Source: Candidatus Nomurabacteria bacterium | GTDB lineage: Bacteria > Patescibacteriota > Minisyncoccia > Phycocordibacterales > UBA2100 | Assembly (NCBI GenBank): GCA_943359705.1 | Contig: CALRIB010000002.1 | Span: forward strand, 1-33,090 | Reading direction: 5' to 3' | DNA length: 33,090 nt | Part shown: positions 1 to 33,090 of the stretch, piece by piece | How the letters are laid out: every line of letters starts with the position of its first letter | Position numbering within the stretch: the stretch's first letter is position 1 | Position numbers and translations under genes: made by a program | The notes under the pieces: model-generated | What the model saw: the letters and a program-made list of their open reading frames with translations, nothing else | Database searches by the model: none | What the model was told of the DNA's origin: nothing

Positions 1-386
1 ACGGCCATTCATTTGTCGGCAGATTCGGGCGCTACTTCGGTATTAACGATGAAACGGTCTCGAAGGCCAAGCGGGTATTTCACCTCTACCACGACTGGAT
101 AATTTTTATATCCAAACTCACCGCAGGTTTCGGTTTTGCGCCGGCAATCTTTTTTACCGCCGGCCTCTCCCATGTCCCCTTCCGCCGTTACATGGTGCTG
201 AATGTCGCGGGACAAATCGTGTGGACGGGCGGACTCTTGGCTGTCGGATACTTCCTCGGACACCTTTACTCGCAGATAGGTAGCACCATCGAAAAGGTTT
301 TGAGCATCGGATTCATTCTTTTCGTACTCGTCGCACTTTTTGCTTTCGCGCGCTTTATGCGCGGCCGGCTTGAGCGCGTGCAATAG
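1..386 (+). CDS. DedA/SNARE-associated family membrane protein, C-terminal part (5' end outside window)
   Basis: Frame 3 is open from the window edge. Translation ...FVGRFGRYFGINDETVSKAKRVFHLYHDWIIFISKLTAGFGFAPAIFFTAGLSHVPFRRYMVLNVAGQIVWTGGLLAVGYFLGHLY... has the DedA C-terminal pattern. Stop at 384-386. Confidence 0.7.
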   Translation, partial: GHSFVGRFGRYFGINDETVSKAKRVFHLYHDWIIFISKLTAGFGFAPAIFFTAGLSHVPFRRYMVLNVAGQIVWTGGLLAVGYFLGHLYSQIGSTIEKVLSIGFILFVLVALFAFARFMRGRLERVQ

Positions 387-1554
387 TGTCGGCGTAGACA
401 CGCTCCCACACAGCCGCCACCGCCTCCGGCGAAAATTGTGAACCGAACCGGTAGGCGCCTTCGCCGAGTTGTTCGCGCAGTTCACTATCTTGAAGCAGCG
501 TGGTCATCTTCTGCGCGAAGTCTGCACTGTCGAGCGAGCGTGCGCGAAAACCCGCAGTCTCCGGCGTGTACTCATGGAGCGAACGCCAATCGGCACTCAC
601 GGCCGGCAAGCCACATATAAAGGCCTGCAGAAGCACCATGCTTTGCGTTTCCGATGTGCTCGCGATAGAAAATACCTCCGAGGCCGCGTATGCCTCCGCG
701 AGTGCAGCCTGGCTGAGCGTGCCGAGGAAGCGAACACTTTTCTCAATGCCAAGCTCGGTGACGAGTGCCCGCAATCGCGCCTCGTCTCGTCCGTGCCCCG
801 CGAGCGCAAGCATCGCATTCGGAATTTTCGCGCGCACCTGCCCTATCGCACGCAAAAGCACATCGATATTTTTTTCCCTGCCGAGACGGCCGGCGTAGAT
901 GACGGTCGAATCGGAAAATCCGAATTTCTTTTTTAGTGCATCGCGTTCCTCGCGTGTGCGCTTTTGAAAAATAGTCGTGTCTATCGGATTGGAAACGGGT
1001 TCGTGCGGCGCCTTGAGTCCGTACTGCGCCATCTCATCGAGCACCGAATGTGAAGGACCGGTCACAAAATCGCATCGGTTGTAATACCAGATTACTGCTT
1101 TCAACGTAAGGCGGCCGAGCAACTCCGCCGCAAACGGCGCATAGACCATAAATTCCCGCACGGCAGAATGATTGGTGCCGACCATCGGGATGCGGAGTTT
1201 GCGCGAAGCGCGCAGTGCCTCGATACCGAGCCCAAAAAATGTTTGCGTATGGATGATGTCCGGCTTAAATTCCCGTAAAAGCCGCCAGCGGGTGAACGTC
1301 GGCAGCACCAAACGCGACTGCAGATTGGAGCCCTTCACCAAAAGCGACGGCACGCGCGTGATGCGCACATTCTTGCCGAGGTCAATTTCTTTTTCCGGCA
1401 CATGCGAGAGCGCATAATCACTTGGCGAGGCACTTGGCACGACACAGAGCACCTGGTGTCCGCGACCCCCAAGTGTTTTGGCCAAAAGCTGCACCGAATC
1501 CTGTATCCCGCCGAGTTCAGGATAAAAACCGTCGGTAAAAATGGCGACGCGCAT
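355..1554 (-). CDS. Glycosyltransferase, GT4 (group 1) family
   Basis: 399 aa. N-terminus MRVAIFTDGFYPELGGIQDSV..., C-terminal half with ...GRLGREKNIDVLL... and E-x7-E-like region, typical of GT-B group 1 transferases. ATG at 1554 preceded by TGaTAGCAT box 6 nt upstream. Confidence 0.8.
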   Translation of the reverse strand: MRVAIFTDGFYPELGGIQDSVQLLAKTLGGRGHQVLCVVPSASPSDYALSHVPEKEIDLGKNVRITRVPSLLVKGSNLQSRLVLPTFTRWRLLREFKPDIIHTQTFFGLGIEALRASRKLRIPMVGTNHSAVREFMVYAPFAAELLGRLTLKAVIWYYNRCDFVTGPSHSVLDEMAQYGLKAPHEPVSNPIDTTIFQKRTREERDALKKKFGFSDSTVIYAGRLGREKNIDVLLRAIGQVRAKIPNAMLALAGHGRDEARLRALVTELGIEKSVRFLGTLSQAALAEAYAASEVFSIASTSETQSMVLLQAFICGLPAVSADWRSLHEYTPETAGFRARSLDSADFAQKMTTLLQDSELREQLGEGAYRFGSQFSPEAVAAVWERVYADTIARAQAGRA

Positions 1555-1577
1555 GAGGAAATGCTATCACGCCCGGC

Positions 1578-2390
1578 TTATCCCAATGTCTCTCTCAAGT
1601 AGTTCGTGATTATTTCGCGTGCTTCGTCGGGCTTCACGATGGGAAAGACGTGGCTCGTGTTTTCCAAGATAACGAGGCGTGCGTTTGACATATTTTTGGC
1701 GAGACGCAGTGCGGACACGAGCGGACTTATCTGGTCATGCCGGCCATGCATGATGAGCGACGGCACTTTGATGTCTCTCCAGAGCGGGTCGAGGTCGCGC
1801 GCGTACCCGTGGTCGAGGCAGAAAAGCCACGCGTGCCATGTGGTGTTGGGAATGTCTTGGAAAATACGACGCATGTTCCAATCCCCCGCTCGCGGGAATT
1901 TGGAATAATCGATGTGTCGTCCCGCTGCGTTCGAATACGAGAACAGTCGGCAGACGGAAGCTGCTACGTGGACGATGAGGCGGGATATGCGCGTGAGAAA
2001 AATGGAATAGATACCGTATACGGTACTCATGAAAATAGCCGCTCGGACTTTTTCAGGATGCCGTCTGATGAGCAGTACTGCCGGAAGCACCGCGAATGAT
2101 TGCGAAAGCACGACGTAGGAATTCACTCCGAGTTTCGCAAGAAGCAGTTCGAGGTCCTCGACCAGTGTTTCGAGTTCGTACTCCTCGTACCTACCGGGCT
2201 TCAGCGATTTGCCGTGTCCGCGCAAATCGGGAGTGATGACGTTGTATTCCCTCTCCCACACCGGCTCGTACCGTGCCCACGCCGATGAGCTGCCCGAGAG
2301 TCCGTGGATGAGGAGGAGCGTGGTGCGCTCCGGGCGAAAGTCGTTGGTGCGGTAGTAGATGCCGCGCTCGGTGAAAAAATGTTCGTTCAT
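1578..2390 (-). CDS. Alpha/beta-fold hydrolase
   Basis: LLLIHGLSGSSSAWARYEPVW...VITPDLRGHGKS and nucleophile-elbow-like LSQSF motif. Start moved to ATG 2390 (MNEHFF...), which overlaps the upstream stop as ATGA (2387-2390). The longer track ORF (to 2456) overlaps the upstream gene. Confidence 0.75.
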   Translation of the reverse strand: MNEHFFTERGIYYRTNDFRPERTTLLLIHGLSGSSSAWARYEPVWEREYNVITPDLRGHGKSLKPGRYEEYELETLVEDLELLLAKLGVNSYVVLSQSFAVLPAVLLIRRHPEKVRAAIFMSTVYGIYSIFLTRISRLIVHVAASVCRLFSYSNAAGRHIDYSKFPRAGDWNMRRIFQDIPNTTWHAWLFCLDHGYARDLDPLWRDIKVPSLIMHGRHDQISPLVSALRLAKNMSNARLVILENTSHVFPIVKPDEAREIITNYLRETLG

Positions 2391-2752
2391 GCGTGGCCAA
2401 GAAAATGATCGAGGGAAGCGACCATGCGACGGATTGCGATGAAGACGTACGCCCACAAGAACGGCAACCAGAGCGGCATCACTCCAAAAAAAGACGTGCG
2501 CTCGAATTTCTCGACACCGGTGGAGACGAACAGGTATTCAGAAATGCAGAGCATCACAAATCCGAATGCCATAAAAATGAGGTCTTTTTTGTTCTGGCCT
2601 GCTGCGAGCGCGGCGAGAATGAAAAGTGTGTAAATCGCGGTCAGTATGAAATCATTTTGTATGAGGGGAATGAGCCCGATCATGACGAGGACGGGAAGTG
2701 CATTCGCGACGAACCGCGTAAATAACCCTATTTGAGCAATGATACGCGGCAT
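2387..2752 (-). CDS. Small polytopic membrane protein, unknown function
   Basis: About 4 hydrophobic helices. Track start 2758 is GTG; ATG at 2752 has TATACT (2760-2765) 7 nt upstream. Translationally coupled to the hydrolase gene. Confidence 0.55.
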   Translation of the reverse strand: MPRIIAQIGLFTRFVANALPVLVMIGLIPLIQNDFILTAIYTLFILAALAAGQNKKDLIFMAFGFVMLCISEYLFVSTGVEKFERTSFFGVMPLWLPFLWAYVFIAIRRMVASLDHFLGHA

Positions 2753-2772
2753 TCGCACAAGTATATATCTTC

Positions 2773-2937
2773 TGGGAGAACCGGGAATCGGTCAGGAATA
2801 ATTATTTCGCCGCCGCGAAATAATTTTCACGACCCTGGCTCGGCATTTTTCGTACTCGAAAAATATGCCTGCGCCTTTCGATTCCCTCACCATAGGTGCG
2901 AAGGCACCTATGGTGCGTCCGCCTTCACTTCGTTCAG
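2773..2937 (-). repeat. tRNA-His trailer element, distal unit (unit 1)
   Basis: Colinear with unit 2. Shares the 86-bp identical block (2869-2954 = 3068-3153), a 26-nt hairpin (2800-2825), the 14-mer ACGACCCTGGCTCG (2829-2842), a second hairpin (2842-2869) and a 12-bp hairpin (2888-2915). Ends CTGACC + degenerate tRNA-His 3' end (2773-2789, 10/17). Confidence 0.7.
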
Positions 2938-3136
2938 GGCGGCCGTCGGGAATCTCCCTCGCCTCTCGGTTCGCCGCCGCGAGGAATCGGTCACAGATAT
3001 CCCATCCGCCGCCGCGGATGGGATTCCGCGACCCCGGCTCGCGGTTTCGGCCGCTGCCGAAACATCGCTGCGCCTTTCGATTCCCTCACCATAGGTGCGA
3101 AGGCACCTATGGTGCGTCCGCCTTCACTTCGTTCAG
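2938..3136 (-). repeat. tRNA-His trailer element, proximal unit (unit 2), ending in a perfect orphan copy of the tRNA-His 3' end
   Basis: Starts right after tRNA-His 3' end (3137). Contains a 12-bp hairpin (3087-3114), hairpin 3044-3063, 14-mer GCGACCCCGGCTCG (3028-3041) and a 26-nt hairpin (2999-3024). Then GTGACC + degenerate tRNA 3' end (2972-2988, 12/17), followed by a perfect 17-nt GATTCCCGACGGCCGCC copy at 2938-2954. Confidence 0.75.
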
Positions 3137-3209
3137 GGCGGCCGTCGGGAATCGAACCCGAATTGAGAGCTCCACAAGCTCCAGTGTGAACCGTTACACC
3201 ACGGTCGCC
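3137..3209 (-). tRNA. tRNA-His (anticodon GUG)
   Basis: Hand-folded cloverleaf on minus strand: G-1 plus GCGACCG acceptor (one A4:C69 mismatch), D arm GTGT/ACAC, anticodon stem GGAGC/GCTCT with loop TTGTGGA, T arm TCGGG-TTCGATT-CCCGA. No encoded CCA. Confidence 0.85.
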
Positions 3210-3251
3210 ATACGAACAATCGCTTTATAGCAGATTTGGAGAGAGAACGCG

Positions 3252-3287
3252 ATAAAACGCAGCGCCGCCCCGAAGGGGCGGCGCTGC
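3252..3287 (-). terminator. Rho-independent terminator after the DUF4383-like gene
   Basis: Perfect 13-bp GC-rich stem GCAGCGCCGCCCC-gaa-GGGGCGGCGCTGC (3259-3287), followed on the minus strand by GTTTTAT. Confidence 0.7.
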
Positions 3288-3305
3288 AAAACACGAACGG
3301 AAATA

Positions 3306-3689
3306 CTACATCGCACCCTGCATTGCCATTCCGTTCCCCTCCTTCATGCCGAAGCCGGCATAGAGAGCGACGACCGCGATCGCGAGGTGAAGGACGTTGT
3401 CGGCCATGTTGACCATGATGAGGCCGAGCACCGAGTCGCCCTGCACGAATCCGAGCACCGTGACGAGTCCGTAGACAACGCCAAAAACCTGAAAGTAAAG
3501 GCGCGTCGGAAACATCCCGTACACCGCGGCGAGTGCCGCAAGACCCGAGAGAAGGTGTATGACGTTGTGCAGACCGTCGACCTCAAAGAGACCGAGAAGC
3601 ATGCCGTTGCTTGTGAGACCCGGTATGAATCCGGCAATACCCACGACCACGAACACGATTCCGAAAATCCAACCTAATTTGTTAACCAT
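3306..3689 (-). CDS. DUF4383-like small membrane protein
   Basis: 127 aa, 4 TM. MVNKLGWIFGIVFVVVGIAGFIPGL...GLHNVIHLLSG...DNVLHLAIAV pattern recalled from DUF4383 family proteins. Confidence 0.6.
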   Translation of the reverse strand: MVNKLGWIFGIVFVVVGIAGFIPGLTSNGMLLGLFEVDGLHNVIHLLSGLAALAAVYGMFPTRLYFQVFGVVYGLVTVLGFVQGDSVLGLIMVNMADNVLHLAIAVVALYAGFGMKEGNGMAMQGAM

Positions 3690-3777
3690 ATATTTTGTAG
3701 ACTAAAAGCTGCTATATCGACCCCTGTACTCACCAATTGTGAAGCCTGCTCACGGGGAGTCAACCCCGGATTGGTAC

Positions 3778-4887
3778 TTATTTAACCTCGGTCTCCAGAT
3801 GGACCGGGCTCGACGTGGCAACAACGTTGAACGCCACGCGCCCGATGGTCTGTCCGAATGAGGTAATGACGTTGACGCGCCAACTCCCCGCGGCAGGATT
3901 CGTCTTCACGGAGTAGCCGCGGTACCCGCCGTCGCGTCCGCCGACGATGTAGAACGGTACCGTTTCCTCCGTCACCCAGGCCTTGCGGGATTCGTCGTAA
4001 AGCTGCCACTCATGGAAGATGGTGGTCGTGAGGTCGGTCGGCGCGAAGATGGCGGTGAAGACATACGCCGGCTCGTTGGGTGCGCGGTGGAAGGTGATGT
4101 TGTAGCGAAGGAAACTTTCGTACCACGGAAGCGGCTCGTAAAAAAGACGGTACTCGTCGCCCGTACGCACGACGCCGTGGTACACGCCGGCGTCTTTGAG
4201 TGCGAGCGGGAGCGGCGGTATCGCGCCCGTGAAATATAAAATGTTGAACGTCACGAAAATAACGGCGACGATGCGCGCCACGCGCGTACGCTCACTCGCC
4301 GCACGCTCGGGCGTAAAGTACGCGAGAAGATAATAGAACCCGGTAATCGCACCGAGGCTCACCACTCCGCTTGCGATAAACATGTACGGCCCGATTTCCC
4401 GAAAGACGACGGGCAAAAAGAAAATGAGAAAGGAAAAAAGTACCGTAAAGAAAATGCCGAGCTGGAACGGAAAACGGCGATAGGAGCGGACGAATCGCTC
4501 GTTGCCGAGCAAAAGCCCTGCGATGAGCAATACAAATATCCAACTCGTTTGGTACGCCGCGCTACGCGAGTAGAGCGAAAGGTAGCCGCTAAAGAGTCCG
4601 CCGAATGCGAATTGCGCAACGACCGGAATGAGCGGGGTTATTTTCAGTATCCACTTCTGCTGCAGACGACCTGTTTCGATGACATTGAGCAGAATGATGC
4701 AACACCCTGCGAGGACCAGGTAAAAAAAGAGCAGCGCATTACTCGTCCAGAGGTCGACACGACGCAAAAGAATGAGGTTGTCAGCCAAAAATCCGCCCAC
4801 CAGCGAGAAGGGCGATATGTAGCGCATGTACCACTCCGCCAGTTCTTCGACGTTCTTCGGCAGCTTTGGGAGTCGCGGGCGAGGCAT
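3778..4887 (-). CDS. Polytopic membrane protein with C-terminal DUF2914-like soluble domain
   Basis: Start set at ATG 4887 (MPRPRLPKLPK...), 1 nt after the upstream stop (4889-4891). The track extension to 4983 overlaps the upstream gene. About 7 TM helices, then a beta-rich C-terminal domain (...YRLFYEPLPWYESFLRYNITFH...WRVNVITSFGQTIGRVAFNV). Confidence 0.6.
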   Translation of the reverse strand: MPRPRLPKLPKNVEELAEWYMRYISPFSLVGGFLADNLILLRRVDLWTSNALLFFYLVLAGCCIILLNVIETGRLQQKWILKITPLIPVVAQFAFGGLFSGYLSLYSRSAAYQTSWIFVLLIAGLLLGNERFVRSYRRFPFQLGIFFTVLFSFLIFFLPVVFREIGPYMFIASGVVSLGAITGFYYLLAYFTPERAASERTRVARIVAVIFVTFNILYFTGAIPPLPLALKDAGVYHGVVRTGDEYRLFYEPLPWYESFLRYNITFHRAPNEPAYVFTAIFAPTDLTTTIFHEWQLYDESRKAWVTEETVPFYIVGGRDGGYRGYSVKTNPAAGSWRVNVITSFGQTIGRVAFNVVATSSPVHLETEVK

Positions 4888-4888
4888 A

Positions 4889-5449
4889 TCAGGAGCGGTA
4901 CTGCGGCGGATTTTCCCGAATCCCGGCGCGGTGATTGGCGAGGCGGGCGAGGGCGTAGAAAAGCGAGGAGAGACGATTGGCATACGCGCGACTTGATTCT
5001 GATATCAAACGTTCGGCTGACTCATGTAAAGTAACCAACCTTCTTTCCGTTCGTCTCGAGACAGCTCGCGCAATATCAAGACGGGCGGAAAATTCCGTAC
5101 CGCCCGGCACGAGAAATGTTTTTATCTCCGGCAATTCTTTTTCAATATTGTTTATCGTCGCGGAAATTCTCTCGACGCTTTCTTGCGGCACCGACTTTTG
5201 CGCACCCGCGGCTTCCGCCTGGATGGTGAACAAATGGTCCTGCACTTCCTCGAGCACTGCCTTCCCGCTTTTTTCTTCAACAGTAAAATCTCCCGGCACC
5301 GCGACCTTGCACCAGCCGACAATCGTATTTAATTCATCCAACTGTCCGAGCGCCTCAAAAATCGGTGCGGATTTCGACACCCGCACACCCTTTGCAGTAT
5401 CAAAAAGTTTTGTGGTGCCACTATCGCCCTTGCCTGTGAATAACGCCAT
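4889..5449 (-). CDS. ATP:cob(I)alamin adenosyltransferase, PduO type
   Basis: MALFTGKGDSGTTKLFD...FEALGQLDELNTIVG...FLVPGGTEFSARLDIARAVSRRTERR is the characteristic PduO/MMAB-type signature. Confidence 0.85.
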   Translation of the reverse strand: MALFTGKGDSGTTKLFDTAKGVRVSKSAPIFEALGQLDELNTIVGWCKVAVPGDFTVEEKSGKAVLEEVQDHLFTIQAEAAGAQKSVPQESVERISATINNIEKELPEIKTFLVPGGTEFSARLDIARAVSRRTERRLVTLHESAERLISESSRAYANRLSSLFYALARLANHRAGIRENPPQYRS

Positions 5450-5614
5450 AAAATTTCATTGGCCTTTTCCCGCCTGCCCCGTAGGCAACGCGAAGCGTTG
5501 TGGTACCGGGGTGAACAATGCCATGCGGCAATCATAGCAAAGGACACGCATAATGAAGTTGCGACAGTTGGTGCGGACTGAGAGCGTTGTGGAGTATGTT
5601 CTGTAGGACAAAAG

Positions 5615-5926
5615 CTACGGCAGTCTCCCTCCGGTCAAGAGCAAGTTCGCCCATCCTACTTGAAGAGCGCTAAACGGGTCGGGTAGGTTGAGGAGAACTA
5701 GTACTCCAACGACAGCGACGAACGCTCCCGTTGTAATGTAAAGATACGTATATTGCTTTTTGAAGTAAAAATACAAAGAGAGGCCGAGAGGGGTGAAGTG
5801 GAGAATCACCGGAGGCAGATATAAAAACAAGATGTTCAGGATAAGGGCAAGTGCTCCCACCGCAGACAGCGCTGCAACAACTAAGACCGCGAGTGCCGGC
5901 ACGATCTGTTCTTTAATGAACGTCAT
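5615..5926 (-). CDS. Small membrane protein (hypothetical)
   Basis: Start set at ATG 5926 (MTFIKEQIVPALAVLVVAAL...) because the track ORF N-terminus (to 5974) runs through tRNA-Leu. 3 hydrophobic segments. ATG is 3 nt after the tRNA-Leu 3' end. Confidence 0.45.
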   Translation of the reverse strand: MTFIKEQIVPALAVLVVAALSAVGALALILNILFLYLPPVILHFTPLGLSLYFYFKKQYTYLYITTGAFVAVVGVLVLLNLPDPFSALQVGWANLLLTGGRLP

Positions 5927-5929
5927 TTG

Positions 5930-6011
5930 TGCCCGGGAGAGGACTTGAACCTCCATGCCTTGCGGCACACGCACCTCAAGCGTGCCAGTCTACCAATTTC
6001 TGCACCCGGGC
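5930..6011 (-). tRNA. tRNA-Leu (anticodon GAG)
   Basis: Acceptor GCCCGGG/CCCGGGC, anticodon stem CACGC/GCGTG with loop TTGAGGT, long variable arm TGCCGCAAGGCA, T arm GGAGG-TTCAAGT-CCTCT. Confidence 0.85.
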
Positions 6012-6020
6012 ATTAAAGCC

Positions 6021-6698
6021 TCACAGCTTCTCCTCCACTGTACCCAAAATCTTCTTTAATTTCAATCTCTTCCGAGAAAGACACACGACGCTCTTCGAAT
6101 AGTACATTTTTCTTAAAACGACTAGAGAATCTTTTTTAGCGTACTTTAGCTGGTAGAGCACGCGATTGGCACTTCCCGATGTCACGTGTCCAGATACGCC
6201 TGTCCGTTTTCTTATTTCACTTCGAAGCCAATCAACAAACGATTTGCTAGCAGAAGCGAATATCGTATAGAACATAAAACTTGAACGCCAGCGCGGATCC
6301 CAATAGGCATGAGAACATCCATCACCGTCGTACACTCCCCTAAGAAAATCCCAAAAGTACGCGGGAGGAATTTTCAAAGGACCGATTGTCTTGGACTTTC
6401 TCGGTGTAAGACCTATTGAAAGCAGGAAATCATAAAAGACTACATTTTTGAATTGTACGCGTAGGTATTCTTTTCCATTGCTCCCCTTCTTTTTCGTGAT
6501 ATTGAAATCTACTCCGATACATATACGAAAATTGTCGAGCTGTTCGCGATCTGCAGACGTAAGATCGATGAGCGAGAATGGGGGTGAAAGGCAGCCATCG
6601 GTAGCGAGTAGCCCAATCGCGTAAGCGAGTTTTGCTGACCAGGTTTGATCTATTTTTCTTCTTGCATTAAATCCCGGTTTCGGACCCCGCTTCCCCAT
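6021..6698 (-). CDS. LAGLIDADG-family homing endonuclease (two-motif, single chain)
   Basis: Two motifs, LAYAIGLLATDGCLS and FLRGVYDGDGCSHA. Visibly lower GC than its neighbours. Stop is 9 nt upstream of the tRNA-Leu 5' end. TGaTATCAT box (6705-6713) 6 nt upstream of the ATG. Confidence 0.85.
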   Translation of the reverse strand: MGKRGPKPGFNARRKIDQTWSAKLAYAIGLLATDGCLSPPFSLIDLTSADREQLDNFRICIGVDFNITKKKGSNGKEYLRVQFKNVVFYDFLLSIGLTPRKSKTIGPLKIPPAYFWDFLRGVYDGDGCSHAYWDPRWRSSFMFYTIFASASKSFVDWLRSEIRKRTGVSGHVTSGSANRVLYQLKYAKKDSLVVLRKMYYSKSVVCLSRKRLKLKKILGTVEEKL

Positions 6699-6780
6699 CG
6701 CACAATGATATCAGATACTCAAGGTAGTAGCGTCTACCAATTGTTGATAAATAAAAAAACACGAACTCCTCTAAAAACCC

Positions 6781-7251
6781 CTATTTGTCCTGCGTCGGGG
6801 CGGTCATCTCGGCGACAATCTCTTCTTTCTCGCCTTCGGTCTCTTTTGCAAAGGTCTCCGGCACGCCGGGAGCTTCTACCGCGTCTTGTGCGGTGCCCAT
6901 CAAGCGGGTGCGGCGGAGCTGGCGGCGGGCTTCGCGCGCTACCTTGTCGCGGATGTAGTAGAGCTTGGCGCGGCGCACGCGGCTGCGCTTCGTGATTTCA
7001 ATCTTATCAATCATCGGCGAGTAGAGCGGAAAGATTTTTTCCACGCCCACTCCCGAGAGTACGCGGCGCACCGTAAAGGTGGCGCCCGCTTCGGTGCCGT
7101 GTTTGCGAGCCAAGACGAGTCCCTCGAACATCTGGAGGCGGAACTTACCCTTGGCTTCCTCGATTTTCTGCCACACGCGCACGGTGTCGCCCGGCCGAAG
7201 GTCGAGATTTTTGCGGGCTTCCATGTCTACGGATGATGTTTTCACGGCCAT
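6781..7251 (-). CDS. rplS: 50S ribosomal protein L19 with acidic C-terminal extension
   Basis: ...LRPGDTVRVWQKIEEAKGKFRLQMFEGLVLARKHGTEAGATFTVRRVLSGVGVEKIFPLYSPMIDKIEITKRSRVRRAKLYYIRD... is the L19 core. Confidence 0.9.
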   Translation of the reverse strand: MAVKTSSVDMEARKNLDLRPGDTVRVWQKIEEAKGKFRLQMFEGLVLARKHGTEAGATFTVRRVLSGVGVEKIFPLYSPMIDKIEITKRSRVRRAKLYYIRDKVAREARRQLRRTRLMGTAQDAVEAPGVPETFAKETEGEKEEIVAEMTAPTQDK

Positions 7252-7372
7252 ATGTTATTTTATAGCTGACTTGCTTGCTGGGAAGTGAAAACGAGTTTTC
7301 ACTTCTCTCGCTGCGCTGCGCCAGACCGCGGCACTATAGCAGAGGCGCCGTCGGAAAACAACTTATTTCCTT

Positions 7373-7506
7373 GGTGCGCGGTGAGGGATTTGGTCACGCG
7401 TCGTTTTCTGTTGAAAACGCGCGCGACCCCGCCTCGGCCCGGCCTCCGGCTTTCAAATCCTGCCCCCAACGCAAAAGCACCCGCGGGGGGTGCTTTGTGC
7501 ATCGGG
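7373..7506 (-). repeat. tRNA-Val trailer element ending in an orphan copy of the tRNA-Val 3' end
   Basis: 20-nt direct repeat GGTGCGCGGTGAGGGATTTG at 7373-7392 and 7505-7524 (the latter is the real tRNA-Val 3' end plus 2 nt). Between them: terminator-like hairpin (7474-7496), 14-mer GCGACCCCGCCTCG (7423-7436), 27-nt hairpin (7397-7423), then GTGACC (7392-7397). Confidence 0.7.
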
Positions 7507-7578
7507 TGCGCGGTGAGGGATTTGAACCCCCGACCCTCCCCGTGTAAAGGGGTTGCTCTACCACTGAGCTAACCGCGC
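7507..7578 (-). tRNA. tRNA-Val (anticodon UAC)
   Basis: Acceptor GCGCGGT/ACCGCGC, D arm GCTC-AGTGGTA-GAGC, anticodon loop TTTACAC, T arm GGGGG-TTCAAAT-CCCTC. Confidence 0.85.
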
Positions 7579-7624
7579 ATCTATTTACTGCGCTACGTGT
7601 GCGCAACGGCTCTTCCGAGCCGGG

Positions 7625-7696
7625 TGCCCTCGCGAGGAATCGAACCTCGAATAGCGGCTTAGAAGTCCGCAGTTATATCCATTTAACTACGAGGGC
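7625..7696 (-). tRNA. tRNA-Arg (anticodon UCU)
   Basis: Acceptor GCCCTCG/CGAGGGC, D arm GTTA-AATGGATA-TAAC, anticodon loop CTTCTAA (one A31:G39 mismatch in the stem), 4-nt variable loop, T arm CGAGG-TTCGATT-CCTCG. Confidence 0.8.
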
Positions 7697-8001
7697 AATT
7701 TGCTTCTTCCCCACGAACCGAATTGCACATAGGTCTTCCGCCTGTGGCAATTCGCACATCTTATCTCACATTTTTCTATCTCGCTAAGAAGGGACTTCCA
7801 TGACCAATGCCCGGATAACATTCTAGCTATAGTCTTGAACTTCTTTTTAGTATCCGTGTGATCAAATTCTAGAACGATTGGATCGTTTTCACCGCAATCC
7901 GCGCATTTCTTAGACGACAAGAATTCCAGCAATGCCCGCCGAATCCGGACTCGATGTCTCTTTTGTGCCGCATACAAGTCTGTTCTATTTTTGTAGGCCA
8001 C
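7687..8001 (-). CDS. HNH endonuclease (small, free-standing)
   Basis: CADCG...LEFDHTD...CEIRCANCHRRKT (Cys4 plus HNH core). Low GC. GTG start at 8001 with TGaTATAAT (8008-8016) 6 nt upstream. Last 10 nt overlap the tRNA-Arg(UCU) 5' end. Confidence 0.8.
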   Translation of the reverse strand: MAYKNRTDLYAAQKRHRVRIRRALLEFLSSKKCADCGENDPIVLEFDHTDTKKKFKTIARMLSGHWSWKSLLSEIEKCEIRCANCHRRKTYVQFGSWGRSKLPS

Positions 8002-8048
8002 CCCTGGATTATATCACTTCGTTCTAACCCACTTCTAGTCAGGTAAAT

Positions 8049-8384
8049 CTATTTCGACGGATCGGTTACGTTCTCCGGACTCGTCTTCAGCGAATCATAT
8101 TGTGCGCGGCGCGCAGAAAAGGCGTCGATGGTGCTCTTGAGCTGGGCGGTATTCAATTTGAGGGCACCGGCGCCGTTTGAGACGACGAGACTCGGGTCTT
8201 CGAAATCGCCGCGTGCGTAGAAGAGCATGAAAATACCGCCGGCGACTGCGAGTGCGATAACGAGTGCCGTCATCGTGAGGAGCGAGTACCAATAGACGCG
8301 GGTGAGTACAGTTGTGTATTCGGGCTCGTTGCGATACGCATACGCATCACGCATGCGCTCCCAGATGTTCGTGAAGAAACTCAT
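8049..8384 (-). CDS. Single-pass membrane protein, last gene of the pilMN cluster
   Basis: Start set at ATG 8384 (MSFFTNIWERM...), overlapping the upstream stop as ATGA (8381-8384). One TM (LLTMTALVIALAVAGGIFMLF). Confidence 0.5.
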   Translation of the reverse strand: MSFFTNIWERMRDAYAYRNEPEYTTVLTRVYWYSLLTMTALVIALAVAGGIFMLFYARGDFEDPSLVVSNGAGALKLNTAQLKSTIDAFSARRAQYDSLKTSPENVTDPSK

Positions 8385-8923
8385 ATCGATACGTCTGAAC
8401 TCGTAAGCGCATGCATGTGCACGACGACGCGCCACAAAACCGGCCCTTTATCGGTGTTTGGTATCTGACCAAACTGAAACTGATCAACGGCAGAAGGAAT
8501 AGGAAGCAATGAGAGGAGCTTGGCCACATGCACCACGGTCTCGAACGAGCCGTTCGCTTCTACGACAAAATCCACACTGTGAAGGGGCGCCTTGTTGTCG
8601 GGCGCGGCCGAAAGTGATTGGCCGAGGGTAAGTTTGACTCCCGCGTCCTTACCCACCGCGTCGATGGCATCGACGACGGCTACGATTCCGACGGTGCCGA
8701 TATTCTCGAGTGCAGCGCGGGCGTCTTTCGTGTCGCGCGCCGTGGCGTGCAGACGCAAATTTGCCGCCTGCCGCGCATCGGCCGCTTCCGTGTCGACGCT
8801 CGCAGCCGCGCGCGCGTCAAAGGTGCCCATGAGCGTCCATGCAAAAAAACCCACCGCGCCCCAAAGCGACACCGCAGCGAGTAGCGTAATCCACGAGACG
8901 ATACTAGTGCGTGCCTTGGTCAT
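8381..8923 (-). CDS. PilO-position membrane-anchored protein (hypothetical)
   Basis: N-terminal TM (IVSWITLLAAVSLWGAVGFFAW), then coiled/Ala-rich segment and beta domain. Sits directly after pilN (1-nt gap). Confidence 0.45.
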   Translation of the reverse strand: MTKARTSIVSWITLLAAVSLWGAVGFFAWTLMGTFDARAAASVDTEAADARQAANLRLHATARDTKDARAALENIGTVGIVAVVDAIDAVGKDAGVKLTLGQSLSAAPDNKAPLHSVDFVVEANGSFETVVHVAKLLSLLPIPSAVDQFQFGQIPNTDKGPVLWRVVVHMHALTSSDVSI

Positions 8924-8924
8924 A

Positions 8925-9449
8925 TCAGAAGGTGCCCGTGACGGTTACGGAGAAGTGCCCGTCGTCGGTGCCGGTCAGAGCTCCGATGGGAACGGCTACA
9001 TTGTTAAAGTTCGGATTTTTTCGCAACAACTCCCCGTACGTGTTAATCGCTTCCCGCGTATTTGATGTGCCGCTGAGCACGAGCGTCGCCGGATTTCCCG
9101 GACTCAGAGCAAAGCTTTGCACCGTTACCCCTTCCGGACGCTGCGCAATCGTTGCCAGCGCCGCGTCGATGCTTGCAACACTCGAACTCGAAACCGGCGC
9201 AAGAAGCCGCAAAAGCTGCTGTGCTCGCAGGATACCTGCCTGATCGGTTTTTTCCTGATCGTTCCTTGGCGCCGGAAGCGGCGCGTCGTTACCCGTGTCG
9301 CTTGCGTTGACGACGAGGTACGCGGGAAGAAGCGCAAGGAGTGCGATGAACGCGCAGAGGATGGCCGCGAACGAGCCCGCAAGAATAAACCGGGCGCGCT
9401 GTTCCGCGCGAAGTTTTTTTTGTGCGTTTTCGGGAAGTACGTTGGCCAT
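8925..9449 (-). CDS. pilN: Type IV pilus assembly protein PilN-like
   Basis: N-terminal MANVLPENAQKKLRAEQR..., a PilN-like N-terminal motif followed by a single TM. Lies directly downstream of pilM. Confidence 0.6.
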   Translation of the reverse strand: MANVLPENAQKKLRAEQRARFILAGSFAAILCAFIALLALLPAYLVVNASDTGNDAPLPAPRNDQEKTDQAGILRAQQLLRLLAPVSSSSVASIDAALATIAQRPEGVTVQSFALSPGNPATLVLSGTSNTREAINTYGELLRKNPNFNNVAVPIGALTGTDDGHFSVTVTGTF

Positions 9450-9498
9450 GGAACTAGTGCGTAGTGGCTAGTGCGTAGTTGGTAGAAAAATACATAGT

Positions 9499-10620
9499 TC
9501 AGACGCCGCGCAGTGCGAGACCGATAGCGGTGCCGTACTGGAACGATGTACGGCGGTCGATGGGCGGAATGTAGTCGTCAAAGGAGCAGACGTTGCGCCA
9601 CATATCTGGCTGCAGAGTCGAGGCCTGTACCCTTCCTGCGATGTAGTCGTCGAGCCCGCGCAGGTTGGAAGCACCGCCGACCAAGTACACCTGCTCGACG
9701 GGTGTCGCGCGCGCGCCGTGCTCATCCCGTCGCGTGTCCCAGTAGTGGTAGAGGCGCGCCACTTCGTCGGCGAGTGCAGAGGCCGCACCGGTCAGGGCTT
9801 CGAGGCCGGGCGAACGCGCGCCCTCGGTCGGCAAAAGTCCCTGGTCGTTATTGAATGCGCGGGCGTCTTCTTCGGAAACTTTGAGGACATCCATGACCGC
9901 GTGCGTCATAGCGTCGCCGCCCACCGCGACCGTGGAAGTAAAAATGGGCACGCCGCCTTTCAAGACTGCAAGCCCGGTGCGGGCGCGGCCGAAATCGACG
10001 AGAAGTGTGATGGGTTCATCGTGCACACCCGAAACCGCACGGGCGATGGAGCGCGCTTCGACTTCGAGCGAAAGCAGTTGCAAACCGGCGGCGTCGAAGG
10101 CGGCCACGTAACTCTCCGCGAGTTCGCGCGGAAAGACGACAACTCCTATCTCTTCCCCCTGCTCCTCATGCTTCACAATGGTATTGAAATCGTACACGGC
10201 GGCGGAGGGTGCGATGGGTACGCGCCCCTGAAGTTCAAATTCGATGAGGTTCAATATTTGGTCACGCGCCGAGCCGTCGGGCACATGCATGTTGAAGACG
10301 TACGCCGCTTCTTCAGGAAGCGCCGCATGCGCCGCAGTGACTCCGCCCATCTTCTTTTTCACTTCCGCGAGCGCAGCGCCGAGTTTGGGGACATCGTGCA
10401 CGAGTCCGGCCACCACGATACCGGGCGAGAGTTCCTCTTCCCCGTATGTGCGCACGCGCATGACACCGGGCTGTCCTTCCAGTGCCAGCCATTTTATCGA
10501 CGTATCAGAGATATCGATACCTGCCGCGGGCGGCTTTAGTATGCGCGGCATCGGAAACCATCGCTCTACGAATTGCGACGTAGCTCGACGTGCAGCAGAA
10601 AAGCCGGGAGGCAATTTCAT
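9499..10620 (-). CDS. pilM: Type IV pilus assembly protein PilM (actin-like ATPase fold)
   Basis: ...AAGIDISDTSIKWLALE...LLVDFGRARTGLAV...VYLVGGASNLRGLDDYI... is the PilM/FtsA-like pattern. ATG 10620 has TATAAT (10627-10632) 6 nt upstream. Alternative ATG at 10551. Confidence 0.8.
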   Translation of the reverse strand: MKLPPGFSAARRATSQFVERWFPMPRILKPPAAGIDISDTSIKWLALEGQPGVMRVRTYGEEELSPGIVVAGLVHDVPKLGAALAEVKKKMGGVTAAHAALPEEAAYVFNMHVPDGSARDQILNLIEFELQGRVPIAPSAAVYDFNTIVKHEEQGEEIGVVVFPRELAESYVAAFDAAGLQLLSLEVEARSIARAVSGVHDEPITLLVDFGRARTGLAVLKGGVPIFTSTVAVGGDAMTHAVMDVLKVSEEDARAFNNDQGLLPTEGARSPGLEALTGAASALADEVARLYHYWDTRRDEHGARATPVEQVYLVGGASNLRGLDDYIAGRVQASTLQPDMWRNVCSFDDYIPPIDRRTSFQYGTAIGLALRGV

Positions 10621-10679
10621 TCAGCAATTATAACCCGCCTACCGGCCGGCAGACCTGCCTGCCGTGAGGTAGGCGCGTT

Positions 10680-11009
10680 TCAACCGAGCTTCGTGCCGGG
10701 CGGAAGCACACGCTCGGGGAAAAGGAGCGCCACGCCCGCCTCGTCTTTCGCGGCAATGAGCATTCCCTGACTCTCCACACCGCGGAGCGTCCGCGGAGCG
10801 AGATTCACGATGTACGGAAGTTGCTTGCCGACGAGTTCCTCCGGTTTTTTCCATTCTGCAATGCCGGAGACGATGGTGCGCTGCCCTAATTCACCGAAAT
10901 CGATCGTGCACTTGATGAGCTTGTCGGTCTCGGGTACGAGTTCTGCCGCGAGCACGGTGCCCACGCGGATATCAAGCTTTGCAAAATCTTCGTATTGAAT
11001 TTCTCCCAT
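10680..11009 (-). CDS. tRNA-binding domain protein (CsaA / EMAP-II-like)
   Basis: FAKLDIRVGTVLAAELVPETDKLIKCTIDFGELGQRTIVSGIAEWKKPEELVGKQLPYIVNLAPRTLRGVESQGMLIAA is the OB-fold tRNA-binding domain. Confidence 0.8.
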   Translation of the reverse strand: MGEIQYEDFAKLDIRVGTVLAAELVPETDKLIKCTIDFGELGQRTIVSGIAEWKKPEELVGKQLPYIVNLAPRTLRGVESQGMLIAAKDEAGVALLFPERVLPPGTKLG

Positions 11010-11012
11010 ACC

Positions 11013-11408
11013 TTAGTCTATCGCGGGCGTGCGCATGTCTAAATAGCGCTGCAGTATGAGCGCCGCAGCGGCAGCGTTGTTGTGCTCGTTGCCTTTCTCG
11101 GCGTACCGCGAGGCCTCGATGGAACTCCCCGCTTCGCGCGCGTATTCACTCTCTATCTGTGTGGCCTTCGCGAGCTCACCGACAAATTTCTCCAGCTCCG
11201 GTGTGACCGTATTTGCGCCGCCCTCCCACGTGCGCGTGTCGCCGATGATTATTTTCTCGACTTTTCCTTCCTCGGCCATCCGCGTAATGAACTTGAAAAG
11301 GTGGTCGTCGTTGGCAATTTCGGCCCGCGGAAACGCAATCTTCCCGTCACTATCAGAAATAGCGAGTCCGACTCGCTTTGCACCATAATCTATGCCCAAA
11401 TATTTCAC
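11013..11408 (-). CDS. ruvX: Putative pre-16S rRNA nuclease / Holliday junction resolvase-like YqgF
   Basis: (V)KYLGIDYGAKRVGLAISDSDGKIAFP... GTG start at 11408 with TATACT (11415-11420) 6 nt upstream. Confidence 0.8.
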   Translation of the reverse strand: MKYLGIDYGAKRVGLAISDSDGKIAFPRAEIANDDHLFKFITRMAEEGKVEKIIIGDTRTWEGGANTVTPELEKFVGELAKATQIESEYAREAGSSIEASRYAEKGNEHNNAAAAALILQRYLDMRTPAID

Positions 11409-11489
11409 GCGTTCAGTATATACGAAGCCGTAGCGGCCTGCCGGTAGGCAGGCCTGCGCTCCGGTAGGCAGGCATCCGAAAGCGGGAAC

Positions 11490-11924
11490 CTATATACCGA
11501 ACCCGAATCCTCCGTGGCCGCGCCCCATCCCTTTACCCTTTGCCGGCTTCGCTGCAAGAGCCGCGAGCCGTGCATCCATCTGTGCCTGCGTGATGACGCC
11601 TTGGTCAACAAGCGCCTGGAGTTGCGCCTTGACCTGTGTCTGCCTGGCTGCGCCCAGCTTCACTTTGAGCTGGTCGGCGGAAATGCCGTTATCAGCGGCT
11701 ATCTGCGGAAGCGTCTTGCCTTCCGACCAGCCGGTCTTCAGAGCATCGACGGAAATTCCGAGCGTACTCGCCTCCTTCTGCAACATCGTCGTAAAACGCG
11801 ATGCAAGATCCGTAGGCGAGAGCGTGCCGAAGGCTCCGAGTGAGAGCGCTGAGGCGGTGCTTGCCGTGACGAAGAGAAGTCCGAGCGCCGGGAAGAGGCT
11901 ATAGAGCAATACTTTTCCTTTCAT
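11490..11924 (-). CDS. Secreted protein with signal peptide, Gly-rich C-terminus (hypothetical)
   Basis: MKGKVLLYSLFPALGLLFVTASTASA signal-like N-terminus, helical repeats, C-terminal GKGMGRGHGGFGFGI. Confidence 0.5.
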   Translation of the reverse strand: MKGKVLLYSLFPALGLLFVTASTASALSLGAFGTLSPTDLASRFTTMLQKEASTLGISVDALKTGWSEGKTLPQIAADNGISADQLKVKLGAARQTQVKAQLQALVDQGVITQAQMDARLAALAAKPAKGKGMGRGHGGFGFGI

Positions 11925-12011
11925 GAACTTTCTTTACCAATGCTAGTAATATCTTCGCCGTCCACCTCTAGAGAGTGTTCGGCTGCAGATAGTACACAAG
12001 CATCCGTCTTC

Positions 12012-12728
12012 TTATTTCATTCGCATTTCGTCTTCCAACATGCGTACGCCAAACGCCTGCACCGTATCCGTCGCTACTCTGTCTCCAAGGATGACGACGA
12101 AATCCCCTTCAGAAAAATCCGCGCCGTACGGAAGCCGCGTACGCGGGGAGACGCGTATCGTTGATGTCCCGTCTTCCTGGTCGACAATAATGAAGCCGCC
12201 GGGAATGAACCGCAGGATAGTACCGCGATAGAGGTCGGGATGTGCGGGATGGAAGACGCGATAGAGAGCACCGAGGGGTGCGGGAGCGTCACCTTGTCGT
12301 GCGTGCCGGTACATTTCGCGATGGAACGGCGTTTTCGCGATGAAAAATCCCCCGGCGGCGGCAAGAACCGCGAGCGCGAGAAGCGAAGTGACGAGCGAGC
12401 GGCGGTATACGAACGCATACCGACGCGCGAGTATTTCAAGCAACACGATAAACACGAAGACAAGCAGTATCAAAAGCCACGGGAGCGAGTGCAGGAGCGC
12501 GAGCCAGCCGCGCGAGCCGAAGGCGGGCTGGAACCACGCGCCGCTCTGGCGCAGGAAGAAGACCGCCAGGCTCGTGATGTACAAAAGTCCGGCAAATACT
12601 AGCGCTATGCCGGTAAACGCAAAGGCCGAAAAGAGGACGAAGTGCCAACGCGGTTTCATCTTCACGCTTCCCGCGCGAATTGCCGCTTCTACGCGCTCAC
12701 GCACTGTGTGTTCAGAATGTTCACTCAT
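12012..12728 (-). CDS. Polytopic membrane protein coupled to the ECF sigma factor (anti-sigma position)
   Basis: Start set at ATG 12728 ([13 protein letters not shown]...), overlapping the sigma gene stop by 8 nt. 4 TM, then a small beta-rich C-terminal domain. Confidence 0.55.
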   Translation of the reverse strand: MSEHSEHTVRERVEAAIRAGSVKMKPRWHFVLFSAFAFTGIALVFAGLLYITSLAVFFLRQSGAWFQPAFGSRGWLALLHSLPWLLILLVFVFIVLLEILARRYAFVYRRSLVTSLLALAVLAAAGGFFIAKTPFHREMYRHARQGDAPAPLGALYRVFHPAHPDLYRGTILRFIPGGFIIVDQEDGTSTIRVSPRTRLPYGADFSEGDFVVILGDRVATDTVQAFGVRMLEDEMRMK

Positions 12729-13281
12729 AGATGTCTTGGGGTTTGGCCATTTTTTGCAAGAGCGCTTTGCCGCGTGCGATGCGCACGCCGACTGTTGAGA
12801 CAGGGATGTGAAGCACTTCGGCGATTGTTTTGTAATCCATGTCCTCAAAATAGTACAGCACGAGCGGCTCGCGATATTTCACATCGAGCGCACTTAGATA
12901 CTTTTCGAGTGTCTCCCGGAGGCTCCGGTCGAGCGCGCGGTCATCGGCGCTCTCAGCAGCCGTGAGATGCGGAAAGATGGTGTCCATATCAAACTGAAAG
13001 AGAGGCGCACGCGAGCGCTTCGAGAGCGCGTTTACAAATTCGTTGTGCGCGATTCGGTAAATCCACGGCGAAAATCGGCGCGATGCATCGAAGCTCTGAA
13101 TGTTCTTGTACGTTTTTATAAAAATGTCTTGCACGATATCTTTCGCGTCGTCCGTGTCGCTCAGAAATTTCCGCGCATAGCGCGAAAGCTTGTCCTGGTA
13201 GCGCTCCACCAATTCACCAAAAGCCTCCGTATCCCCTTTTTGTACGCGCAGCGCGACTTCTTCATCGGTCTCTTTTTTCAT
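12721..13281 (-). CDS. RNA polymerase sigma factor, ECF (sigma-70 group 4) family
   Basis: Region 2 (...[20 protein letters not shown]...[13 protein letters not shown]) and region 4 HTH (...[27 protein letters not shown]). Confidence 0.85.
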
Positions 13282-13685
13282 GCCAACTTCGACGTTTTGT
13301 ATATCTCCGGCTTGTACGCCGAGAGCCGCACGATGTCCACTGTAATACCGGCGGCAGCGAGCTTTTCTTTCAAATCCAGTACGTACTCGCCTTCTTGGTC
13401 ATAGCCAAGCGCAATGATGCTCGGCTTCGCTGCGATGATGTGGGGTATGTGGTCTCCCTCGTCGCCGAGCATCACCTCATCGACGAGCGGATTTTTTCGA
13501 ACATTCGCCAAGCGCGCTTTTTCCGAGTTGCGCGGCCGCGCACTCTTGATGCGCTCAACAATGTTGTCGCGCGCCACGGAAACGATGAGAAACGGTTCCG
13601 TCGCAAGAGCGCGGGCTTGCCGAAACATATCCTCGTGCCCGGCATGCACAATGTCGAACGTCCCGAAAACCATGATGCGCGTCAT
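13278..13685 (-). CDS. Cytidylyltransferase-fold nucleotidyltransferase, RibL-like (candidate FMN adenylyltransferase)
   Basis: [17 protein letters not shown] (GxFDxxHxGH) nucleotidyltransferase motif. 135 aa, same size class as archaeal RibL. ATGA overlaps at both ends (13278-13281, 13682-13685). Confidence 0.6.
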
Positions 13686-14029
13686 ATCTTTTCTCCCTCG
13701 AAATACTTGCGGACAAAATACACGTCGCTCGCAATCGCCGTGTGGAGTGCCGTGTCTGTGTCAAAGACTTGGCTCTCGCGGATTTTCTTTTCGAGTTTGA
13801 TGGTCACTTCTTTTCCGTACAGGTCATCAGCAAAATCCAGCAAGTGCGCCTCCAGTACTTTTCGTTTCTGGTCGGCAAAAGCGGCAGCAATAAAATTCTG
13901 CTTCCCCACCATGACCCGCGCCGCATAGATCCCATCATCGCTTCCCGTAAGCGGAATATTCACCGTCGGAAATCCGAGCCCGGCCGCCCGTTTGGTACCC
14001 TTTTCGACTACTCCTTTATACGTATTCAT
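13682..14029 (-). CDS. Riboflavin kinase (stand-alone RibF C-terminal domain)
   Basis: Start set at ATG 14029 ([27 protein letters not shown]...GIYAARV...[30 protein letters not shown]). The track N-terminus runs through tRNA-Ser. ATG is 5 nt after the tRNA-Ser 3' end. Confidence 0.75.
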
Positions 14030-14034
14030 ACCGG

Positions 14035-14119
14035 CGGAGGGGGTGGGATTCGAACCCACGATGCCTTTCGACATGGCAGTTTTCAAGACTGCTCGTTTGA
14101 ACCGCTCACGCACCCCTCC
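14035..14119 (-). tRNA. tRNA-Ser (anticodon UGA)
   Basis: Acceptor GGAGGGG/CCCCTCC, anticodon stem GCAGT/ACTGC with loop CTTGAAA, long variable arm CATGTCGAAAGGCATCG, T arm GTGGG-TTCGAAT-CCCAC. Confidence 0.85.
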
Positions 14120-14123
14120 GTGT

Positions 14124-14603
14124 TCAATCATTACCTTTCAACCAACTCTTTTCAAGGTGGTGCTCTTCGTAATGACAATTCGGGCAAACGAGCTCGAGAT
14201 TACTTGAATCGTTGTTCTTCCGGTTTCTATCTTTGTGATGCACATGCAATATTTCTTTCTTGTTGTAGCCGCATCGCTCGCAAGAGCCTCCCCGCTCCTC
14301 CAGAAGCCTGATTTTCATCGCCCGCTCGGCGACAACCTTATCACGCGGCCGACCGATCTTGTAGTGAATTCCTGTGCGATATTTATTCGAGCACGCACGG
14401 CTACAAGTTATTCTGTGCAAACTTGCGAGAATCGGCTTCGCACAAACGACACACGGTGACTCGTTCCGACTTGAGATACCGTAACATGCCTGGCCACAAT
14501 AGGCTCTGCCACTAGTAGCAGCGAGCTGAACAGGTCGACGATAAATTTGCTTACCGCAAATCGTGCACTTTGTATTTGGATTTCTTTTATACCGCTCCGC
14601 CAT
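14124..14603 (-). CDS. HNH endonuclease with N-terminal Cys-rich (zinc-finger-like) region
   Basis: Start set at ATG 14603 (MAERYKRNPNTKCTICGK...). ...CERCGYNKKEILHVHHKDRNRKNNDSSNLELVCPNCHYEEH is the HNH core. Low GC. TGgTATACT (14610-14618) 6 nt upstream. Stop 4 nt before the tRNA-Ser 5' end. The track extension to 14924 overlaps the HD gene. Confidence 0.8.
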   Translation of the reverse strand: MAERYKRNPNTKCTICGKQIYRRPVQLAATSGRAYCGQACYGISSRNESPCVVCAKPILASLHRITCSRACSNKYRTGIHYKIGRPRDKVVAERAMKIRLLEERGGSCERCGYNKKEILHVHHKDRNRKNNDSSNLELVCPNCHYEEHHLEKSWLKGND

Positions 14604-14641
14604 TCGGCCAGTATACCAGTTTTCCTTTACTCCAAGCGGGG

Positions 14642-15283
14642 CTATTCGCTCTCGCTGCCCGCAGCATCTATCCACTCGACTCCGGCTTTCTCGAACTGCG
14701 TCTTTAAATCTTTCTTTACTGCATCGAGCAGGTCCTTGAGCTCCGGAAAAGGTCGCGTTGCTTCGTCGAATGCGGCGACGGCGGCATCGGCGTACGACGC
14801 GTGGAATTCTTTGGGTATGTACATCTCCACGCCGCCTTCGGCGATATGCAGAAATCCCTCGATCTTGTCGAGCGCACGCACGAACCGCGCTTCTACCGTC
14901 CGCTGGTCGGTGTATTCGCGCCACAAATCGTAGACGGATTTTCCAAATGCTATGTCCCCCGTCATCTCACGCATCGCCTCGTCTTCTTTGGCCGTTTTGC
15001 GGACGGTCATTTTTTTCCCGGCGAGCATTTGCTCGTATGCGTCGATATCCCCGGTCTTCGCCTCCCCGAGGTCATGGACGAGGGCGAGCGAAAGCGTGCG
15101 ACCCATGTTGAGGCGCACCCTACACTCCGGGCCAATGATGAGCGCCATAAGCGCCAGGCGCCACGAATGCGCGGCGACCGTGTTTTGCTTGCCCCGTAGC
15201 GACGCGCCGTAGCGCTCGATGCTCTCGAGCTCCTTCGTGCGTCGCAGAAATATGAGGATATCTTCCATTTCCCGTCGTTTCAT
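14642..15283 (-). CDS. HD-domain phosphohydrolase, YfbR-like 5'-deoxynucleotidase
   Basis: ...NTVAAHSWRLALMALII...LALVHDLGEAKTGDI... (H...HD...D metal ligands in YfbR-like spacing). Confidence 0.7.
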   Translation of the reverse strand: MKRREMEDILIFLRRTKELESIERYGASLRGKQNTVAAHSWRLALMALIIGPECRVRLNMGRTLSLALVHDLGEAKTGDIDAYEQMLAGKKMTVRKTAKEDEAMREMTGDIAFGKSVYDLWREYTDQRTVEARFVRALDKIEGFLHIAEGGVEMYIPKEFHASYADAAVAAFDEATRPFPELKDLLDAVKKDLKTQFEKAGVEWIDAAGSESE

Positions 15284-15320
15284 TTGTTGTCAAAAGCACC
15301 AAGACACTGGCTGCCTAGGC

Positions 15321-15350
15321 TTGACTCGGGTATCATCCTTCACTTATAGT
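15321..15350 (+). promoter_or_regulatory. Candidate sigma-70 promoter for the TrmB-like/DNPH1-like operon
   Basis: TTGACT (15321-15326), 18-nt spacer, TATAGT (15345-15350), about 50 nt upstream of ATG 15401. Confidence 0.4.
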
Positions 15351-15400
15351 ACGGGCTCAAATGAGAGAGGCTTGTTTGTAAAAATACACTTTACAACTCT

Positions 15401-16213
15401 ATGGCCAAGCAGATACAAAAACAGGACAGCGTGACGCGAACGCTCGCCGTACTCGACCTCAATGAGAATGAGGCAGTGCTCTACGGCCAGATGCTGAGTC
15501 ACCCCCAGAGCACGGTGCAGGAGCTTGGCACGCGCGCCCCCTTCCCTCGCACGATGCTGTACTACGTGCTGAAACAACTCATGCAGCGCGGACTGGTGTC
15601 GGCAAGGAAGGAAGGCTGGCGCACCGTGTATGTGGCCGAAAATCCCGAGCGACTCTACGATCTGCTCTCGCGCAAAGAGAAGGAGTTTGAGCGCGAGACT
15701 GCAGCAATTCGCGAGCTTGTTCCCCATCTCAAGCAACGCTACCGTTTTGCAGGAAAGCGGCCGACGGTACGGACGTTCGAAGGACTGGAGGAATACCAGA
15801 AAGCGCTTGAGGACAGCATCGTGTCGAAGCCGAAAGAAATCCTTGCTTACGAGATGCTCGGCGCGAAGAAGCCCGCCATTCAAATGCGCGATGCACACGA
15901 GCGGCGGCGCGTTACGCGGAAAATACTGAAGAAGGTGCTGTTCTTCGAGAGTAGAGATGCGATGCGAGCCCTCGAGAGCCGTCGCTACGACGACTTCACG
16001 CAATTCCGTAGTATCAAAGACGGACCCGCGCCCTTCGGCGCCGACGTGACGCTCTACGACGGCAAGCTTCTCTATACGAGTTACTACGCCGGGCACGAAC
16101 CGACTGCCGTGCTCATCGAAGACGAGGCACTCTACATGATGCAGAAGAGCCTCTTCGACGCCTTGTGGAAACAAGGAAAAGACCGCACACTCTCGTTCAA
16201 CAAGAACCTATGA
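15401..16213 (+). CDS. TrmB-family transcriptional regulator
   Basis: N-terminal winged HTH (...LNENEAVLYGQMLSHPQSTVQELGTRAPFPRTMLYYVLKQLMQRGLVSARKEGWRTVYVAENPERLYDLL) plus coiled segment and C-terminal domain typical of TrmB proteins. Confidence 0.7.
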   Translation: MAKQIQKQDSVTRTLAVLDLNENEAVLYGQMLSHPQSTVQELGTRAPFPRTMLYYVLKQLMQRGLVSARKEGWRTVYVAENPERLYDLLSRKEKEFERETAAIRELVPHLKQRYRFAGKRPTVRTFEGLEEYQKALEDSIVSKPKEILAYEMLGAKKPAIQMRDAHERRRVTRKILKKVLFFESRDAMRALESRRYDDFTQFRSIKDGPAPFGADVTLYDGKLLYTSYYAGHEPTAVLIEDEALYMMQKSLFDALWKQGKDRTLSFNKNL

Positions 16214-16623
16214 ACATTTTCTTTACCGGCTCCATACGCGGAGGGCGCGAGAACCAGCCGCAATACGCCCGTATCGTCAAAATGCTCGAGAAACACGGTA
16301 CGGTCTTTTCCAAACACGTGGCGGACGAGACGCTCTCACAATATGGTGAGACGAACCTTACGAACGCAGAGATCCTCGCACGCGAGCTGGATGCCCTCAG
16401 TACATCGGACGTAGTCGTGGCAGAAGTCACTACGCCGAGCCACGGTGTCGGGTACTTTATCGCACGCGCCACTCTGCAGGGGAAAAAAGTAGTCGCTCTT
16501 CACTGTGGAGAGTACGAACTCAAACTCTCGGGCATCATCCAGGGCGACCCCGGGGTGGAATTGCATATTTACAAGACCGATGAAGACATCGAGCGCATAC
16601 TCCAAACGGCGTTTCGAACATAA
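16210..16623 (+). CDS. 2'-deoxynucleoside 5'-phosphate N-hydrolase (DNPH1/Rcl-like, nucleoside 2-deoxyribosyltransferase fold)
   Basis: [15 protein letters not shown]... and ...[20 protein letters not shown]... match the DNPH1 signature (GSIRGGRE; catalytic Glu in AEVT). ATG 16210 overlaps the TrmB stop as ATGA. Confidence 0.8.
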
Positions 16624-16700
16624 AAAGCGATATTTCCGGGTTTTTGGGCTATTCACACCTGGCCTTGGCGGGGATGGCGCGCAAGGTACAATTGCTCCAT

Positions 16701-17120
16701 ATGAATACCCGCGAAACCCGAGGTTTTACCCTCATTGAATTACTCGTCGTCATAGCAATTATCGGCCTTCTCGCCTCAATCGTCATCGCCTCGCTCTCTA
16801 CGGTGCAGGCCAAAGCACGTGACGCCAGGCGTATGGAAGACGTCAACTCGCTTCAGAAGGCGCTCACTATCTACGTCTCCAATCACGGCACCTATCCTAT
16901 CTATACGGCGACAACGACCGTCACCGCCACGACGACCGTGGGCGCCGACCTCATCGCAGACCAGGCTATCCCGACGTCACCGAAAGACCCGACCGACCCG
17001 GTGCGCGTGTACAGTTACCACTCGAACTCCGACGGTTCAAGCTATACGCTCAACTTCTGCCTGGAGACTGACAGCATCCGGAGCTACGCGGCGGGCTGCA
17101 ACAACAACATCACTCCGTAA
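16701..17120 (+). CDS. Type IV pilin / prepilin with N-terminal methylation motif
   Basis: MNTRETRG|[24 protein letters not shown] class III signal. TTGGCG-16-TACAAT (TACAAT 16687-16692) 8 nt upstream of ATG 16701. Alternative starts at 16674 and 16644. Confidence 0.85.
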
Positions 17121-17145
17121 GTTCGTATATCGGGAGGTCTCCAAA

Positions 17146-17176
17146 GGCCGCCGCGCAGAAGCGCGGCGGCCTTTTT
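17146..17176 (+). terminator. Rho-independent terminator after the pilin gene
   Basis: GGCCGCCGCGC-agaa-GCGCGGCGGCC followed by TTTTT. Confidence 0.8.
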
Positions 17177-17214
17177 CGCGAGCTGCGCGTAAATGCGTAG
17201 TACAATATATTTTC

Positions 17215-17685
17215 ATGCCTTCCTCCTCAAACGGAATACGCTGGACGGCGCACGAACACGAACACATCGAGCGCGGGAGCGACTGGTTTTGGGCACTCGG
17301 TATCGCGGCCGCCGCGCTTGCCGCCATCAGTTTCCTTTTCGGCAACGCGCTTTTCGGCGTGCTCATCATCGTCGCTGCCGTAACGCTCGGCATCTTCGCC
17401 AAAAAACCGCCTCCGCTTATGGAATTCGAGATCTCCGACCGCGGCATCCGCACGGGCGAGGTAATGCATCGCTACGAGGAAATCATTTCCTTTTGGGTAG
17501 AGGAGCACGATGCAAATCCCCCCATTCTTCTTATCGACACCACAAAATGGCTCTCACCCAATCTCATTATCGAGCTCGAACACGTCGACGCGAAAGAGGT
17601 GCGCGCATTTCTGGCCGAGCGAGTAGAAGAAGTGCCGATGAAAGAACCGGTCGCGCACAAAATTCTCGAATTCTTCGGACTCTGA
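17215..17685 (+). CDS. Membrane protein with two TM helices and a bacterial PH-like C-terminal domain (hypothetical)
   Basis: Start set at ATG 17215 (MPSSSNGIRWTAHEHEHIERGSDWFWALGIAAAALAAISFLF...) with TACAAT (17201-17206) 8 nt upstream. The track N-terminal extension (from 16819) is an R/P/T-rich read-through overlapping the pilin gene. Confidence 0.55.
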   Translation: MPSSSNGIRWTAHEHEHIERGSDWFWALGIAAAALAAISFLFGNALFGVLIIVAAVTLGIFAKKPPPLMEFEISDRGIRTGEVMHRYEEIISFWVEEHDANPPILLIDTTKWLSPNLIIELEHVDAKEVRAFLAERVEEVPMKEPVAHKILEFFGL

Positions 17686-17688
17686 AAC

Positions 17689-18087
17689 AGCCACTAGCCA
17701 CTAGTTCTTAGCCACTAGCGAGCCGATGAGTTTATTTAACATACGCATGACCTCATCTATGAGCGTTTTCGCTCTTTTCAACTGATGCGGGTCGGCAAAT
17801 TTTAGGTTTTCAGCGATTTCAAAATGTGTCTCTAACTCCGCCCCCGAACCGAACGCAATCCTCAAGAATTGAATATTTTCCTGCCGATGCTTGCGCGCGA
17901 ATCCTTCCGCAATATTCGCGGGAATTGACACCGCAGCCCTCCGTGTTTGGCTTGTCAGACCAAACATTTCTGAGCGTGGGTATCGTTCTGTGAGTTTATA
18001 AACTTCGCTGACTAATTCGATGCCGCGTTGCCAAACAACAAGTTCTCGGTACGACTGCATTTTTCTAGTCGCTAGTGGCTAGTGGCT
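17689..18087. mobile_element. Cassette: four-helix-bundle gene bracketed by perfect 16-bp inverted repeats
   Basis: AGCCACTAGCCACTAG at 17689-17704 and its exact reverse complement CTAGTGGCTAGTGGCT at 18072-18087. Extra partial copies at 17710-17723 and 18065-18075. Interior is lower in GC than the flanks. Confidence 0.45.
17701..18060 (-). CDS. Four-helix-bundle protein (23S rRNA intervening-sequence protein family)
   Basis: MQSYRELVVWQRGIELVSEVYKLTERYPRSEMFGLTSQTRRAAVSIPANIAEGFARKHRQENIQFLRIAFGSGAELETH... is the family signature. Confidence 0.85.
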   Translation of the reverse strand: MQSYRELVVWQRGIELVSEVYKLTERYPRSEMFGLTSQTRRAAVSIPANIAEGFARKHRQENIQFLRIAFGSGAELETHFEIAENLKFADPHQLKRAKTLIDEVMRMLNKLIGSLVAKN

Positions 18088-20152
18088 AAATCACTGTAAC
18101 CGTGGTGCTTGCGTCGCGGGTACCTCCGCCGACTGTGACACAGTGGAGCACGAACGCATACGAGGTGGTTGCCGTTTTCGTCAGAGGCGGCGTGGTCGCA
18201 GTGCCGTTGACGTTGGTGTTGCCCGCATTTTGCGTGGTGAACGCCGGAATGTCCGGGCTCGAAATCACGCACGATTGCATGCCGGAGGTAATCCAGCCGA
18301 GCGCCGATTGGCCGCCCGATGCGACATCCTTCGGATTCGCGATGAGGACGATGGAGGGCTTGCCGACCTGGACCGAACACTGCGCAGTGGCCACTGTGCC
18401 CGCACTGTTACAGGTGAGGCCGTATGAAGCGCTGTTGCTGCCTGCGGCGGGATTGGTCGTAGTTGCGAGCGCCGAACCGCTTTGCGCGCCGTTCGTTTGA
18501 AAGCCCGTGCCCGTGCTGGTGCCTGCAGAGCACGAGTACGCGATCGCGATAGACATGCCGACGTCGGCCACTTGCGGATTGCATGATATTTGCGCGGTGA
18601 GAGAGCCGTTGGTGCCGGTACCCGTGCCGCTCGGCACGCACTGCCAGCTCCCCACGCACGCGCCGTTGTACGTGGGCTTCCATGTACCGTTGGCACATCC
18701 GGCCGGGTCAGGTTGTGCGGGTGCCGTCGGGCACTGCTGCGCGGTCGCACATGCGTTGCCCGCAGGCGCGCAGCCGGTGGGGCACGTCTGCATCGGCGTA
18801 TCCACGCACTGATTGTTGCGCGAGTAGAGCGTGTTGTTGGAACAGAGGAGCTGTCCACCCGGGCATGTGCCCGGCGCTTGCGGCGTCTGATTCCCCGCCG
18901 CCGGTGAAGCAGACCCTCCTGGCGAGCCACCCATCAGACCCTTCAACATCGATGCGATGTCCGGCATTCCACTCTTGTTCTGATTATTATTGTTGTTATT
19001 GTCCTGCGGATCCTGCTGGAACGTAGTCTGCTGCCGCTTTGTCGGATCCGGCTGCGCAGTGGTCGTCGTTTTGGTCGGATCCGGCTTGGGAGTGGTCGTC
19101 GTTTTGGTTGGATCAGGAGCCGGAGCTTTGGCGGGAGGTGTACATACCTGATTGGGGTCGCCGGCGGATGCGGTGCACGTAAACCCTTTTGCAGTCAGTT
19201 CATCTACGTTCGCGTCCCTGGCCGGATAACATCCAGTTTTGTCACAATTATATTTTGCCGCATCGACGCCTGCCATCGGATTCGCATTCGGCCCGGATTG
19301 TGCCGCTGCCAAAGCGTCATACCTATCTTGCGCCTCTTTTGCAGCGGCCTGCGCCTTTGCGGCGTCGGCCTGAGCTTGTGCTGCATTCGCGGCTGCGTTC
19401 GCACATCCCGGGCTCGATGTGTCGCCACCGAATGCACAGCTCGAAGCAATGTCGTCTAGCTTAGCGGCCGTTGATTGGGCAGTTGCGGCGGCCGTGGCAG
19501 CGTCAACAAGATTCTTTTTTGCTTCGGCCGTCAGCGCGTCATTAAGAACGCTACGCTCTGTCTCACCGAGTGAGCTCATGAGAGACTGTTGCTGATCCGA
19601 GGGTAGGGTTTTAAATACATCAGGGTTCGCCGCGGCGCTTTTTATACCGGCGATACCAGATACCGCGCCCGTGTCGAGGCATTTCTTATCATCGGGGGTG
19701 CAGTACTGTGTTTTGCACGTGCCTGCCGGGACATCGGCGCTAAGCTTCGAAACAACTTTTCCCGTACCGTCTTTTTGTATGTAAATTTTTGACGTCAACC
19801 CCACGCATATCGCGTCTTGCTCTCCGGTATAGAGAGCTGCGGTGCAGTTATCTTTCTGGACCGTATCTTGCCCTTTTGGCAGACCTGTTTCTTGCGGTGT
19901 GGTGCTTTTCTTTTGCGCTAGAGCCTGTTGCTTCAACGCAGTACATTTCTCTGCCATCTCTTTTTTTCGCGGATCCGCAGGGGGAACAGGGATCGTGTAT
20001 GTCGCCTCGTTGTATCTCGGAGCATCTGCAAGCTGCGATGCTGGTTGAACATTAAGGAATTCTGCAGCACCCGCAGCGCCGAGCATTGCCATTAGGACGA
20101 GGCTGGCAAGTATAGATGCGCCACGTTGACCCCGGTCGGCGGGTAAAGACAT
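18086..20152 (-). CDS. Large secreted/anchored Cys-rich protein with low-complexity linker and two C-terminal Ig-like repeats
   Basis: 688 aa. N-terminal hydrophobic anchor (ASILASLVLMAMLGAAGAA), many Cys, PDPTKTTTT repeats, N6 tract, Met/Lys motif MPDIASMLKGLMGG. C-terminal repeats with W-x-[ST]-x-G-x-x-SC pattern. TATCAT (20159-20164) 6 nt upstream of the ATG. Confidence 0.7.
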   Translation of the reverse strand: MSLPADRGQRGASILASLVLMAMLGAAGAAEFLNVQPASQLADAPRYNEATYTIPVPPADPRKKEMAEKCTALKQQALAQKKSTTPQETGLPKGQDTVQKDNCTAALYTGEQDAICVGLTSKIYIQKDGTGKVVSKLSADVPAGTCKTQYCTPDDKKCLDTGAVSGIAGIKSAAANPDVFKTLPSDQQQSLMSSLGETERSVLNDALTAEAKKNLVDAATAAATAQSTAAKLDDIASSCAFGGDTSSPGCANAAANAAQAQADAAKAQAAAKEAQDRYDALAAAQSGPNANPMAGVDAAKYNCDKTGCYPARDANVDELTAKGFTCTASAGDPNQVCTPPAKAPAPDPTKTTTTPKPDPTKTTTTAQPDPTKRQQTTFQQDPQDNNNNNNQNKSGMPDIASMLKGLMGGSPGGSASPAAGNQTPQAPGTCPGGQLLCSNNTLYSRNNQCVDTPMQTCPTGCAPAGNACATAQQCPTAPAQPDPAGCANGTWKPTYNGACVGSWQCVPSGTGTGTNGSLTAQISCNPQVADVGMSIAIAYSCSAGTSTGTGFQTNGAQSGSALATTTNPAAGSNSASYGLTCNSAGTVATAQCSVQVGKPSIVLIANPKDVASGGQSALGWITSGMQSCVISSPDIPAFTTQNAGNTNVNGTATTPPLTKTATTSYAFVLHCVTVGGGTRDASTTVTVI

Positions 20153-20352
20153 CGCTCAATGATACTCCCTTTATTGCGCTGAACGTCGGCTAAATGTGGA
20201 AAAAGCTGGCGAAACGAACGATGCGCTGCATTTGTCTGTGCCCTTCGCCAACTGGGAAACCCACGGTTTTCCCAATCCTTCCTCCACGGGAAACCGGCAG
20301 GTTTCCCGACCCCTTCCTCCGGCGAGGTCATCTCGCTCACTTCGTTCGCTTG

Positions 20353-20424
20353 TGCCCTCGCCGGGAATCGAACCCAGATTACAAGCTCCGCAAGCTTGCG
20401 TTCTATCCGTTGAACTACGAGAGC
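20353..20424 (-). tRNA. tRNA-Arg (anticodon GCG)
   Basis: Acceptor GCTCTCG/CGAGGGC (one G:U), D arm GTTC-AACGGATA-GAAC, anticodon stem CAAGC/GCTTG with loop TTGCGGA, T arm CTGGG-TTCGATT-CCCGG. Confidence 0.8.
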
Positions 20425-20471
20425 GTCTGAGGAACAAACAGAGAATACAACGTATTCCCGTTTTTTACGAA

Positions 20472-20738
20472 TTACTTGGCGAGTGCCGCCACCTGTTTCG
20501 TCAAACGCGATTTCATTCGAGCTGCCGTATTTTTCTTTATTGTTCCGTGCTTCGCGGCTTTGTCGATTGCTTGGTAGAGAGCGGGAAGCATCGCGGCCGC
20601 CTCTGCAGCTTTTTTGCCGACGACGAGTTTCGAAACATCTTTGACGGAATCCTTCATCGCCTTTTTGCGGCGCGAAGTGAACACGCTCTTGCGGCGAGAG
20701 CCGCGCTCTGCCTTTTTTGCTGAACTCGTATTTGCCAT
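20472..20738 (-). CDS. rpsT: 30S ribosomal protein S20
   Basis: Start set at ATG 20738: MANTSSAKKAERGSRRKSVFTSRRKKAMKDSVK...KAAKHGTIKKNTAARMKSRLTKQV. Confidence 0.9.
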   Translation of the reverse strand: MANTSSAKKAERGSRRKSVFTSRRKKAMKDSVKDVSKLVVGKKAAEAAAMLPALYQAIDKAAKHGTIKKNTAARMKSRLTKQVAALAK

Positions 20739-20865
20739 GAGGCCGCATCCTAACGGATGCGAATGCAAAATGCAAACTCCAAAGTCTAAAATGAATCTTT
20801 GCTTCTAGCCCTGTCCGGTTCCCACTTTGGCTTTTGGATTTTGGTTTTTGCATTACTATGACCCT

Positions 20866-21438
20866 ATGATAGGCCGAGTCGAAGGAGAAATAGCCGCCGC
20901 ACGACCGGGATTCGTCATCATTTCAGCAGGCGGAGTCGGGTACAAAATCGCCGCTACACGCGAAACGCTTACGAAATTGAAGGAGGGGGCCCACGCGGCA
21001 CTCTGGACGCACCTCGCCGTACGCGAAGACATCCTCGACTTGTACGGCTTTGGCACCGAGGAAGAACTCCATTTCTTCCAACTACTCCTTACGGTCTCAG
21101 GTATCGGTCCCAAATCCGCGCTCGCCATCCTCGACATTGCGCACGTGGAGACACTCCGCAGCGCCATTTCGGGCGGCAACGCTTCCTACCTCACCAAAGT
21201 CTCCGGCATCGGTAGGAAAACGGCTGAAAAGATAGTGCTTGAATTGCGCGACAAAGTGGGCGCGAGTGCCGAAGGCAGCGAGCGAGCGCTTTCGGGTGAC
21301 GAAGAGGCACTCGAAGCGCTGCGTGCTCTCGGCTACTCGCATGGTGAGGCGCGAGATGCACTCCGCAAAGTTTCCAACGATATCGAGGGCGCGAGTGCGC
21401 GCTTGCGTGAAGCGCTCAAAATCGTGGGCGGCAAATAA
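20866..21438 (+). CDS. ruvA: Holliday junction DNA helicase subunit RuvA
   Basis: Start set at ATG 20866: MIGRVEGEI...GGVGYKI..., two HhH motifs (VSGIGPKSALAIL, VSGIGRKTAEKIVLELRDK), C-terminal domain III. TACTAT 6 nt upstream. Confidence 0.9.
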   Translation: MIGRVEGEIAAARPGFVIISAGGVGYKIAATRETLTKLKEGAHAALWTHLAVREDILDLYGFGTEEELHFFQLLLTVSGIGPKSALAILDIAHVETLRSAISGGNASYLTKVSGIGRKTAEKIVLELRDKVGASAEGSERALSGDEEALEALRALGYSHGEARDALRKVSNDIEGASARLREALKIVGGK

Positions 21439-21443
21439 AACAC

Positions 21444-22703
21444 ATGGCACGAAAATTTATCGAAACAGTCGTGCCCGTTTCCTTTCTCGACTCATTTCGC
21501 CCCGCATACCACCTTTTTCTTGCATGGTTCGGCGCATTCGCGTACGGCGACCCGTCGCGCCGCATGCTGGTCGTCGGCGTGACCGGCACCAAGGGCAAAA
21601 CGAGCGTGACCGAAATGCTGAATGCAATCCTCGAGGAAGCGGGCTACAAAACCGCGCTCATCAATTCCATCCGATTCAAGAACGGCGAGAAAAACGAACG
21701 CAACATGACGCGCATGTCGATGCCGGGACGATTTTTCATACAGAAATTTTTACATGACGCGCTCGCGAGCGGGTGCAACGCGGCCGTCTTGGAAATGACG
21801 TCGGAGGGAGCCAAGCAATCCCGCCATCGCTTTATCGACCTCGACGCGCTCATCTTTACCAACCTCGCACCGGAGCATATTGAGTCGCATGGCTCCTTGC
21901 AGGCGTATGCCGATGCAAAATTCGAAATCGGCAAAGAGCTGGTGCGCTCGCACAAGCGCCCGCGTATCATCGCGGCCAACTCCGACGACCGCGAAAGCAC
22001 GCGCTACCTCACGCTCGCGGTAGAACAATCCCTTCCCTTCTCCCTCGGAGCAACCGCGCCGTACGAAGCGGGTGAGCGCGGCGGATACTTTTCTTTTGAC
22101 GGCATGAAAATCCCCGTGCATCTCGGCGGTGAATTCTCGCTCAAAAACGCGCTTGCTGCCGCAACAGCTGCGCGTGCGCTTGGAGTTAAAACGCCGGTCA
22201 TCGCAAGCGCGCTCGATAGATTGGAAAAAATACCGGGACGTGCGGAGCGTATCGAGGCCGGACAAAGTTTCACCGCTGTAGTTGACTACGCGCACACGCC
22301 GGATTCTCTGAAGGCTATCTACGATGCGTATAAAAATGAGCGAAAAATATGCGTGCTCGGTGCGGCGGGCGGCGGGCGCGATGTGTGGAAGCGCTCCGTG
22401 ATGGGGCGCATCGCGGAAGAATGCTGCGCGCAAATTATTTTGACCAATGAGGACCCCTACGACGAGGACCCGGGCGCGATTCTGCAAGATATCGCCCACG
22501 GCATGTCGAAGCCGCCGGAAATAATTCTCGACAGACGTGCCGCGATACGGCGGGCGCTCGAGTACGCACGCGCGAGCGACGCCGTTATCATCACCGGCAA
22601 AGGCACCGACCCGGCGATCGCGGGCCCCGGCGGCAGCTCAACACCGTGGAGTGACGCAGATGTTACGCGCCAAGAACTTGAAGCGTTGAAGACAAGGGTA
22701 TAA
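21444..22703 (+). CDS. murE: Mur ligase family protein, MurE-like (short N-terminus)
   Basis: P-loop VVGVTGTKGKTSVTEM, central and C-terminal Mur ligase domains (...DYAHTPDSL..., ...VLGAAGGGRD..., ...ILTNEDPYDEDP...). Only about 45 aa precede the P-loop, so substrate assignment is tentative. Confidence 0.65.
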   Translation: MARKFIETVVPVSFLDSFRPAYHLFLAWFGAFAYGDPSRRMLVVGVTGTKGKTSVTEMLNAILEEAGYKTALINSIRFKNGEKNERNMTRMSMPGRFFIQKFLHDALASGCNAAVLEMTSEGAKQSRHRFIDLDALIFTNLAPEHIESHGSLQAYADAKFEIGKELVRSHKRPRIIAANSDDRESTRYLTLAVEQSLPFSLGATAPYEAGERGGYFSFDGMKIPVHLGGEFSLKNALAAATAARALGVKTPVIASALDRLEKIPGRAERIEAGQSFTAVVDYAHTPDSLKAIYDAYKNERKICVLGAAGGGRDVWKRSVMGRIAEECCAQIILTNEDPYDEDPGAILQDIAHGMSKPPEIILDRRAAIRRALEYARASDAVIITGKGTDPAIAGPGGSSTPWSDADVTRQELEALKTRV

Positions 22704-22710
22704 TTCCCGC

Positions 22711-23748
22711 ATGGCAGATTCACATGGCGGAGGCGGTGGAATGATTACCACGATACTGAAGTGGGTCGGCATCACCATCGTCGTGCTGCTCATCCTACTG
22801 TGGCTCGTTACCGGCGGCATCGGAAAAATCATTGAGACCGCACGAAATATCACAAGCCCGATAGCATCCATCTTTGCATTCGCTACATCCACCGGCACGG
22901 CATTCAGACTGCCGTGGCAACCCGACTACATCACGCCGAACATCCCCGATATGGTCGACTCCGGCGGGGATGACCCCAATACGAGCCCCCAGAGCACCGA
23001 CCAAGGGCTCTCTGACTCCGAGCGGCAGTATGATTCCCTCACCGCCAAAATGATTGCGGCGAAAAATTTCGGCACGCCTTCACCGTATCGCGGGCAGGTC
23101 ACGATCGAGGAGAACAATGCGACTGAGAGCGCGCCCGACCGGGAGTATGTAAAGGTGCAGGCGAACGACGGCAACACGACACCCGTCGACATCACCGGCT
23201 GGTCCCTGCAGAGCGCGGTGTCGGGAGTGCGCGGGTACATTCCGCGCGGCGCGAATGTGTTTTTTATGGGCGCCATTAATCCGCAGGACGATATTTCCCT
23301 TAGTCCGGGGTTCACGGCGATTCTCACATCCGGATACTCGCAGGGCGGCACCTCCTTCCGCGAGAATATGTGCACCGGTTACCTTTCGCAATTCCAGGAA
23401 TACACGCCGGGTCTCTCCCAAGAATGCCCGTCGCCGTCCGATTCCCTGCCGCTTTCCGCCGACAACATCCGCATGTACGGCGAAACATGCTTCAACTTCC
23501 TGAACGAACTGCCGGTCTGCACCTTCCCGCTGACGACGCCATCAGATATTTCTCCCTCGTGCCGCGCGTTCGTACAGAACACGATTTCATACAACGGGTG
23601 CGTGCAAAATTACCGGTACAAGAGCGCGTTCCCGCGCTCACAGTGGCGCGTATACCTCGGCGCGGGCGCCGAACTCTGGCGCAATTCGCACGATGTCGTC
23701 CGCTTGCTCGACCGCGAAGGCAGGACCGTGGACGTCTTAGTGTATTGA
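22711..23748 (+). CDS. Membrane-anchored lamin-tail-domain (LTD) protein with Cys-rich insertion
   Basis: N-terminal TM. LTD start ...GQVTIEENNATESAPDREYVKVQANDGNTTPVDITGWSLQS... and LTD end ...ELWRNSHDVVRLLDREGRTVDVLVY, separated by a segment carrying 7 Cys. TATAAT (22699-22704) 6 nt upstream of the ATG. Confidence 0.6.
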   Translation: MADSHGGGGGMITTILKWVGITIVVLLILLWLVTGGIGKIIETARNITSPIASIFAFATSTGTAFRLPWQPDYITPNIPDMVDSGGDDPNTSPQSTDQGLSDSERQYDSLTAKMIAAKNFGTPSPYRGQVTIEENNATESAPDREYVKVQANDGNTTPVDITGWSLQSAVSGVRGYIPRGANVFFMGAINPQDDISLSPGFTAILTSGYSQGGTSFRENMCTGYLSQFQEYTPGLSQECPSPSDSLPLSADNIRMYGETCFNFLNELPVCTFPLTTPSDISPSCRAFVQNTISYNGCVQNYRYKSAFPRSQWRVYLGAGAELWRNSHDVVRLLDREGRTVDVLVY

Positions 23749-24204
23749 AAAAAGAATAATTCCGGCCGCGACCGACACATTGAGTGATTCCTTTTTGCCG
23801 CGCATCGGTATCTCAATTAATTCGTCACAAACATCGCGCAGACTTTTCGGAATGCCGCGCACTTCGTTGCCGAGAATAAAGAGCGTGGGTTTTGTTAGTT
23901 TAAACTTCCGATAGTCGACTGATTTCGCACCTTGCTCGACTCCAACTATTGCCCATCCTTCTTTGCGTAGTGTTGCGATAGTAGCAGTTGCCGATTTCAG
24001 GTACTCCCACGCGATGAACTTTTCTGCTCCCAACGCTGTTTTCGCGATGTCTTTTTGCACTCGTCCGAACCGGTCGACCGGTGCGGGTGTGACGCCGACC
24101 AAATATACTTTCGAGACGCCGGCCGCGTCGGCGGTGCGGAATATAGAGCCGACGTTGTGCGCGCTCCGAATGTTGTAGAGCAATACGGCTATCTGTTTTT
24201 TCAT
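23737..24204 (-). CDS. SpoU/TrmH-family RNA 2'-O-methyltransferase
   Basis: MKKQIAVLLYNIRSAHNVGSIFRTADAAGV...LGNEVRGIP...IEIPMRGKKESLNVSVAAGIILF. Start uncertain (ATG 24204, 24213 or 24228). The track extension to 24468 is antisense to the DoxX-like gene. Confidence 0.8.
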   Translation of the reverse strand: MKKQIAVLLYNIRSAHNVGSIFRTADAAGVSKVYLVGVTPAPVDRFGRVQKDIAKTALGAEKFIAWEYLKSATATIATLRKEGWAIVGVEQGAKSVDYRKFKLTKPTLFILGNEVRGIPKSLRDVCDELIEIPMRGKKESLNVSVAAGIILFSIH

Positions 24205-24226
24205 ACTGTTCATGTATACTTCTCTC

Positions 24227-24571
24227 ATGCTTTCGATTTTTCCGGAAATCCTTTTTCTCTCACCATTCGCCGCCTTTCTTATCCGCGTGGCCCTCGGTCT
24301 TCTTTTTGCTTTTGCCGCATGGGAGCTAGCGAAAAAGCCTGACCTGCCTCGACGCATCGGCGCACTGGTGAAACTAATCATCGGAGTCGCTCTTATCGCG
24401 GGGGCATGGACGCAAGTGGCGGCACTCGCCGCCGCACTCCTTCTTATCGGCGCCGTCGCGATGCCCAAGATGCGCGTCTCTTCGCTCTCAACTATCCTTC
24501 TCGCGCTCGTGATGGCCGTCTCGCTGATCCTGACCGGAGCCGGTGCACTCGCCTTCGATTTGCCTCTCTAA
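24227..24571 (+). CDS. DoxX-like small membrane protein
   Basis: MLSIFPEILFLSPFAAFLIRVALGLLFAFAAW...LTGAGALAFD. ATG 24227 has TATACT (24215-24220) exactly 6 nt upstream. Alternative ATG at 24212. Confidence 0.55.
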   Translation: MLSIFPEILFLSPFAAFLIRVALGLLFAFAAWELAKKPDLPRRIGALVKLIIGVALIAGAWTQVAALAAALLLIGAVAMPKMRVSSLSTILLALVMAVSLILTGAGALAFDLPL

Positions 24572-24623
24572 GCACCGTTCGGCTTTGAGGTTTACGCGTT
24601 CAGCGGGTATATTTCCCATACTC

Positions 24624-24696
24624 CCGCCCATAGCTCAGTTGGTAGAGCAGCTCCCTTTTAAGGAGACGGTCGTAGGTTCGATTCCTACTGGGCGGA
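24624..24696 (+). tRNA. tRNA-Lys (anticodon UUU)
   Basis: Acceptor CCGCCCA/TGGGCGG (unusual C1:G72), D arm GCTC-AGTTGGTA-GAGC, anticodon stem GCTCC/GGAGA with loop CTTTTAA, T arm GTAGG-TTCGATT-CCTAC. Confidence 0.8.
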
Positions 24697-24834
24697 CACG
24701 AATGAAAAACAGCACCTGCGTGCTGTTTTTCTTTACGTGTCCGAGCCGGAGCCATGTTTCGTCAGCAGACGAAACGGGCGAGGCAGGGTCGTGGAATTTT
24801 GCGAGCGGCGGCGAGCAAAATATCCCTGACGACC
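24697..24834 (+). repeat. tRNA-Lys trailer element (same family as the His/Val elements)
   Basis: Same order as behind tRNA-His: long hairpin (24705-24730), 8-bp hairpin GTTTCGTC-agca-GACGAAAC (24756-24775), 14-mer CGAGGCAGGGTCGT (24779-24792, the reverse complement of ACGACCCTGCCTCG), 26-nt hairpin with GC-GGCG-GC apex (24796-24821), then CCCTGAC (24824-24830). Confidence 0.6.
24705..24735 (+). terminator. Rho-independent terminator after tRNA-Lys (also first hairpin of the trailer element)
   Basis: AAAAACAGCAC-ctgc-GTGCTGTTTTT followed by CTTT. Confidence 0.7.
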
Positions 24835-24841
24835 AACTAGA

Positions 24842-26200
24842 TTAAATCGTAAGGTCAACCGTCACCGAATCCGTCACATGTCTTCCGTCGGCGGTGAGGC
24901 AGGAGATGCTGAAGACGGTCGAACCGGTGAGCGGCACCGTGGAAGCACCGCCGGAGAGAGAGTTCTCATTGAAGCTTCCGTCAGGCGAAGTCTCTTTGCA
25001 CGAGACCACTCCCTGTGTGTTCCAAAATACCGATGTGCGTGAACCAAGCGGCACCGACGCGGGCACAGCCCAGATGTCGGCCTCCGGCTCAACGGTGGAC
25101 GCGGCGGGCTGTGCGGGAGCCGGCGCGGCTGATGTCGGCGTCTTTTGTTGCACGATAACAGTCTGCGTGACCGGCGCGCTCGGCGGGGCAGGTCTTCCTA
25201 CGTCATACCCGCGCCATGCGCAGAGGCTGTCGAAAAATGCCGGAGGAATGACGAAGGAAACGACCGAGCCCGCCCATGGGCGACCGTGGCAGAGATCAGC
25301 CACGAGACCGGTCGGCTGAGAAGTGCCCATCGTGTCGCCGCCGTAGAAGCCCGCTATTTCAGTATTGCCCGCGGTATCGCGTGCGTTCGCAAGCACTGTT
25401 GCGCCTGAATTGGTCATGACGATGTTGCCTTTCGTTCCCGACTGCATGTCGGTCGCGAGCCCGCCTACATTTTTGAGCGGCAGTGTGGTGACATTCTGAT
25501 TTGTATTGACGGTAGTTGAAGTGTCCCCAGTTCCGCCACTCGTGTCAGTCGTCGTATTGCTGAGTATCTGGTCACTCACATTCGCAGGAGTGCCGCCAAA
25601 CGCATCAGTCAGAGAACTGCCCGCACCGCTGTTGAGCGCATTCAAAAGTGCGTCGCTTGCGGTACTCGTCGGTGCCGTGAGAAGACTGTTGGAAATCGGC
25701 GGCACGTAATAGGCGCACGGGTCGGTAGAAGGCGTCGTGACCTGATAGTACGCTGTGCAGCCGCACTTCCCTGTCGCGTCGGCCACTCCGCCGCTCGGGC
25801 AAGTGCTTCCGGGTGGAGTCGTCGGGGGAGGAGTGGAGGGCGGGCTGTCCTTCGGCTTCAACATATCCATGATGCTTTTCATCATGTCCATGAAACCTTT
25901 CATATCGCCTATTCCGCCTTTTTCGGTTCCGGTTCCCTCGCATTTGTTCGCACTAGCGCAGATGCCGATAACCTTCCCTCCTGGTGGCGTATCGAAGCAA
26001 ACACCAGGCGGACAGTTGGCTGTGTTTTTCCCCCCCGTACAACCACCCTTTCCGTCGGGGATTTGATTGCACATGCACTGCGCAAACCATGGATTGCACA
26101 TAGCGTTGGCTTTCGCGCTCATCGAGGCCTGAGCTGCGAACGGAGCAAGTAGTAGCAGCACGAGAGTAGATGCAAAAGCGAGGCGAGCACGATGCGTCAT
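24842..26200 (-). CDS. Secreted Cys-rich protein, paralogous in architecture to 18086-20152, one C-terminal Ig-like domain
   Basis: Start set at ATG 26200 (MTHRARLAFASTLVLLLLAPFAAQA signal peptide; TAGCAT 7 nt upstream). Track start 26248 is GTG. Cys-rich N-domain, Met/Lys motif MKGFMDMMKSIMDMLKPK, Pro/Thr linker. C-terminal ...SVFWNTQGVVSCKETSPDG...STVFSISCLTADGRHVTDSVTVDLTI. Confidence 0.65.
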   Translation of the reverse strand: MTHRARLAFASTLVLLLLAPFAAQASMSAKANAMCNPWFAQCMCNQIPDGKGGCTGGKNTANCPPGVCFDTPPGGKVIGICASANKCEGTGTEKGGIGDMKGFMDMMKSIMDMLKPKDSPPSTPPPTTPPGSTCPSGGVADATGKCGCTAYYQVTTPSTDPCAYYVPPISNSLLTAPTSTASDALLNALNSGAGSSLTDAFGGTPANVSDQILSNTTTDTSGGTGDTSTTVNTNQNVTTLPLKNVGGLATDMQSGTKGNIVMTNSGATVLANARDTAGNTEIAGFYGGDTMGTSQPTGLVADLCHGRPWAGSVVSFVIPPAFFDSLCAWRGYDVGRPAPPSAPVTQTVIVQQKTPTSAAPAPAQPAASTVEPEADIWAVPASVPLGSRTSVFWNTQGVVSCKETSPDGSFNENSLSGGASTVPLTGSTVFSISCLTADGRHVTDSVTVDLTI

Positions 26201-26260
26201 GATGACAATGCTACCGCACACGAGTGATTCCGCAATGCGGTTTTTCACAATTCCTGTGTA

Positions 26261-26890
26261 TCAATGATTTTCGAGCAAAAAACGCTCTAATTCGTACTCC
26301 AATTCGACTCCATTGCGCCTTGCCTCATGGGGTAATTCGGCGAGCTGCGCTACGAGTTTTCTCGAACGAACATCTTCCCGCGACAGCATCGCTTGCTTCG
26401 CCGCCCAGAAAAGTACGCCGTGGATAGCCTCCGGCGCATCGTCGCGTGCGAGTGCGCGTTGGTAGCCCACCCACAAAGCCTTTTTGTCGGCGCGTTTTAG
26501 GGCATTTGCCATCTCAAATATCCCGCCGTCTTCACGCTTCTCCTTCGCGGAATCGAAGCGCTCGGAATTTTCGGCATACTTCTCCAATTGCTTGCGTGTC
26601 GCAGCGTCCGGCTTTTCTTCGAATACAAAAAAGTTCTCGTCAGTATCCTTGATGCGCGGCAACGCCTCCAAGAAAATCGCCCGCATTTCCTCGTTGGACA
26701 GAACCCCTTCGAAGACAACGACGCGGTCGCCGCCGAACATCCCGCCGCCCTGGAGCGCGCCCTGTAAATCGGCGACCGAGTTGGCGTCCGAGATACGAAC
26801 AACGACCCCCTTCTTACTCACCTTCGCGATGGCCTTGTTCAGTTCCGCGCGCGCCTTCTCCCTATCAGTACCGGTGAATAGGTACAACAT
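26261..26890 (-). CDS. holA: DNA polymerase III delta subunit-like protein (short HolA)
   Basis: MLYLFTGTDREKARAEL...LQGALQGGGMFGGDRVVVFEGV... resembles the HolA N-terminal domain pattern. Only 209 aa. 1-nt gap from the polA stop. Confidence 0.5.
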   Translation of the reverse strand: MLYLFTGTDREKARAELNKAIAKVSKKGVVVRISDANSVADLQGALQGGGMFGGDRVVVFEGVLSNEEMRAIFLEALPRIKDTDENFFVFEEKPDAATRKQLEKYAENSERFDSAKEKREDGGIFEMANALKRADKKALWVGYQRALARDDAPEAIHGVLFWAAKQAMLSREDVRSRKLVAQLAELPHEARRNGVELEYELERFLLENH

Positions 26891-26891
26891 A

Positions 26892-29279
26892 CTATCGAGG
26901 GATTCGTTTGGTCTCGCCCCAATTCTTCCCTATCGAAATTTCCGCAACGATGGGCACTCCGCGTAATTGTTTTGCGTCGATTACAGATTCCATGATGCGG
27001 CGCAATTCACGGGCGATTTTCTCCGCTTCTTTCTCGTCGAGTTCGTACACCAGTTCGTCGTGCACCTGCAAGAGAAGTTCGGCCTTTTTCTCCCAGCCCT
27101 CCTTTTTGATGAACGCATCCGCCTCCGCCATCGCAAGCTTGATGATGTCGGATTGCGTCCCCTGCATCGGCGCATTGATGGCCATGCGCTCCGCTTGTGC
27201 ACGCATGTTGGGCATCGCCGATTTGAGAGCAGGAAAATAGCGACGGCGACCGAAAATCGTCTCGGTGTAGCCGAGCTTGGTAGCTTCTGCTTTCGTCTTT
27301 TCGACGTATTCCGCAAGGCCGGAGAATTTTTTGAAATAGTCGTCGAGGAATTTCTGCGCCTCGTCGCGCGTCACACTGCCGCCGAGATTTGCGCGGAGTG
27401 CATTCACGCCCATGCCGTAGAGAATGCCGAAGTTGATGACCTTGGCGCGGCGGCGCATTTCGTAGTCCACCTTTTCGGGCGGCACGCCGAAAACTTCAGA
27501 GGCCACGGCAGTGTGCACGTCGCCGCCGCTTTTGAACACTTCAATGAGTTTTTTGTCGCCCGAAAGACCTGCCGCGATTCGCAGCTCTATCTGCGAGTAG
27601 TCAATCGCCGCGAAGACCTTGCCCTTCGAGGCGGCAAATGCGCGGCGGATACGCTTGCCGTTCTCGGTCTTCACCGGAATATTTTGGAGATTCGGATTCT
27701 GACACCCCATTCGCCCGGTGGTGGTCCCTGTCTGCAAAAATTCGGCATGGAGACGGCCGTCGGGCGCGATGAGCGCGGGCATTTTCTCGATATAGGTGGA
27801 GAGAAGTTTCTGCAGTTCGCGGTATGCGAGCACTTCATCGATGATCGGGTGCAGAGACGAGAGTTTTACGAGCTCATCTTCCCGCGTCGTGCGTGCGCCG
27901 CCCGCCGTTTTCTTCTGTTTCTCGGGCAAAATTTTTAGTTCGTCGTAGAGCACGACGCCGAGTTGTTTGGGCGAGTTGATATTGAATTCGTGACCCGCGT
28001 GCGCGAAGATTCTGCCCGCGATTTTTCCAAGCTCCGTTGAATATTCTTTGGAAAGGCTTTTGAGATACGCGGTGTCCACAAAAATCCCCACCTCGTGCAT
28101 TCGCTCCACTATTCCGATAAGCGGCTTTTCTATTTTTTCGTACACGTCCTGCAGTCTTCCTGTTTTCTTCAGCGCCGCGAAGATAAACTCTCGCGCTTTT
28201 TCAAAATCCTGTGCGCCGGCGTACCGCAAAATCTCTTCGAGCGATGGGTTGGTCGTGTCTGAATGCAAAAGCCACAGCGCCACCGCGGTCTCCTTCAATA
28301 CTTGCTCGTCGGGTGCAGCGGCTTCCGGCTCCGCTTCGTACGGCTCGTCGAATGCTTCCGCCGCCACGCGGCTGATGCGTTCCTTGAGCGAACGGAATTC
28401 GAGCTCATCACACATCGCAACAGCGGTAGCCGCGTGGTCTTGAATTCTCCAATGGTGGTCGGGCAATTCGAATTTGATGGGCACGTCAGTGCGAATAGTC
28501 GCTAGCACTTTCGAAAGTGTCGCGCTCTCGCGGCCGGTCTTCAAGAGCTCCACGATCCGCGGCTTCACATCTTTGGCAAACGCGTCCGGCTCCGTGTCGA
28601 GCGACTCGTATATTTTTTCTATCGGTCCGAAACCGTCGATGAGCTCCGTCGCGGTTTTCTCGCCGATGCCGCGCACACCGATAATCCCGTCCGAAGGGTC
28701 ACCGCGAAGCGCTTTGTAATCGACGATATGTTCGGGCCCAAAACCGTAGCGCTCTCGCACGCGGTCTTCGTCGTACAAAACCGTGTCGTTCAAACCTTTG
28801 CGGAGCGTGTACACCTGCACGTGCTTCCCTTCTACGAGCTGCAACATGTCCGCATCTCCCGAGGCAATGACGACGTCGACGCCCTCCGTCTCTGCCGCCT
28901 GCTTCACGATAGAGCCCACGATGTCGTCAGCCTCAAACCCCACGGCTTCGTACACGGGAATGCCGAATGCTTCAAACACTTTCGGCGCGCGCTTGAGCTG
29001 CTCGATAAGTTCGTCATCGGCTTTCACGCGCTTCGCTTTGTATTCTTCAAACAATTCATGGCGCACCGTCGGCCCCGGCAAATCGCGCGCGGCGACGATG
29101 TAATCGGGCTCAAGGTCGTCGATGAGTTTCAACACCATCGACACGAGTCCGTAGAGCGCTCCCGTCGGCTCGCCTTTCGACGATGAAAAGTCGGGTATCG
29201 CGTGGTATGCCCGATGCAAAATGGCGTGCGAGTCGAGTATCACAAGCCGCTGCGCTTTCGACGTTTTTTTCTTCGCCAT
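26892..29279 (-). CDS. polA: DNA polymerase I (5'-3' exonuclease plus family A polymerase; intervening 3'-5' exo region short and without visible DxE motif)
   Basis: N-terminal FEN-like domain (LVILDSHAILHRAYHA..., GIGEKTA). Motif A DYSQIELRIAA, motif B RRRAKVINFGILYGM, motif C LQVHDELV. Confidence 0.9.
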   Translation of the reverse strand: MAKKKTSKAQRLVILDSHAILHRAYHAIPDFSSSKGEPTGALYGLVSMVLKLIDDLEPDYIVAARDLPGPTVRHELFEEYKAKRVKADDELIEQLKRAPKVFEAFGIPVYEAVGFEADDIVGSIVKQAAETEGVDVVIASGDADMLQLVEGKHVQVYTLRKGLNDTVLYDEDRVRERYGFGPEHIVDYKALRGDPSDGIIGVRGIGEKTATELIDGFGPIEKIYESLDTEPDAFAKDVKPRIVELLKTGRESATLSKVLATIRTDVPIKFELPDHHWRIQDHAATAVAMCDELEFRSLKERISRVAAEAFDEPYEAEPEAAAPDEQVLKETAVALWLLHSDTTNPSLEEILRYAGAQDFEKAREFIFAALKKTGRLQDVYEKIEKPLIGIVERMHEVGIFVDTAYLKSLSKEYSTELGKIAGRIFAHAGHEFNINSPKQLGVVLYDELKILPEKQKKTAGGARTTREDELVKLSSLHPIIDEVLAYRELQKLLSTYIEKMPALIAPDGRLHAEFLQTGTTTGRMGCQNPNLQNIPVKTENGKRIRRAFAASKGKVFAAIDYSQIELRIAAGLSGDKKLIEVFKSGGDVHTAVASEVFGVPPEKVDYEMRRRAKVINFGILYGMGVNALRANLGGSVTRDEAQKFLDDYFKKFSGLAEYVEKTKAEATKLGYTETIFGRRRYFPALKSAMPNMRAQAERMAINAPMQGTQSDIIKLAMAEADAFIKKEGWEKKAELLLQVHDELVYELDEKEAEKIARELRRIMESVIDAKQLRGVPIVAEISIGKNWGETKRIPR

Positions 29280-29451
29280 TACCGATGATGATACCCTTCC
29301 GGTTTTTAATGTCGAACAGGATAAAACTTACATAACAAAAGCCCTCGTCAAAAAATGACAAGGGCCCATCAAGATGCCGGCGGATCCGGAGAGACCGAAT
29401 GTCTCGAGCGATGCTCCATCTTGTAGAAAGATCAAACAGCCGGGAAACCTT

Positions 29452-29478
29452 GGCGGGGGTGTCCATGACACCCCCGCC
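29452..29478 (-). terminator. GC-rich hairpin after the orphan gene (possible terminator, weak U-tract)
   Basis: GGCGGGGGTGTC-cat-GACACCCCCGCC, 12-bp perfect stem, 17 nt downstream of the stop at 29495. No clear T-run. Confidence 0.35.
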
Positions 29479-29494
29479 GCGGCCCCAGAATCGG

Positions 29495-30025
29495 TTATTT
29501 CGTCGTAGTGGCGGACGAAAGCGCCGGTGTCGGTTTCGCAGTACCTTTCGGCATCTGCGCATCTGGGTTCGACTTCGCACCACCCACAAACTTAATTGCG
29601 AACTTTTGCTTGATGATGATGCCGTCGGGCACCACTTCTCGCGCGCGCTCATTGATGAGCTGTTCGCAAAGAGATTTGAGGGGATTCTTAGGCGAATCCG
29701 ACAAGGGGAGCGCGATACGCTCCGACTTCAATGCAATCGCCTGCATGACGACATTGGACAAAGTGCGGCGGACATGGCCGAGCTTCAGGAAATTCTCAGG
29801 CGTCGGGTCATCCCCGTCGACTAAGAGCTTCACGTAAGCGTTGGCCAGAGTCTTCGCAAACTCCGTCTCTTTGGGCGTGGACAAATTGAATCCGCGCACC
29901 TCGATGCCGTCACACAGCTGTTCTTCGACTTGCTTCCGCGCCACGCGGAAGAACCCAAAAAACCCTCTCCGCTTTGCGGGAGTCGCATTTGAAGTGGAAG
30001 TAATCGCCTTGTTGTCATTCTTCAT
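29495..30025 (-). CDS. Hypothetical protein (no recognisable domain), strongly promoted
   Basis: ATG 30025 (MKNDNKAITSTSN...) preceded by GGAG 9-12 nt upstream, one of the few clear SD sites in the window. Track start 30043 is GTG. No TM or signal peptide; Lys/Pro/Thr-rich tail. Confidence 0.6.
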   Translation of the reverse strand: MKNDNKAITSTSNATPAKRRGFFGFFRVARKQVEEQLCDGIEVRGFNLSTPKETEFAKTLANAYVKLLVDGDDPTPENFLKLGHVRRTLSNVVMQAIALKSERIALPLSDSPKNPLKSLCEQLINERAREVVPDGIIIKQKFAIKFVGGAKSNPDAQMPKGTAKPTPALSSATTTK

Positions 30026-30139
30026 GACTTTTCTCCAGCGCACATCTACAGGGGTTACCCCGGGTGCGCCTGCCAGGGCAACTCACTACGCTCGAAAAGC
30101 GCACTGAGTTGCCCTGATTTCTGGCTGTAAACTTTATAG

Positions 30140-30168
30140 AGTATAGCACTAAATGGGAGATAAGTCAA
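30140..30168 (-). promoter_or_regulatory. Near-consensus sigma-70 promoter for the orphan gene
   Basis: Minus strand TTGACT (30163-30168), 17 nt, TATACT (30140-30145). -10 context gtgcTATACTct is identical to that of the sRNA promoter at 32190-32217. Confidence 0.65.
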
Positions 30169-30237
30169 GGGCTTAAAAAGCCCACCCCCAGGCCACGAAA
30201 CAGCCCCCTCCCCCACGGGTGCGATACAATAGAAAGA

Positions 30238-31932
30238 ATGACGACGCAGTTCAACGACAAGAAACAGGACGAGCGGCTGCACGAGCTGCATGTCAAAGAG
30301 GAGGAACAGCTGGCGGAAATGCTCGCGCAGAAGTACGGCGTCGAGTACGTCGACCTCACTTCCAAATCAATCGACACCGACGCACTGCGCCTCATCTCGC
30401 AGGCCGAGTCGGAGGCGAGTGAAGTGGCGGCCTTTCGAAAGATAAACAAAAAAATATTCGTCGGCATGCGGTCGCCCGAACGCGACGATTCCCTCAAGTC
30501 GATACAAACGCTTGAACACCTCGGCTACCAGGTGCAGCGCTTCATCGTCTCGCACGCTTCCCTCGTGCATGCGTGGGATAGATATCACGACCTCTCGTAC
30601 GCGACCGAGACAGAAGCCGGCGTGCTCACACTTTCCAACGAAGTTATCCAGCAGATGTTGCAGAAATTGAAGGCGCTCGAAGACGTGCGCACCGAGATCG
30701 GGGGCTTCTCTACGAGCAAAGACACGCACCGCATCTCGCGCATCTTGGAAGTCATCATGGCCGGCGCGCTTAGCTTAGGTGCCTCCGACGTGCACATGGA
30801 ACCGGAAGAAGAGGGTGTGCGCATGCGGTATCGTCTCGACGGTGTGCTCATCGAAGTCTTGATATTCGACGCCGTCACCTACGGCCTCATTTCCTCGCGT
30901 ATCAAATTGCTCTCCGGCCTCAAGCTCAACATAAAAAACGCCGCGCAAGACGGACGCTTTTCGATTCAAGTGAGCGAGAAAGAAATTGAAATACGTACTT
31001 CTATTCTTCCCGGCGCGTACGCGGAAACTATCGTGATGCGTATTTTGGACCCGACCACCATCGCACTTCCCATGGAGCGCCTAGGTTTTGATAAATATCT
31101 GATGGATATTTTCAATATCGAAATCGCAAAGCCAAACGGCATGATACTGAACACCGGCCCCACCGGCTCGGGTAAAACGACGACGCTGTACGCCTTCCTA
31201 AGGCAGGTCGCCAACCCCGGTATCAAAGTGGTCACTATCGAAGACCCTATCGAATATCACCTGCCCGGCATCGTGCAAACGCAAGTTTCCAAAGACTACA
31301 CTTTTGCCGAAGGCCTCCGCTCCACTCTCCGCCAAGACCCCGACGTCATCATGGTGGGTGAAATTCGCGACGCCGAAGTGGCTTCCACTGCCATCAACGC
31401 GTCACTAACTGGGCACTTGGTATTTTCTACGCTTCACACCAACGACGCCGGCGGCACCTTCCCCCGCCTCATCGACATGGGTGTGAACGCTGACATCTTG
31501 GGCGCCGCGGTCACAACGGCGATGGCACAACGCCTCGTACGACGCCTCTGCCCGCACTGCCGCGAGGAAAAAATAATGGATGATGCAGAAAAAGCGCTGA
31601 TGGCACCGCTGCTCGCCAGCATCCCCCATCCCGAGGAAGTCCCCCCAAACAGAGACAAGATGTGGATAGCAAAAGGTTGCGCAAAATGCGGCGGCATCGG
31701 GTACAAAGGCCGCATCGCGGTCGTGGAAGTTATTCTCATGGACAAAGAAGTGGAAGAGTGTGTGCGCCATACCTCATCCGAGCGCGACATTTGGCACGCC
31801 GCCAAGCACCAAAAAATCCGCCGCATGTCGCAGGACGGCGCCGTGAAAGTGTTGCAAGGCGTTACCACCCTCGACGAACTCGGCCGTGTCGTCGACCTCC
31901 ACGACGAAGTGATGTTGGAAACTATTTCGTAG
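30238..31932 (+). CDS. pilB: Type IV pilus assembly ATPase PilB (GspE family)
   Basis: Walker A GPTGSGKTTTLYA, Asp box/Walker B DPDVIMVGEIRD, His box GHLVFSTLHTNDA, tetra-Cys CPHC...CAKCGGIGYKGR. TACAAT 7 nt upstream of the ATG. Confidence 0.9.
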   Translation: MTTQFNDKKQDERLHELHVKEEEQLAEMLAQKYGVEYVDLTSKSIDTDALRLISQAESEASEVAAFRKINKKIFVGMRSPERDDSLKSIQTLEHLGYQVQRFIVSHASLVHAWDRYHDLSYATETEAGVLTLSNEVIQQMLQKLKALEDVRTEIGGFSTSKDTHRISRILEVIMAGALSLGASDVHMEPEEEGVRMRYRLDGVLIEVLIFDAVTYGLISSRIKLLSGLKLNIKNAAQDGRFSIQVSEKEIEIRTSILPGAYAETIVMRILDPTTIALPMERLGFDKYLMDIFNIEIAKPNGMILNTGPTGSGKTTTLYAFLRQVANPGIKVVTIEDPIEYHLPGIVQTQVSKDYTFAEGLRSTLRQDPDVIMVGEIRDAEVASTAINASLTGHLVFSTLHTNDAGGTFPRLIDMGVNADILGAAVTTAMAQRLVRRLCPHCREEKIMDDAEKALMAPLLASIPHPEEVPPNRDKMWIAKGCAKCGGIGYKGRIAVVEVILMDKEVEECVRHTSSERDIWHAAKHQKIRRMSQDGAVKVLQGVTTLDELGRVVDLHDEVMLETIS

Positions 31933-31942
31933 CTCGCGTTAG

Positions 31943-32183
31943 ACCACAAAACCCCGTTGCGGGTATGCAACGGGGTGATATGTTTGAAATAGGAAAACGG
32001 AGGCAGGATTATCCGAGCGATACTTTCGATGAGGAAAGCTGCAACGTGGATCTAAGGATAGAGGTAGCCGAAACCACCTCGTCCTCGAAAAAGTCACTAT
32101 CGCTCGGAAAATCACGCCTCCGTCTTTGCCCTGCATAGCTTTGCGCGACACGGGGTTGATGTAAAAACTGAGATTCTTAGCCA
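31943..32183 (-). ncRNA. Candidate small RNA of about 240 nt, family unknown
   Basis: Consensus promoter (32190-32217) and terminator (31951-31976) on the same strand with no start codon at the TSS. Interior forms a long nested rod: ACGGAGGC/GCCTCCGT (31997-32004 with 32116-32123), CCGAGCGATA/TATCGCTCGG (32013-32022 with 32098-32107), then TTCGA/TCGAA and further inner pairs. Confidence 0.55.
31951..31976. terminator. Intrinsic terminator hairpin shared by pilB (+) and the candidate sRNA (-)
   Basis: ACCCCGTTGC-gggtat-GCAACGGGGT. Flanked by AAAA on the plus side, so the minus-strand transcript ends ...GGGGUUUUGUGG. Confidence 0.65.
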
Positions 32184-32189
32184 GAGGAG

Positions 32190-32217
32190 AGTATAGCACG
32201 TTACGCATTAATGTCAA
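32190..32217 (-). promoter_or_regulatory. Consensus sigma-70 promoter driving the candidate sRNA
   Basis: Minus strand TTGACA (32212-32217), 16 nt, TATACT (32190-32195). Confidence 0.65.
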
Positions 32218-32267
32218 GAGTCCGAGCCTTCGCTCCCCGCTTCGGCGGCGCAGTAAAGCCTCAATAT

Positions 32268-33090
32268 ATGACCGACAAAGAGCAAAAAACCTTCGAAAAG
32301 ACCCCCCGTTCCCTCGACCAGGCGCTCCGCCCTGATACCTGGAAAGAGTACGTAGGCCAGGAAGCCATCAAGGAGAACCTCCGCATCCTCCTCACCGCCG
32401 CCAAGGGGCGCAACCACCAGCCCGAGCACGTCCTTTTGTATGGACCGCCCGGATTGGGCAAGACGACCCTCGCACATCTAATGACGAAGGAGATAGGCGC
32501 CAACATGCGCGCCACTTCGGGCCCCGCCATCGAGCGCGTGGGCGACCTCGCCTCAATACTGACCAACCTCTCCCCCGGCGATGTTCTATTTATAGACGAG
32601 ATACATCGCCTCAATCGCACTATCGAAGAAGTGCTCTACCCCGCGATGGAGTCGGGCGTCTTGGACATCGTCATTGGCAAAGGGCCGAGCGCGCGCACTG
32701 TGCAACTTGAGCTTCCGCCTTTTACACTCATTGCGGCGACCACGAGAATTTCCATGCTCTCCGCGCCGCTGCGCTCTCGCTTTTCCGGCGGCACGTTCCG
32801 TTTGCAGTACTACACCGAGAATGAAATTGCGGAGATTTTGAAGCGCTCAGCAAAAATTCTGGGCATCGAAGTCGATGGCGCGTCGGTGCAAGAAATCGCA
32901 CGCCGCTCGCGTGCGACGCCGCGCACCGCCAACTACCTTTTGAAACGCGGACGCGACTTTGCGGCGGTGAGCGGAGAGAATTTGGATATCAAAACGGTGA
33001 AAAAAGCGCTCGCACTATTGGAGATAGACGAAGCGGGGCTCAACCAGACCGACCGCGACATCCTCGTTATCCTCGTCGAGAAATTCAATG
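32268..33090 (+). CDS. ruvB: Holliday junction DNA helicase RuvB (3' end outside window)
   Basis: My translation from ATG 32268: MTDKEQKTFEKTPRSLDQALRPDTWKEYVGQEAIKENLRILLTAAKGRNHQPEHVLLYGPPGLGKTTLAHL...VLFIDEIHRL...LIAATTR... Frame is open to the window end. Not in the ORF track because it is truncated. Confidence 0.9.
   Translation, partial: MTDKEQKTFEKTPRSLDQALRPDTWKEYVGQEAIKENLRILLTAAKGRNHQPEHVLLYGPPGLGKTTLAHLMTKEIGANMRATSGPAIERVGDLASILTNLSPGDVLFIDEIHRLNRTIEEVLYPAMESGVLDIVIGKGPSARTVQLELPPFTLIAATTRISMLSAPLRSRFSGGTFRLQYYTENEIAEILKRSAKILGIEVDGASVQEIARRSRATPRTANYLLKRGRDFAAVSGENLDIKTVKKALALLEIDEAGLNQTDRDILVILVEKFN

Follow-up and report, generated by a model that had tools for sequence, protein, structure and literature searches.

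What are the two structured units that stand in tandem behind the tRNA-His gene of a Candidatus Nomurabacteria bacterium, each closed by a copy of the tRNA 3' end? The locus belongs to a stretch of 33,090 nt on contig CALRIB010000002.1, which is termed the window. A preliminary description offered two readings: a non-autonomous mini-element may have inserted serially and site-specifically into the tRNA T-loop, or the units may form a selected, transcribed, structured trailer RNA. In what follows, R1 denotes the covariance model of the element; an earlier strict sequence pattern had been derived from the window.

Architecture of the tRNA-His locus

Each unit is composed of a segment P1 and a conserved scaffold of about 85 nt. 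P1 begins with a 5' strand that repeats the target from the insertion point, continues with a hairpin whose loop often reads CUGC, and ends with a 3' strand that forms the antisense guide. The scaffold comprises, in this order, P2 (GSC:GSC), the P3 hairpin, the linker CGAGSCRGGGUCG, the P4 hairpin and a final UGAC. The parts of the locus are as follows.

3136–3208, minus strand: tRNA-His (GTG) gene (ARAGORN; Rfam tRNA model, 50.3 bits)
2990–3154, minus strand: unit A, tRNA-proximal, 165 nt (R1 match 2987–3089, 99.7 bits)
3137–3154, minus strand: unit A, P1 5' strand, equal to the tRNA 3' part
3123–3136, minus strand: unit A, loop
3115–3122, minus strand: unit A, antisense copy of the acceptor strand, GGCGGACG
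3087–3114, minus strand: unit A, hairpin hp1
3076–3085, minus strand: unit A, guide GGGAATCGAA
2990–3074, minus strand: unit A, scaffold P2/P3/P4 with final GUGAC
2955–2989, minus strand: right junction of unit A (read from the sequence)
2791–2954, minus strand: unit B, distal (R1 match 2788–2890, 99.9 bits)
2938–2954, minus strand: unit B, orphan tRNA-His 3' end
2888–2915, minus strand: unit B, hairpin hp1
2877–2886, minus strand: unit B, guide GGGAATCGAA
2791–2875, minus strand: unit B, scaffold with final CUGAC
2773–2790, minus strand: unit B, downstream repeat, CGATTCCCGGTTCTCCCA (read from the sequence)

The insertion point in the T-loop of tRNA-His lies between T55 (3155) and C56 (3154), and an element-free version of the same gene is present at locus L203. 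The two units follow each other with a period of exactly 199 nt. As the preliminary description had reported, positions 2869–2954 and 3068–3153 form an 86-nt block of 100% identity; the repeat family around this block reaches 94 nt at 97% in the alignment. The block includes the last 17 nt of tRNA-His, GATTCCCGACGGCCGCC (3137–3153), whose perfect second copy is the orphan 3' end. The degenerate copies of the tRNA end that had been described were also found, at 2972–2988 (12/17) after GTGACC and at 2773–2789 after CTGACC, with TGACCGATTCC located at 2784–2794 and 2983–2993. The distal degenerate copies are not recognisable as old 3' ends of tRNA-His.

The right junction of unit A opens with a 7-nt target repeat, CGATTCC. 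This is followed by a 28-nt filler that contains a small hairpin and the motif CGCGGCGGCGA, and the full copy of the tRNA 3' part resumes beyond it. Similar fillers of 14–16 nt occur within the downstream repeat at three other loci (L177, L200, L172). In unit B, the first 9 nt of the downstream repeat, CGATTCCCG, match the target from C56; the automatic repeat scan caught a spurious upstream match here and is not applicable to this unit.

Beyond the 86-nt block the two units are colinear yet diverged, with a scaffold identity of 56–67% depending on the alignment and the columns compared. The hairpins 2800–2825 and 2999–3024, as well as 2842–2869 and 3044–3063, keep their pairing with different sequences, and the compensatory divergence pointed out earlier is thus real. 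The 451-nt region as a whole has a folding z of −10, which is not a chance value. Each unit further includes the 3' part of the tRNA in antisense, a component that the earlier account had missed. The A4:C69 mismatch of tRNA-His was considered as an insertion scar, a sign that the 3' end had been replaced by the element, and dismissed, since element-free relatives carry the same mismatch.

Separate insertions of one gene-less family

The same element stands behind tRNA-Lys and tRNA-Val of the window, where it had previously been overlooked, so that R1 finds four copies in the window (tRNA-His twice, tRNA-Lys, tRNA-Val). The conserved linker GAGCCRGGGTCG likewise occurs four times against 0.48 expected, always behind a tRNA.

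24695–24830, plus strand: tRNA-Lys copy (R1 match 24730–24833, 95.7 bits)
7393–7524, minus strand: tRNA-Val copy, a shortened variant (R1 match 7390–7465, 54.1 bits, E = 7e-11)
7373–7392, minus strand: perfect 20-nt repeat of the tRNA-Val 3' part, CAAATCCCTCACCGCGCACC, identical to 7505–7524

The tRNA-Lys copy sits at the 3' end of its gene (24624–24697). A long hairpin with a terminator-like stem makes up its P1, its guide is CGTGTCCG and its downstream repeat is GAC at 24831–24833; it is 97% identical to a Kaiserbacteria copy at L124. The tRNA-Val copy sits in the T-loop of its gene (7504–7579) and has a short P3, no GCGGCGGC apex and the guide AGGATTTGAA; the 20-nt repeat begins directly after GUGAC. 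The trailer of tRNA-Arg(gcg), at 20236–20351, is alike in architecture, but it has a different scaffold and no R1 match and was not retained as a copy.

The strict pattern yielded 73 loci, and those in CPR and Elusimicrobia lie 63–113 nt behind a tRNA or tmRNA gene on the same strand. About 15 matches in actinobacteria and proteobacteria have neither a nearby tRNA nor R1 confirmation and were set aside as chance. With R1, 103 matches were obtained overall; the search for further copies proposed at the outset returned about 100 in other genomes, of CPR and Elusimicrobia, besides the four of the window. At the level of genome and locus, 51 of 83 matches lie at most 120 nt behind a tRNA or tmRNA gene, with 14 tRNA types represented, and 13 of the 83 are in tandem. 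A few copies occupy the 3' ends of protein genes, which the element duplicates in L165 and L128. Perfect repeats of 17–26 nt flank copies at His, Val, Gly, Leu, Ser, Arg and tmRNA loci, perfect repeats of 19–26 nt run beyond the tRNA end, and the orientation is always that of the target gene. In IMG/VR the strict pattern had no match, and a loose pattern for viral contigs (GGGTCG..CGGCGGCG..TGAC) gave 120 chance matches, none with the full motif.

The units of 130–200 nt contain no ORF. No integrase was found in the window, as stated before: among the 30 large ORFs scanned there is no integrase, reverse transcriptase, transposase or other recombinase domain, and specifically no Y1 transposase in these 33 kb of the genome. 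In an all-against-all comparison of ORFs around about 50 loci only housekeeping clusters recur; this comparison, which looked only for recurrent neighbours, showed no transposase near the copies in about 1.1 Mb. No Rfam family matches the element and no description of it was found in the full-text literature. The family was found in many CPR/Patescibacteria lineages and in Elusimicrobia; it is apparently widespread there and previously undescribed.

Covariation supports the structure on the larger alignment as well. In a hand-made alignment compensatory changes were seen at 19 of 28 pairs, and among the 103 R1 matches double changes occur at 27 of the 28, with 95.6% of cells paired, against 70.7% in shuffles and 28–51% in slid controls. 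The R1 pair counts come from an alignment fitted to the model and therefore lean towards the structure; an independent MAFFT alignment gives the same picture. P4 carries an invariant unpaired, bulged A, 8 nt before the terminal ..UGAC, in all 56 aligned copies, and UGAC pairs with GUCG at its foot in every copy. Since G.U pairs far outnumber A.C (180 vs 23), the structure is read on the tRNA-sense strand.

A strongly conserved sense-strand structure, always downstream of and co-oriented with stable-RNA genes, is also what would be expected of a conserved, non-mobile trailer RNA that is inherited vertically, often lost, and acts in 3' processing, termination or tRNA-end mimicry; guide, scaffold and downstream repeat might even close as a helix like a tRNA acceptor. 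Such a trailer is nevertheless very improbable. Copies lie in the 3' ends of protein genes, which they duplicate, unit number differs between strains, syntenic relatives are empty, scaffold lineages are mixed at single loci and near-identical across lineages, arrays are heterologous, and the perfect 19–26-nt repeats reach past the tRNA end. Of the trailer RNA proposed earlier, conservation of a structure in the tRNA sense stands, but this structure belongs to the scaffold of the element and not to a trailer specific to tRNA-His.

The empty sites that insertion predicts do exist. The element is absent from more than 100 of 120 related tRNA-His loci; L203, L250 and L271 are syntenic and empty, with an identical tRNA-His 3' end in L203. 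In strain L197 of the same species the locus is shorter by exactly 199 nt, with unit B present as such and unit A lacking. Scaffold B shares 85% identity with the copy that L141, another genome, has behind tRNA-Lys, and 56% with scaffold A; both scaffolds are nearer to copies of other genomes than to one another. Near-identical scaffolds occur in different lineages, different scaffold lineages occur inside a single locus, and the arrays of L135 alternate two different elements, the distal of which still has a guide that matches the tRNA end. Insertion leaves the tRNA intact and restores the target, since the remainder of the gene comes with the element; further elements can therefore insert beside the tRNA, which gives arrays. 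Serial insertion of a non-autonomous mini-element is thus borne out by the very comparisons suggested for it, and the two tRNA-His units are separate insertions of one small, gene-less structured family of about 130–200 nt. That the copies belong together as a mobile family is hardly in doubt. Unit B probably came first and unit A second, which probably makes unit A the younger of the two.

If the tRNA-His trailer had undergone local tandem duplication or unequal crossing-over, which is the usual assumption for the 178-bp repeats of E. coli tyrT, the 86-nt block of identity and the period of exactly 199 nt would be accounted for, and recombination between the blocks could turn a two-unit strain into a one-unit strain. 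Decayed attL/attR scars of integrase-borne islands would be another source, tRNA T-loops being classical integrase targets. Both are largely refuted and have a very small probability. The variable halves are only 56–67% identical and each is nearer to copies elsewhere, which also overturns the lineage-specific duplication named at the outset as the refuting case; the same scaffold is found at 14 tRNA types, tmRNA and protein genes, which one integrase could not serve; and the units of 130–200 bp have no integrase. The insertion model has its own difficulty here: without a further process, for instance gene conversion or the copying of the resident P1, it does not explain 100% identity over 86 nt in otherwise diverged units.

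Integrases reportedly use the T-loop and the 3' end as sublocations of tRNA and tmRNA genes, as Williams is said to have described in 2002. The CPR element shares with integrase-borne elements these two sublocations, tmRNA as a further target, the direct repeats of the target 3' part on either side, the carried 3' gene part with regeneration of the gene, the displaced copy at the far end and the tandem arrays. It differs by the absence of an integrase, by its size of 130–200 bp and, from elements bound to one site, by a single scaffold at no fewer than 14 tRNA types, tmRNA and protein genes with an antisense segment that tracks the target.

The guide and the insertion point

In 36 of 37 copies the downstream repeat begins exactly 2 nt inside the stretch complementary to the guide (offset +2). 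Of 54 copies, 63% have an exact, anchored complement of 8 nt or more, compared with 7.6% when guides are swapped between copies, and the junction dinucleotide changes together with the guide. The target consensus is GGNN|CR; among 29 unique sites, G occupies position −3 in 28, C position 0 in 26 and a purine position +1 in all 29. Within tRNA genes insertion occurs at universally conserved tRNA motifs, either between positions 55 and 56 of the T-loop or around positions 71–74 of the acceptor end; tmRNA genes and a few protein-gene 3' ends are targeted besides. The length of the target repeat varies from 3 nt to 52 nt or more, with about 52 nt in L165. GAGAA stands in place of a T-loop complement in about six copies, which break the 2-nt rule. 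In all likelihood, the insertion point is set by guide pairing.

Two other origins of the repeat were considered and rejected. Arrest of a reverse transcriptase at m1A58 would not place the boundary as observed, as A58 itself belongs to the repeat and the same rule is obeyed in protein genes. A target duplication as long as the guide pairing conflicts with the repeats of 3–5 nt at tRNA 3' ends, where P1 pairing is far longer.

A guide of this kind could also serve a protein. In this alternative, the scaffold would be the guide RNA of a recombinase or nuclease encoded elsewhere, like an IS110 bridge RNA or a TnpB omega RNA, and the protein would find the tRNA gene through the antisense segment or the flank after UGAC. 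The variable segment indeed adjoins a conserved scaffold, a constant GG two nucleotides upstream of the junction resembles a target-adjacent motif, and the scaffold, like an omega RNA, is placed at the right end and directed into the flank. We consider both parts of this proposal improbable: known bridge and omega RNAs adjoin their protein gene, while about 100 copies have no adjacent partner gene. In bridge RNAs, internal loops and not a hairpin strand bear the guides, and Rfam has no match. With neither a recurrent neighbour gene nor an Rfam match, the element also departs from IS110 bridge and TnpB/IscB omega systems as a class.

Possible mechanisms and known systems

The best overall explanation is, by a cautious preference, a family of guide-bearing insertion elements for which an intron-like route at the RNA level is favoured. 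Along this route the element would be co-transcribed with the tRNA, both junctions would be aligned by the guide, and cutting and joining would follow at N2|N3 and GAC|N3. New targets would be entered by the reverse reaction and then copied into DNA by an enzyme supplied in trans. The one guide would have two alternative partners, the element's own 5' end or the flank beyond UGAC, which would explain why these two have to be the same sequence. Chemistry at the RNA level, as judged from the anatomy of the element, is a tentative proposal. Somewhat more doubtful is that the scaffold of about 85 nt could be a miniature catalytic or host-assisted RNA whose one programmable guide aligns both junctions; the self-excision from, and self-insertion into, tRNA, other transcripts or genes that this would entail is doubtful to the same degree.

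Several features speak against an RNA route. The upstream side of the junction is held by 2 bp only, which is weak for a splicing-type reaction, and no known self-splicing core is nearly as small as the scaffold. Copies at tRNA 3' ends have an apparent intrinsic terminator in P1, upstream of the scaffold, and transcription of the scaffold would be limited by this stem. No ribozyme or intron model of Rfam matches the scaffold: the hammerhead, HDV-like, twister, pistol, hatchet and hairpin ribozyme models have no match up to E = 10 in 2650–3320; Intron_gpII has none up to E = 10, the 5' end of the element being a copy of the target and not GUGYG; and Intron_gpI (P3–P9 core) has none either, with a scaffold of only about 85 nt. 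A hammerhead-like order of motifs (GAAA, stem, GUC, stem, CUGA..) was discarded, as the core does not fit, copies at tRNA 3' ends lack the middle stem and Rfam gives no match; by reading, GUGAC/CUGACC takes the place of CUGANGA, and GGGGUC has no matching stem III before it. The insertion model in general is burdened by the need of a T-loop element to gain the matching 3' part and antisense of each new tRNA.

Among introns, the pairing of one guide with the upstream flank plus the element 5' end, or alternatively with the downstream flank, recalls P1 and P10 of group I, which one internal guide sequence forms, and the 5' junction likewise lies inside a helix. The bulged A 8 nt before a 3' end reading ..AC recalls domain VI of group II, as a resemblance only; ORF-less group II introns and euglenoid group III introns are further comparators. 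Unlike introns, the CPR element has a far smaller core, an exon side of 2 bp only, no GUGYG and no terminal G, it duplicates exon sequence and it leaves a functional tRNA without splicing.

The alternative at the DNA level is a remnant of an IS200/IS605-type single-strand transposon, similar to PATE or REP, with P1 and P4 as end hairpins. Its cleavage sites would be read through base pairs at the feet of these hairpins, N1N2 pairing with the end of the guide and UGAC with GUCG, and a Y1/HUH transposase from elsewhere in the genome would act on the lagging-strand template. In IS608, a guide pairs with the cleavage site. The two have in common small size, a strand-specific and hairpin-rich structure, frequent location at gene 3' ends, cleavage sites that pair with internal nucleotides and mobilisation in trans; the absence of genes, the UGAC–GUCG pairing at the foot of P4 in every copy and the constant orientation along the target gene, in keeping with tRNA genes being co-oriented with replication, are likewise in line with it. 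We nonetheless regard the transposon remnant, the reading of cleavage sites by hairpin feet and the supply of a Y1/HUH enzyme each as unlikely. IS200/IS605 elements leave no target repeat and recognise one fixed site of 4–5 nt, whereas here the repeat measures 3 to at least 52 nt and the long recognised sequence varies with the guide. The guide is 3' of the left hairpin and not 5' as in IS608, P3 and P4 are dissimilar in contrast to the near-identical end hairpins of IS608, the IS605-orfB and HEARO families of Rfam do not match, and the recurrent-neighbour comparison over about 1.1 Mb near copies brought up no transposase.

CTX-phi and other Xer-dependent integrating elements (IMEX) as well as integron attC sites resemble the CPR element in that a folded single strand recreates a duplex which mimics the target, the site is regenerated by integration and tandem arrays arise. 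Their site, dif or attI, is fixed and served by a dedicated recombinase pair, while the mimicked sequence of the CPR element differs with each target. A MITE would have terminal inverted repeats of fixed sequence and a target duplication of constant length; here the ends are a copy of the target and UGAC, without inverted repeats, and the repeat length is variable.

If the favoured explanation of a guide-bearing insertion family is correct, many tRNA and tmRNA genes and some protein genes across a large part of the bacterial tree bear an unrecognised mobile element, whose target is apparently specified by a short antisense segment next to a compact, conserved scaffold according to the rule GGNN|CR with an offset of 2. 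It would constitute a small, apparently retargetable insertion system without a dedicated gene inside, and would account for orphan tRNA 3' ends, long tRNA trailers and breaks in CPR assemblies. Even with a trans-acting transposase, a guide-defined junction and a carried rest of the target gene would still be unusual. Should the scaffold be catalytic, it would represent a new class of intron-like, self-homing elements without a protein of their own. An RNA of roughly 100 nt is open to in vitro assays of cleavage, ligation or splicing.

The insertion family would also provide a testable explanation for the 178-bp repeats of E. coli tyrT/tyrV (rtT/RttR RNA, RF00391), which a catalytic scaffold would make a distant analogue or relative. 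To our knowledge, the mechanism by which these repeats originated was never settled, and we know of them at a single enterobacterial locus, with no dispersed family. Homology was not detected: RF00391 has no match to the window at its gathering threshold or up to E = 10, and R1 reaches at most 5.6 bits at the E. coli tyrV trailer, so that only the architecture is alike. The junction, in E. coli between positions 57 and 58, differs from that of the CPR element and the 2-nt rule fails there. Both consist of tandem structured units behind a tRNA, and in both a copy of the tRNA 3' end, beginning in the T-loop (AATCCTTCCCCCACCACCA in E. coli), closes every unit. The E. coli unit contains a stretch antisense to this end, GGGGAAGGAT, followed by GAGAA, and GAGAA is also found in the CPR subclass formed by L122, L143, L184 and L174.

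The tRNA-His trailer and related copies in the window

The units in the tRNA-His trailer belong to a dispersed, conserved and gene-less family, whose internal antisense stretch tracks the insertion point. The finding is larger than the preliminary description had seen: it concerns a whole element family. Each element comprises P1 (a copy of the target's 3′ part, a hairpin and an antisense "guide") and a scaffold of about 85 nt (P2, P3, P4) ending in UGAC. Matches to the covariance model of this scaffold (R1) are listed with tRNA-His, unit A being proximal to the tRNA and unit B distal.

Features of the window
3136-3208, minus strand: tRNA-His
2987-3089, minus strand: His unit A, R1 match of 99.7 bits
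2788-2890, minus strand: His unit B, R1 match of 99.9 bits
24730-24833: Lys copy, R1 match of 95.7 bits
7390-7465: Val copy, R1 match of 54.1 bits

The trailer had been described as holding an 86-nt identity, an orphan tRNA 3′ end and re-paired hairpins, and all three were verified. The identity joins 2869-2954 to 3068-3153 and includes the last 17 nt of tRNA-His, which places the orphan 3′ end at 2938-2954. Outside this block the units are colinear, and both hairpins differ in sequence with pairing retained. The units end in GTGACC or CTGACC followed by a stretch beginning GATTCC, and the region folds far better than its shuffles (z = -10). The tRNA-His acceptor stem carries an A4:C69 mismatch (5′ GCGACCG vs 3′ CGGCCGC), which is common to several related species (loci L203, L204, L250, L271 and L289), element present or not. 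Fillers of 14-35 nt, many of them small hairpins, split some downstream repeats a few nt after their start, as at 2955-2989 and in loci L177, L200 and L172; those of L177 and L200 are alike (AAGGCGTAATCGCCGT and AAAGCGTACTCGCTGG).

The conserved linker GAGCCRGGGTCG is also present, one mismatch apart, in the trailers of tRNA-Val and tRNA-Lys (four window matches vs 0.48 expected). The tRNA-Val trailer ends in GTGAC, after which 20 nt repeat the tRNA perfectly from C56 to the 3′ end; the tRNA-Lys trailer, with the same pair of hairpins, has CTGAC/GAC as its end (here and below, the slash marks the junction). The tRNA-Arg(gcg) trailer (20236-20351, minus strand) shows a like architecture on another scaffold, with no R1 match. 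It holds, in order, an antisense of the tRNA end (CCTCGCCGG), GGGGTCG, two similar hairpins within an internal duplication of about 35 nt, and an imperfect copy of the tRNA's 3′ end (GGCGAAGGGCAC); directly after the tRNA, GAACGAAGTGA is common to this trailer and the His trailer. ORFs with an HNH endonuclease domain (14124-14924, minus strand) and a weak LAGLIDADG match (6021-6698, minus strand) lie directly upstream of tRNA-Ser and tRNA-Leu, respectively, both of which are without the element. Three large ORFs of 688, 468 and 288 aa (18086-20152 and 24842-26248, minus strand; 16819-17685, plus strand) have no Pfam match.

Scaffold structure and distribution

For 56 aligned copies, RNAalifold gives P2 (GSC:GSC), the P3 hairpin, the linker CGAGSCRGGGUCG and the P4 hairpin, the latter closed by GUCG:UGAC and with two invariant features, the GCGGCGGCG apex and a bulged A 8 nt before the end. 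Compensatory changes were found in 19 of the 28 pairs. In the alignment of all 103 R1 matches from the fetched loci, double changes occur in 27 of 28 pairs and 95.6% of the cells are paired, vs 70.7% in shuffles and 28-51% with slid partners. The excess of G.U over A.C pairs (180 vs 23) points to the tRNA-sense strand as the one that carries the structure.

A strict pattern derived from three window copies matched 73 loci in species-representative genomes. In Saccharibacteria, Kaiser-, Pacei-, Nomura-, Giovannoni-, Morani- and Taylorbacteria, other Patescibacteria and Elusimicrobia, the matches follow a tRNA or tmRNA of the same strand at a distance of 63-113 nt. Matches in GC-rich actinobacteria and proteobacteria were rejected, having no nearby tRNA and no confirmation by R1. 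Among 83 genome-locus R1 matches, 51 lie at most 120 nt behind a tRNA (14 types) or tmRNA, 13 in tandem behind another copy and 6 at locus edges. No Rfam family matches the element, no copy was found in IMG/VR and no description in the full-text literature; the family appears undescribed in the sources searched.

Some arrangements are peculiar. A Saccharibacteria contig (L135, 3000-6900, plus strand) holds six or seven copies within 8 kb, behind three tRNAs. In Elusimicrobia (L159 7210-7303, minus; L164 5770-5863, plus; L153 7295-7388, minus), an extra copy in opposite orientation abuts the end of a tRNA-Arg(ccg) array, so that elements converge. In locus L149 (about 330-730, plus strand), the only case seen with an incomplete upstream tRNA copy, the 5′ part of a pseudo-tRNA-Glu, up to the T-stem, runs straight into an element without the first copy of the tRNA 3′ part, followed by CGATTCCCC and an intact second tRNA-Glu.

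Guide, insertion site and mobility

A target-antisense stretch stands just 5′ of P2 in every unit. In the T-loop copies it reads GGGAATCGAA against target TTCGATTCCC for tRNA-His and AGGATTTGAA for tRNA-Val; an antisense copy of the acceptor strand is usual farther upstream, and the hairpin between both often has a CUGC loop. In 3′-end copies a short stretch (e.g., GTGCG vs CGCAC) lies at the base of a long hairpin with perfect pairing. The 12 nt before P2 were compared with the upstream target in 54 copies: 63% have an exact anchored complement of 8 nt or more, vs 7.6% when the guides are exchanged between copies. The repeat after UGAC begins exactly 2 nt inside the guide-complementary stretch in 36 of the 37 copies with a repeat of at least 3 nt, for example, at TT/CGATT, the T-loop site that separates positions 55 and 56, and at CG/CAC of acceptor ends; the consensus of 29 unique sites is GGNN/CR. 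Both tRNA insertion sites are universally conserved motifs. The junction position is fixed relative to the guide, and the element brings the remainder of the target gene, which is regenerated. A few protein-gene 3′ ends also carry the element under the same guide rule, including one with about 52 nt of the gene end duplicated (L165) and an efp-like gene (L128).

A scan for the body of the window tRNA-His returned 120 related loci, about ten with an R1 match behind the tRNA and more than 100 empty.

State of selected tRNA-His loci
L203: syntenic, upstream DUF4383 gene of 71% DNA identity, identical tRNA 3′ end; empty
L250 and L271: syntenic with the window; empty
L289: syntenic with the window; divergent element, downstream repeat that of another tRNA
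L194: same species as the window; two units
L197: same species, another sample; unit B only, exactly 199 nt shorter

Between serial insertion into the T-loop and a structured trailer RNA, the two readings first offered, insertion is supported by the dispersed copies, the empty syntenic sites, the one-unit strain L197 and scaffolds closer to copies in other genomes. Scaffold B shares 85% identity with a copy that follows tRNA-Lys in a genome of 32% GC (L141), vs only 56% with scaffold A, and the Lys copy of the window reaches 97% identity with one from Kaiserbacteria (L124). In the L135 arrays, copies of two distinct elements follow one another as X-Y-X; the distal element is no longer beside the tRNA end, yet its guide still matches that end. 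New insertions therefore go in beside the tRNA, and unit A is probably the younger of the two His units.

Known systems and possible routes

Integrase-borne islands, IS200/IS605 derivatives, group I, II and III introns, bridge and omega RNAs, and Xer-dependent or attC hairpin sites each have some features in common with the element, but each fails in a defining one. Among described cases, the E. coli tyrT/tyrV trailer comes closest: the tRNA-Tyr 3′ end, from the T-loop on, closes every one of its 178-nt units. Each tyrV/rttR unit (L318, E. coli K-12 NC_000913.3 1286200-1287900; locus 480-1135, minus strand) carries GGGGAAGGAT, antisense to the tRNA-Tyr 3′ part, then GAGAA, the motif that also stands in place of the T-loop complement in one subclass of CPR elements (L122, L143, L184, L174, L180, L121). 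R1 has no match on this trailer and RF00391 none in the window, so the likeness is architectural only; the E. coli repeat may be an analogue of the family.

A single guide would pair with either of two partners, the 5′ end of the element itself or the flank beyond UGAC, which would then have to be identical in sequence; the internal guide of group I introns, with P1 and P10, is a parallel. We tentatively favor an RNA-level, intron-like route, which would suit the sense-strand structure with its G.U bias, the constant co-orientation with the target gene, the high expression of the targets and the bulged A 8 nt before the AC end. However, the upstream junction side is 2 bp only, the core is very small, the 3′-end copies have terminator-like stems upstream of the scaffold, and the GAGAA subclass breaks the guide rule. 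The acquisition of a new tRNA's 3′ part with its antisense, the 100% identity of the 86-nt block in two diverged units and the fillers would also be left unaccounted for. No protein family recurs near the copies, and the window ORFs scanned contain no domain of an integrase, a reverse transcriptase or a transposase. A somewhat less probable alternative is a route through single-strand DNA, with an HUH enzyme acting in trans; a role as guide RNA of an unlinked recombinase seems improbable.

The element is also a cause of assembly gaps: two same-species assemblies (L195, L196) have contig ends within the repeated trailer or immediately ahead of it.

Follow-up and report, generated by a model that had tools for sequence, protein, structure and literature searches.

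At transfer RNA genes, integrases are known to land on the 3′ end, and homing endonucleases are known mainly from phage tRNA clusters; group I introns can also occupy the anticodon loop of bacterial tRNA genes. The closest precedents for the genes described here are SegB of phage T4 and the F-Tfl enzymes of phage T5. SegB is a free-standing GIY-YIG homing endonuclease encoded within the T4 tRNA gene cluster, where it recognizes a conserved tRNA-gene motif and is co-transcribed with the tRNAs, its transcript being cut between the last and the stop codons during tRNA maturation (PMC2330249). F-TflI/II/IV of T5 and HNH endonucleases of mycobacteriophages are also placed in tRNA clusters (cited in PMC2330249 and PMC6409571). 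LAGLIDADG homing endonucleases are found in insertions of CPR rRNA genes (Tsurumaki et al. 2024, cited in PMC11809585).

The 33,090-nt stretch of DNA analyzed here (the window) comes from a Kaiserbacteria-like Patescibacterium. Three nuclease ORFs are present in it, each of them intact, one of the LAGLIDADG type and two of the HNH type (HNH1 and HNH2), together with seven tRNAs, all uninterrupted according to ARAGORN and an Rfam scan of the whole window. An initial annotation had proposed that these are selfish genes whose position at tRNA 5′ flanks reflects either homing or retention, a view now supported by filled, empty and decayed loci and by the fidelity of each family to one tRNA. We consider it likely that all three are free-standing genes for homing endonucleases that target tRNA genes, with cleavage and homing themselves inferred.

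Nuclease genes at the 5′ edges of three tRNA genes

The features concerned are as follows:

5615..5926, minus strand: small membrane-protein ORF, ATG 3 nt past tRNA-Leu (ORF list, Pfam)
5930-6011, minus strand: tRNA-Leu(GAG), a variant allele with D-stem and anticodon stem unlike the common allele (ARAGORN, Rfam)
6021..6698, minus strand: putative free-standing two-motif LAGLIDADG homing endonuclease gene, 225 aa, stop 9 nt ahead of tRNA-Leu (ORF, Pfam, family alignment)
6037..6065, minus strand: sigma-70-type promoter-like site TTGAAA-17-TACAGT in the last LAGLIDADG codons, 25 nt ahead of tRNA-Leu (independent scan)
6705..6713, minus strand: extended −10 (TGATATCAT), 6 nt ahead of the LAGLIDADG ATG, implying a leaderless mRNA
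6718..6742, minus strand: tRNA-Leu(GAG)-like fragment AATTGGTAGACGCTACTACCTTGAG (alignment to tRNA-Leu)
7625-7696, minus strand: tRNA-Arg(UCU), D-stem pair 13:22 = A:T (ARAGORN, Rfam)
7687..8001, minus strand: putative free-standing zinc HNH endonuclease gene HNH1, 104 aa, GTG start, overlapping tRNA-Arg by 10 nt (ORF, family invariants)
8008..8016, minus strand: extended −10 (TGATATAAT), 6 nt ahead of the HNH1 GTG, conserved in genome and metagenome relatives
8022..8030, minus strand: GGGTTAGAA motif, conserved in relatives
13682..14029, minus strand: riboflavin kinase ORF, ATG 5 nt past tRNA-Ser (Pfam Flavokinase)
14035-14119, minus strand: tRNA-Ser(UGA) (ARAGORN, Rfam)
14124..14603, minus strand: putative free-standing zinc-ribbon HNH endonuclease gene HNH2, 159 aa, stop 4 nt ahead of tRNA-Ser (ORF, Pfam)
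14127..14155, minus strand: promoter-like site TTGAAA-17-AATGAT in the HNH2 3′ end, ending 7 nt ahead of tRNA-Ser (consensus match only)
14610..14618, minus strand: extended −10 (TGGTATACT), 6 nt ahead of the HNH2 ATG

ARAGORN, Rfam and the ORF list bore out the coordinates that the initial annotation had assigned to the nuclease ORFs, the tRNAs and the downstream ATGs, as well as its statement that every nuclease gene shares the strand of its tRNA. All three ORFs are intergenic, outside any intron or intein, and the tRNA genes are intact. The LAGLIDADG gene lies between rplS and tRNA-Leu, HNH1 between a hypothetical gene and tRNA-Arg, and HNH2 between an HD-domain gene and tRNA-Ser, the flanking genes being ordinary syntenic housekeeping genes. 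Two of the three nuclease genes were missed by gene callers, which points to a systematic annotation gap.

The three proteins comprise a monomeric, two-motif LAGLIDADG enzyme and two unrelated zinc-binding HNH enzymes. Both LAGLIDADG motifs, LAYAIGLLATDGC and FLRGVYDGDGC, reside in one chain, and D34 and D124/G125/D126/G127 are invariant in an alignment of 26 homologues, each motif thus keeping its catalytic acidic residue. The Pfam LAGLIDADG_3 match is marginal (22.7 bits against a cut-off of 22.5), and a family profile search identified PDB 2DCH as the closest solved structure (E=6e-6). HNH1 scores below the Pfam HNH threshold (17.7 versus 21.4), a model matched by 13 of 31 relatives at E<0.01; its assignment rests on the family invariants CxxC..FDH..N..CxNCH (C32xxC35, F45-D46-H47, N83, C81xxC84-H85). 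Neither PDB sequence searches nor Foldseek of the HNH1 model (pLDDT 89) gave a significant match, the best Foldseek matches being HNH effectors (Cap5 and type I-E HNH Cascade) at only E=2-4. HNH2 passes the same Pfam cut-off (26.2 versus 21.4) with the motif CERCGY...HVHHKD...N...CPNCH. Each ORF belongs to a large Patescibacteria-wide family: more than 2200 homologues for LAGLIDADG, nearly all from Patescibacteria; 1281 for HNH1, mostly named ‘hypothetical’; and 952 for HNH2, at 60-80% identity.

The initial annotation had also described an extended −10 (TGnTAnnnT) exactly 6 nt before each nuclease start codon. A scan of all window ORFs of at least 40 aa recovered this arrangement four times, at the three nuclease genes and at one glycosyltransferase gene. 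From this placement, transcription should begin at the start codon, yielding a leaderless mRNA. We reject the idea that the signal is peculiar to nuclease genes, as a plain −10 hexamer occurs at the same spacing at pilM and four other genes; leaderless expression is thus a habit of the organism, in whose genome Shine-Dalgarno sites are rare. What remains is that each nuclease gene appears to own its promoter, on the strength of consensus matches only. The −10 hexamer 6 nt ahead of the start codon recurs in LAGLIDADG relatives, and the HNH2 extended −10 is similar to the native tRNA-Ser promoter TGGTACAAC of empty loci. By inference, the GGGTTAGAA motif upstream of HNH1 may correspond to the native tRNA-Arg(UCU) −10 region (GGCTAGGAT) of endonuclease-less loci, which it resembles.

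Expression of the tRNAs themselves is probably served in part by the nuclease coding sequence, since tRNA-Leu has its own promoter-like site in the last endonuclease codons, and tRNA-Ser probably does likewise. The former is conserved across filled loci and is retained at four endonuclease-less loci, where it still encodes the LAGLIDADG C-terminal peptide; relatives of HNH2 carry similar TT(A/G)(A/G)AA-17-TAnnnT sites. A candidate tRNA-Arg promoter inside HNH1, TTGCCA-17-TGCAAT, was not accepted because most copies are without the conserved A at −11, and co-transcription of HNH1 with tRNA-Arg is therefore assumed. Given the promoter-like sites in the other two genes, co-transcription and RNase P processing would be obligatory only for this pair, in which the HNH1 stop codon TAG coincides with tRNA positions U8-A9-G10. 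The ATGs reported at 5926 and 14029, 3 and 5 nt past tRNA-Leu and tRNA-Ser, both proved correct, and the abutment of tRNA-Ser and riboflavin kinase is conserved in relatives. ORF starts 0-5 nt after tRNA 3′ ends are in general excess, which fits the earlier proposal that RNase P and 3′-end processing shape these mRNAs; with SegB as precedent, this proposal may be regarded as plausible.

Filled, empty and decayed loci in relatives

The initial annotation had suggested comparing orthologous tRNA loci in related genomes. We did so in 80 rplS-anchored genomes and 67 metagenome loci, with relatives read as 20-kb stretches only and not as whole genomes, and found the loci filled, empty or decayed, with one tRNA identity per family: LAGLIDADG pairs with tRNA-Leu(GAG), HNH1 with tRNA-Arg(UCU) and HNH2 with tRNA-Ser(UGA), each at the 5′ edge of the gene. 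Among the rplS-anchored genomes, LAGLIDADG is present at 19 of 70 tRNA-Leu(GAG) loci, each time between rplS and the tRNA, HNH1 at 5 of 56 tRNA-Arg(UCU) loci, and HNH2 at 9 of 34 tRNA-Ser(UGA) loci, on either strand and among varied neighbors. Most orthologous loci are thus empty of a nuclease gene. Independent look-ups agreed with these pairings. Among close metagenome relatives of HNH1, 15 could be evaluated; every one lies against tRNA-Arg(UCU), and 12 share the 10-nt overlap with TAG at tRNA positions 8-10. More distant relatives abut tRNAs Pro, Gly, Val, Trp, Lys, Arg-UCG/ACG and Ser, some in phage-like arrays. The three-of-three adjacency in the window had been judged unlikely to be chance, and a 1.14-Mb sample of related loci upholds this judgment. 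Of the 40 family ORFs, 36 end within −36..+56 nt of the 5′ end of a tRNA on the same strand, against 168 of all 6249 ORFs (2.7%) within −40..+60 nt. The 78 distant viral LAGLIDADG relatives that served as a negative control include none next to a tRNA.

The families have been gained, lost and are decaying at exactly these tRNA sites, with catalytic residues conserved and the tRNA intact. One copy contains two in-frame stops (L021), another survives as a fragment of 86-87 codons (L020), and in four loci (L004, L010, L014 and L071) nothing is left but the promoter and the final ~17 codons. Other nucleases also occur at such positions: a LAGLIDADG-like ORF (L007) and a PD-(D/E)XK ORF (L048) at tRNA-Ser, and a GIY-YIG ORF at tRNA-Arg(GCG) in L071.

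The nuclease ORFs were said to be AT-richer than their surroundings, and so they are, at 44, 45 and 48% G+C against 56% for the window. All 32 copies lie 7-8 G+C points under their host, and copy G+C tracks host G+C (r ~0.91); low G+C was rejected as proof of recent transfer on this ground. Between LAGLIDADG and rplS similarities there is a weak correlation (rho 0.31, Mantel p=0.004). Taken together with the G+C tracking, this means that vertical descent and loss may account for much of the history, and no clear recent transfer was caught in the compared loci. Scans of viral contigs returned no close viral relatives of LAGLIDADG or HNH2, so no phage vector has been identified. An exact-protein look-up of the window's LAGLIDADG matched the same genome only, and a corresponding look-up of its L19, aimed at near-identical strains with empty sites, found no record.

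Target clues and competing explanations

The alleles of the adjoining tRNAs provide a clue regarding the targets. The common tRNA-Leu allele, exemplified by the endonuclease-less relative L006 (GCGCAGGTGGCGAAATTGGTAGACGTACTACCTTGAGGTGGTAG...), occurs at 0 of 19 filled versus 22 of 51 empty loci (p=2.9e-4), and the tRNA-Arg pair 13:22 = C:G at 0 of 21 filled versus 33 of 51 empty loci (p=1.1e-7), both uncorrected for shared ancestry. Variant tRNA-Leu alleles are also present at 25 of 47 empty loci, and no allele pattern divides filled from empty tRNA-Ser loci. The data neither show nor exclude that tRNA allele and LAGLIDADG lineage travel together (Mantel p=0.11, with a non-significant partial rank correlation of 0.12); similarity among tRNA alleles is not tied to that among LAGLIDADG copies, so co-conversion of the linked tRNA is not shown. 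A further clue lies upstream of the LAGLIDADG gene, where the fragment at 6718..6742 corresponds to tRNA positions 14-37, from the D-loop to the anticodon, and has one inserted nucleotide but no acceptor stem. It aligns to the consensus tRNA-Leu at 18 of 20 endonuclease-bearing loci, and in most of these 18 the score beats all 200 shuffles. Similarly, a fourth HNH family has the 5′ half of tRNA-His upstream of its endonuclease gene, the order in L055 being intact tRNA-His, 5′ half-tRNA, endonuclease gene.

Coincidence might be entertained for three ORFs ending beside tRNAs in a compact genome with 7 tRNAs per 33 kb, all the more as 55% of sampled tRNAs have some ORF ending nearby, but it is refuted by the enrichment of family ORFs over background and by the same pairing in dozens of independent genomes and metagenome contigs; we give it a negligible chance. 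It is also very improbable that the genes are what remains of group I introns in tRNAs, or of a tRNA-targeting phage or island that had integrated. The tRNA-Leu-like fragment does end at the anticodon, and HNH1 relatives do occur in viral contigs. A group I intron-encoded endonuclease was nevertheless rejected, given seven uninterrupted tRNAs and a whole-window Rfam scan that returned tRNAs only, with no intron family at gathering score. A tRNA-targeting integrative element fares no better: no integrase and no tRNA 3′-end repeats were seen near the three ORFs, the insertions are single genes on the tRNA 5′ side, the sole duplicated tRNA piece is a 5′ segment, and neither the ordinary housekeeping neighbors nor the lack of close viral relatives of LAGLIDADG and HNH2 suits such an origin.

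Two further readings accept the association with tRNAs and explain it differently. The proteins might be domesticated, that is, old, vertically inherited and tRNA-co-expressed host proteins that are repeatedly lost, for instance regulators, or factors connected with tRNA, that derive from nuclease folds. The existence of thousands of homologues, full-length, 60-80% identical and under strong purifying selection, G+C that tracks the host and the weak but significant agreement with the rplS tree would all suit this reading. We nonetheless doubt it strongly, since only 9-27% of orthologous loci are filled among close relatives, pseudogenes and remnants exist, and the catalytic residues are invariant, beyond the DNA-binding parts. 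Moreover, highly diverged LAGLIDADG lineages, only 51-54% identical, occur in hosts whose L19 proteins are 77-87% identical, HNH1 relatives are found in phage tRNA arrays, and different nuclease folds replace each other at the same tRNA. Alternatively, nuclease genes might land widely and survive only upstream of tRNAs, where strong promoters and short non-essential leaders render insertion harmless, without any recognition of the tRNA gene. The insertions do occupy the few bases between tRNA promoter and tRNA +1, tRNA expression signals are preserved, and sites of this kind are shared by four unrelated nuclease families. If genes landed at random and were then filtered, however, families and tRNAs would be mixed, whereas each subfamily keeps one tRNA identity across varied neighborhoods and strands. 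Base-precise junctions (the HNH1 stop codon at tRNA positions 8-10 is one example), tRNA-derived fragments upstream of two families and filled loci that never carry the common tRNA allele are also difficult to reconcile with harmless retention, which we regard as unlikely.

Under the preferred reading of homing to tRNA genes, each enzyme would cut its cognate tRNA gene, or its promoter or 5′ junction, in genomes without the endonuclease, and repair of the break from a filled copy would copy the endonuclease gene in. The resident tRNA would remain uncut where it departs from the common allele in the D-arm or the anticodon arm (Leu, Arg) or, alternatively, where the insertion splits the target site (Ser, Arg). 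Harm to the host would be low because tRNA expression is preserved: in LAGLIDADG, and probably in HNH2, the tRNA promoter would be written into the last endonuclease codons, while tRNA-Arg would be co-transcribed with HNH1 and freed by RNase P. That cut would strip the HNH1 mRNA of its stop codon and may thereby throttle expression of the enzyme itself.

More tentatively, and as no more than one possibility, the cassettes could be naturally occurring ‘cleave-and-rescue’ drives in the genome of a cell. The endonuclease would destroy a tRNA gene that is single-copy and essential, in its common allelic form, and the adjoining recoded tRNA would be uncuttable because of compensatory D-arm or anticodon-arm changes. 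A cell taking up the DNA, for example by natural transformation, would then survive only by converting to the filled allele. The disabled 5′ pieces of tRNA that precede the Leu and His endonuclease genes would be what is left of the destroyed copy, perhaps with a second use as operators, and L055 would represent the same arrangement with the rescue copy on the opposite side. It is possible that the diversity of D-arm variant tRNAs in these bacteria reflects, in part, an arms race.

Significance and comparison with known systems

New here are at least three large families (~950-2200 homologues each), mostly annotated ‘hypothetical’ or uncalled, specialized on the 5′ edge of single chromosomal tRNA genes in Patescibacteria, hosts with extremely reduced genomes. 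A selfish gene appears to fit the few bases between promoter and tRNA without harm to the tRNA, by means of a leaderless start, a promoter in its own last codons and a stop borrowed from the tRNA. Because the tRNA sequences are known, the families offer concrete, testable enzyme and target pairs that could yield new long-site nucleases.

The window LAGLIDADG resembles the enzymes of CPR rRNA-gene insertions in host group, two-motif architecture and, presumably, a highly conserved stable-RNA gene as target. Its nearest solved relative, 2DCH, is I-Tsp061I, a putative homing endonuclease from an archaeal rRNA intron. Those genes lie within rRNA-gene insertions or introns, whereas the window gene is free-standing upstream of an uninterrupted tRNA, with no intron detected. 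For HNH1, the T5 and mycobacteriophage enzymes are comparable as HNH-type genes in tRNA arrays, and distant HNH1 relatives are found in such arrays too, also overlapping a tRNA 5′ end; the phage enzymes belong to phage arrays, in contrast to the close HNH1 family (62-82% identity), which sits in Patescibacteria chromosomal synteny (tRNA-Val, tRNA-Arg, rplS, tRNA-Leu).

I-TevI is reportedly autorepressed via an operator that mimics its homing site (Edgell, Derbyshire and Belfort, 2004). The disabled copy of tRNA-Leu positions 14-37, the presumed target, lies just upstream of the LAGLIDADG promoter in a similar manner. Enzyme bound there could repress its own gene, although there are no binding data, and the fragment may just as well be left over from the original insertion.

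SegB offers a close likeness: a free-standing endonuclease gene among tRNA genes, matched in HNH1 by a stop codon inside the downstream tRNA. There are also differences. SegB, which belongs to the GIY-YIG type, comes from a virulent phage and spreads in co-infections, and the window genes are LAGLIDADG and HNH genes in cellular chromosomes. The SegB site is a T-arm common to many tRNAs, whereas each window family is tied to a single tRNA identity. SegB has no promoter of its own, in contrast to the putative leaderless promoters of the window genes, and, unlike SegB, LAGLIDADG and HNH2 hold tRNA promoter-like sites within their 3′ ends.

Nuclease genes preceding tRNAs

The gene set of the window, which has a G+C content of 55.6%, is that of a Kaiserbacteria-like patescibacterium and includes ribosomal protein L19 (rplS), PilM/N/O-like proteins, RuvX, an ECF sigma factor, riboflavin kinase, an FAD-synthetase-like cytidylyltransferase and an HD-domain hydrolase. 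Seven tRNA genes were found by ARAGORN and Rfam alike, and neither detected any other structured RNA in the window. A same-strand nuclease ORF precedes three of the six minus-strand tRNAs, and all coordinates reported for these features in the initial annotation were correct upon re-examination.

Nuclease ORFs of the window
6021-6698, minus strand: LAGLIDADG gene, 225 aa with two LAGLIDADG motifs, stop 9 nt before tRNA-Leu(GAG)
7687-8001, minus strand: HNH1, HNH-like, 104 aa, GTG start, 10-nt overlap with tRNA-Arg(UCU)
14124-14603, minus strand: HNH2, zinc-ribbon HNH, 159 aa, stop 4 nt before tRNA-Ser(UGA)

The LAGLIDADG protein has more than 2200 homologues (60-74% full-length identity), acidic residues D34, D124 and D126 of its two motifs are invariant among 26 aligned members, and the family profile matches an archaeal rRNA-intron enzyme (PDB 2DCH, E=6e-6). 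HNH2, with 952 homologues, scores above the Pfam HNH threshold. HNH1 falls below that threshold, and its 1281 homologues are named 'hypothetical' almost throughout. A CxxC...FDH...N...CxNCH signature is nonetheless invariant across the HNH1 family, Pfam HNH is matched by 13 of 31 relatives, and a confident predicted model (pLDDT 89) contains a hairpin-helix core. A Foldseek search with this model gave no significant match, the best insignificant ones being HNH effectors. HNH1 is thus accepted as a putative HNH-type nuclease on motif evidence, without confirmation of the fold.

The start of HNH2 was assigned to the ATG at 14603, which is supported by homologues and promoter position. The longest ORF in this frame (266 aa, 14124-14924, minus strand, GTG at 14924) runs into the end of the HD-domain gene at its 3′ side and was rejected as an extension artefact. 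Public gene calls for the window's own genome omit HNH1 and HNH2 and stretch riboflavin kinase across tRNA-Ser; the HNH2 protein is consequently absent from the protein collection. Small leaderless nuclease genes of this kind escape annotation.

Filled and empty tRNA loci

Since L19 lies less than 10 kb from all three sites, a single L19 scan of 185,579 species genomes yielded 80 related loci covering all of them, which were analyzed with tblastn and ARAGORN. The presence/absence comparison proposed in the initial annotation could thereby be carried out, and loci with and without the endonuclease gene were found for all three families. LAGLIDADG occurs in 19 loci, each time between rplS and tRNA-Leu(GAG), while 51 loci with the same tRNA lack it. 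HNH1 is found at 5 of 56 tRNA-Arg(UCU) loci, counting the window, and invariably on the 5′ edge of the tRNA. HNH2 occupies 9 of 34 tRNA-Ser(UGA) loci, where its strand follows that of the tRNA and the neighboring genes vary.

Family HMMs were run on every ORF with 70 or more codons (6249 in total) in 1.14 Mb of related loci. Of the 40 ORFs detected, 36 end between -36 and +56 nt from a same-strand tRNA start, versus 168 of 6249 ORFs ending near a tRNA start in the background. The four others include a fragment (L020) and an interrupted gene (L021), both still between rplS and tRNA-Leu, and one tRNA-His case (L055) described below. Four distant homologues on long contigs, looked up independently, showed the same layout. 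The proposal that this arrangement is not due to chance is borne out: the observation holds, and chance comes nowhere near explaining it.

An HNH1 scan of metagenomes provided 67 further loci. Among the close relatives, 15 could be evaluated and every one adjoins tRNA-Arg(UCU), 12 of them with the identical 10-nt overlap, which makes the HNH1 stop codon TAG equal to tRNA residues U8-A9-G10 and encodes the last residues, K-P-S/L, in the acceptor stem. Distant relatives (35-55% identity) abut tRNAs for Pro, Gly, Val, Trp, Lys, Arg-UCG, Arg-ACG, Ser and Thr; several reside in dense phage-like tRNA arrays, and some are on viral contigs. As a negative control, none of 78 distant viral LAGLIDADG relatives abuts a tRNA. 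In two HNH1 relatives (L085:3001-3341 and L091:3001-3334), the ORF ends in a degenerate copy of the 10-nt tRNA 5′ end (GTCTTTGTAG and ATATTGTAG, respectively), followed by TATATT and a complete tRNA-Arg. At these two loci, the mobile unit would seem to include the first 10 nt of tRNA-Arg.

In related loci, tRNA-His(GUG) is directly preceded on its 5′ side by a fourth HNH family with 28-30% identity to HNH2, and other nuclease folds occupy comparable sites, those of the L048 and L071 ORFs having been assigned by reading their sequences.

Further nuclease genes at tRNAs of related loci
L008:12237-12816, fourth-family HNH
L012:14743-15319, fourth-family HNH
L024:15307-15805, fourth-family HNH
L053:5338-5878, fourth-family HNH
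L056:13769-14396, fourth-family HNH
L007:3142-4176, minus strand: LAGLIDADG-like ORF, 344 aa, overlaps tRNA-Ser(UGA)
L048:2104-2577, minus strand: PD-(D/E)XK (PDDEXK_5) ORF, overlaps tRNA-Ser(UGA)
L071:2311-2661, minus strand: small GIY-YIG ORF, ends 5 nt before tRNA-Arg(GCG)

No fourth-family gene lies beside the tRNA-His of the window (3137-3208). In L056 and L024, the HNH gene has upstream of it a 5′ portion of another tRNA-His allele, ending at the anticodon, and in L024 this partial tRNA is followed by the palindrome TTGTGG-tata-CCACAA. The sole exception in layout is L055:11850-12508, a His-type HNH gene that is downstream of an intact tRNA-His and preceded by the 5′ half of a second allele, as though, of two tRNA-His copies, one was destroyed while the intact one sat on the opposite side.

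Junctions, promoters and leaderless expression

Directly upstream of the LAGLIDADG promoter is AATTGGTAGACGCTACTACCTTGAG (window 6742-6718), which matches residues 14-37 of the most common tRNA-Leu(GAG) allele plus one extra base, without the acceptor stem. Of 20 filled loci, 18 have such a tRNA-Leu-like element, which in most scores better than every shuffle; in some loci it reaches position 44, and there the anticodon-stem strand TGGTAG coincides with the TGnTA of the extended -10. An independent promoter scan located TTGAAA-17-TACAGT (6065-6037) within the last LAGLIDADG codons, 25 nt before tRNA-Leu. Given that this site is kept in filled and remnant loci, tRNA-Leu appears to retain its own promoter, apparently written into the endonuclease C-terminus.

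At empty loci, the native tRNA-Ser promoter is TGGTACAAC, separated from the tRNA by 7-12 nt, and the extended -10 of HNH2 (TGGTAYACT) is similar to it; this likeness suggests, as an inference from sequence, insertion between the tRNA promoter and +1. A second promoter-like site is present in the 3′ end of the HNH2 ORF. For HNH1, a conserved GGGTTAGAA located 5 nt upstream of the extended -10 is similar to the native tRNA-Arg -10 region of empty loci (GGCTAGGAT). No consistent internal promoter was found in HNH1, and tRNA-Arg is therefore, again by inference from sequence, probably co-transcribed and freed by RNase P, a cut that would leave the HNH1 mRNA without a stop codon. Elsewhere in the window, two near-identical full promoters, TTGAC(A/T)-N14-TGCTATACT, lie 2 kb apart at 32198 and 30148 on the minus strand.

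The extended -10 noted in the initial annotation is present at all three nuclease ORFs, with TGnTAnnnT exactly 6 nt 5′ of the start codon, and at one other window ORF. Ordinary genes also carry a -10 hexamer at precisely this distance (10620, 20152, 11408 and 1554 on the minus strand, 22711 on the plus strand), and Shine-Dalgarno sites are rare in this genome, so leaderless translation is evidently normal here and leaderless mRNAs appear to be the usual expression mode of first genes. Across 81 loci, 35 of 290 tRNAs have the ATG of an ORF of at least 90 codons within -1 to +5 nt downstream, with about five per offset in this range versus fewer than one per offset farther downstream. Examples are tRNA-Leu followed by cobalamin adenosyltransferase, the window ATG at 5926 right after tRNA-Leu, and tRNA-Ser followed by riboflavin kinase (window ATG 14029), an abutment conserved with or without HNH2. 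These data support the suggested tRNA-punctuated units that would release near-leaderless mRNAs, although no transcript data are available.

Target clues, turnover and known systems

The common tRNA-Leu sequence TTGGTAGACG[CT]ACTACCTTGAGG is found in 0 of 19 filled versus 22 of 51 empty loci (Fisher p=2.9e-4). Resident tRNA-Leu genes of filled loci carry either a D-loop change or paired D-stem and anticodon-stem changes, and variants occur in 4 of 4 remnant loci. Similarly, tRNA-Arg(UCU) has C:G at D-stem 13:22 in 0 of 21 filled versus 33 of 51 empty loci (p=1.1e-7); both tests ignore shared ancestry. Such patterns are suggestive only, and would fit enzymes whose recognition site in the cognate tRNA gene spans the D-arm to the anticodon and which the resident alleles escape. 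No allele pattern parts filled from empty loci at tRNA-Ser, where the insertion itself may split the recognition site. Similarity among tRNA alleles is not paralleled by similarity among LAGLIDADG proteins, so the data do not demonstrate that a linked resistant tRNA is carried along. The main reading of the initial annotation, selfish endonuclease genes tied to tRNA 5′ flanks, is supported by the presence/absence comparison that it proposed; what the enzymes actually target, whether resident alleles are immune, what the tRNA-like fragment does and every RNA-level step remain matters of inference.

Decay is evident in L021, with two in-frame stops, in L020, reduced to a fragment, and in L004, L010, L014 and L071, where only the last ~17 LAGLIDADG codons are left before the tRNA, still ending ...RLKIEKMLAIVGEQL-stop. 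LAGLIDADG proteins are just 51-54% identical in hosts whose L19 is 77-87% identical, and the two similarities correlate weakly overall (rho 0.31). These decay stages, the divergence from L19 and the varied nuclease folds are signs of a homing-endonuclease life cycle. All 32 endonuclease copies lie 7-8 points below host G+C and track it (r=0.91-0.97), so their AT-richness is intrinsic or ameliorated, which counts against recent transfer; no near-identical endonuclease genes were found in divergent hosts among the relatives compared.

Full-text search of an incomplete library returned no account of Patescibacteria with endonuclease genes flanking chromosomal tRNAs on the 5′ side. LAGLIDADG genes of this group are known from rRNA-gene insertions (PMC11809585, citing Tsurumaki 2024), and T5 F-Tfl enzymes and mycobacteriophage HNH genes lie in tRNA clusters (PMC2330249, PMC6409571). 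The closest known system is phage T4 SegB, a free-standing GIY-YIG endonuclease whose gene lies within the T4 tRNA cluster and is missing from relatives. The gene is transcribed together with the tRNAs, and as these mature its transcript is cleaved between the last codon and the stop codon; the enzyme recognizes a T-arm motif of tRNA genes (PMC2330249). The window genes share the same logic, but differ from SegB in residing in cellular chromosomes, with one family per tRNA and compact junction devices.

Follow-up and report, generated by a model that had tools for sequence, protein, structure and literature searches.

RESULTS

The tRNA-Val locus and its 132 bp insert

The window, by which we mean the whole stretch of 33,090 nt that was analysed, carries on its minus strand between positions 7373 and 7579 an intact tRNA-Val gene, which is followed by a structured segment and by a second copy of the gene's own 3' end (Table 1). 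An earlier note on this DNA had drawn attention to a 20-mer, GGTGCGCGGTGAGGGATTTG, present twice at this locus. Both exact copies were recovered, and no third match was found in the window even when up to two mismatches were allowed (0 expected from 100 shuffles). The placement of the tRNA gene by ARAGORN and Rfam identifies the proximal copy of the repeat (X) as the part of the gene itself that runs from C56 through the 3' end and 2 nt beyond. The insert spans positions 7393-7524, with a cargo of 112 bp, and its 3' boundary is ...GTGAC; read on the tRNA strand, the junction with the distal copy, hereafter the orphan, is ...GCGTGAC|CAAATCC and lies directly 5' of C56.

Behind the tRNA gene lies a terminator-like trailer hairpin, which was not flagged by a simple terminator scan. 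It is followed by a short antisense segment (X'), whose reverse complement, TTCAAATCC, corresponds to tRNA positions 54-62, and by a conserved core of ~58 nt that consists of two hairpins and has GTGAC as its terminus. According to both the predicted fold and a covariance model, the beginning of the orphan is the pairing partner of X', and the resulting helix, P1, closes a three-way junction; the first 7 nt of the orphan provide the 3' strand of this helix. The 3-bp helix P2 at the base of the first hairpin (hpA) covaries (GCC/GGC versus GGC/GCC). In the long hairpin hpB the fourth pair is an invariant G.U, and a single A bulges out 9 nt ahead of the 3' boundary. The 14-mer GCGACCCCGCCTCG (7423-7436) and the adjoining hairpin, both of which had been pointed out in the earlier note, are genuine and represent the 5' strand and the stem of hpB, that is, part of the conserved core. 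Further downstream, a conserved TATAGTGCCGCG(AC) block at positions 7312-7335 is found upstream of rplS in all relatives and is probably the promoter or leader of rplS; the tRNA-Val element is located between the tRNA gene and this block.

Table 1. Positions of the features at the tRNA-Val locus, of all copies detected in the window, and of the GCAAG-junction subfamily (window coordinates unless another locus is named)
Feature	Position	Strand	Basis
tRNA-Val(tac), intact	7504-7579	minus	ARAGORN; Rfam tRNA, 68.2 bits
X, proximal copy (tRNA positions 56-75)	7505-7524	minus	exact 20-mer
Trailer hairpin supplied by the element, GCACAAAGCACCC-CCCGC-GGGTGCTTTTGCG, terminator-like	7470-7500	minus	fold; missing from the L258 empty site
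Antisense segment X' (GGGGGCAGGATTTG) plus AAA, 5' strand of helix P1	7451-7467	minus	
P2/hpA, GCC-GGA-(hairpin)-GA-GGC	7431-7450	minus	
GGG linker plus long hairpin hpB (GTCGCG...CGTGAC)	7393-7430 (hpB 7393-7427)	minus	
X, distal copy (displaced native tRNA-Val 3' end, C56 onward)	7373-7392	minus	exact 20-mer; flank homology with L258
tRNA-Val copy	7383-7462	minus	covariance model R1, 86.6 bits
His-1 (core plus P1), behind tRNA-His (3136-3208)	2980-3086	minus	R1, 54.9 bits, E 6e-13
His-2	2781-2887	minus	R1, 52.7 bits
Lys copy, behind tRNA-Lys(ttt) (24624-24697)	24733-24840	plus	R1, 41.9 bits, E 2e-9
GCAAG-junction subfamily, L019	7392-7466		
GCAAG-junction subfamily, L071	6374-6456		
GCAAG-junction subfamily, L219	645-741	minus	
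GCAAG-junction subfamily, L160	2609-2711	minus	

Other copies in the window

A search of the window with the covariance model R1, which was built from an alignment of 27 compact copies, returned exactly four copies (E <= 2e-9), the next match scoring 13 bits; the fourth, behind tRNA-Lys, had gone unmentioned in the earlier note. Two copies lie in tandem behind tRNA-His, where a 94-nt repeat (2861-2954 and 3060-3153) is found, and their junctions are ...CTGTGAC|CGATTCC and ...TCCTGAC|CGATTCC. The junction GTGAC|C56, which had been described as common to the Val and His loci, thus appears twice behind tRNA-His in the form YTGAC|C56. The distal unit, His-2, overlaps a decayed ancestral tRNA-His 3' end (2774-2790), which begins directly after the end of the His-2 core (2791), while the first 12 nt of the tail behind the proximal unit match tRNA-Arg(tct) and not the tRNA-His end. 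The Lys copy represents a class that is joined at the very 3' end of the tRNA, with GAC as its repeat. In total, 3 of the 7 tRNA genes in this 33-kb window are occupied by the element and a fourth carries a related variant.

This variant is a distinct module on the minus strand (20238-20351) behind tRNA-Arg(gcg) (20352-20424). It consists of GGAGGAAGGGGTCGGGAAACC..GGTTTCCCGTGGAGG, a second hairpin and an orphan acceptor strand, GGCGAAGGGCAC (20238-20249), and it was not detected by R1; a module of the same type is also present behind a tRNA-Ile in L207. Several elements that follow different tRNAs (His, Arg, Leu and Val) have in common, at their left end and directly 3' of the tRNA, the motif (T)GAACGAAGTGA(A/G)G, which was seen at window positions 3122-3135 and 20334-20349, in L137 and in the second unit of L253.

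Several other features of the window adjoin tRNA genes. A 225-aa ORF with a weak LAGLIDADG match (6021-6698, minus strand) is located between rplS and tRNA-Leu(gag) and is also present in L253, but is missing in L251, L254 and L258, where tRNA-Leu directly follows rplS; it is possibly a free-standing homing-endonuclease gene. HNH-nuclease-like ORFs are found on the minus strand at 14124-14924 and 7687-8001. One of them scores above the Pfam threshold and lies beside tRNA-Ser(tga), and one is a weak match upstream of tRNA-Arg(tct), where relatives have no ORF. In addition, short intergenic repeats of the CTAGTG(G/C)CTAGTG type occur in direct and inverted orientation (9454-9487, 17695-17718 and 18065-18088).

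Empty sites in related genomes

The orthologous locus, pilM...tRNA-Arg-tRNA-Val-rplS, was recovered from relatives within the Candidatus Kaiserbacteria group. It had been proposed that tRNA-Val loci without the segment should be sought in relatives, and such loci do exist: the core is absent from L250 and L251/L252, and in L258 the tRNA-Val gene has the same 3' end (...GGGGGTTCAAATCCCTCACCGCGCAC) and continues directly into AAAAGTTGTTTTCT...TATAGTGCCGCGAC. In the window it is the orphan that is followed by AAGGAAATAAGTTGTTTTCC...TATAGTGCCGCGG, and this flank is homologous to the flank of the L258 empty site. We therefore conclude that 132 bp have been inserted in the window and that the orphan is the displaced native 3' end of the gene. 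Occupied sites are also found among the relatives, with a 3'-end-class copy behind this tRNA in L254 and, in L253, two T-loop units, behind each of which the orphan CGAATCCCTCAGCGCGCAC is present.

The His locus is likewise polymorphic for the presence of the element, L251 and L254 being empty. The distal His orphan of the window and its flank (CGATTCCCGGTTCTCCCAGAAGATATATACTTG...) are homologous to the tRNA-His end and flank of L251, which identifies them as the end of the ancestral gene; the first 10 nt of this orphan are intact and its acceptor part has decayed. At the strain level no polymorphism was seen, as three other assemblies of the same strain contain an identical element. The Logan contigs of this strain terminate inside tRNA genes. 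Metagenomes that contain the strain include ERZ27280297, ERR5863107 and ERR3719144. In the close relative L259 (560-700; L19 88% identical), tRNA-Arg and tRNA-Val are missing upstream of rplS and the sequence ...ACGGTGCACC|AAGTTGTTTTCT is retained, in which an orphan-like tRNA end is fused to the native trailer. This junction suggests a rearrangement at the tRNA-Arg/Val site.

A family of structured elements in tRNA 3' ends

In a pattern scan of one genome per species, ~29 real members, a lower bound, were identified among the 120 matches listed. These members, at least ~29 in number, belong to Saccharibacteria, Paceibacterota, Adlerbacteria, Zambryskiibacteria, Parcubacteria and other Patescibacteria and are thus nearly all from CPR bacteria, the non-CPR members among the genome matches listed being two Elusimicrobia copies. 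A metagenome scan with a stricter pattern yielded at least 120 loci, and in 100 of these R1 confirmed 91 copies. A phage origin was considered and rejected, as the nine pattern matches in IMG/VR are chance matches in high-GC coding sequence.

The core, which together with its antisense stretch had been absent from the earlier note, is conserved as a structure. In the 27 compact copies 87.7% of the cells are paired and the covariation score is 0.485, compared with 0.174 after shuffling and ~0.1 with slid partners; the corresponding values for the 91 metagenome copies are 89.4% and 0.587, compared with 0.172 after shuffling. The core is therefore under selection for structure. In hpB, 88 of 90 sequences have G.U as the fourth pair, and the sixth pair alternates between G-C (50) and G.U (37), a pattern that identifies the folded strand as the tRNA-sense strand. 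Conserved features include the element ends GTCGYG...YRTGAC with the junction GAC|X, purine-rich junctions, and the tetraloops GACG and AGCA, which are exchanged between the two hairpins in long versus compact forms of the core.

The genomic context was determined for a set of 104 pattern instances, ~9 of which are spurious; 64 of the 104 lie less than 400 nt downstream of a tRNA gene on the same strand, with a median gap of 57 nt. The sequence that follows ...TGAC repeats upstream sequence, and among the repeats of at least 6 nt, 24 begin at C56 and 8 at nucleotide 72. The suspected recurrence of GTGAC joined to a tRNA 3' half is thus strongly borne out by the 24 cases that begin at C56. The family has two insertion points in tRNA genes, T55|C56 and nucleotide 71|72, and some copies sit at the 3' ends of protein genes, so that the T-loop-to-3'-end segment proposed in the earlier note is not the only target of the family. 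Across the family the repeats measure from 3 to at least 58 nt; in young T-loop copies they are mostly 19-23 nt, which places the end of the repeat at or near that of the tRNA.

In 27/27 T-loop copies the complement of T54-T55 is part of the antisense stretch. This stretch matches the tRNA better than the orphan in 16 of these copies, both equally well in 10 and the orphan better in 1. X' extends 2 nt past the start of the orphan, and this offset is constant at T-loop and 3'-end sites. The trailer of many copies also contains the complement of the acceptor 3' strand, with a small hairpin in between. In a subfamily with a GCAAG junction, to which both Elusimicrobia copies belong, the upstream stem is closed and the copies are inserted in antisense orientation into T-loop-like sequence (GAC|TTGAACC or GAC|TCGAACC), with an antisense tRNA 3' end upstream; there is no duplication in this subfamily.

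Some copies are informative with regard to what is enclosed. L057 has a 33-nt repeat within the 3' end of a protein gene, and the C-terminal coding sequence behind this repeat exists in two versions that have diverged from each other. At L183 (9001-10297), behind a tRNA-Gln, an ORF of 271 aa without a Pfam match is located between 21-nt repeats 1.2 kb apart, with the antisense stretch and core at the distal end, so that 1.1 kb of cargo is enclosed between X and X'. At L170 (2985-4100), behind a tRNA-Ser, an ORF resembling an IGPS fragment lies between two identical units. The diverged ends of L057, the cargo of L183 and the fact that repeats usually stop at the tRNA end favour a replacement 3' end carried by the element and recombination at the 5' edge of X, and disfavour duplication by a staggered cut.

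DISCUSSION

In this study, we present a so far undescribed family of mobile elements, minute and highly structured, that insert into tRNA 3' ends in CPR bacteria; full-text literature searches returned no description of the element. The insertion, the duplication, the membership of a family, the structure with its strand specificity and the presence/absence polymorphism are demonstrated by the sequences. We consider it somewhat better than an even chance (probability about 0.55) that the segment at 7393-7524 is a miniature, non-autonomous integrative element that displaced the tRNA-Val 3' end, and that its recombination site is a folded single strand acted upon by an enzyme in trans. According to this mechanism, the element would bring along a copy of the tRNA segment that begins at C56 and runs to the 3' end, and with this replacement end the tRNA gene would stay whole. 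Within the single strand, presumably of DNA, the antisense stretch would pair with the tRNA-derived segment to form a helix of 8-9 bp, which would abut the long hairpin and close the three-way junction that serves as the recombination site. A putative enzyme encoded elsewhere would then cut at GAC|C56 and carry out a strand exchange with the tRNA gene at the same phosphodiester, T55|C56. Other members use nucleotide 71|72 of a tRNA or the 3' end of a protein gene as their site, can form tandem arrays and can hold an ORF between the replacement end and the core. A circle or tandem would join ...GTGAC to CAAATCCCTCACCGCGCACC+CGATGCAC, a circle or additional tandem unit of the tRNA-Val element would read ...GCGTGAC+CAAATCCCTCACCGCGCACC+CGATGCACAAAG, and a precise empty site would read GGGGGTTCAAATCCCTCACCGCGCACC+AAGGAAATAAG.

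The earlier note had suggested an att-core duplication made by a recombinase. The insertion flanked by a tRNA 3'-end duplication from C56 is in agreement with this suggestion; the recombinase itself was not found. The 122 ORFs closest to the copies gave housekeeping families only and show no enrichment of integrases, transposases, HUH enzymes or reverse transcriptases, and none of these is present among the ORFs of the window. A recombinase in cis was therefore rejected, and the element is regarded as non-autonomous. The covarying core and the antisense stretch point away from an ordinary double-stranded att site, for which an antisense copy of the target and a covarying, strand-specific fold would both be superfluous, and towards a folded single strand; a site of the latter kind is therefore the most economical reading. 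However, several points count against it. No such enzyme is encoded near any copy and no excised form was seen, a circle of ~130 bp is too small for classical double-strand recombination, and the GCAAG subfamily without duplication does not fit the explanation as it stands. The tetraloops, the purine-rich junctions and the invariant G.U would equally fit a functional RNA. Furthermore, decayed orphans preserve the 8-10 nt that form P1 and have lost the remainder, and together with the finding that the match of X' to the tRNA is as good as its match to the orphan or better, this hints at a function in place and not in integration alone.

Such a function is the basis of a quite different explanation, namely that the core is primarily a functional RNA in the tRNA 3' trailer, an RNA switch or small ribozyme. 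The sense-antisense-sense arrangement would then offer X' two alternative partners, namely the T-arm of the tRNA itself and the orphan, the latter pairing closing the three-way junction, and this choice would control or process the tRNA 3' end, DNA mobility being the way in which the module spreads. The strand-specific fold with its invariant G.U and a second pair that is GC or GU, the conserved loops and junction purines, the two loop types swapped between hairpins in long and compact forms, and the complementarity of X' to the tRNA in 27/27 copies would all be consistent with this idea. So would the retention of the P1 part in old orphans whose acceptor part decays, and the compact copies of the 3'-end class, in which the spacer between tRNA and core is only a short hairpin without a U-tract. 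Nevertheless we consider it unlikely, as close relatives lack the element at the same tRNAs, many copies lie 3' of a good terminator hairpin, P1 has no excess of G.T over A.C (42 versus 52), and there is no Rfam match even at E <= 10. In addition, copies are found behind protein genes, whose coding ends are duplicated and diverged, and one encloses 1.1 kb of cargo between X and X'; these observations speak for inserted DNA and not for an RNA motif that evolved in place. Specific RNA candidates were also tried. Known ribozymes, riboswitches and group II domains were rejected because of the missing Rfam match and because the core, by eye, does not fit the hammerhead consensus, and an OMEGA/TnpB-like guide-RNA scaffold with a 3' guide was rejected since no effector is nearby and the tRNA-derived tail is paired with X'.

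Another single-strand or hairpin mechanism, be it HUH-type (IS200/IS605 or REP/RAYT-like), a rolling hairpin or a guided recombinase with X' as its guide, would account for the sense-antisense-sense order, the T-shaped fold, the constant 2-nt offset of X' past the orphan start at T-loop and 3'-end sites, and a target choice that seems to be led by pairing and not by a fixed sequence. We nonetheless judge it improbable: no HUH, IS110 or other transposase is encoded among the 122 neighbouring ORFs, IS200/IS605 elements make no duplication, and the length of the repeat does not track that of the antisense stretch (Spearman -0.35). The same comparison, a noisy measure in which no positive correlation was seen, led us to reject a target-site duplication sized by the antisense stretch. 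Least probable by far is that the locus is a deletion remnant, an attL-attR scar of a larger prophage or island in tRNA-Val, or an immobile local tandem duplication. A duplication of the tRNA 3' end from the T-loop is indeed the classical signature of integration by an integrase, and sublocation classes of integrase-mediated integration in tRNA genes were reportedly described by Williams in 2002. However, one compact architecture, in which the core always adjoins the orphan, is common to more than 100 copies, four copies lie within 33 kb, the covariation of the core reflects structural selection, and there are no real matches in IMG/VR and no integrase nearby. The idea of a primer-binding site or CCA end, prompted by an orphan ending in ...ACCA and a gene ending in ...ACCC, was also discarded, as the A is the native trailer base in the L258 empty site and other orphans have no CCA.

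Going beyond the miniature integrative element itself, we see a substantial, though less than even, chance that the core is a new fold class that directs site-specific insertion by base pairing and hence a categorically new, pairing-directed module. The antisense stretch would then select the target, be it the T-loop or the 3' end of a tRNA or the end of a gene, and strand transfer would fall 2 nt inside the duplex. Catalysis would be carried out by a putative enzyme or would be partly RNA- or DNA-catalysed, and the whole would amount to a dispersed, integron-like form of gene capture for CPR bacteria with tRNA genes as landing pads.

CPR bacteria (Patescibacteria) have tiny genomes and few recognised mobile elements and depend on DNA uptake, and the element is widespread across this radiation. 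Were it to act as a recombination module, it would provide these organisms with a main route to gene capture and rearrangement, and its target would be set by a short complementary stretch beside a ~60-nt fold, a design that might be reprogrammable. If the fold acts as RNA, it would constitute a new and abundant class of structured RNA tied to tRNA 3' ends. In practice, orphan tRNA ends and these repeats may confuse tRNA annotation and break assemblies.

Comparison with known systems

The core has no counterpart in Rfam, and the family departs in defining features from integrative elements, integrons, MITEs and group II introns and appears to differ from IS200/IS605 derivatives. With Rfam 15 only tRNAs reach threshold and nothing is found at E <= 10 on the short core region; the best score over the core is 21.5 bits (RNAI, E 0.03), on the opposite strand. 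Like MITEs, REP/BIME sequences and group IIC introns, the elements are small, non-autonomous, abundant, rich in hairpins and found after terminators at gene ends, but unlike all of these they appear to carry a replacement 3' end of the target gene. Moreover, they have neither the terminal inverted repeats nor the fixed-length target duplication of MITEs (repeats from 3 to at least 58 nt) and no REP GTAG motif. Unlike IS200/IS605 or REP/RAYT systems they show a duplication, and no Y1 HUH transposase is encoded among the 122 neighbouring ORFs. Group IIC introns differ by their domains 5/6, which are absent here, and no group II model in Rfam matches at E <= 1, nor at E <= 10; P2/hpA has 7 bp and a GACG loop, compared with the 34 nt, AGC/CGC triad and GNRA loop of group II domain 5. 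TIGR-Tas, another guide-RNA system, which has been reported in parasitic bacteria and in their phages, bears no relation in form to the family.

Prophages and islands that target tRNA genes share with the family the insertion into a tRNA, the block of identity from the T-loop or 3' end to the tRNA end, the apparent rebuilding of the gene by the element with downstream displacement of the native 3' end, and the tandem arrays. The direct repeat of a tRNA 3' segment that characterises tyrosine-integrase elements is present (20 nt from C56), and Phage_integrase gave no match in the ORFs of the window or the 122 ORFs flanking copies. In contrast to these prophages and islands, the unit measures 110-200 bp and not kilobases, has no integrase in cis, and has a covarying core, an antisense copy of its target and protein-gene 3' ends as additional targets.

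For the folded site itself, we regard integron attC sites and the attP of CTX phage as the relevant parallels, and both are meant as analogies. As in attC, the site appears to be defined by a fold of one strand with a bulged base, in this case strand-specific G.U pairs and an invariant bulged A, and the base of the fold would be completed by neighbouring sequence. Cassette-like features may also be seen in the short direct repeats at the boundaries, the presence or absence of an ORF, the arrays and an enzyme in trans. Unlike attC, the family lacks R''/R' boxes (RYYYAAC/GTTRRRY; crossover G|TT) and forms a three-way junction and not a simple hairpin. Integrons differ further in having an intI/attI platform, whereas the targets here are tRNA genes dispersed in the genome with no integrase nearby, and the paired boundary sequence of the family varies and matches the target. 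The comparison with CTX phage and other IMEX would extend to a host-supplied enzyme and tandem arrays, although the family targets a tRNA gene and not dif and has no phage genes and no dif-like sequence. In both cases, sense and antisense copies of the target within one strand appear able to fold into a duplex that mimics the target.

Follow-up and report, generated by a model that had tools for sequence, protein, structure and literature searches.

An ORF-less insertion element family of Patescibacteria, found behind tRNA and other genes and carrying an internal complement of its insertion site

The tRNA-Lys unit and the other copies in the window

The window (the whole stretch of 33,090 nucleotides from a Candidatus Nomurabacteria bacterium that was analysed here) contains, immediately behind a tRNA-Lys(UUU) gene, a series of hairpins which is one copy of a previously undescribed ORF-less family of insertion elements of Patescibacteria. 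In this family the core measures ~105-115 nt and whole units ~110-200 nt. Read in the sense of the target gene, a unit is composed of X1 (the element-borne target copy) plus a replacement gene end, a hairpin that is often terminator-like, a guide, a two-arm core and an invariant TGAC, and the displaced original gene end (X2...) follows the TGAC as an orphan. The Lys locus is organized as follows.

24585-24613: promoter-like site
24624..24697, + strand: tRNA-Lys(UUU), the target gene (ARAGORN; Rfam tRNA, 70.6 bits)
24695..24830, + strand: whole Lys unit, 136 nt, from X1 to the invariant 3' end TGAC
24695..24700, + strand: X1, left target copy, GACACG, the reverse complement of the guide
24705..24730, + strand: hairpin 3, terminator-like, AAAAACAGCAC-ctgc-GTGCTGTTTTT (MFE structures)
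24736..24743, + strand: internal guide, CGTGTC complementary to X and the next CG to -2/-1 (C70, G71)
24745..24784, + strand: hp2 arm, with double-sided changes at all hp2 pairs
24756-24775, + strand: 8-bp hairpin GTTTCGTC-agca-GACGAAAC within the hp2 arm
24779..24792, + strand: 14-mer CGAGGCAGGGTCGT
24788..24830, + strand: P1, the long hairpin, with its closing TGAC at 24827-24830
24796-24821, + strand: 26-nt hairpin inside P1, with tandem G.A (CGAG/CGAG) and a GGCG loop; CCCTGAC follows, ending at 24830
24831..24833, + strand: X2 remnant, right target copy, GAC, decayed after 3 nt
24842-24844: stop of the convergent CDS

From the guide complementarity, the insertion point is placed between G71 (24694) and G72 (24695) of tRNA-Lys. 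X1 is made of the tRNA nucleotides G72 and A73 and the first trailer bases, and it is preceded by CTACTGGGCG|, with a G at -3 that is faced by A24744, the base after the guide. According to MFE structures, the pairing between X1 and the guide lengthens the stem of hairpin 3 to 24693-24743, and a strict terminator scan did not call this hairpin because its T-run sits inside the stem. The hp2 arm is closed by a GCC/GGC helix, in which S/S' covary, and an internal loop rich in GA (GGAG / CGA) lies between this helix and the 8-bp hairpin. The 14-mer runs from the 3' strand of this arm through A-G-G at the junction into the 5' strand of the P1 base. P1 starts at its base with GUCG/UGAC, where one G.U is invariant; G-R-A/U-Y-C and a 1x2 internal loop come next, and the 26-nt hairpin is at the top. 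The whole unit adopts a three-arm fold with z = -9.4 as RNA and -9.6 as DNA, and its P0 helix (guide/X2) keeps 3/6 pairs in the covariance-model alignment.

All the Lys features listed in the earlier note on this DNA (24705-24730, 24756-24775, 24779-24792, 24796-24821 and CCCTGAC) are found where it had placed them, although some of them have to be read differently. The 14-mer, described there as a conserved single-stranded block, is mostly base-paired in the family consensus, its 5' half (CGAG-GSC) closing the hp2 arm and its 3' half (GGGUCG) being the 5' strand of the long-hairpin base. Similarly, the '3-nt gap' behind it is not a spacer, as GRA pairs with UYC beyond the 26-nt hairpin. Nor is there support for the suggestion that the convergent CDS may have overwritten a tRNA-Lys orphan: the Lys copy represents a second insertion class, with the G71/G72 junction, and because it belongs to this "tRNA 3'-end" class no T-loop orphan is expected. 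The repeated target X at Lys is GACACG only (24695-24700), and its second copy persists as GAC at 24831-24833.

We searched the window, with filters off, using R1, a covariance model built from 106 copies of other genomes, and it revealed exactly four element copies, two at tRNA-His, one at tRNA-Val and one at tRNA-Lys. The Lys site is the third locus of one family with the same order of parts, as the earlier note had proposed from four units. The core matches and the parts of the other units are these.

2779-2889, - strand: His unit 1 core, R1 match, 109 bits
2978-3088, - strand: His unit 2 core, R1 match, 106 bits
24731-24842, + strand: Lys core, R1 match, 106 bits
7381-7464, - strand: Val core, R1 match of the short 'Val type', 57 bits, E = 3.6e-14
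2990..3154, - strand: His unit 2, T-loop class, proximal
2956..2989, - strand: degenerate tRNA-His 3'-end-like segment between the His units (CGATTCCTCGCGGCGGCG...), by sequence reading
2791..2955, - strand: His unit 1, T-loop class, distal
2770..2790, - strand: decayed orphan, the original tRNA-His 3' end (CGATTCCCGGTTCTCCCAG...), X2 of His unit 1
7393..7524, - strand: Val unit, short subtype, T-loop class, 132 nt; the orthologous site in locus L249 lacks the unit
7373..7392, - strand: orphan, the original tRNA-Val 3' end, 20/20 identical to 7505-7524

In the rest of the window R1 scores never exceeded 15 bits. The degenerate 14-mer RCGACCCYGSCTCG occurs at exactly four window sites (2829, 3028 and 7423 on the + strand and 24779 on the - strand), with a chance expectation of 0.21 sites, and four were reached in 0/100 shuffles. 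In His unit 2 a new tRNA-His 3' end, starting at C56, is followed by a hairpin, then by the guide (GGGAATCG+AA) and lastly by the core with its TGAC; the X2 of this unit is formed by the first 7 nt of the 2956..2989 segment. The first 94 nt of the two His units are 97% identical, and their core stems differ through compensatory changes. The Val orphan ends in CCA, since an A follows in the sense direction. Core identity among the window copies is ~73-80%, and near-identical copies at different targets were not seen within one genome.

Strand-specific fold and internal guide

The core of the sense strand is a three-way junction of 36 pairs in which 93.3% of the cells are paired, against 71.6% in shuffles and 35-45% in slid controls. 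The covarying stems that had been noticed among the window copies are kept in the 106-copy alignment, with 856 double-sided changes versus 276±18 in shuffles, a value reached by 0/500 of them. The P1 base pairs 63-66/106-109 are invariant, including a G.U in 106/106 copies; pair 68-104 is GC in 64 and GU in 41, and pair 16-58 is GC in 53 and CG in 52. The P0 helix shows covariation at 6/6 positions, and the first 4-6 nt of X2 remain complementary to the guide even where the remaining orphan has decayed. The fold is strand-asymmetric, as indicated by the invariant G.U, the G-C/G.U pair at 64/41, the tandem G.A pairs and the greater stability of hp1 on the sense strand, seen in 103/105 copies. 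An RNA from the antisense strand, which at the Lys locus would be a 3' UTR of the convergent CDS, was rejected on this ground: there, C.A / C.T mismatches would take the place of the tandem G.A, the 41 G.U and the invariant G.U pair.

The insertion sites follow the rule 5'-G-N-N|X, where -3 is a G in 61/62 copies and the same G is present in the element's own end, TGAC. The guide, of 10-12 nt, is complementary to NN+X, that is, to target positions -2 to about +10. Beyond X', the two next bases are Watson-Crick complementary to target -1 and -2 in 59/61 and 58/61 copies respectively (0/2000 shuffles), and the third is complementary in 0/61. A single nucleotide lies between the guide and the GSC helix that follows it, guide pairing spans the junction, and the 3' end TGAC| falls exactly where the constant helix P1 abuts the guide-target helix P0. 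In part, the G at -3 and the complementarity to -1/-2 could be due to selection for a stable hairpin beside the tRNA, and not to target recognition.

Distribution, targets and empty sites

A scan of public genomes, with one genome per species, found at least 119 loci, and 117 real copies among the matches listed, all of the latter in MAGs labelled as candidate-phyla-radiation (Patescibacteria). A co-oriented tRNA lies directly upstream of 71/122 motif matches in the listed loci and, when the window copies are added, of 72/102 copies having enough upstream sequence. The tRNA targets belong to at least 18 amino-acid families among the listed loci, and the non-tRNA targets include tmRNA genes, topA, rplL and other protein genes. 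The junction geometry is the same in all the structural subfamilies, of which at least three exist. About 45% of the tRNAs in hit loci bear the element, and few bystander tRNAs do. The tRNA-Lys(UUU) copy recurs in PolA-linked synteny in lineages whose PolA is only ~50% identical, which could be due to long vertical retention under host-level selection instead of repeated insertion.

The Rfam comparison that the earlier note had suggested gave no known family: Rfam 15, with its hammerhead, HDV-like, twister, pistol, hatchet and hairpin ribozymes, HEARO/omega RNAs and group I/II introns, holds none for the element, only tRNAs reached the gathering score in the window, and at E<=10 on 24600-24900 and 2700-3220 the core was overlapped only by noise of 10-17 bits. 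The specific element pattern had no match in viral contigs, and a broad DNA pattern (GTCA-N20-45-13-mer) gave there, among the matches listed, chance hits only. Another pattern, anchored on GCCGCCGC, was also discarded, its six matches being all due to chance and without hairpins. We found no account of such an element in the literature. The internal guide to the insertion site, the strand asymmetry and the non-tRNA targets were absent from the earlier note.

The element is an insertion, and its mobility is demonstrated by empty sites. Synteny between L249 and the window extends over >10 kb, and six tRNAs are shared, the tRNA-Val being 100% identical; in L249 all six are without element, and R1 had zero matches there with filters off. 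The L249 tRNA-Val continues straight into the window's orphan-type end and then into the downstream flank (the empty allele reads ...CCCTCACCGCGCACCAAGG), and its tRNA-His lacks both His units, the orphan at 2770..2790 aligning with the empty-site trailer. In the case of topA, L128 and L161 carry a replacement C-terminus together with the old one as an in-frame orphan, and no element is present in the relatives L246 and L247, where topA and relA stand in the same synteny. Moreover, a tRNA-Glu of L217 that already bore a 3'-end unit has received a T-loop unit as well, with an exact 20-nt repeat. The earlier note had offered a functional RNA or a protein-recognised mobile DNA module; these options bracket the evidence.

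The replaced part ranges from 2 nt of a tRNA, through the final 18-24 nt of a tRNA or tmRNA gene, to ~70 nt of coding sequence plus the stop codon. Exact direct repeats of 18-24 nt, corresponding to the gene 3' part, flank the units in L132, L142, L148, L191, L231 and the window Val copy, and also in tmRNA cases. The length of the flanking repeats varies from 3 to 37+ nt, and the repeat runs on into homologous, diverged gene sequence. A target-site duplication model was rejected on L128 and L161, because the element-borne gene end is homologous to the orphan and diverged past the first 33 nt (in L128 the first 33 nt are identical and the remainder diverged). For the Lys copy no empty allele was found, the nearest homologues of the neighbouring 468-aa protein being <=61% identical; two other contigs with an identical 468-aa protein stop 38 nt past its stop, within the element. 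Under insertion, the empty-site joint at tRNA-Lys is predicted to read ...GGGCG|GACCAACTAG and, under excision, the circle junction of the Lys unit ...CCCTGAC|GACACGAATG.

No ORF lies inside the 110-200-nt units, and no autonomous ORF-bearing copy was seen in about 0.9 Mb of loci. When the ORFs of >=100 aa from the 117 listed loci (~8 kb each) were clustered, no protein family was common to more than 12/117 of them and those that recurred were housekeeping; the largest clusters (RuvA, IF-2, FtsH, HolA, SmpB, PolA, Mur ligase and RbfA) contain no recombinases and are explained by synteny around tRNAs. Tyrosine or serine recombinases were not found in or adjoining the units of the 117 listed loci, no transposase was present among the scanned window ORFs, and neither TnpA nor TnpB appeared in either set.

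Mode of movement and relation to known systems

We infer a single-stranded intermediate, a guide-directed choice of target and an enzyme acting in trans, and we assign a probability of roughly 0.6 to the family being non-autonomous, site-specific, ORF-less insertion elements that move as a folded single strand with the target set by the guide. DNA would be favoured over RNA as this strand. One guide would pair in turn with two copies of X, the donor joint within the element and the target in the chromosome, and a putative structure-specific enzyme would recognise the constant arms and exchange strands at G-N-N|X in both partners. The target gene would remain functional after insertion because the element brings a new 3' end and a hairpin. 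More tentatively, and with doubt prevailing, the element may be a recombination module free of protein genes and programmable, in which a ~110-nt folded strand with a 10-12-nt guide would pick any 5'-G-N-N|X site. The exchange, at the junction of the constant helix and the guide-target helix, would then be made by a conserved host enzyme or by the element's own catalysis, and a new guide with a matching X copy would lead to retargeting. Such a module would explain the presence of one core at T-loops, tRNA 3' ends, tmRNA and coding sequences.

It seems improbable that the element is instead, in the first place, a structured non-coding RNA serving the cell, processed for example from tRNA or mRNA 3' trailers, with the three-way junction as an RNA fold closed by the guide/X2 stem and the insertion-like features reflecting how the RNA gene spreads or was acquired. 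The strong covariation and the RNA-typical G.U and tandem G.A on the strand co-transcribed with the upstream gene would fit it, as would the lack of a terminator between tRNA and core in the His units, the core kept at tRNA-Lys(UUU) across lineages with such distant PolA, and the X2 start that stays guide-complementary despite orphan decay. However, many units have a strong hairpin and a T-run between the upstream gene and the core, so that co-transcription would often be poor, and an own promoter is not evident. Furthermore, an Rfam family is absent, the element sits on ~45% of hit-locus tRNAs and few bystanders, a close syntenic relative lacks it at all six tRNAs, and the guide complementarity to -1/-2, which is unable to pair in the X2-closed fold, would be left unexplained.

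Less probable again is a mini satellite of tRNA-targeting integrative elements (an attP-only remnant, or CIME-like), whose duplex DNA would be moved by a tyrosine integrase encoded elsewhere, the core being the binding sites of integrase or accessory proteins. The 18-24-nt repeats of tRNA/tmRNA 3' ends from the T-loop, the gene-end replacement and the tandem arrays are indeed a classic integrase signature, and the element sites match the T-loop and the 3' end, both of which are reportedly known integrase crossover sublocations. Nevertheless, one core is found at sites as unlike as T-loops and tRNA 3' ends, codons of topA and rplL, among others, with the G at -3 as sole common base, which a protein-read core site would not allow, and G.U/G.A on one strand mean C.A/C.T on the other, unexpected for duplex protein-binding sites. 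All these diverse targets and the strand-asymmetric structure argue against duplex att cores read by a protein. In addition, a duplex circle of 110-200 bp is a poor integrase substrate, an integrase is not linked in the 117 listed loci, and a classical attP has no use for an internal sequence complementary to its crossover site.

Finally, it is very improbable that no dedicated machinery exists and that a hairpin/terminator module, arisen a few times by replication slippage or illegitimate recombination, has spread solely by homologous recombination after DNA uptake, with gene body and orphan as homology arms: Patescibacteria are thought to depend on DNA uptake, homology does flank the unit (the gene 5' part; the orphan and downstream flank) and the L128 repeat looks like a crossover with foreign DNA, but this leaves unexplained the spread of a single core to tmRNA, to several protein genes and to tRNAs of at least 18 families, the strict adherence of the sites to G-N-N|X, the guide overhang of exactly 2 nt, the conserved non-Watson-Crick motifs and the shared junction geometry of at least three subfamilies.

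Among the nearest known systems are IS200/IS605 elements with their ORF-less PATEs, which are moved as single-stranded DNA by the Y1 HUH transposase TnpA. Both have strand-specific imperfect hairpins near both ends, no terminal inverted repeats and ORF-less derivatives, as well as a guide that adjoins the foot of a conserved hairpin on its 5' side and pairs with the cleavage or target site, the target being encoded in the element DNA; the IS200/IS605 guide-site contacts include non-canonical pairs. However, the guide is here of 10-12 nt instead of 4-5, and it pairs mainly 3' of the junction, unlike in IS608, where the recognised tetranucleotide is 5' of the cut. Moreover, IS200/IS605 use a fixed tetra- or pentanucleotide and have no flanking repeats, whereas here the targets vary and direct repeats flank the units, because the element bears a target copy and a replacement gene end.

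IS110/IS1111 (bridge RNA / seekRNA) also rely on base-pairing between element guide and target, have no inverted repeats or classical duplication and prefer structured or repeated sites. Nevertheless, their products are a DEDD recombinase and an RNA of ~150-180 nt in which target and donor have loops of their own, and their shared core is of 2 nt, whereas here there is no ORF, a single guide would serve both partners and the target repeat is longer (5-37+ nt); neither Rfam nor sequence comparison revealed similarity. The islands and prophages that tyrosine integrases insert in tRNA or tmRNA genes share the T-loop or 3'-end insertion, the gene restored by an element-borne end, the orphan 3' end and the tandem arrays. 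They differ from these 110-200-nt units, which lack an integrase, also target protein genes, have a strand-asymmetric fold and carry an internal complement of the crossover site.

In the integron attC and the CTX-phage attP(+) hairpin, intrastrand pairing likewise makes a duplex recombination site that is recognised through its structure (bulges and extrahelical bases). These are read by IntI or XerCD at fixed cores (GTTRRRY, dif), whereas here the paired site is variable and is the target, and the conserved part lies outside it; GTTRRRY/RYYYAAC boxes were not found, and the units are at gene 3' ends and not in cassette arrays. Mobile group II (class C) and group I introns are similar in that an internal guide pairs with the target, IIC introns insert beside hairpins or terminators and a G.U wobble adjoins the reactive junction, but the element has no intron-like catalytic core, RT, maturase or Rfam match, and instead of being spliced out it replaces the gene 3' end.

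Other identities were discarded. A MITE is not consistent with the lack of an inverted repeat between the X1... and ...TGAC ends or with a repeat length that is not fixed. In the case of TnpB/IscB guide RNAs (omega/reRNA) a tnpB/iscB ORF does not adjoin the units and Rfam gives no omega-RNA match; only the layout recalls them, with scaffold-TGAC|flank and a motif containing G on the 5' side. Ribozymes (hammerhead with CUGANGA/GAAA/NUH, HDV-like with P1/P2 nesting, or hairpin with N|GUC and AGAA), group II domain V and K-turn/box C/D motifs did not fit the conserved positions when compared by eye on either strand; for instance, CUGA is present in only half of the copies, the S of 'GAGSC' varies and the end is GAC| and not GUC|.

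If the guide does set the target, the family would represent a new mode of DNA movement in which the address is a short complementary sequence, carried by an element far smaller than any known site-specific mobile element and one that also repairs the gene it interrupts. It would then be the third natural case of recombination programmed by nucleic acid, after the IS200/IS605 guides and the IS110 bridge RNAs, and would point to an enzyme or a ribozyme/DNAzyme activity in Patescibacteria that is perhaps reprogrammable. Whatever the mechanism, the covariance model can be used for annotation, and the family accounts for orphan tRNA ends, tandem repeats and assembly breaks that adjoin tRNA genes in genomes of the candidate phyla radiation. 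Rfam, IS finders and integrase-based island finders, the standard tools, all overlook this mobile element, which is abundant in such reduced genomes.

The Lys unit and its family

The earlier note had described an ordered set of hairpins and conserved blocks behind tRNA-Lys (24697-24834), and on inspection of the sequence we found all of them in place, so that the observation itself is real. What stands behind tRNA-Lys is one member of a large, hitherto undescribed family of miniature insertion elements that bear a guide.

Features of the Lys region (unit 24695-24830, + strand)
24705-24730, long hairpin
24756-24775, 8-bp hairpin GTTTCGTC-agca-GACGAAAC
24779-24792, 14-mer CGAGGCAGGGTCGT
24796-24821, 26-nt hairpin
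ending at 24830, CCCTGAC

The four related 14-mers that had been listed were also recovered: the degenerate form occurs four times in the window (tRNA-His twice, tRNA-Val and tRNA-Lys) against 0.21 expected, and no shuffle gets to four. The Lys region (153 nt) forms three hairpin arms with z = -9.4 as RNA and -9.6 as DNA, and the covariance model of the family, R1, matched exactly four units in the window, the short Val type among them. The suggested Rfam check returned, at gathering score, only seven tRNAs in the window, and a permissive Rfam search of the His and Lys regions gave nothing relevant.

A survey with the pattern GTCA-N28-36-TTYCRCGACCCYGSCTCG in one genome per species gave at least 119 loci. 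Patescibacteria MAGs account for 117 of the loci listed, under the labels Paceibacteria/Parcubacteria, Kaiser-, Nomura-, Adler-, Taylor- or Zambryskibacteria, or plain "bacterium", some of them carrying the third-party annotation labels "Saccharibacteria" or "Bdellovibrionales". The matches in L134 (Minwuia) and L203 (a Thermoplasmata archaeon) were rejected as chance matches, the structure being absent. Also among the matches listed, a tRNA lies directly upstream in the geometry of the window, with stereotyped spacing, in 71 of 122 motif matches, and within 420 nt upstream in 72 of the 102 copies, those of the window included, whose upstream sequence is 450 nt or longer; the targets cover at least 18 amino-acid families, most commonly Lys, Arg, His and Asp. 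The motif is found on only ∼45% of the tRNAs in the listed loci and on few bystander tRNAs, which indicates that the element is optional and not a general tRNA trailer.

In the fetched loci R1 gave 153 matches; tandem arrays were among them, and so were two or more additional structural subtypes. A third structural subtype (L143 1373-1490, L199 765-901, L226 303-428) keeps the GAG-S-C-GGGGTCG junction and the GTGAC end with a much longer P1 arm (...GCACTTAG...CTTAGTGACTTGTGAC); its R1 scores reach only 40-55 bits, and it frequently stands in tandem with the main type.

A strand-specific fold and an internal guide

The covariation of the stems, claimed from the window copies, was borne out by an alignment of 106 distinct copies (A2, the source of R1), all taken on the strand co-oriented with the tRNA. 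RNAalifold gave two arms with compensatory changes in 20 of 30 pairs. When the closing helix P0 was added, 93.3% of the positions in 36 pairs were paired (71.6% when shuffled), with 856 double-sided changes against 276±18 in shuffled alignments (0/500), while slid controls reached 35-45% pairing. The consensus fold is a three-way junction.

Arms of the consensus fold
P0, internal guide paired with the flank after the element
hp2 arm, 3-bp G-S-C helix, GA-rich internal loop and 8-bp hairpin with AGCA loop
P1, base GUCG/UGAC, G-R-A/U-Y-C, 1x2 internal loop and upper stem

The G-S-C helix shows perfect G/C-C/G covariation (53/52), and the upper stem of P1 frequently contains tandem G.A pairs (CGAG/CGAG) and a GNCG loop. 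One pair is G.U in 106/106 copies and another is G-C in 64 and G.U in 41. Furthermore, hp1, in the P1 arm, is more stable on the tRNA-sense strand in 103/105 copies, and on the opposite strand the G.U and G.A positions would turn into C.A and C.T mismatches; it is thus the sense strand of the target gene that folds. Both RNA and single-stranded DNA could accommodate G.U/G.T and sheared G.A pairs. The boundary TGAC|X, where X is the target sequence, falls in the folded unit exactly at the end of P1 and the start of P0, on a continuous strand.

The guide lies directly 5' of the G-S-C helix. Covariation extends to all six scored positions of P0, where pairing is 95% beside the junction and 55-63% at the far end. 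In 61 non-redundant copies with a locatable element-borne target copy (X1), the two bases that come after the guide form Watson-Crick matches to target positions -1 (59/61) and -2 (58/61), which none of 2000 shuffles attained, and the third, A or G opposite G, is complementary in 0/61. Target position -3 is G in 61/62 copies, protein-gene targets included, and so is position -3 of the element 3' end TGAC|, so that both junctions read 5'-G-N-N|X. On the uninterrupted target, guide complementarity extends from -2 to about +10. The bases at -1 and -2 belong to the host gene (e.g. T54, T55) and not to the element, and the likeliest reason for their match to the element is that the intact target, or the left junction, is recognised.

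In about a dozen T-loop copies the T-loop CGAA faces guide UGAG as a tandem G.A pair. The guide reads ...GAUGAG or ...GACGAG, not ...GAUUCG, in L135, L138, L139, L147, L148, L169, L220, L222, L231, L236 and L240, so that T-loop G57-A58 faces guide G-A; this is the same CGAG/CGAG motif as in the P1 upper stem.

Insertion sites, displaced gene ends and empty alleles

The sequence following the invariant end TGAC (X2) duplicates X1. Exact repeats of 18-24 nt, corresponding to the tRNA 3' end from T-loop C56, are found in L132, L142, L148, L191, L231 and the Val unit of the window; in the remaining copies they are shorter or decayed. tRNA insertions fall into two main classes, T-loop (GGGTT|CGAATCC) and 3'-end, the latter 1 or 2 nucleotides before the tRNA end (e.g. 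GGGCG|CACAAG). A hairpin like that of the 3'-end class frequently follows the tRNA end in T-loop-class units (L217, L207, tmRNA cases), which suggests that these derive from 3'-end-class units with an extended left boundary. The tRNA-Glu of L217, which already bore a 3'-end unit, has a nested T-loop unit with an exact 20-nt repeat. Protein-gene targets are topA, rplL and an efp-like gene; for seven copies among the matches listed the target is the T-loop of a tmRNA-like 3' end. The sequences in front of the copies in L143, L156, L199, L221, L222, L241 and L244 resemble tmRNA 3' ends (upstream ends ...GGTTCRAWTCC...TCTCCAC(A)) with the junction in a T-loop-like region; ARAGORN called no tmRNA gene at these loci in the fetched stretches.

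The topA case separates the element from a simple duplication. In L128, topA is interrupted ∼70 nt before its stop by an element from which it gains another C-terminus, in frame (...NKSCANHNPHKREKK*), together with a hairpin, and the displaced original end (...NKTCPNHNPHKKGK*) follows the element; L161 has the same arrangement. The two ends are identical over the first 33 nt and diverged in the remainder. A target-site duplication was rejected, as the copies are homologous yet diverged, and such a pair is the signature of an element carrying its own copy of the target 3' end. L246 and L247, with topA-relA synteny kept and TopA 76-77% identical to that of L128, have an intact TopA C-terminus with a plain hairpin, and R1 found no match in either.

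An empty tRNA-Val allele, predicted from the window before the search (tRNA 5' part plus the displaced original end or orphan, GGTTCAAATCCCTCACCGCGCACCAAGG), was found in two metagenome contigs. Of these, L249 keeps synteny with window 3136-20427 (65-83% nucleotide identity) and shares six tRNAs, tRNA-Val being 76/76 identical. There, tRNA-Val joins the orphan-type end directly, followed by the homologous region upstream of rplS; tRNA-His has a plain trailer at the place of the two units, and R1 with filters off gave no match. Being empty at both tRNAs, L249 shows that the Val and His units of the window are insertions relative to a related genome.

The original tRNA-Val end (7373-7392, versus 7505-7524) precedes an A and so encodes CCA (...GCGCACCAAGG), and the same holds for the empty allele of L249; in the element-borne replacement (...GCGCACCCGATG) CCA is not encoded, so the tRNA would need CCA addition after insertion. 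Between the His units, an extra 34-nt segment (2956-2989) resembles a diverged tRNA-His 3' end (CGATTCCTCGCGGCGGCGAAC...GAGGCGAGGGA) and could be a remnant of a third, mostly deleted unit.

The Lys unit belongs to the 3'-end class (GGGCG|GACACG, between G71 and G72). Only three bases of its X2 remain, so this copy looks old, and no empty allele was found among the contigs examined. Two Logan contigs from independent assemblies that carry the 426-aa protein of the window (L251, L252) both stop 38 nt beyond its stop codon, inside P1 of the Lys unit, which is a typical effect of a multi-copy repeat on short-read assembly. The element recurs behind tRNA-Lys(UUU) in PolA-linked synteny across deep lineages. 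As different insertion classes occur at this tRNA, the recurrence is compatible with a hot spot with repeated turnover; alternatively, it could reflect host-level retention.

Other features of the window were noted. A 266-aa ORF (14124-14924, -) with a C-terminal HNH endonuclease domain (Pfam E = 2e-5) and a 62%-identical homologue in L197 abuts tRNA-Ser (14033-14119), a tRNA gene without an element, and may encode a free-standing homing-type nuclease. Beside tRNA-Leu (5929-6011), a 225-aa ORF (6021-6698, -) gives a LAGLIDADG-like match that is weak (22.7 bits, at the Pfam cut-off); a homologue of 37% identity is present in L186, where the element occurs three times. At three places, intergenic or at gene boundaries (9454-9487, 17695-17718, 18065-18088), there are short CTAGTG-rich repeats (CTAGTGCGTAGTGGCTAGTG, also inverted) that have no relation to the element. 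A 33-nt tandem duplication of 88% identity (19038-19103) lies within a 688-aa ORF (18086-20152) that gave no Pfam match.

Known systems and proposed mechanism

The units, of 110-200 nt, are without an ORF, clustering of all ORFs in 117 listed loci revealed housekeeping synteny only, the viral contigs searched contained no copy, and we found no description of such an element in the literature. The systems closest in logic are IS200/IS605, which is single-stranded and has hairpins, with its guide 5' of the foot of a hairpin; IS110, whose bridge RNA is programmable as a guide; integrase-type islands (insertion in the tRNA/tmRNA T-loop or 3' end with the gene restored); and attC and CTX attP(+) (folded single-stranded sites). 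The element lacks defining features of these families; for integrase-type islands, no recombinase gene was found within or next to the units in the 117 listed loci, and membership there is unlikely.

We propose that the element would act as a single strand, folded and of sense polarity, whose one guide would pair alternately with its own X, in a circular or excised form making the joint TGAC|X, or with the chromosomal X. A structure-specific activity on the constant arms could then swap strands at G-N-N|X in both partners, and the outcome would be gene-5'-part|X1...core...TGAC|X2-orphan. DNA rather than RNA is tentatively favoured as the moving species because in many units a hairpin and a T-run separate the core from the gene upstream, a promoter is not evident, and, in highly expressed genes co-oriented with replication, it is the sense strand that is exposed as single-stranded DNA.

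Follow-up and report, generated by a model that had tools for sequence, protein, structure and literature searches.

What would a long, structured 5' leader do in front of a small gene, in a bacterium in which most first genes seem to start without one? The question is raised by a gene for a 176-residue protein in the window, by which we mean the whole stretch of 33,090 nucleotides analysed, belonging to contig 2 of a 780-kb genome assembled in 77 contigs and 86% complete. Bacteria of the CPR (Patescibacteria) are uncultivated, and very little is known of their gene regulation; a search of the literature on leaderless starts and Shine-Dalgarno (SD) use, and on cis-regulatory RNAs of these bacteria, brought up nothing relevant. 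The locus occurs in four sequencing runs, all of them DNA metagenomes of lake water or watersheds, with no RNA run among them. An earlier note, made from the letters of this DNA, had singled out the gene as an orphan with a consensus promoter, a structured leader and a real SD, and had suggested that its product is abundant, which finds no support in these DNA runs, and that its expression is controlled post-transcriptionally.

A Single-Gene Transcription Unit

The features of the locus are collected in Table 1. The TTGACT-17-TATACT promoter proposed in the earlier note is present on the minus strand and matches the consensus at 10 of 12 positions, being one of two promoter-like sites in 2 kb in a consensus scan. 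The 176-aa locus is a self-contained single-gene transcription unit that extends from this strong extended -10 promoter to an intrinsic terminator, whose stem shows compensatory changes among homologous loci. The -10 context had also been said to recur at a small-RNA promoter, and the identity is exact over 12 nucleotides: GTGCTATACTCT has exactly two copies in the window, at 30138-30149 and 32188-32199 (both minus strand), against 0.03 matches expected by chance (mean of shuffles), and the second copy is the promoter of a small-RNA gene between pilB and ruvB. This extended -10 context may be the signature of one class of strong promoters in the organism.

Table 1. Features of the 176-aa locus, its neighbours and its remote relatives (window positions unless a locus is named)
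Feature	Position	Strand	Basis or remark
pilB-type ATPase gene	30238-31932	+	divergent neighbour of the 176-aa gene
Sigma-70-type promoter, TTGACT-17-TGcTATACT	30140-30168	-	consensus scan
-35 box TTGACT	30163-30168	-	followed by a 17-nt spacer and the -10 box
-10 box TATACT	30140-30145	-	extended by TG at 30147-30148
Leader, ~108 nt, with hairpins P1 and P2	between predicted transcription start site (TSS) near 30133 and ATG 30025	-	predicted
P1 hairpin	30074-30116	-	MFE and centroid folds; same hairpin in 7/7 loci
P2 bipartite hairpin	30037-30070	-	individual folds
SD GGAG (30033-30036), 7-nt spacer, ATG (30023-30025)	30023-30036	-	sequence
CDS, 176-aa basic protein	29495-30025	-	translation
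3' UTR, ~160 nt	29331-29494	-	terminator scan, inverted repeat
GC hairpin in 3' UTR	29452-29478	-	inverted repeat
Near-invariant block in 3' UTR	29375-29409	-	comparison of loci
Intrinsic terminator, then T run	29339-29367	-	terminator scan
polA	26892-29279	-	other neighbour of the 176-aa gene
Remote subfamily loci	L014:1399-1821, L015:1402-1881 (genomes G116, G149); also L131, L132	-	profile search; strand given for L014 and L015

The earlier note had set this gene apart from the other first-gene starts, and a crude count agrees: among 358 first genes of the genome, a TAnnnT box 5-9 nt ahead of the ATG (leaderless type) is seen in 116, versus only 43 that have an SD-like tetramer, a number close to chance level by rough estimate. 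There is no TAnnnT box 5-9 nt before ATG 30025. The two flanking genes, polA and pilB, both look leaderless: the polA start (29288-29315, minus strand) is of the form TCGACA-16-TATCAT, with a box ending 8 nt before the ATG, and at the pilB start (30224-30237, plus strand) a TACAAT box, kept in the homologous loci L002 and L007, ends 7 nt before the ATG. The census and the leaderless-type starts on either side make a leadered, SD-led unit exceptional in this genome.

The Protein and Its Family

Compared with its closest relative, P0002 (71% identity, from a 1.2-kb ENA contig), the gene has a dN/dS of 0.25, and the differences at codon positions 1, 2 and 3 number 39, 22 and 69, hence 69 of 130 at the third position; judged by this pattern of substitution, the gene is a real one. 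Its product has a pI of 9.8, a disordered basic and aromatic N-terminus (KRRGFFGFFR) and a tail rich in Pro, Thr and Ala. An AlphaFold2 model built on a 7-sequence alignment comprises an alpha/beta core (residues ~50-150, pLDDT ~85-93) between disordered ends, the N-terminus being modelled with low confidence. Within the subfamily, six of the seven proteins have a pI of 9.5-10.3, and the N-terminal 45 residues reach pI 10-11.8.

The designation of this protein as an orphan without a recognised domain is half sustained. Pfam and NCBIfam gave no match to it, even at E <= 10, and neither did PHROGs, PADLOC or a PDB sequence profile. Fold searches with the model returned nothing above background (Foldseek against the PDB, best E = 0.23; ESM Atlas by shape and by features, TM-scores <= 0.38; VIA-align wide, best Z = 4.7). 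The orphan status is what needs softening. Besides P0002, an exhaustive phmmer search of 1.84 billion representative proteins identified five further homologue clusters (P0003-P0007, 50-31% identity). Word-indexed searches with the single protein or a profile added only 1-3 proteins, and a back-translated scan of JGI metagenomes and GTDB genomes with a family alignment yielded no relative. Profile searches revealed that the genus also contains P0008 and P0009, two remote subfamilies (hhalign probability ~90%), the P0009 branch having at least five close relatives in public data. Even when these are included, the superfamily is found patchily in 5 of the 116 genomes of the genus, in 0 of 35 other genomes of the family and in 0 of ~395 genomes of the order's other families. 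"Orphan" is too strong a word: as far as these searches reach, the gene is a member of a small and very rare family, confined to a single genus and carried by a few uncultivated ultra-small lake and groundwater bacteria.

The remote subfamilies share part of the arrangement. P0008 and P0009 are preceded by TTGACA-17-TAnnnT promoters and by leaders of ~90-100 nt, which are not significantly structured (z = -1.5 and +0.6), and their proteins are devoid of the N-terminal Arg/aromatic motif.

Fold of the Leader

Both hairpins described in the earlier note, one with a 12-bp stem and one of the form GCGCAC...GTGCGC just upstream of GGAG, are found in the predicted folds (Table 1). The P1 outer stem counts 12 bp (CAGGGCAACUCA/UGAGUUGCCCUG) and is followed by a 1x1 mismatch, a 7-bp inner stem and a variable loop. 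In P2, an outer stem of 7 bp (GGCGCAC/GUGCGCU) is split by an asymmetric internal loop (1 nt / 5 nt) from an inner stem of 5 bp (CGGGG/CCCUG) closed by a UAAC loop, and the apex carries a conserved GGGYAAC. The fold of the 116-nt leader reaches -51.9 kcal/mol versus -33.0 +/- 3.5 for shuffled sequences (z = -5.36), none of 200 shuffles equalling it. A hairpin of the P2 type, GGGGYARCCCC, exists in a single copy in the 780-kb genome, which points to a dedicated cis element. The SD of the window locus is predicted to be unpaired with a probability of 0.81.

These features dispose of two classes of regulatory leader. A terminator scan detected no terminator-like site or U run after P2, the leader contains no AUG-initiated mini-ORF, and the stop-like UAA of the P2 loop is not conserved, being CAAC in three loci. 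Having neither terminator nor leader peptide, the leader is excluded from attenuation of the trp or T-box type. An RNA thermometer of the ROSE or fourU type was also rejected: the SD lies outside P2 and is predicted open, and the hairpins are very stable (-52 kcal/mol for 116 nt).

Conservation across Seven Loci

The close subfamily comprises seven loci (the window, L002, L007, L009, L010, L011 and L012) in four kinds of neighbourhood: pilB/polA (window, L002 and L007; pilB and a 706-aa gene in L012), mreB (L009), groES/secG (L010) and ubiA (L011). All seven keep the same layout of promoter, leader, P1, P2, GGAG and ATG. The TTGAC of the -35 box is invariant, a TG-extended TAnnnT box follows at a spacing of 16-17 nt, and the predicted leaders are 108-123 nt long. 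P1 begins 14-32 nt after the -10 box, which corresponds to ~7-25 unpaired nucleotides if the TSS is at +7, and P2 ends 0-3 nt before the SD. GGAG and ATG 30025 lie where the earlier note had them, and its SD is real, since GGAG precedes the ATG by 7-9 nt in 7/7 loci.

Folding each of the seven leaders singly gives the same two hairpins. In the RNAalifold consensus, P1 has 23 pairs, with double changes in 10 of them. MAFFT aligns P2 by GGGYAAC and not by its pairs, because the register of the inner stem shifts by 2 nt in L009 and L011; the helix positions were therefore read from the individual folds rather than from the MAFFT alignment. Counted in this manner, the P1 outer stem is paired in 79 of 84 cells, with compensatory changes at 6 of 12 positions, and the P2 outer stem in 48 of 49 cells, with compensatory changes at 5 of 7; for neither stem do any of 2000 column shuffles match the pairing. 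As column shuffles ignore relatedness and only about five lineages are independent, the covariation support is good but not overwhelming. The earlier note had asked for the leader to be aligned in relatives and inspected for covariation, and the outcome is that the two-hairpin fold is kept, with compensatory changes, in all seven homologous loci.

The primary sequence of the leader is conserved as well. Leader identity to the window ranges from 52 to 76%, and reaches 90% between L002 and L007. Identity at codon position 3 amounts to 36-43% and is saturated beyond the 71%-identical L002; for all homologues beyond L002, leader identity is far above it, and in most comparisons it equals or exceeds identity at codon positions 1+2. 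The RNA thus evolves more slowly than its protein. The conserved positions are the nine lower pairs of P1 (CAGGGCAAC/GUUGCCCUG) and the apex of P2, while the P1 apical loop, the internal loops and the P2 outer stem vary or covary. The heptamer GGGYAAC occurs twice in each of the seven leaders (minus strand), paired in the P1 5' arm (30108-30116) and at the P2 apex (30052-30062). It is kept in L009 and L011 despite the shifted P2 stem register, so that the sequence itself, and not only the pairing, seems to be selected.

A covariance model built from four loci recovers the other three at 28-32 bits, finds one copy in the genome of the window and gives no real match in 150 genomes of the same family without the gene. 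One match of 18.7 bits in genome G079 was discarded, as it is a GC-rich coding hairpin with no homologous ORF. That sequence (L147, G079:C32:839-946) folds at -72 kcal/mol over 122 nt within a high-GC coding-like stretch and may come from a contaminant contig. A degenerate DNA pattern of the P1 3' arm, P2, SD and ATG was equally uninformative: its 60 + 51 matches are all due to chance, with no family ORF, and the model scores at most 25 bits away from the pattern.

The Rfam scan suggested in the earlier note assigns the leader to no family. With Rfam 15, only tRNAs of the window pass the gathering threshold, and at E <= 10 the segment 29250-30300 has no match on the leader strand. Two weak matches were rejected: Atu_C4, over the leader, lies on the opposite strand (14 bits versus a threshold of 80), and Spot 42, at 29333-29427 (27.7 bits versus a threshold of 80), coincides with the terminator region and is not a homologue. 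As far as sequence comparison goes, the two-hairpin leader is a previously uncatalogued, family-specific RNA motif that is inherited together with the gene.

Taken as RNA, then, the leader is very probably a real, selected element tied to the 176-aa gene. That it is a structured and probably regulatory cis element, as had been proposed, is supported by its z-score of -5.4, the compensatory changes in 7/7 loci and its slower evolution relative to the CDS. The same observations bear on the idea that a transcription factor uses the inverted repeats as an operator in the DNA, or that they are functionless chance hairpins. Three GGGYAAC-like heptamers (two direct, one inverted) downstream of the promoter would suit a DNA operator, but the compensatory changes fall outside the heptamers, in the distal P1 outer stem and the P2 outer stem, the spacing of the arms varies from 21 to 31 nt, the fold has the z-score given above, and the structure is retained in seven loci. 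We consider both versions barely credible.

What the Leader May Do

The SD is predicted to be unpaired with a probability of 0.5-0.87 in six of the seven loci. The default state would then be "on", which does not correspond to a self-sequestering switch, and repression would need an external factor. With an open SD and no conserved loops resembling a pocket, any control would have to come from a trans-acting factor or from RNA turnover. Post-transcriptional control of the 176-aa gene, suggested in the earlier note, is what we infer from this leader.

Tentatively, and with somewhat less than even confidence, we read the leader as an operator to which an RNA-binding protein attaches in trans. 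The likeliest binder would be the gene's own basic product, through its N-terminal Arg/aromatic segment. Bound at P2, which abuts the SD, and possibly at P1 as well, it would block loading of the 30S subunit, and the outcome would be autogenous translational repression of the ribosomal-protein-leader or phage-operator kind. In the unbound state, the ribosome-binding site would be open and the gene expressed from its strong promoter.

Several observations count for an operator. The P1-P2-SD-ATG layout is identical in seven loci spread over four neighbourhoods, both helices covary, and leader identity stands above that of codon position 3 and mostly at or above that of positions 1+2. The covariance model recovers the loci of the family and nothing in the genomes without the gene, P2 is found within 3 nt of the SD in every locus, and the conserved nucleotides are placed in the stems and the P2 apex and not in the internal loops. 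The proteins are basic, strongly so in their N-terminal 45 residues. Co-inheritance of leader and gene (7/7 loci with the gene, 0/150 genomes without it) and a structure next to the ribosome-binding site are what an autogenous operator displays. CsrA and Hfq were not found in the 86%-complete genome, which also counts for a protein operator. The P0008 and P0009 branches, in which both the Arg/aromatic motif and the structured leader are missing, speak for it too, although with two contrasting groups only this co-occurrence amounts to a weak correlation; if the basic charge and the position of P2 against the SD are added, a protein operator is indicated and, most economically, the product itself as its ligand. 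Against an operator, the protein has no recognisable RNA-binding fold and the model of its N-terminus is of low confidence; protein operators are not usually conserved within fully paired stems, and such conservation could instead reflect alternative pairings; and the covariation rests on seven loci from about five independent lineages.

Autoregulatory leaders and operators of this kind are known for S15, L20 and ThrRS, the MS2 coat-protein hairpin, T4 RegA and gene 32. As in these systems, a structured 5' leader is inherited with one gene, a hairpin abuts an SD that is otherwise open, the gene encodes a basic protein, and the RNA is conserved above the protein. Unlike them, the 176-aa protein, here a candidate binder, is neither ribosomal nor a known RNA-binding protein; the leader has no known primary RNA target to imitate, and there is no sequence or Rfam relation.

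The main rival is a role of the leader in mRNA stability or processing, since the genome encodes RNase III (PF14622, 138 bits, contig 47) and RNase J, with CsrA and Hfq undetected. P1 would be a substrate of RNase III, or P1 and P2 would act as roadblocks to 5'-to-3' decay by RNase J. With 12 + 7 bp and a single mismatch, P1 is a near-continuous duplex of ~20 bp, and such a duplex in a genome with an rnc gene is what an RNase III-processed leader requires, cleavage itself being a prediction. In either case the protected mRNA would be among the few with a long leader, in a genome dominated by leaderless starts, and the SD is open as in stabilisers of the STAB-SD or aprE type. Known 5' UTR stabilisers and RNase III-processed leaders include the two-hairpin 5' UTR of E. 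coli ompA, B. subtilis aprE, the cryIIIA STAB-SD, pnp and rnc; like them, the present leader has two stable hairpins followed by an accessible SD, and its P1 is long enough for RNase III. Shape suffices for stabilisers and RNase III sites, however, whereas in the present leader the sequence itself is kept at 9 of the 12 outer P1 positions and at the P2 apex, across lineages with saturated synonymous sites. Moreover, P1 is not predicted to sit at the 5' end, as in leaders of the ompA/aprE type: a predicted single-stranded stretch of ~7-25 nt precedes it, longer than classical 5'-terminal stabilisers tolerate. We regard a stability role as unlikely, though worth weighing.

The sequence conservation of both P1 arms might also stem from a three-way pairing constraint, if the leader were an RNA switch exchanging 1:2/3:4 for 2:3 pairing when a ligand, temperature or a factor holds the P1 5' arm. 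The P1 3' arm (GUUGYYCYG) could pair with the P1 5' arm but equally with the GGGYAAC segment of P2. Every locus allows a 2:3 duplex of 9-12 bp on paper, which reaches into the linker and in L010 shows an apparent G-C to A-U exchange there. Yet when the P1 5' arm is blocked, the predicted folds of six of the seven loci keep P2 and form no 2:3 duplex. The rearrangement would neither hide nor free the SD, no SD-sequestering fold being created in the predictions, and the leader lacks a leader peptide, a terminator with a U run, a conserved internal-loop pocket and an Rfam match. A switch by alternative pairing is therefore improbable. The generic riboswitch fared no better as a class and was rejected: neither the internal loops nor the P1 apical loop are constrained in sequence, leaving no ligand pocket, and no SD-hiding or terminator fold exists; loops of this sort and an open SD make any riboswitch reading weak. 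Tandem-hairpin riboswitches such as guanidine-II (mini-ykkC) and NAD+-I (nadA) likewise have two hairpins in a short leader before the SD. In contrast to those, the present leader has two unlike hairpins, with neither conserved ACGR-type loops nor bulge pockets, its gene is not a metabolic one, and Rfam gives no match at E <= 10.

A last alternative is that of a dual function, in which a stable small RNA, set free from the 5' part, acts elsewhere and the ORF only shares its promoter. The strong promoter has its 12-nt -10 context in common with the neighbouring small-RNA gene, and the hairpins are compact and stable; against this, neither terminator nor U run follows P2, P2 abuts the SD in every locus, and the RNA is never seen without the gene. 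Such a release is very improbable.

To return to the protein operator, its strongest form would be a previously unknown RNA-protein pair in CPR, in which the product, with a fold that has no known relative, recognises the GGGYAAC hairpins of its own mRNA, possibly by its Arg/aromatic N-terminus. This is possible but doubtful. If true, it would establish a novel RNA-binding domain along with a novel class of autoregulatory RNA, in organisms whose genes otherwise mostly do without leaders and ribosome-binding sites; binding of the leader RNA by the protein would by itself reveal a new RNA-binding fold. Since most first genes look leaderless, a long covarying leader with a true SD, kept across diverged lineages, is a rare and clear example of a 5' UTR under selection. 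The leader motif is new, comes from a phylum that has been little studied and is strictly linked to a protein family that is itself rare and confined to one genus. An RNA of ~85 nt with a 176-aa protein offers a concrete, small test object for post-transcriptional control in CPR. Its importance is limited by its rarity, only seven loci being known, in one genus.

Genomic Setting of the Unit

The pilB-polA spacer, which holds the leadered gene in the window (29280-30237), is occupied differently in 12 other genomes of the genus (L134-L146). Eight contain tsaE (Pfam PF02367, E = 6e-33), two have an empty spacer of 43-61 bp, and two have 203-288 bp with no ORF of at least 50 aa facing polA. The 176-aa gene is present at this spot only in the G000 lineage and the L002 and L007 contigs. 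A tblastn search with two tsaE products did not find tsaE in the own, 86%-complete assembly.

The predicted promoter and terminator and the patchy distribution (5 of 116 genomes) are features of a moron-like or horizontal cassette, but the GC content of the unit (0.53-0.56) is like that of its flanks, with no deviant composition, and PHROGs and PADLOC give no match. No flanking repeats were found around the unit, and a mobile cassette bounded by such repeats was rejected.

The 3' UTR contains a further conserved stretch, the near-invariant block of Table 1, of ~35 nt with two small hairpins (GAGAC...GUCUC and CCGG...CCGG). It is 91-97% identical in L002:1079-1113 and L007:1167-1200, though the proteins are 45-71% identical. 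The block is partly kept in L012 and is absent from the short 3' UTRs of L009 and L011. A further functional RNA element may lie here, such as a small RNA derived from the 3' UTR or a site bound by a protein.

Follow-up and report, generated by a model that had tools for sequence, protein, structure and literature searches.

Near the right end of the 33,090-nt stretch of DNA analysed here (the window), which belongs to a Candidatus Kaiserbacteria genome, pilB and ruvB are separated by a spacer of 335 nt, which raises the question whether this interval carries a gene of its own. The upstream gene pilB (30238–31932, plus strand, stop codon at 31930–31932) encodes a type IV pilus/T2SS ATPase with an MshEN domain (Pfam T2SSE, 6e-112, and MshEN), while ruvB (32268–33090, plus strand, ATG at 32268; Pfam RuvB_N, 3e-71) runs off the window. 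A preliminary description had proposed a promoter-to-terminator unit on the minus strand that encodes a rod-like RNA of about 240 nt. The Patescibacteria (CPR) account for a large share of bacterial diversity, have tiny genomes and are almost entirely uncultivated; to our knowledge, essentially no regulatory RNAs have been described from them. The comparative sequence data are best read as revealing a new, so far uncatalogued family of stand-alone structured small RNAs in Kaiserbacteria and related Paceibacteria (Patescibacteria/CPR), with the gene in this spacer as its founding example.

Gene signals on the minus strand

The minus strand carries, by consensus matching, a promoter composed of TTGACA (32217–32212), a 16-nt spacer ending in TGC, and TATACT (32195–32190), so that the −10 element is of the extended form TG-C-TATACT (32190–32198). 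It agrees with the consensus at 11/12 positions in addition to the extended −10 TG, and is the sole 11/12 match, and as such the best, in the whole 33-kb window. The −35 box lies 50 nt from the start of ruvB. Among homologous loci, TTGAC[AT] is found upstream of the conserved core in 72 of 75, and the TGnTAnnnT form of the −10 element is kept. From the position of the −10 box we infer a transcription start near 32183, followed by a 5′ leader (32127–32183) whose length varies from 11 to 111 nt among relatives and whose sequence is not conserved. As had been noted before, no start codon stands at leaderless distance; the first ATG (32136) is ~47 nt past the predicted start.

At the other end, a 3′ hairpin with U-tract, ACCCCGUUGC-AUACCC-GCAACGGGGU followed by UUUGUGGU (31943–31976, minus strand), is assigned by the same kind of consensus matching as an intrinsic terminator. 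The hairpin proper (31976–31951) comprises 10 bp, 7 of them G-C, with a 6-nt loop and the tail UUUGUGGUCU; with its U-tract it lies 11 nt beyond the pilB stop codon, and it scores as a terminator on both strands. Its sequence is conserved and its stem pairs covary (CCCCG/CGGGG, CCCGA/UCGGG, CCGCA/UGCGG), and a stringent hairpin plus U-run occurs within ≤300 nt of the core in 60/75 loci. The linker between core and hairpin (31977–31993, minus strand) ends in ACAUAUCAC, the window's form of a motif, AAC[GA]AUA[GA]CAC, that is conserved in Kaiserbacteria and, as read from its letters, could pair with the UUUUGUGGU tail and so lengthen the 3′ hairpin.

The promoter and the 10-bp GC hairpin of the preliminary description are thus both present, and gene signals and covariation (see below) agree with its minus-strand unit for a structured non-coding RNA of ~240 nt. 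Its further suggestion, that a 5′ segment might pair with the terminator arm as a closing helix or anti-terminator, fares differently. The complementarity itself exists (AACCCCGT/ACGGGGTT, 31950–31957 with 32150–32157), yet the segment concerned, AACCCCGU, sits in the 5′ leader, which is conserved neither in sequence nor in length, and its pairing with the terminator is probably due to chance.

Fold and covariation of the core

For the minus-strand RNA of 243 nt, the folding energy is −100.8 kcal/mol (z = −8.2), a value equalled by 0/200 shuffles; the plus strand of the same region reaches z = −5.1. The outer part of the fold is an inverted repeat of 29 nt with 86% complementarity (31994–32022 with 32098–32126), so that the long nested helices described previously hold for the outer repeat, whereas the rod-like shape does not: the conserved core of ~131 nt (32126–31994) is a three-way junction formed by P1, a long arm of P2, P2a and P2b, and the hairpin P3. 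Throughout the family, the core measures 131–160 nt and the transcript about 200–300 nt.

P1, the long closing stem (5′ strand 32099–32126, 3′ strand 31994–32021, minus strand), spans ~28 bp and is identified by the inverted repeat and by compensatory changes, which are found in 17/18 modelled P1 pairs. What the preliminary description took for symmetric 8x8 internal loops is mostly paired (G-U, G-C, A-U), and these pairs covary in relatives. P2 joins GUGAC (32093–32097) to GUUGC (32041–32045) in 5 bp that covary (A-U to G-C, C-G to U-A) and include two wobbles readable only on the minus strand. P3 (CUUUC-CUCAUC-GAAAG, 32023–32038, minus strand) shows compensatory changes as well (U-A to A-U, C-G to U-A) around a variable loop. 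The inner pairing proposed earlier (TTCGA/TCGAA and CGAGG/CCTCA) proved specific to the window and is not conserved, since it depends on the window's own P3 loop, CUCAUC.

Helix sequences elsewhere drift freely, whereas P2a is nearly invariant. Its 5′ side, a U-rich internal-loop strand UUUU followed by UC-G-AGGA-C (32081–32092, minus strand), contains the most conserved columns of the family, with C, AGGA and G conserved at ≥90%. Its 3′ side, UA-UCCU-UA-GA followed by the internal-loop strand UCCAC (32046–32060, minus strand), is near-invariant, UCCU and AG again being conserved at ≥90%. Taken together, the two sides form CC-G-AGGA-C-G / C-UA-UCCU-UA-GG, a helix made irregular by a 1x2 loop, a bulged A and a G·U pair that isosteric A·C replaces in some sequences. 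The bulged A32053 is kept in 97/99 sequences, and the pair of U32054 with G32086 appears as G·U (66 sequences), A·C (18), G-C (9) or A-U (4). The arm is capped by the P2b hairpin, GAGGUGG-UUUCG-GCUACCUC (32061–32080, minus strand), the length of which varies in relatives and whose stem pairs covary with 4–5 pair types. At its apex, G·U, G-C and U·G pairs close a UUCG loop; the G-C is invariant in 98/98 distinct sequences and the wobbles on either side persist, while among relatives this end of the long arm differs in length and in its loop (UUCG, CUUG, insertions). The terminal loops of P2b and P3 are variable across the family, and the largest unpaired region measures ~4–5 x 5–6 nt.

Two alternative pairings were rejected: one of GGAC with GUCC (32084–32081 with 32051–32048), for which the partner columns are not conserved, and one that joins the 3′ strand of P3 to the U-rich loop, for which the covariation of P3 (CUUUC to CAUUC) has no counterpart in the loop. 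A mutual-information scan returned no pseudoknots and no long-range covariation beyond the nested helices; what it recovers is, in essence, the set of modelled pairs and the G·U to A·C wobble.

When 70 sequences are aligned by MAFFT without structural information, 95.3% of the cells are paired, compared with 43–46% when partners are slid, and 31/40 pairs show double changes. The covariation score is 0.50 versus about 0.11, a value reached by 0/500 shuffles, and a set of 99 sequences gives the same result. The helices are hence conserved with covariation, where their absence from relatives had been named as grounds against an RNA gene. The strand is equally clear: covariance-model bits are 68–147 on the minus strand and ≤41 on the plus strand, and the helix cells hold 232 G·U against 50 A·C when read on the minus strand. 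The family model R1, built from 70 sequences including that of the window, matches the window over its full length with 125.8 bits (E about 1e-28).

Distribution and known families

The core occurs once per genome in 73/80 Kaiserbacteria-type genome loci, plus one partial copy, and three further low-GC Paceibacteria loci carry it. Of 80 metagenome contigs recovered by a pattern scan that makes no use of synteny, 39 are true matches. Altogether the paired fold, upheld by compensatory changes, is found in more than a hundred uncultivated genomes of Kaiserbacteria type. The setting is fixed: the core is always convergent with pilB and divergent from ruvB and lies <400 nt upstream of ruvB in 73/75 loci; a promoter-like element is kept upstream of it, and the pilB/RNA/ruvB arrangement persists down to 54–57% PilB identity. 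In ~40% of loci, 0.3–3.6 kb of unrelated genes are inserted between the RNA and pilB. In the low-GC relatives the RNA lies 6–40 nt from the pilB 3′ end or overlaps it, the U-run follows P1 directly, and the core is a four-way junction; among relatives in general, the linker between core and terminator ranges from ~10 to >100 nt, optional modules included. At the pilB-ruvB locus of three related genomes (L066, L072 and L073) the RNA is absent, and in the L007 copy the outer 5′ strand of P1 is gone; the RNA would accordingly be dispensable or mobile. Its single copy, the strongest local promoter and its retention in streamlined genomes down to ~55% PilB identity imply that it must serve a need of the cell.

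Searched with Rfam 15 at the gathering score, the whole window yields 7 tRNAs only. Relaxing the threshold to E ≤ 10 for the region, 7 divergent relatives and 6 further loci returned only terminator-driven noise; these matches were to anti-hemB, amino-acid leaders and rimP. The RNA had not been recognised by eye as RNase P RNA, tmRNA or SRP RNA, and the searches concur: none of the three has an Rfam match, RNase P RNA is further disfavoured by the purely nested covariation and a core of only ~131 nt, ARAGORN finds no tmRNA in 31500–32600, and the apex of the long arm varies and shows no conserved GNRA-type tetraloop as in SRP RNA. A leader or riboswitch in the usual sense is likewise rejected, for downstream of the RNA come either the 3′ end of pilB, which is convergent with it, or inserted, unrelated genes of either orientation, and ruvB is divergent. 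We found nothing relevant in the literature on 6S, non-coding or structured RNAs of CPR, Patescibacteria or Kaiserbacteria, and a paper on 224 motifs mentions neither ruvB nor pilB nor these phyla.

Recognition by a protein and competing explanations

We hold with moderate confidence that the spacer contains an independent minus-strand gene for a ~240-nt structured non-coding RNA which acts in trans and is recognised by a protein via P2a and the apex. Transcription would start at the near-consensus sigma-70-type promoter with its extended −10 and end at the conserved hairpin and U-tract. The ~131-nt three-way junction would be the functional unit, working in trans and as RNA, with stability supplied by P1, P3 and the 3′ hairpin, and P2a together with the P2b apex may form the recognition surface for a protein, within a ribonucleoprotein scaffold or a protein-sequestering regulator. 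Variable terminal loops combined with an invariant irregular helix are what one sees in RNAs that bind proteins or adopt a tertiary structure and not in sRNAs that pair through a seed, and G·U/A·C wobble geometry, where conserved, commonly marks a site recognised by a protein or a metal. The gene is presumably expressed and its RNA probably exerts its effect through a bound protein, although the locus has no linked RNA-binding gene. The invariant helix might just as well serve as a ligand pocket or, once unfolded, make contact with another RNA, and the deep linkage to ruvB and pilB could reflect a local, cis-linked role rather than one in trans.

Known RNAs provide parallels for such an element. 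In domain IV of SRP RNA and in the Ro-binding stem of Y RNA, an invariant bulged, non-canonical helix is flanked by freely covarying helices, as is P2a; however, the pilB-ruvB RNA has neither the domain IV motif nor a conserved GNRA-type apex, its arm order is unlike that of the S domain, and it has no match to Y RNA. Orphan ncRNAs such as the raiA motif RNA (PMC10861870) and OLE resemble it in having been found by comparative genomics, in covarying strongly, in taking up variable insertions as modules, in being conserved across a lineage and in being independent transcription units with no obvious function, whereas the pilB-ruvB RNA is unrelated to them (no Rfam match), smaller, confined to Patescibacteria and tied to one gene neighbourhood.

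The alternative that survives best, unlikely as we judge it, is that the RNA is this lineage's 6S RNA or a functional analogue, an open-promoter DNA mimic that binds the sigma-70-type holoenzyme and templates short product RNAs. P1 would then be the closing stem, P3 the 3′-side bubble hairpin, P2 part of the melted bubble and P2a/P2b the internal stem. The sizes of core and transcript fit, and so does a long closing stem made of 5′ and 3′ parts with a small hairpin adjoining on the 3′ side, an arrangement seen in many 6S RNAs (E. coli, Aquifex). P2, with two wobbles in 5 bp, is weak; conserved unpaired U residues on the 5′ strand offer a possible start site; the promoter is the strongest in the window; like 6S RNA, the RNA is dispensable in a few genomes; and we found no report in the literature of a 6S RNA from the candidate phyla radiation. 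The likeness to 6S RNA (SsrS; RF00013, and 6S-Flavo, RF01685) extends to a stand-alone gene with a strong promoter, a length of 130–250 nt, conserved irregularities of the inner helix, single copy and a role that is not strictly essential. Against this, the region in the window and 13 relatives have no 6S-type Rfam match even at E ≤ 10 and thus no covariance-model similarity. Since P2 and P2a are supported by covariation, the RNA has no open central bubble, its unpaired ~4–5 x 5–6 nt standing against ≥10 nt per side in 6S RNA; moreover, the L007 copy keeps only one half of the "closing stem", and instead of a bubble there is a three-way junction, or a four-way junction in the low-GC relatives and in the Moranbacteria analogues. 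The 6S-like shape guessed at in the preliminary description is therefore not borne out, the would-be bubble being closed by covariation.

Quite unlikely, in our estimate, is a regulator that acts by base-pairing, either as a trans-acting sRNA or in cis, as an antisense RNA to pilB-ruvB read-through or to the pilB 3′ end whose pairing uncouples or tunes the two genes. The conserved gene order and the proximity to, or overlap with, the pilB 3′ end in low-GC relatives speak for it, and UCCU and GAGGA resemble, by their letters, anti-Shine-Dalgarno and Shine-Dalgarno sequences. But seeds usually sit in terminal loops, which lack conservation here, and the conserved bases are locked within a covarying helix. 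The unrelated genes that part the RNA from pilB in ~40% of loci and a conserved terminator that halts transcription ahead of pilB are difficult to accommodate, and selection for antisense pairing alone would not favour G·U helices with compensatory changes.

We regard as improbable a ligand-sensing, riboswitch-like RNA with the 3′ hairpin as a regulated terminator that governs either how much antisense transcription reads through into pilB or how abundant the sRNA is. Covarying helices around a few invariant irregular positions are aptamer-like, the core is followed by a terminator, and riboswitch-controlled antisense RNAs and sRNAs exist (B12-AspocR, EutX/Rli55). However, no gene follows in the same orientation, no anti-terminator is conserved (the pairing proposed lies in the non-conserved leader), and the linker is of widely varying length with optional modules, down to low-GC relatives in which P1 directly precedes the U-run.

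Scarcely credible, finally, is a plus-strand element (pilB 3′ UTR, ruvB 5′ UTR or bidirectional terminator), a DNA palindrome or MITE, or a small protein gene: although the plus strand folds well, the hairpin is scored as a terminator in either direction and an ORF is annotated in one relative, covariance-model scores are 3–4 times higher on the minus strand, G·U exceeds A·C there, the conserved promoter is on the minus strand, the element occurs once in the 33-kb window and once per locus, at the same site, in ~1.3 Mb of related DNA, blastn finds no match in phage and plasmid collections, a viral pattern scan gave 3 chance matches, none supported by the model, and the candidate ORF of 66–92 codons (32217/32136–31939) is not kept open in relatives, 31/75 homologues having stops in all three frames of the core and the others differing in which frame is open, while indels, including the P2b length changes, are not multiples of three. 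The coding reading and the dispersed-copy reading, both named as possibilities in the preliminary description, are answered by the same data.

A counterpart in Moranbacteria

Moranbacteria loci (L207–L211) also have a promoter-to-terminator RNA between pilB and ruvB. It shares the position, the strand and the promoter type (TTGACA-N17-TATGCTAAnAT), and its core of ~145 nt likewise comprises a closing stem, a long arm and a 3′ hairpin; the apex, GGU-UUCG-GCU, is the same, and the arm includes a UUCCU strand. It differs in having one more hairpin (loop CUUCUAUCUUUU), which makes the junction four-way. The R1 model, run with filters off against Moranbacteria, and the Moranbacteria model R2 against the Kaiserbacteria group give 12–14 bits (E 0.1–0.9, not significant), with 13.8 bits for R2 on the window; as neither model detects the other group significantly, homology is not established. 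It is a tentative idea, which we rate as doubtful, that both are one ancient, class-wide ribonucleoprotein RNA of the Paceibacteria ("Parcubacteria"). If so, it would be a CPR-specific housekeeping or global-regulatory RNA that has stood beside the ruvB-yebC-ruvC operon since before the orders diverged, possibly the missing 6S-type polymerase regulator (with a junction in place of the bubble) or the RNA subunit of an unknown complex.

The RNA may serve as a test case for distinguishing a 6S-type polymerase regulator from a lineage-specific ribonucleoprotein in CPR bacteria, and the invariant helix P2a could be used as bait for finding the partner. The covariance model and structure also give an annotation handle for a region that gene callers now leave blank or mis-call as a small ORF, as in L204, where a 59-aa ORF is annotated over the homologous region.

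A predicted transcription unit between pilB and ruvB

In the window, pilB (plus strand; Pfam T2SSE and MshEN) ends with its stop codon at 31932 and ruvB (plus strand; Pfam RuvB_N and lid) starts from 32268, leaving a spacer of 335 nt. The promoter and hairpin that a preliminary description had placed in this spacer are both confirmed on the minus strand. TTGACA (32217-32212) and TATACT (32195-32190) are separated by 16 nt ending in TGC, which matches 11 of 12 consensus positions and adds the extended -10 TG, and the 3' hairpin (31976-31951) comprises 10 bp, seven of them G-C, followed by UUUGUGGUCU. A promoter scan of the entire 33-kb window returned no other 11/12 match; the second best (TTGACT-17-TATACT with TG, 10/12, minus strand, 30140-30168) lies upstream of a 182-aa ORF (29495-30043, no Pfam match) that is divergent from pilB. 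The 243-nt minus-strand RNA has a folding energy of -100.8 kcal/mol (z = -8.2, equalled by 0 of 200 shuffles), compared with z = -5.1 for the plus strand of the same stretch. Rfam 15 at gathering score yielded no family besides tRNA in the window, where seven tRNA genes lie within 3137-24696 (at 3137, 5930, 7507, 7625, 14035, 20353 and 24624).

Judging by its PilB relatives, the window belongs to Candidatus Kaiserbacteria (Patescibacteria/CPR). Among 80 species-level genome loci with 70-86% PilB identity, nhmmer with the spacer and then an iterated profile found one homologous stretch in each of 74, in every case on the opposite strand from pilB. The covariance model of the RNA (R1) scored 125.8 bits on the minus strand of the window versus 32.5 bits on the plus strand, without a second copy in the 33 kb. 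In 73 of the loci it reached 68-142 bits, a further copy was partial, and echoes on the plus strand stayed at or below 41 bits. All sequences used are metagenome-assembled, and E-values are rough (shortened calibration). Of the six loci without a match, two stop at pilB, three truly lack the core (L066, whose spacer is 168 nt; L072, which retains the 3' hairpin alone; and L073), and one, L065, has an N run exactly there (~5590-6167, between ruvB and a leftover CACGATAGCACCCCC motif). This run is a scaffold gap or masked stretch over the expected core site, so L065 is informative neither for presence nor for absence of the RNA.

In metagenome contigs, a pattern scan that took no account of synteny yielded 80 loci, 39 of them true model matches; wherever the contig is long enough, the RNA converges with pilB and diverges from ruvB, even in low-GC lineages whose PilB is just 54-57% identical. 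Three further low-GC Paceibacteria loci, fetched via PilB homologues, carry the RNA at 28.7-52.5 bits. The viral pattern scan gave chance pattern matches only, and phage and plasmid collections gave no match. A promoter of the form TTGAC[AT]-N(15-18)-(TG)nTAnnnT precedes the core in 72/75 homologues, and a stringent hairpin with U-run follows within 300 nt in 60/75 (median 64 nt). Read on the minus strand, the helices contain 232 G·U versus 50 A·C cells. Model scores, this excess and the conserved promoter all favour the minus strand as that of the RNA.

Conserved fold and the 3' region

We aligned 70 distinct cores with MAFFT and no structure information (alignment A1). RNAalifold predicted 39 pairs, 31 of which show compensatory double changes. 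In a 40-pair version, 95.3% of cells form standard pairs, as against 43-46% when partners are slid by 1-3 columns and 81% in shuffles, with a covariation score of 0.50 (control about 0.11); none of 500 shuffles matched any of these measures. A 99-sequence model-based alignment gave 96.4% paired cells and a score of 0.52; A1 is independent of the model, to which alignment A3 is fitted. A mutual-information scan brought back almost only modelled pairs and no pseudoknot.

The conserved fold is predicted to be a three-way junction on the minus strand, comprising the closing stem P1 (32126-32099 with 32021-31994), P2 (GUGAC 32097-32093 with GUUGC 32045-32041), a 4 x 5 internal loop between P2 and P2a, the apical hairpin P2b (32080-32061) and P3 (32038-32023). 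Every inverted repeat listed in the preliminary description exists in the sequence; its 8x8 internal loops, however, lie in P1 and are actually paired and covarying. Its inner rod pairing (UUUCGAGGA with UCCUCAUCGAAA) is not part of the conserved fold and arises solely from the window's own P3 loop sequence, and the proposed pairing of 5' leader and terminator involves an unconserved leader of 11-111 nt among relatives. One relative, L007 (6319-6470), has its promoter joined directly to inner P1, the outer 5' strand being deleted and the 3' strand kept, and still scores 100 bits.

Helix sequences are free to drift, a single position showing up to five pair types, and the P2b and P3 loops show no conservation. 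The irregular helix P2a is nearly invariant, with 5'-C-C-G-A-G-G-A-C-G (32088-32080, the first C being U in the window) opposite 5'-C-U-A-U-C-C-U-U-A-G-G (32061-32051). Within it, the bulged A32053 is kept in 97/99 sequences, the wobble G32086·U32054 covaries to isosteric A·C (66 G·U, 18 A·C, 9 G-C, 4 A-U), and C32081 faces U32060-A32059 in a 1x2 loop. The P2b apex retains G·U / G-C / U·G, its G-C invariant in 98/98, around a loop that varies (UUCG, CUUG or a longer insertion).

Kaiserbacteria proper also share the sequence of the 3' hairpin (AAC[GA]AUA[GA]CAC-CCnnUUGC-loop-GCAAnnGGG-UUUUGUGGUGUAAA), and its stem pairs covary; the motif upstream could pair with the U-tail. In about ten relatives (L027, L015, L004, L021, L023, L039, L031, L058, L035, L051), an insert of about 90 nt to several hundred nt splits its arms (CACCCCGUU-AGAAA...UUUCU-AACGGGG), 100-700 nt downstream of the core; the 3' hairpin looks like an insertion hot spot. 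Common to the inserts are a GAAGCGCG...CGCGCUUC hairpin and a UGGCAA-N-AUGUCG motif, and in several loci small ORFs on the plus strand (MKRNEEHR... family) lie next to them. Between core and 3' hairpin, the linker may also hold an optional ~20-nt module, CCUGAGC-nnn-GUCGAAGG (L074, L054, L026, L016, L008, L024, L056, L035 and others; absent from the window), which can fold into a hairpin containing tandem G·A/A·G-like pairs.

Gene neighbourhood and a Moranbacteria counterpart

The gene neighbourhood is unusually rigid. The core lies less than 400 nt upstream of ruvB, and divergent from it, in 73/75 genome loci, the remaining two being cut by contig ends. ruvB is first in a ruvB-yebC-ruvC operon, and polA-tsaE lie beyond the far side of pilB. 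The order polA, (tsaE), small ORF, pilB, RNA, ruvB, yebC, ruvC is kept from Kaiserbacteria (window 26892-33090) to other Paceibacteria (L204-L206, L207-L211). In a low-GC relative (L084:2397-2565, pilB 2511-4256), the pilB stop codon falls inside the P1 3' strand; the 3' ends of the RNA and of the pilB mRNA hence overlap by ~45 nt, and termination there seems to fall to P1 and the U-run after it.

This gene order extends into Candidatus Moranbacteria, whose PilB (~1010 aa) carries a tandem duplication of the ATPase and whose spacer upstream of ruvB measures 360-414 nt. Their minus-strand RNA loci (L207:8050-8330, L208:4546-4860, L209:4549-4900, L210:4537-4905, L211:5552-5920) are divergent from ruvB, mostly just after pilB, with a promoter TTGACA-N17-TATGCTAAnAT and a terminator. 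The ~145-nt RNA shows the same four-way junction in 5/5 genomes (47 pairs, 18 with double changes, from five sequences only) and shares the GGU-UUCG-GCU apex with the window RNA. Since neither R1 nor the Moranbacteria model (R2) significantly finds the other group, we call it a positional and architectural analogue. Homology is plausible, and low-GC relatives in which a small additional hairpin stands between P1 and P2 have an intermediate look; if homologous, the RNA would be a class-wide Paceibacteria RNA. R2 also matched L036:6610-6730 (minus strand; 24 bits, E about 0.004), ~700 nt from that locus's own RNA (5771-5934), which may be a chance hairpin.

Nature and possible role of the RNA

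Altogether, the spacer almost certainly harbours a real structured non-coding RNA gene. It is an independent single-copy, gene-like unit with near-consensus promoter and terminator, and on the minus strand its product must adopt a defined junction, which is under purifying selection. In the clarity of its covariation, the RNA equals textbook families. Rfam 15 gave no match to it at gathering score, and even with the threshold relaxed to E<=10 neither the window region nor 13 relatives matched anything beyond terminator-driven noise; a literature search found no description of the RNA. It is a new family of a familiar sort, the stand-alone structured bacterial sRNA, of which we know no described example in this radiation.

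We propose that the RNA would act in trans as RNA, and that a partner, most likely a protein, would recognize the surface of the invariant irregular helix and apex. Protein binding as the mechanism is a tentative reading, held at close to even weight. Recognition of this type is suggested by what is conserved within a helix, namely a bulged A, the geometry rather than the identity of a wobble, and a small asymmetric loop; by terminal loops, where seed-pairing sRNAs pair, that vary freely; and by peripheral modules that come and go (P2b length, the optional CCUGAGC...GUCGAAGG hairpin, 3' extensions). SRP RNA, Y RNA and 6S RNA show the same mode of evolution.

A true 6S-type polymerase mimic is unlikely. 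The closing stem and 3'-side hairpin fit such a molecule, which is attractive because, to our knowledge, no CPR 6S RNA is known; covariation, however, contradicts the open bubble that defines it, and no model matches, so the earlier 6S-like guess is not borne out. An ARAGORN scan of 31500-32600 found no tmRNA. The frozen synteny would agree with a base-pairing or cis-antisense regulator of pilB/ruvB, yet this is improbable given that the loops vary, a terminator is present and insertions often separate the RNA from pilB. We give little credence to a ligand sensor, which would have neither a conserved partner for switching nor a gene under its control. A leader role was rejected on the downstream DNA, which holds the convergent pilB 3' end or a 0.3-3.6 kb stretch of unrelated genes in either orientation, and a dispersed repeat, also considered in the preliminary description, on the single copy found everywhere.

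Plus-strand, DNA-level or coding readings are together very improbable, contradicted by the strand tests and the ORF test: all three frames of the core are stopped in 31/75 homologues, including the frame of the 66-codon ORF that had been offered as the alternative to an RNA, the open frame differs among the rest, and P2b changes length by non-multiples of three. In L204, the public gene call overlapping the 3' half of the RNA (6694-6862) and the pilB end is a 59-aa ORF without Pfam match (6616-6795, minus strand), and is probably spurious.
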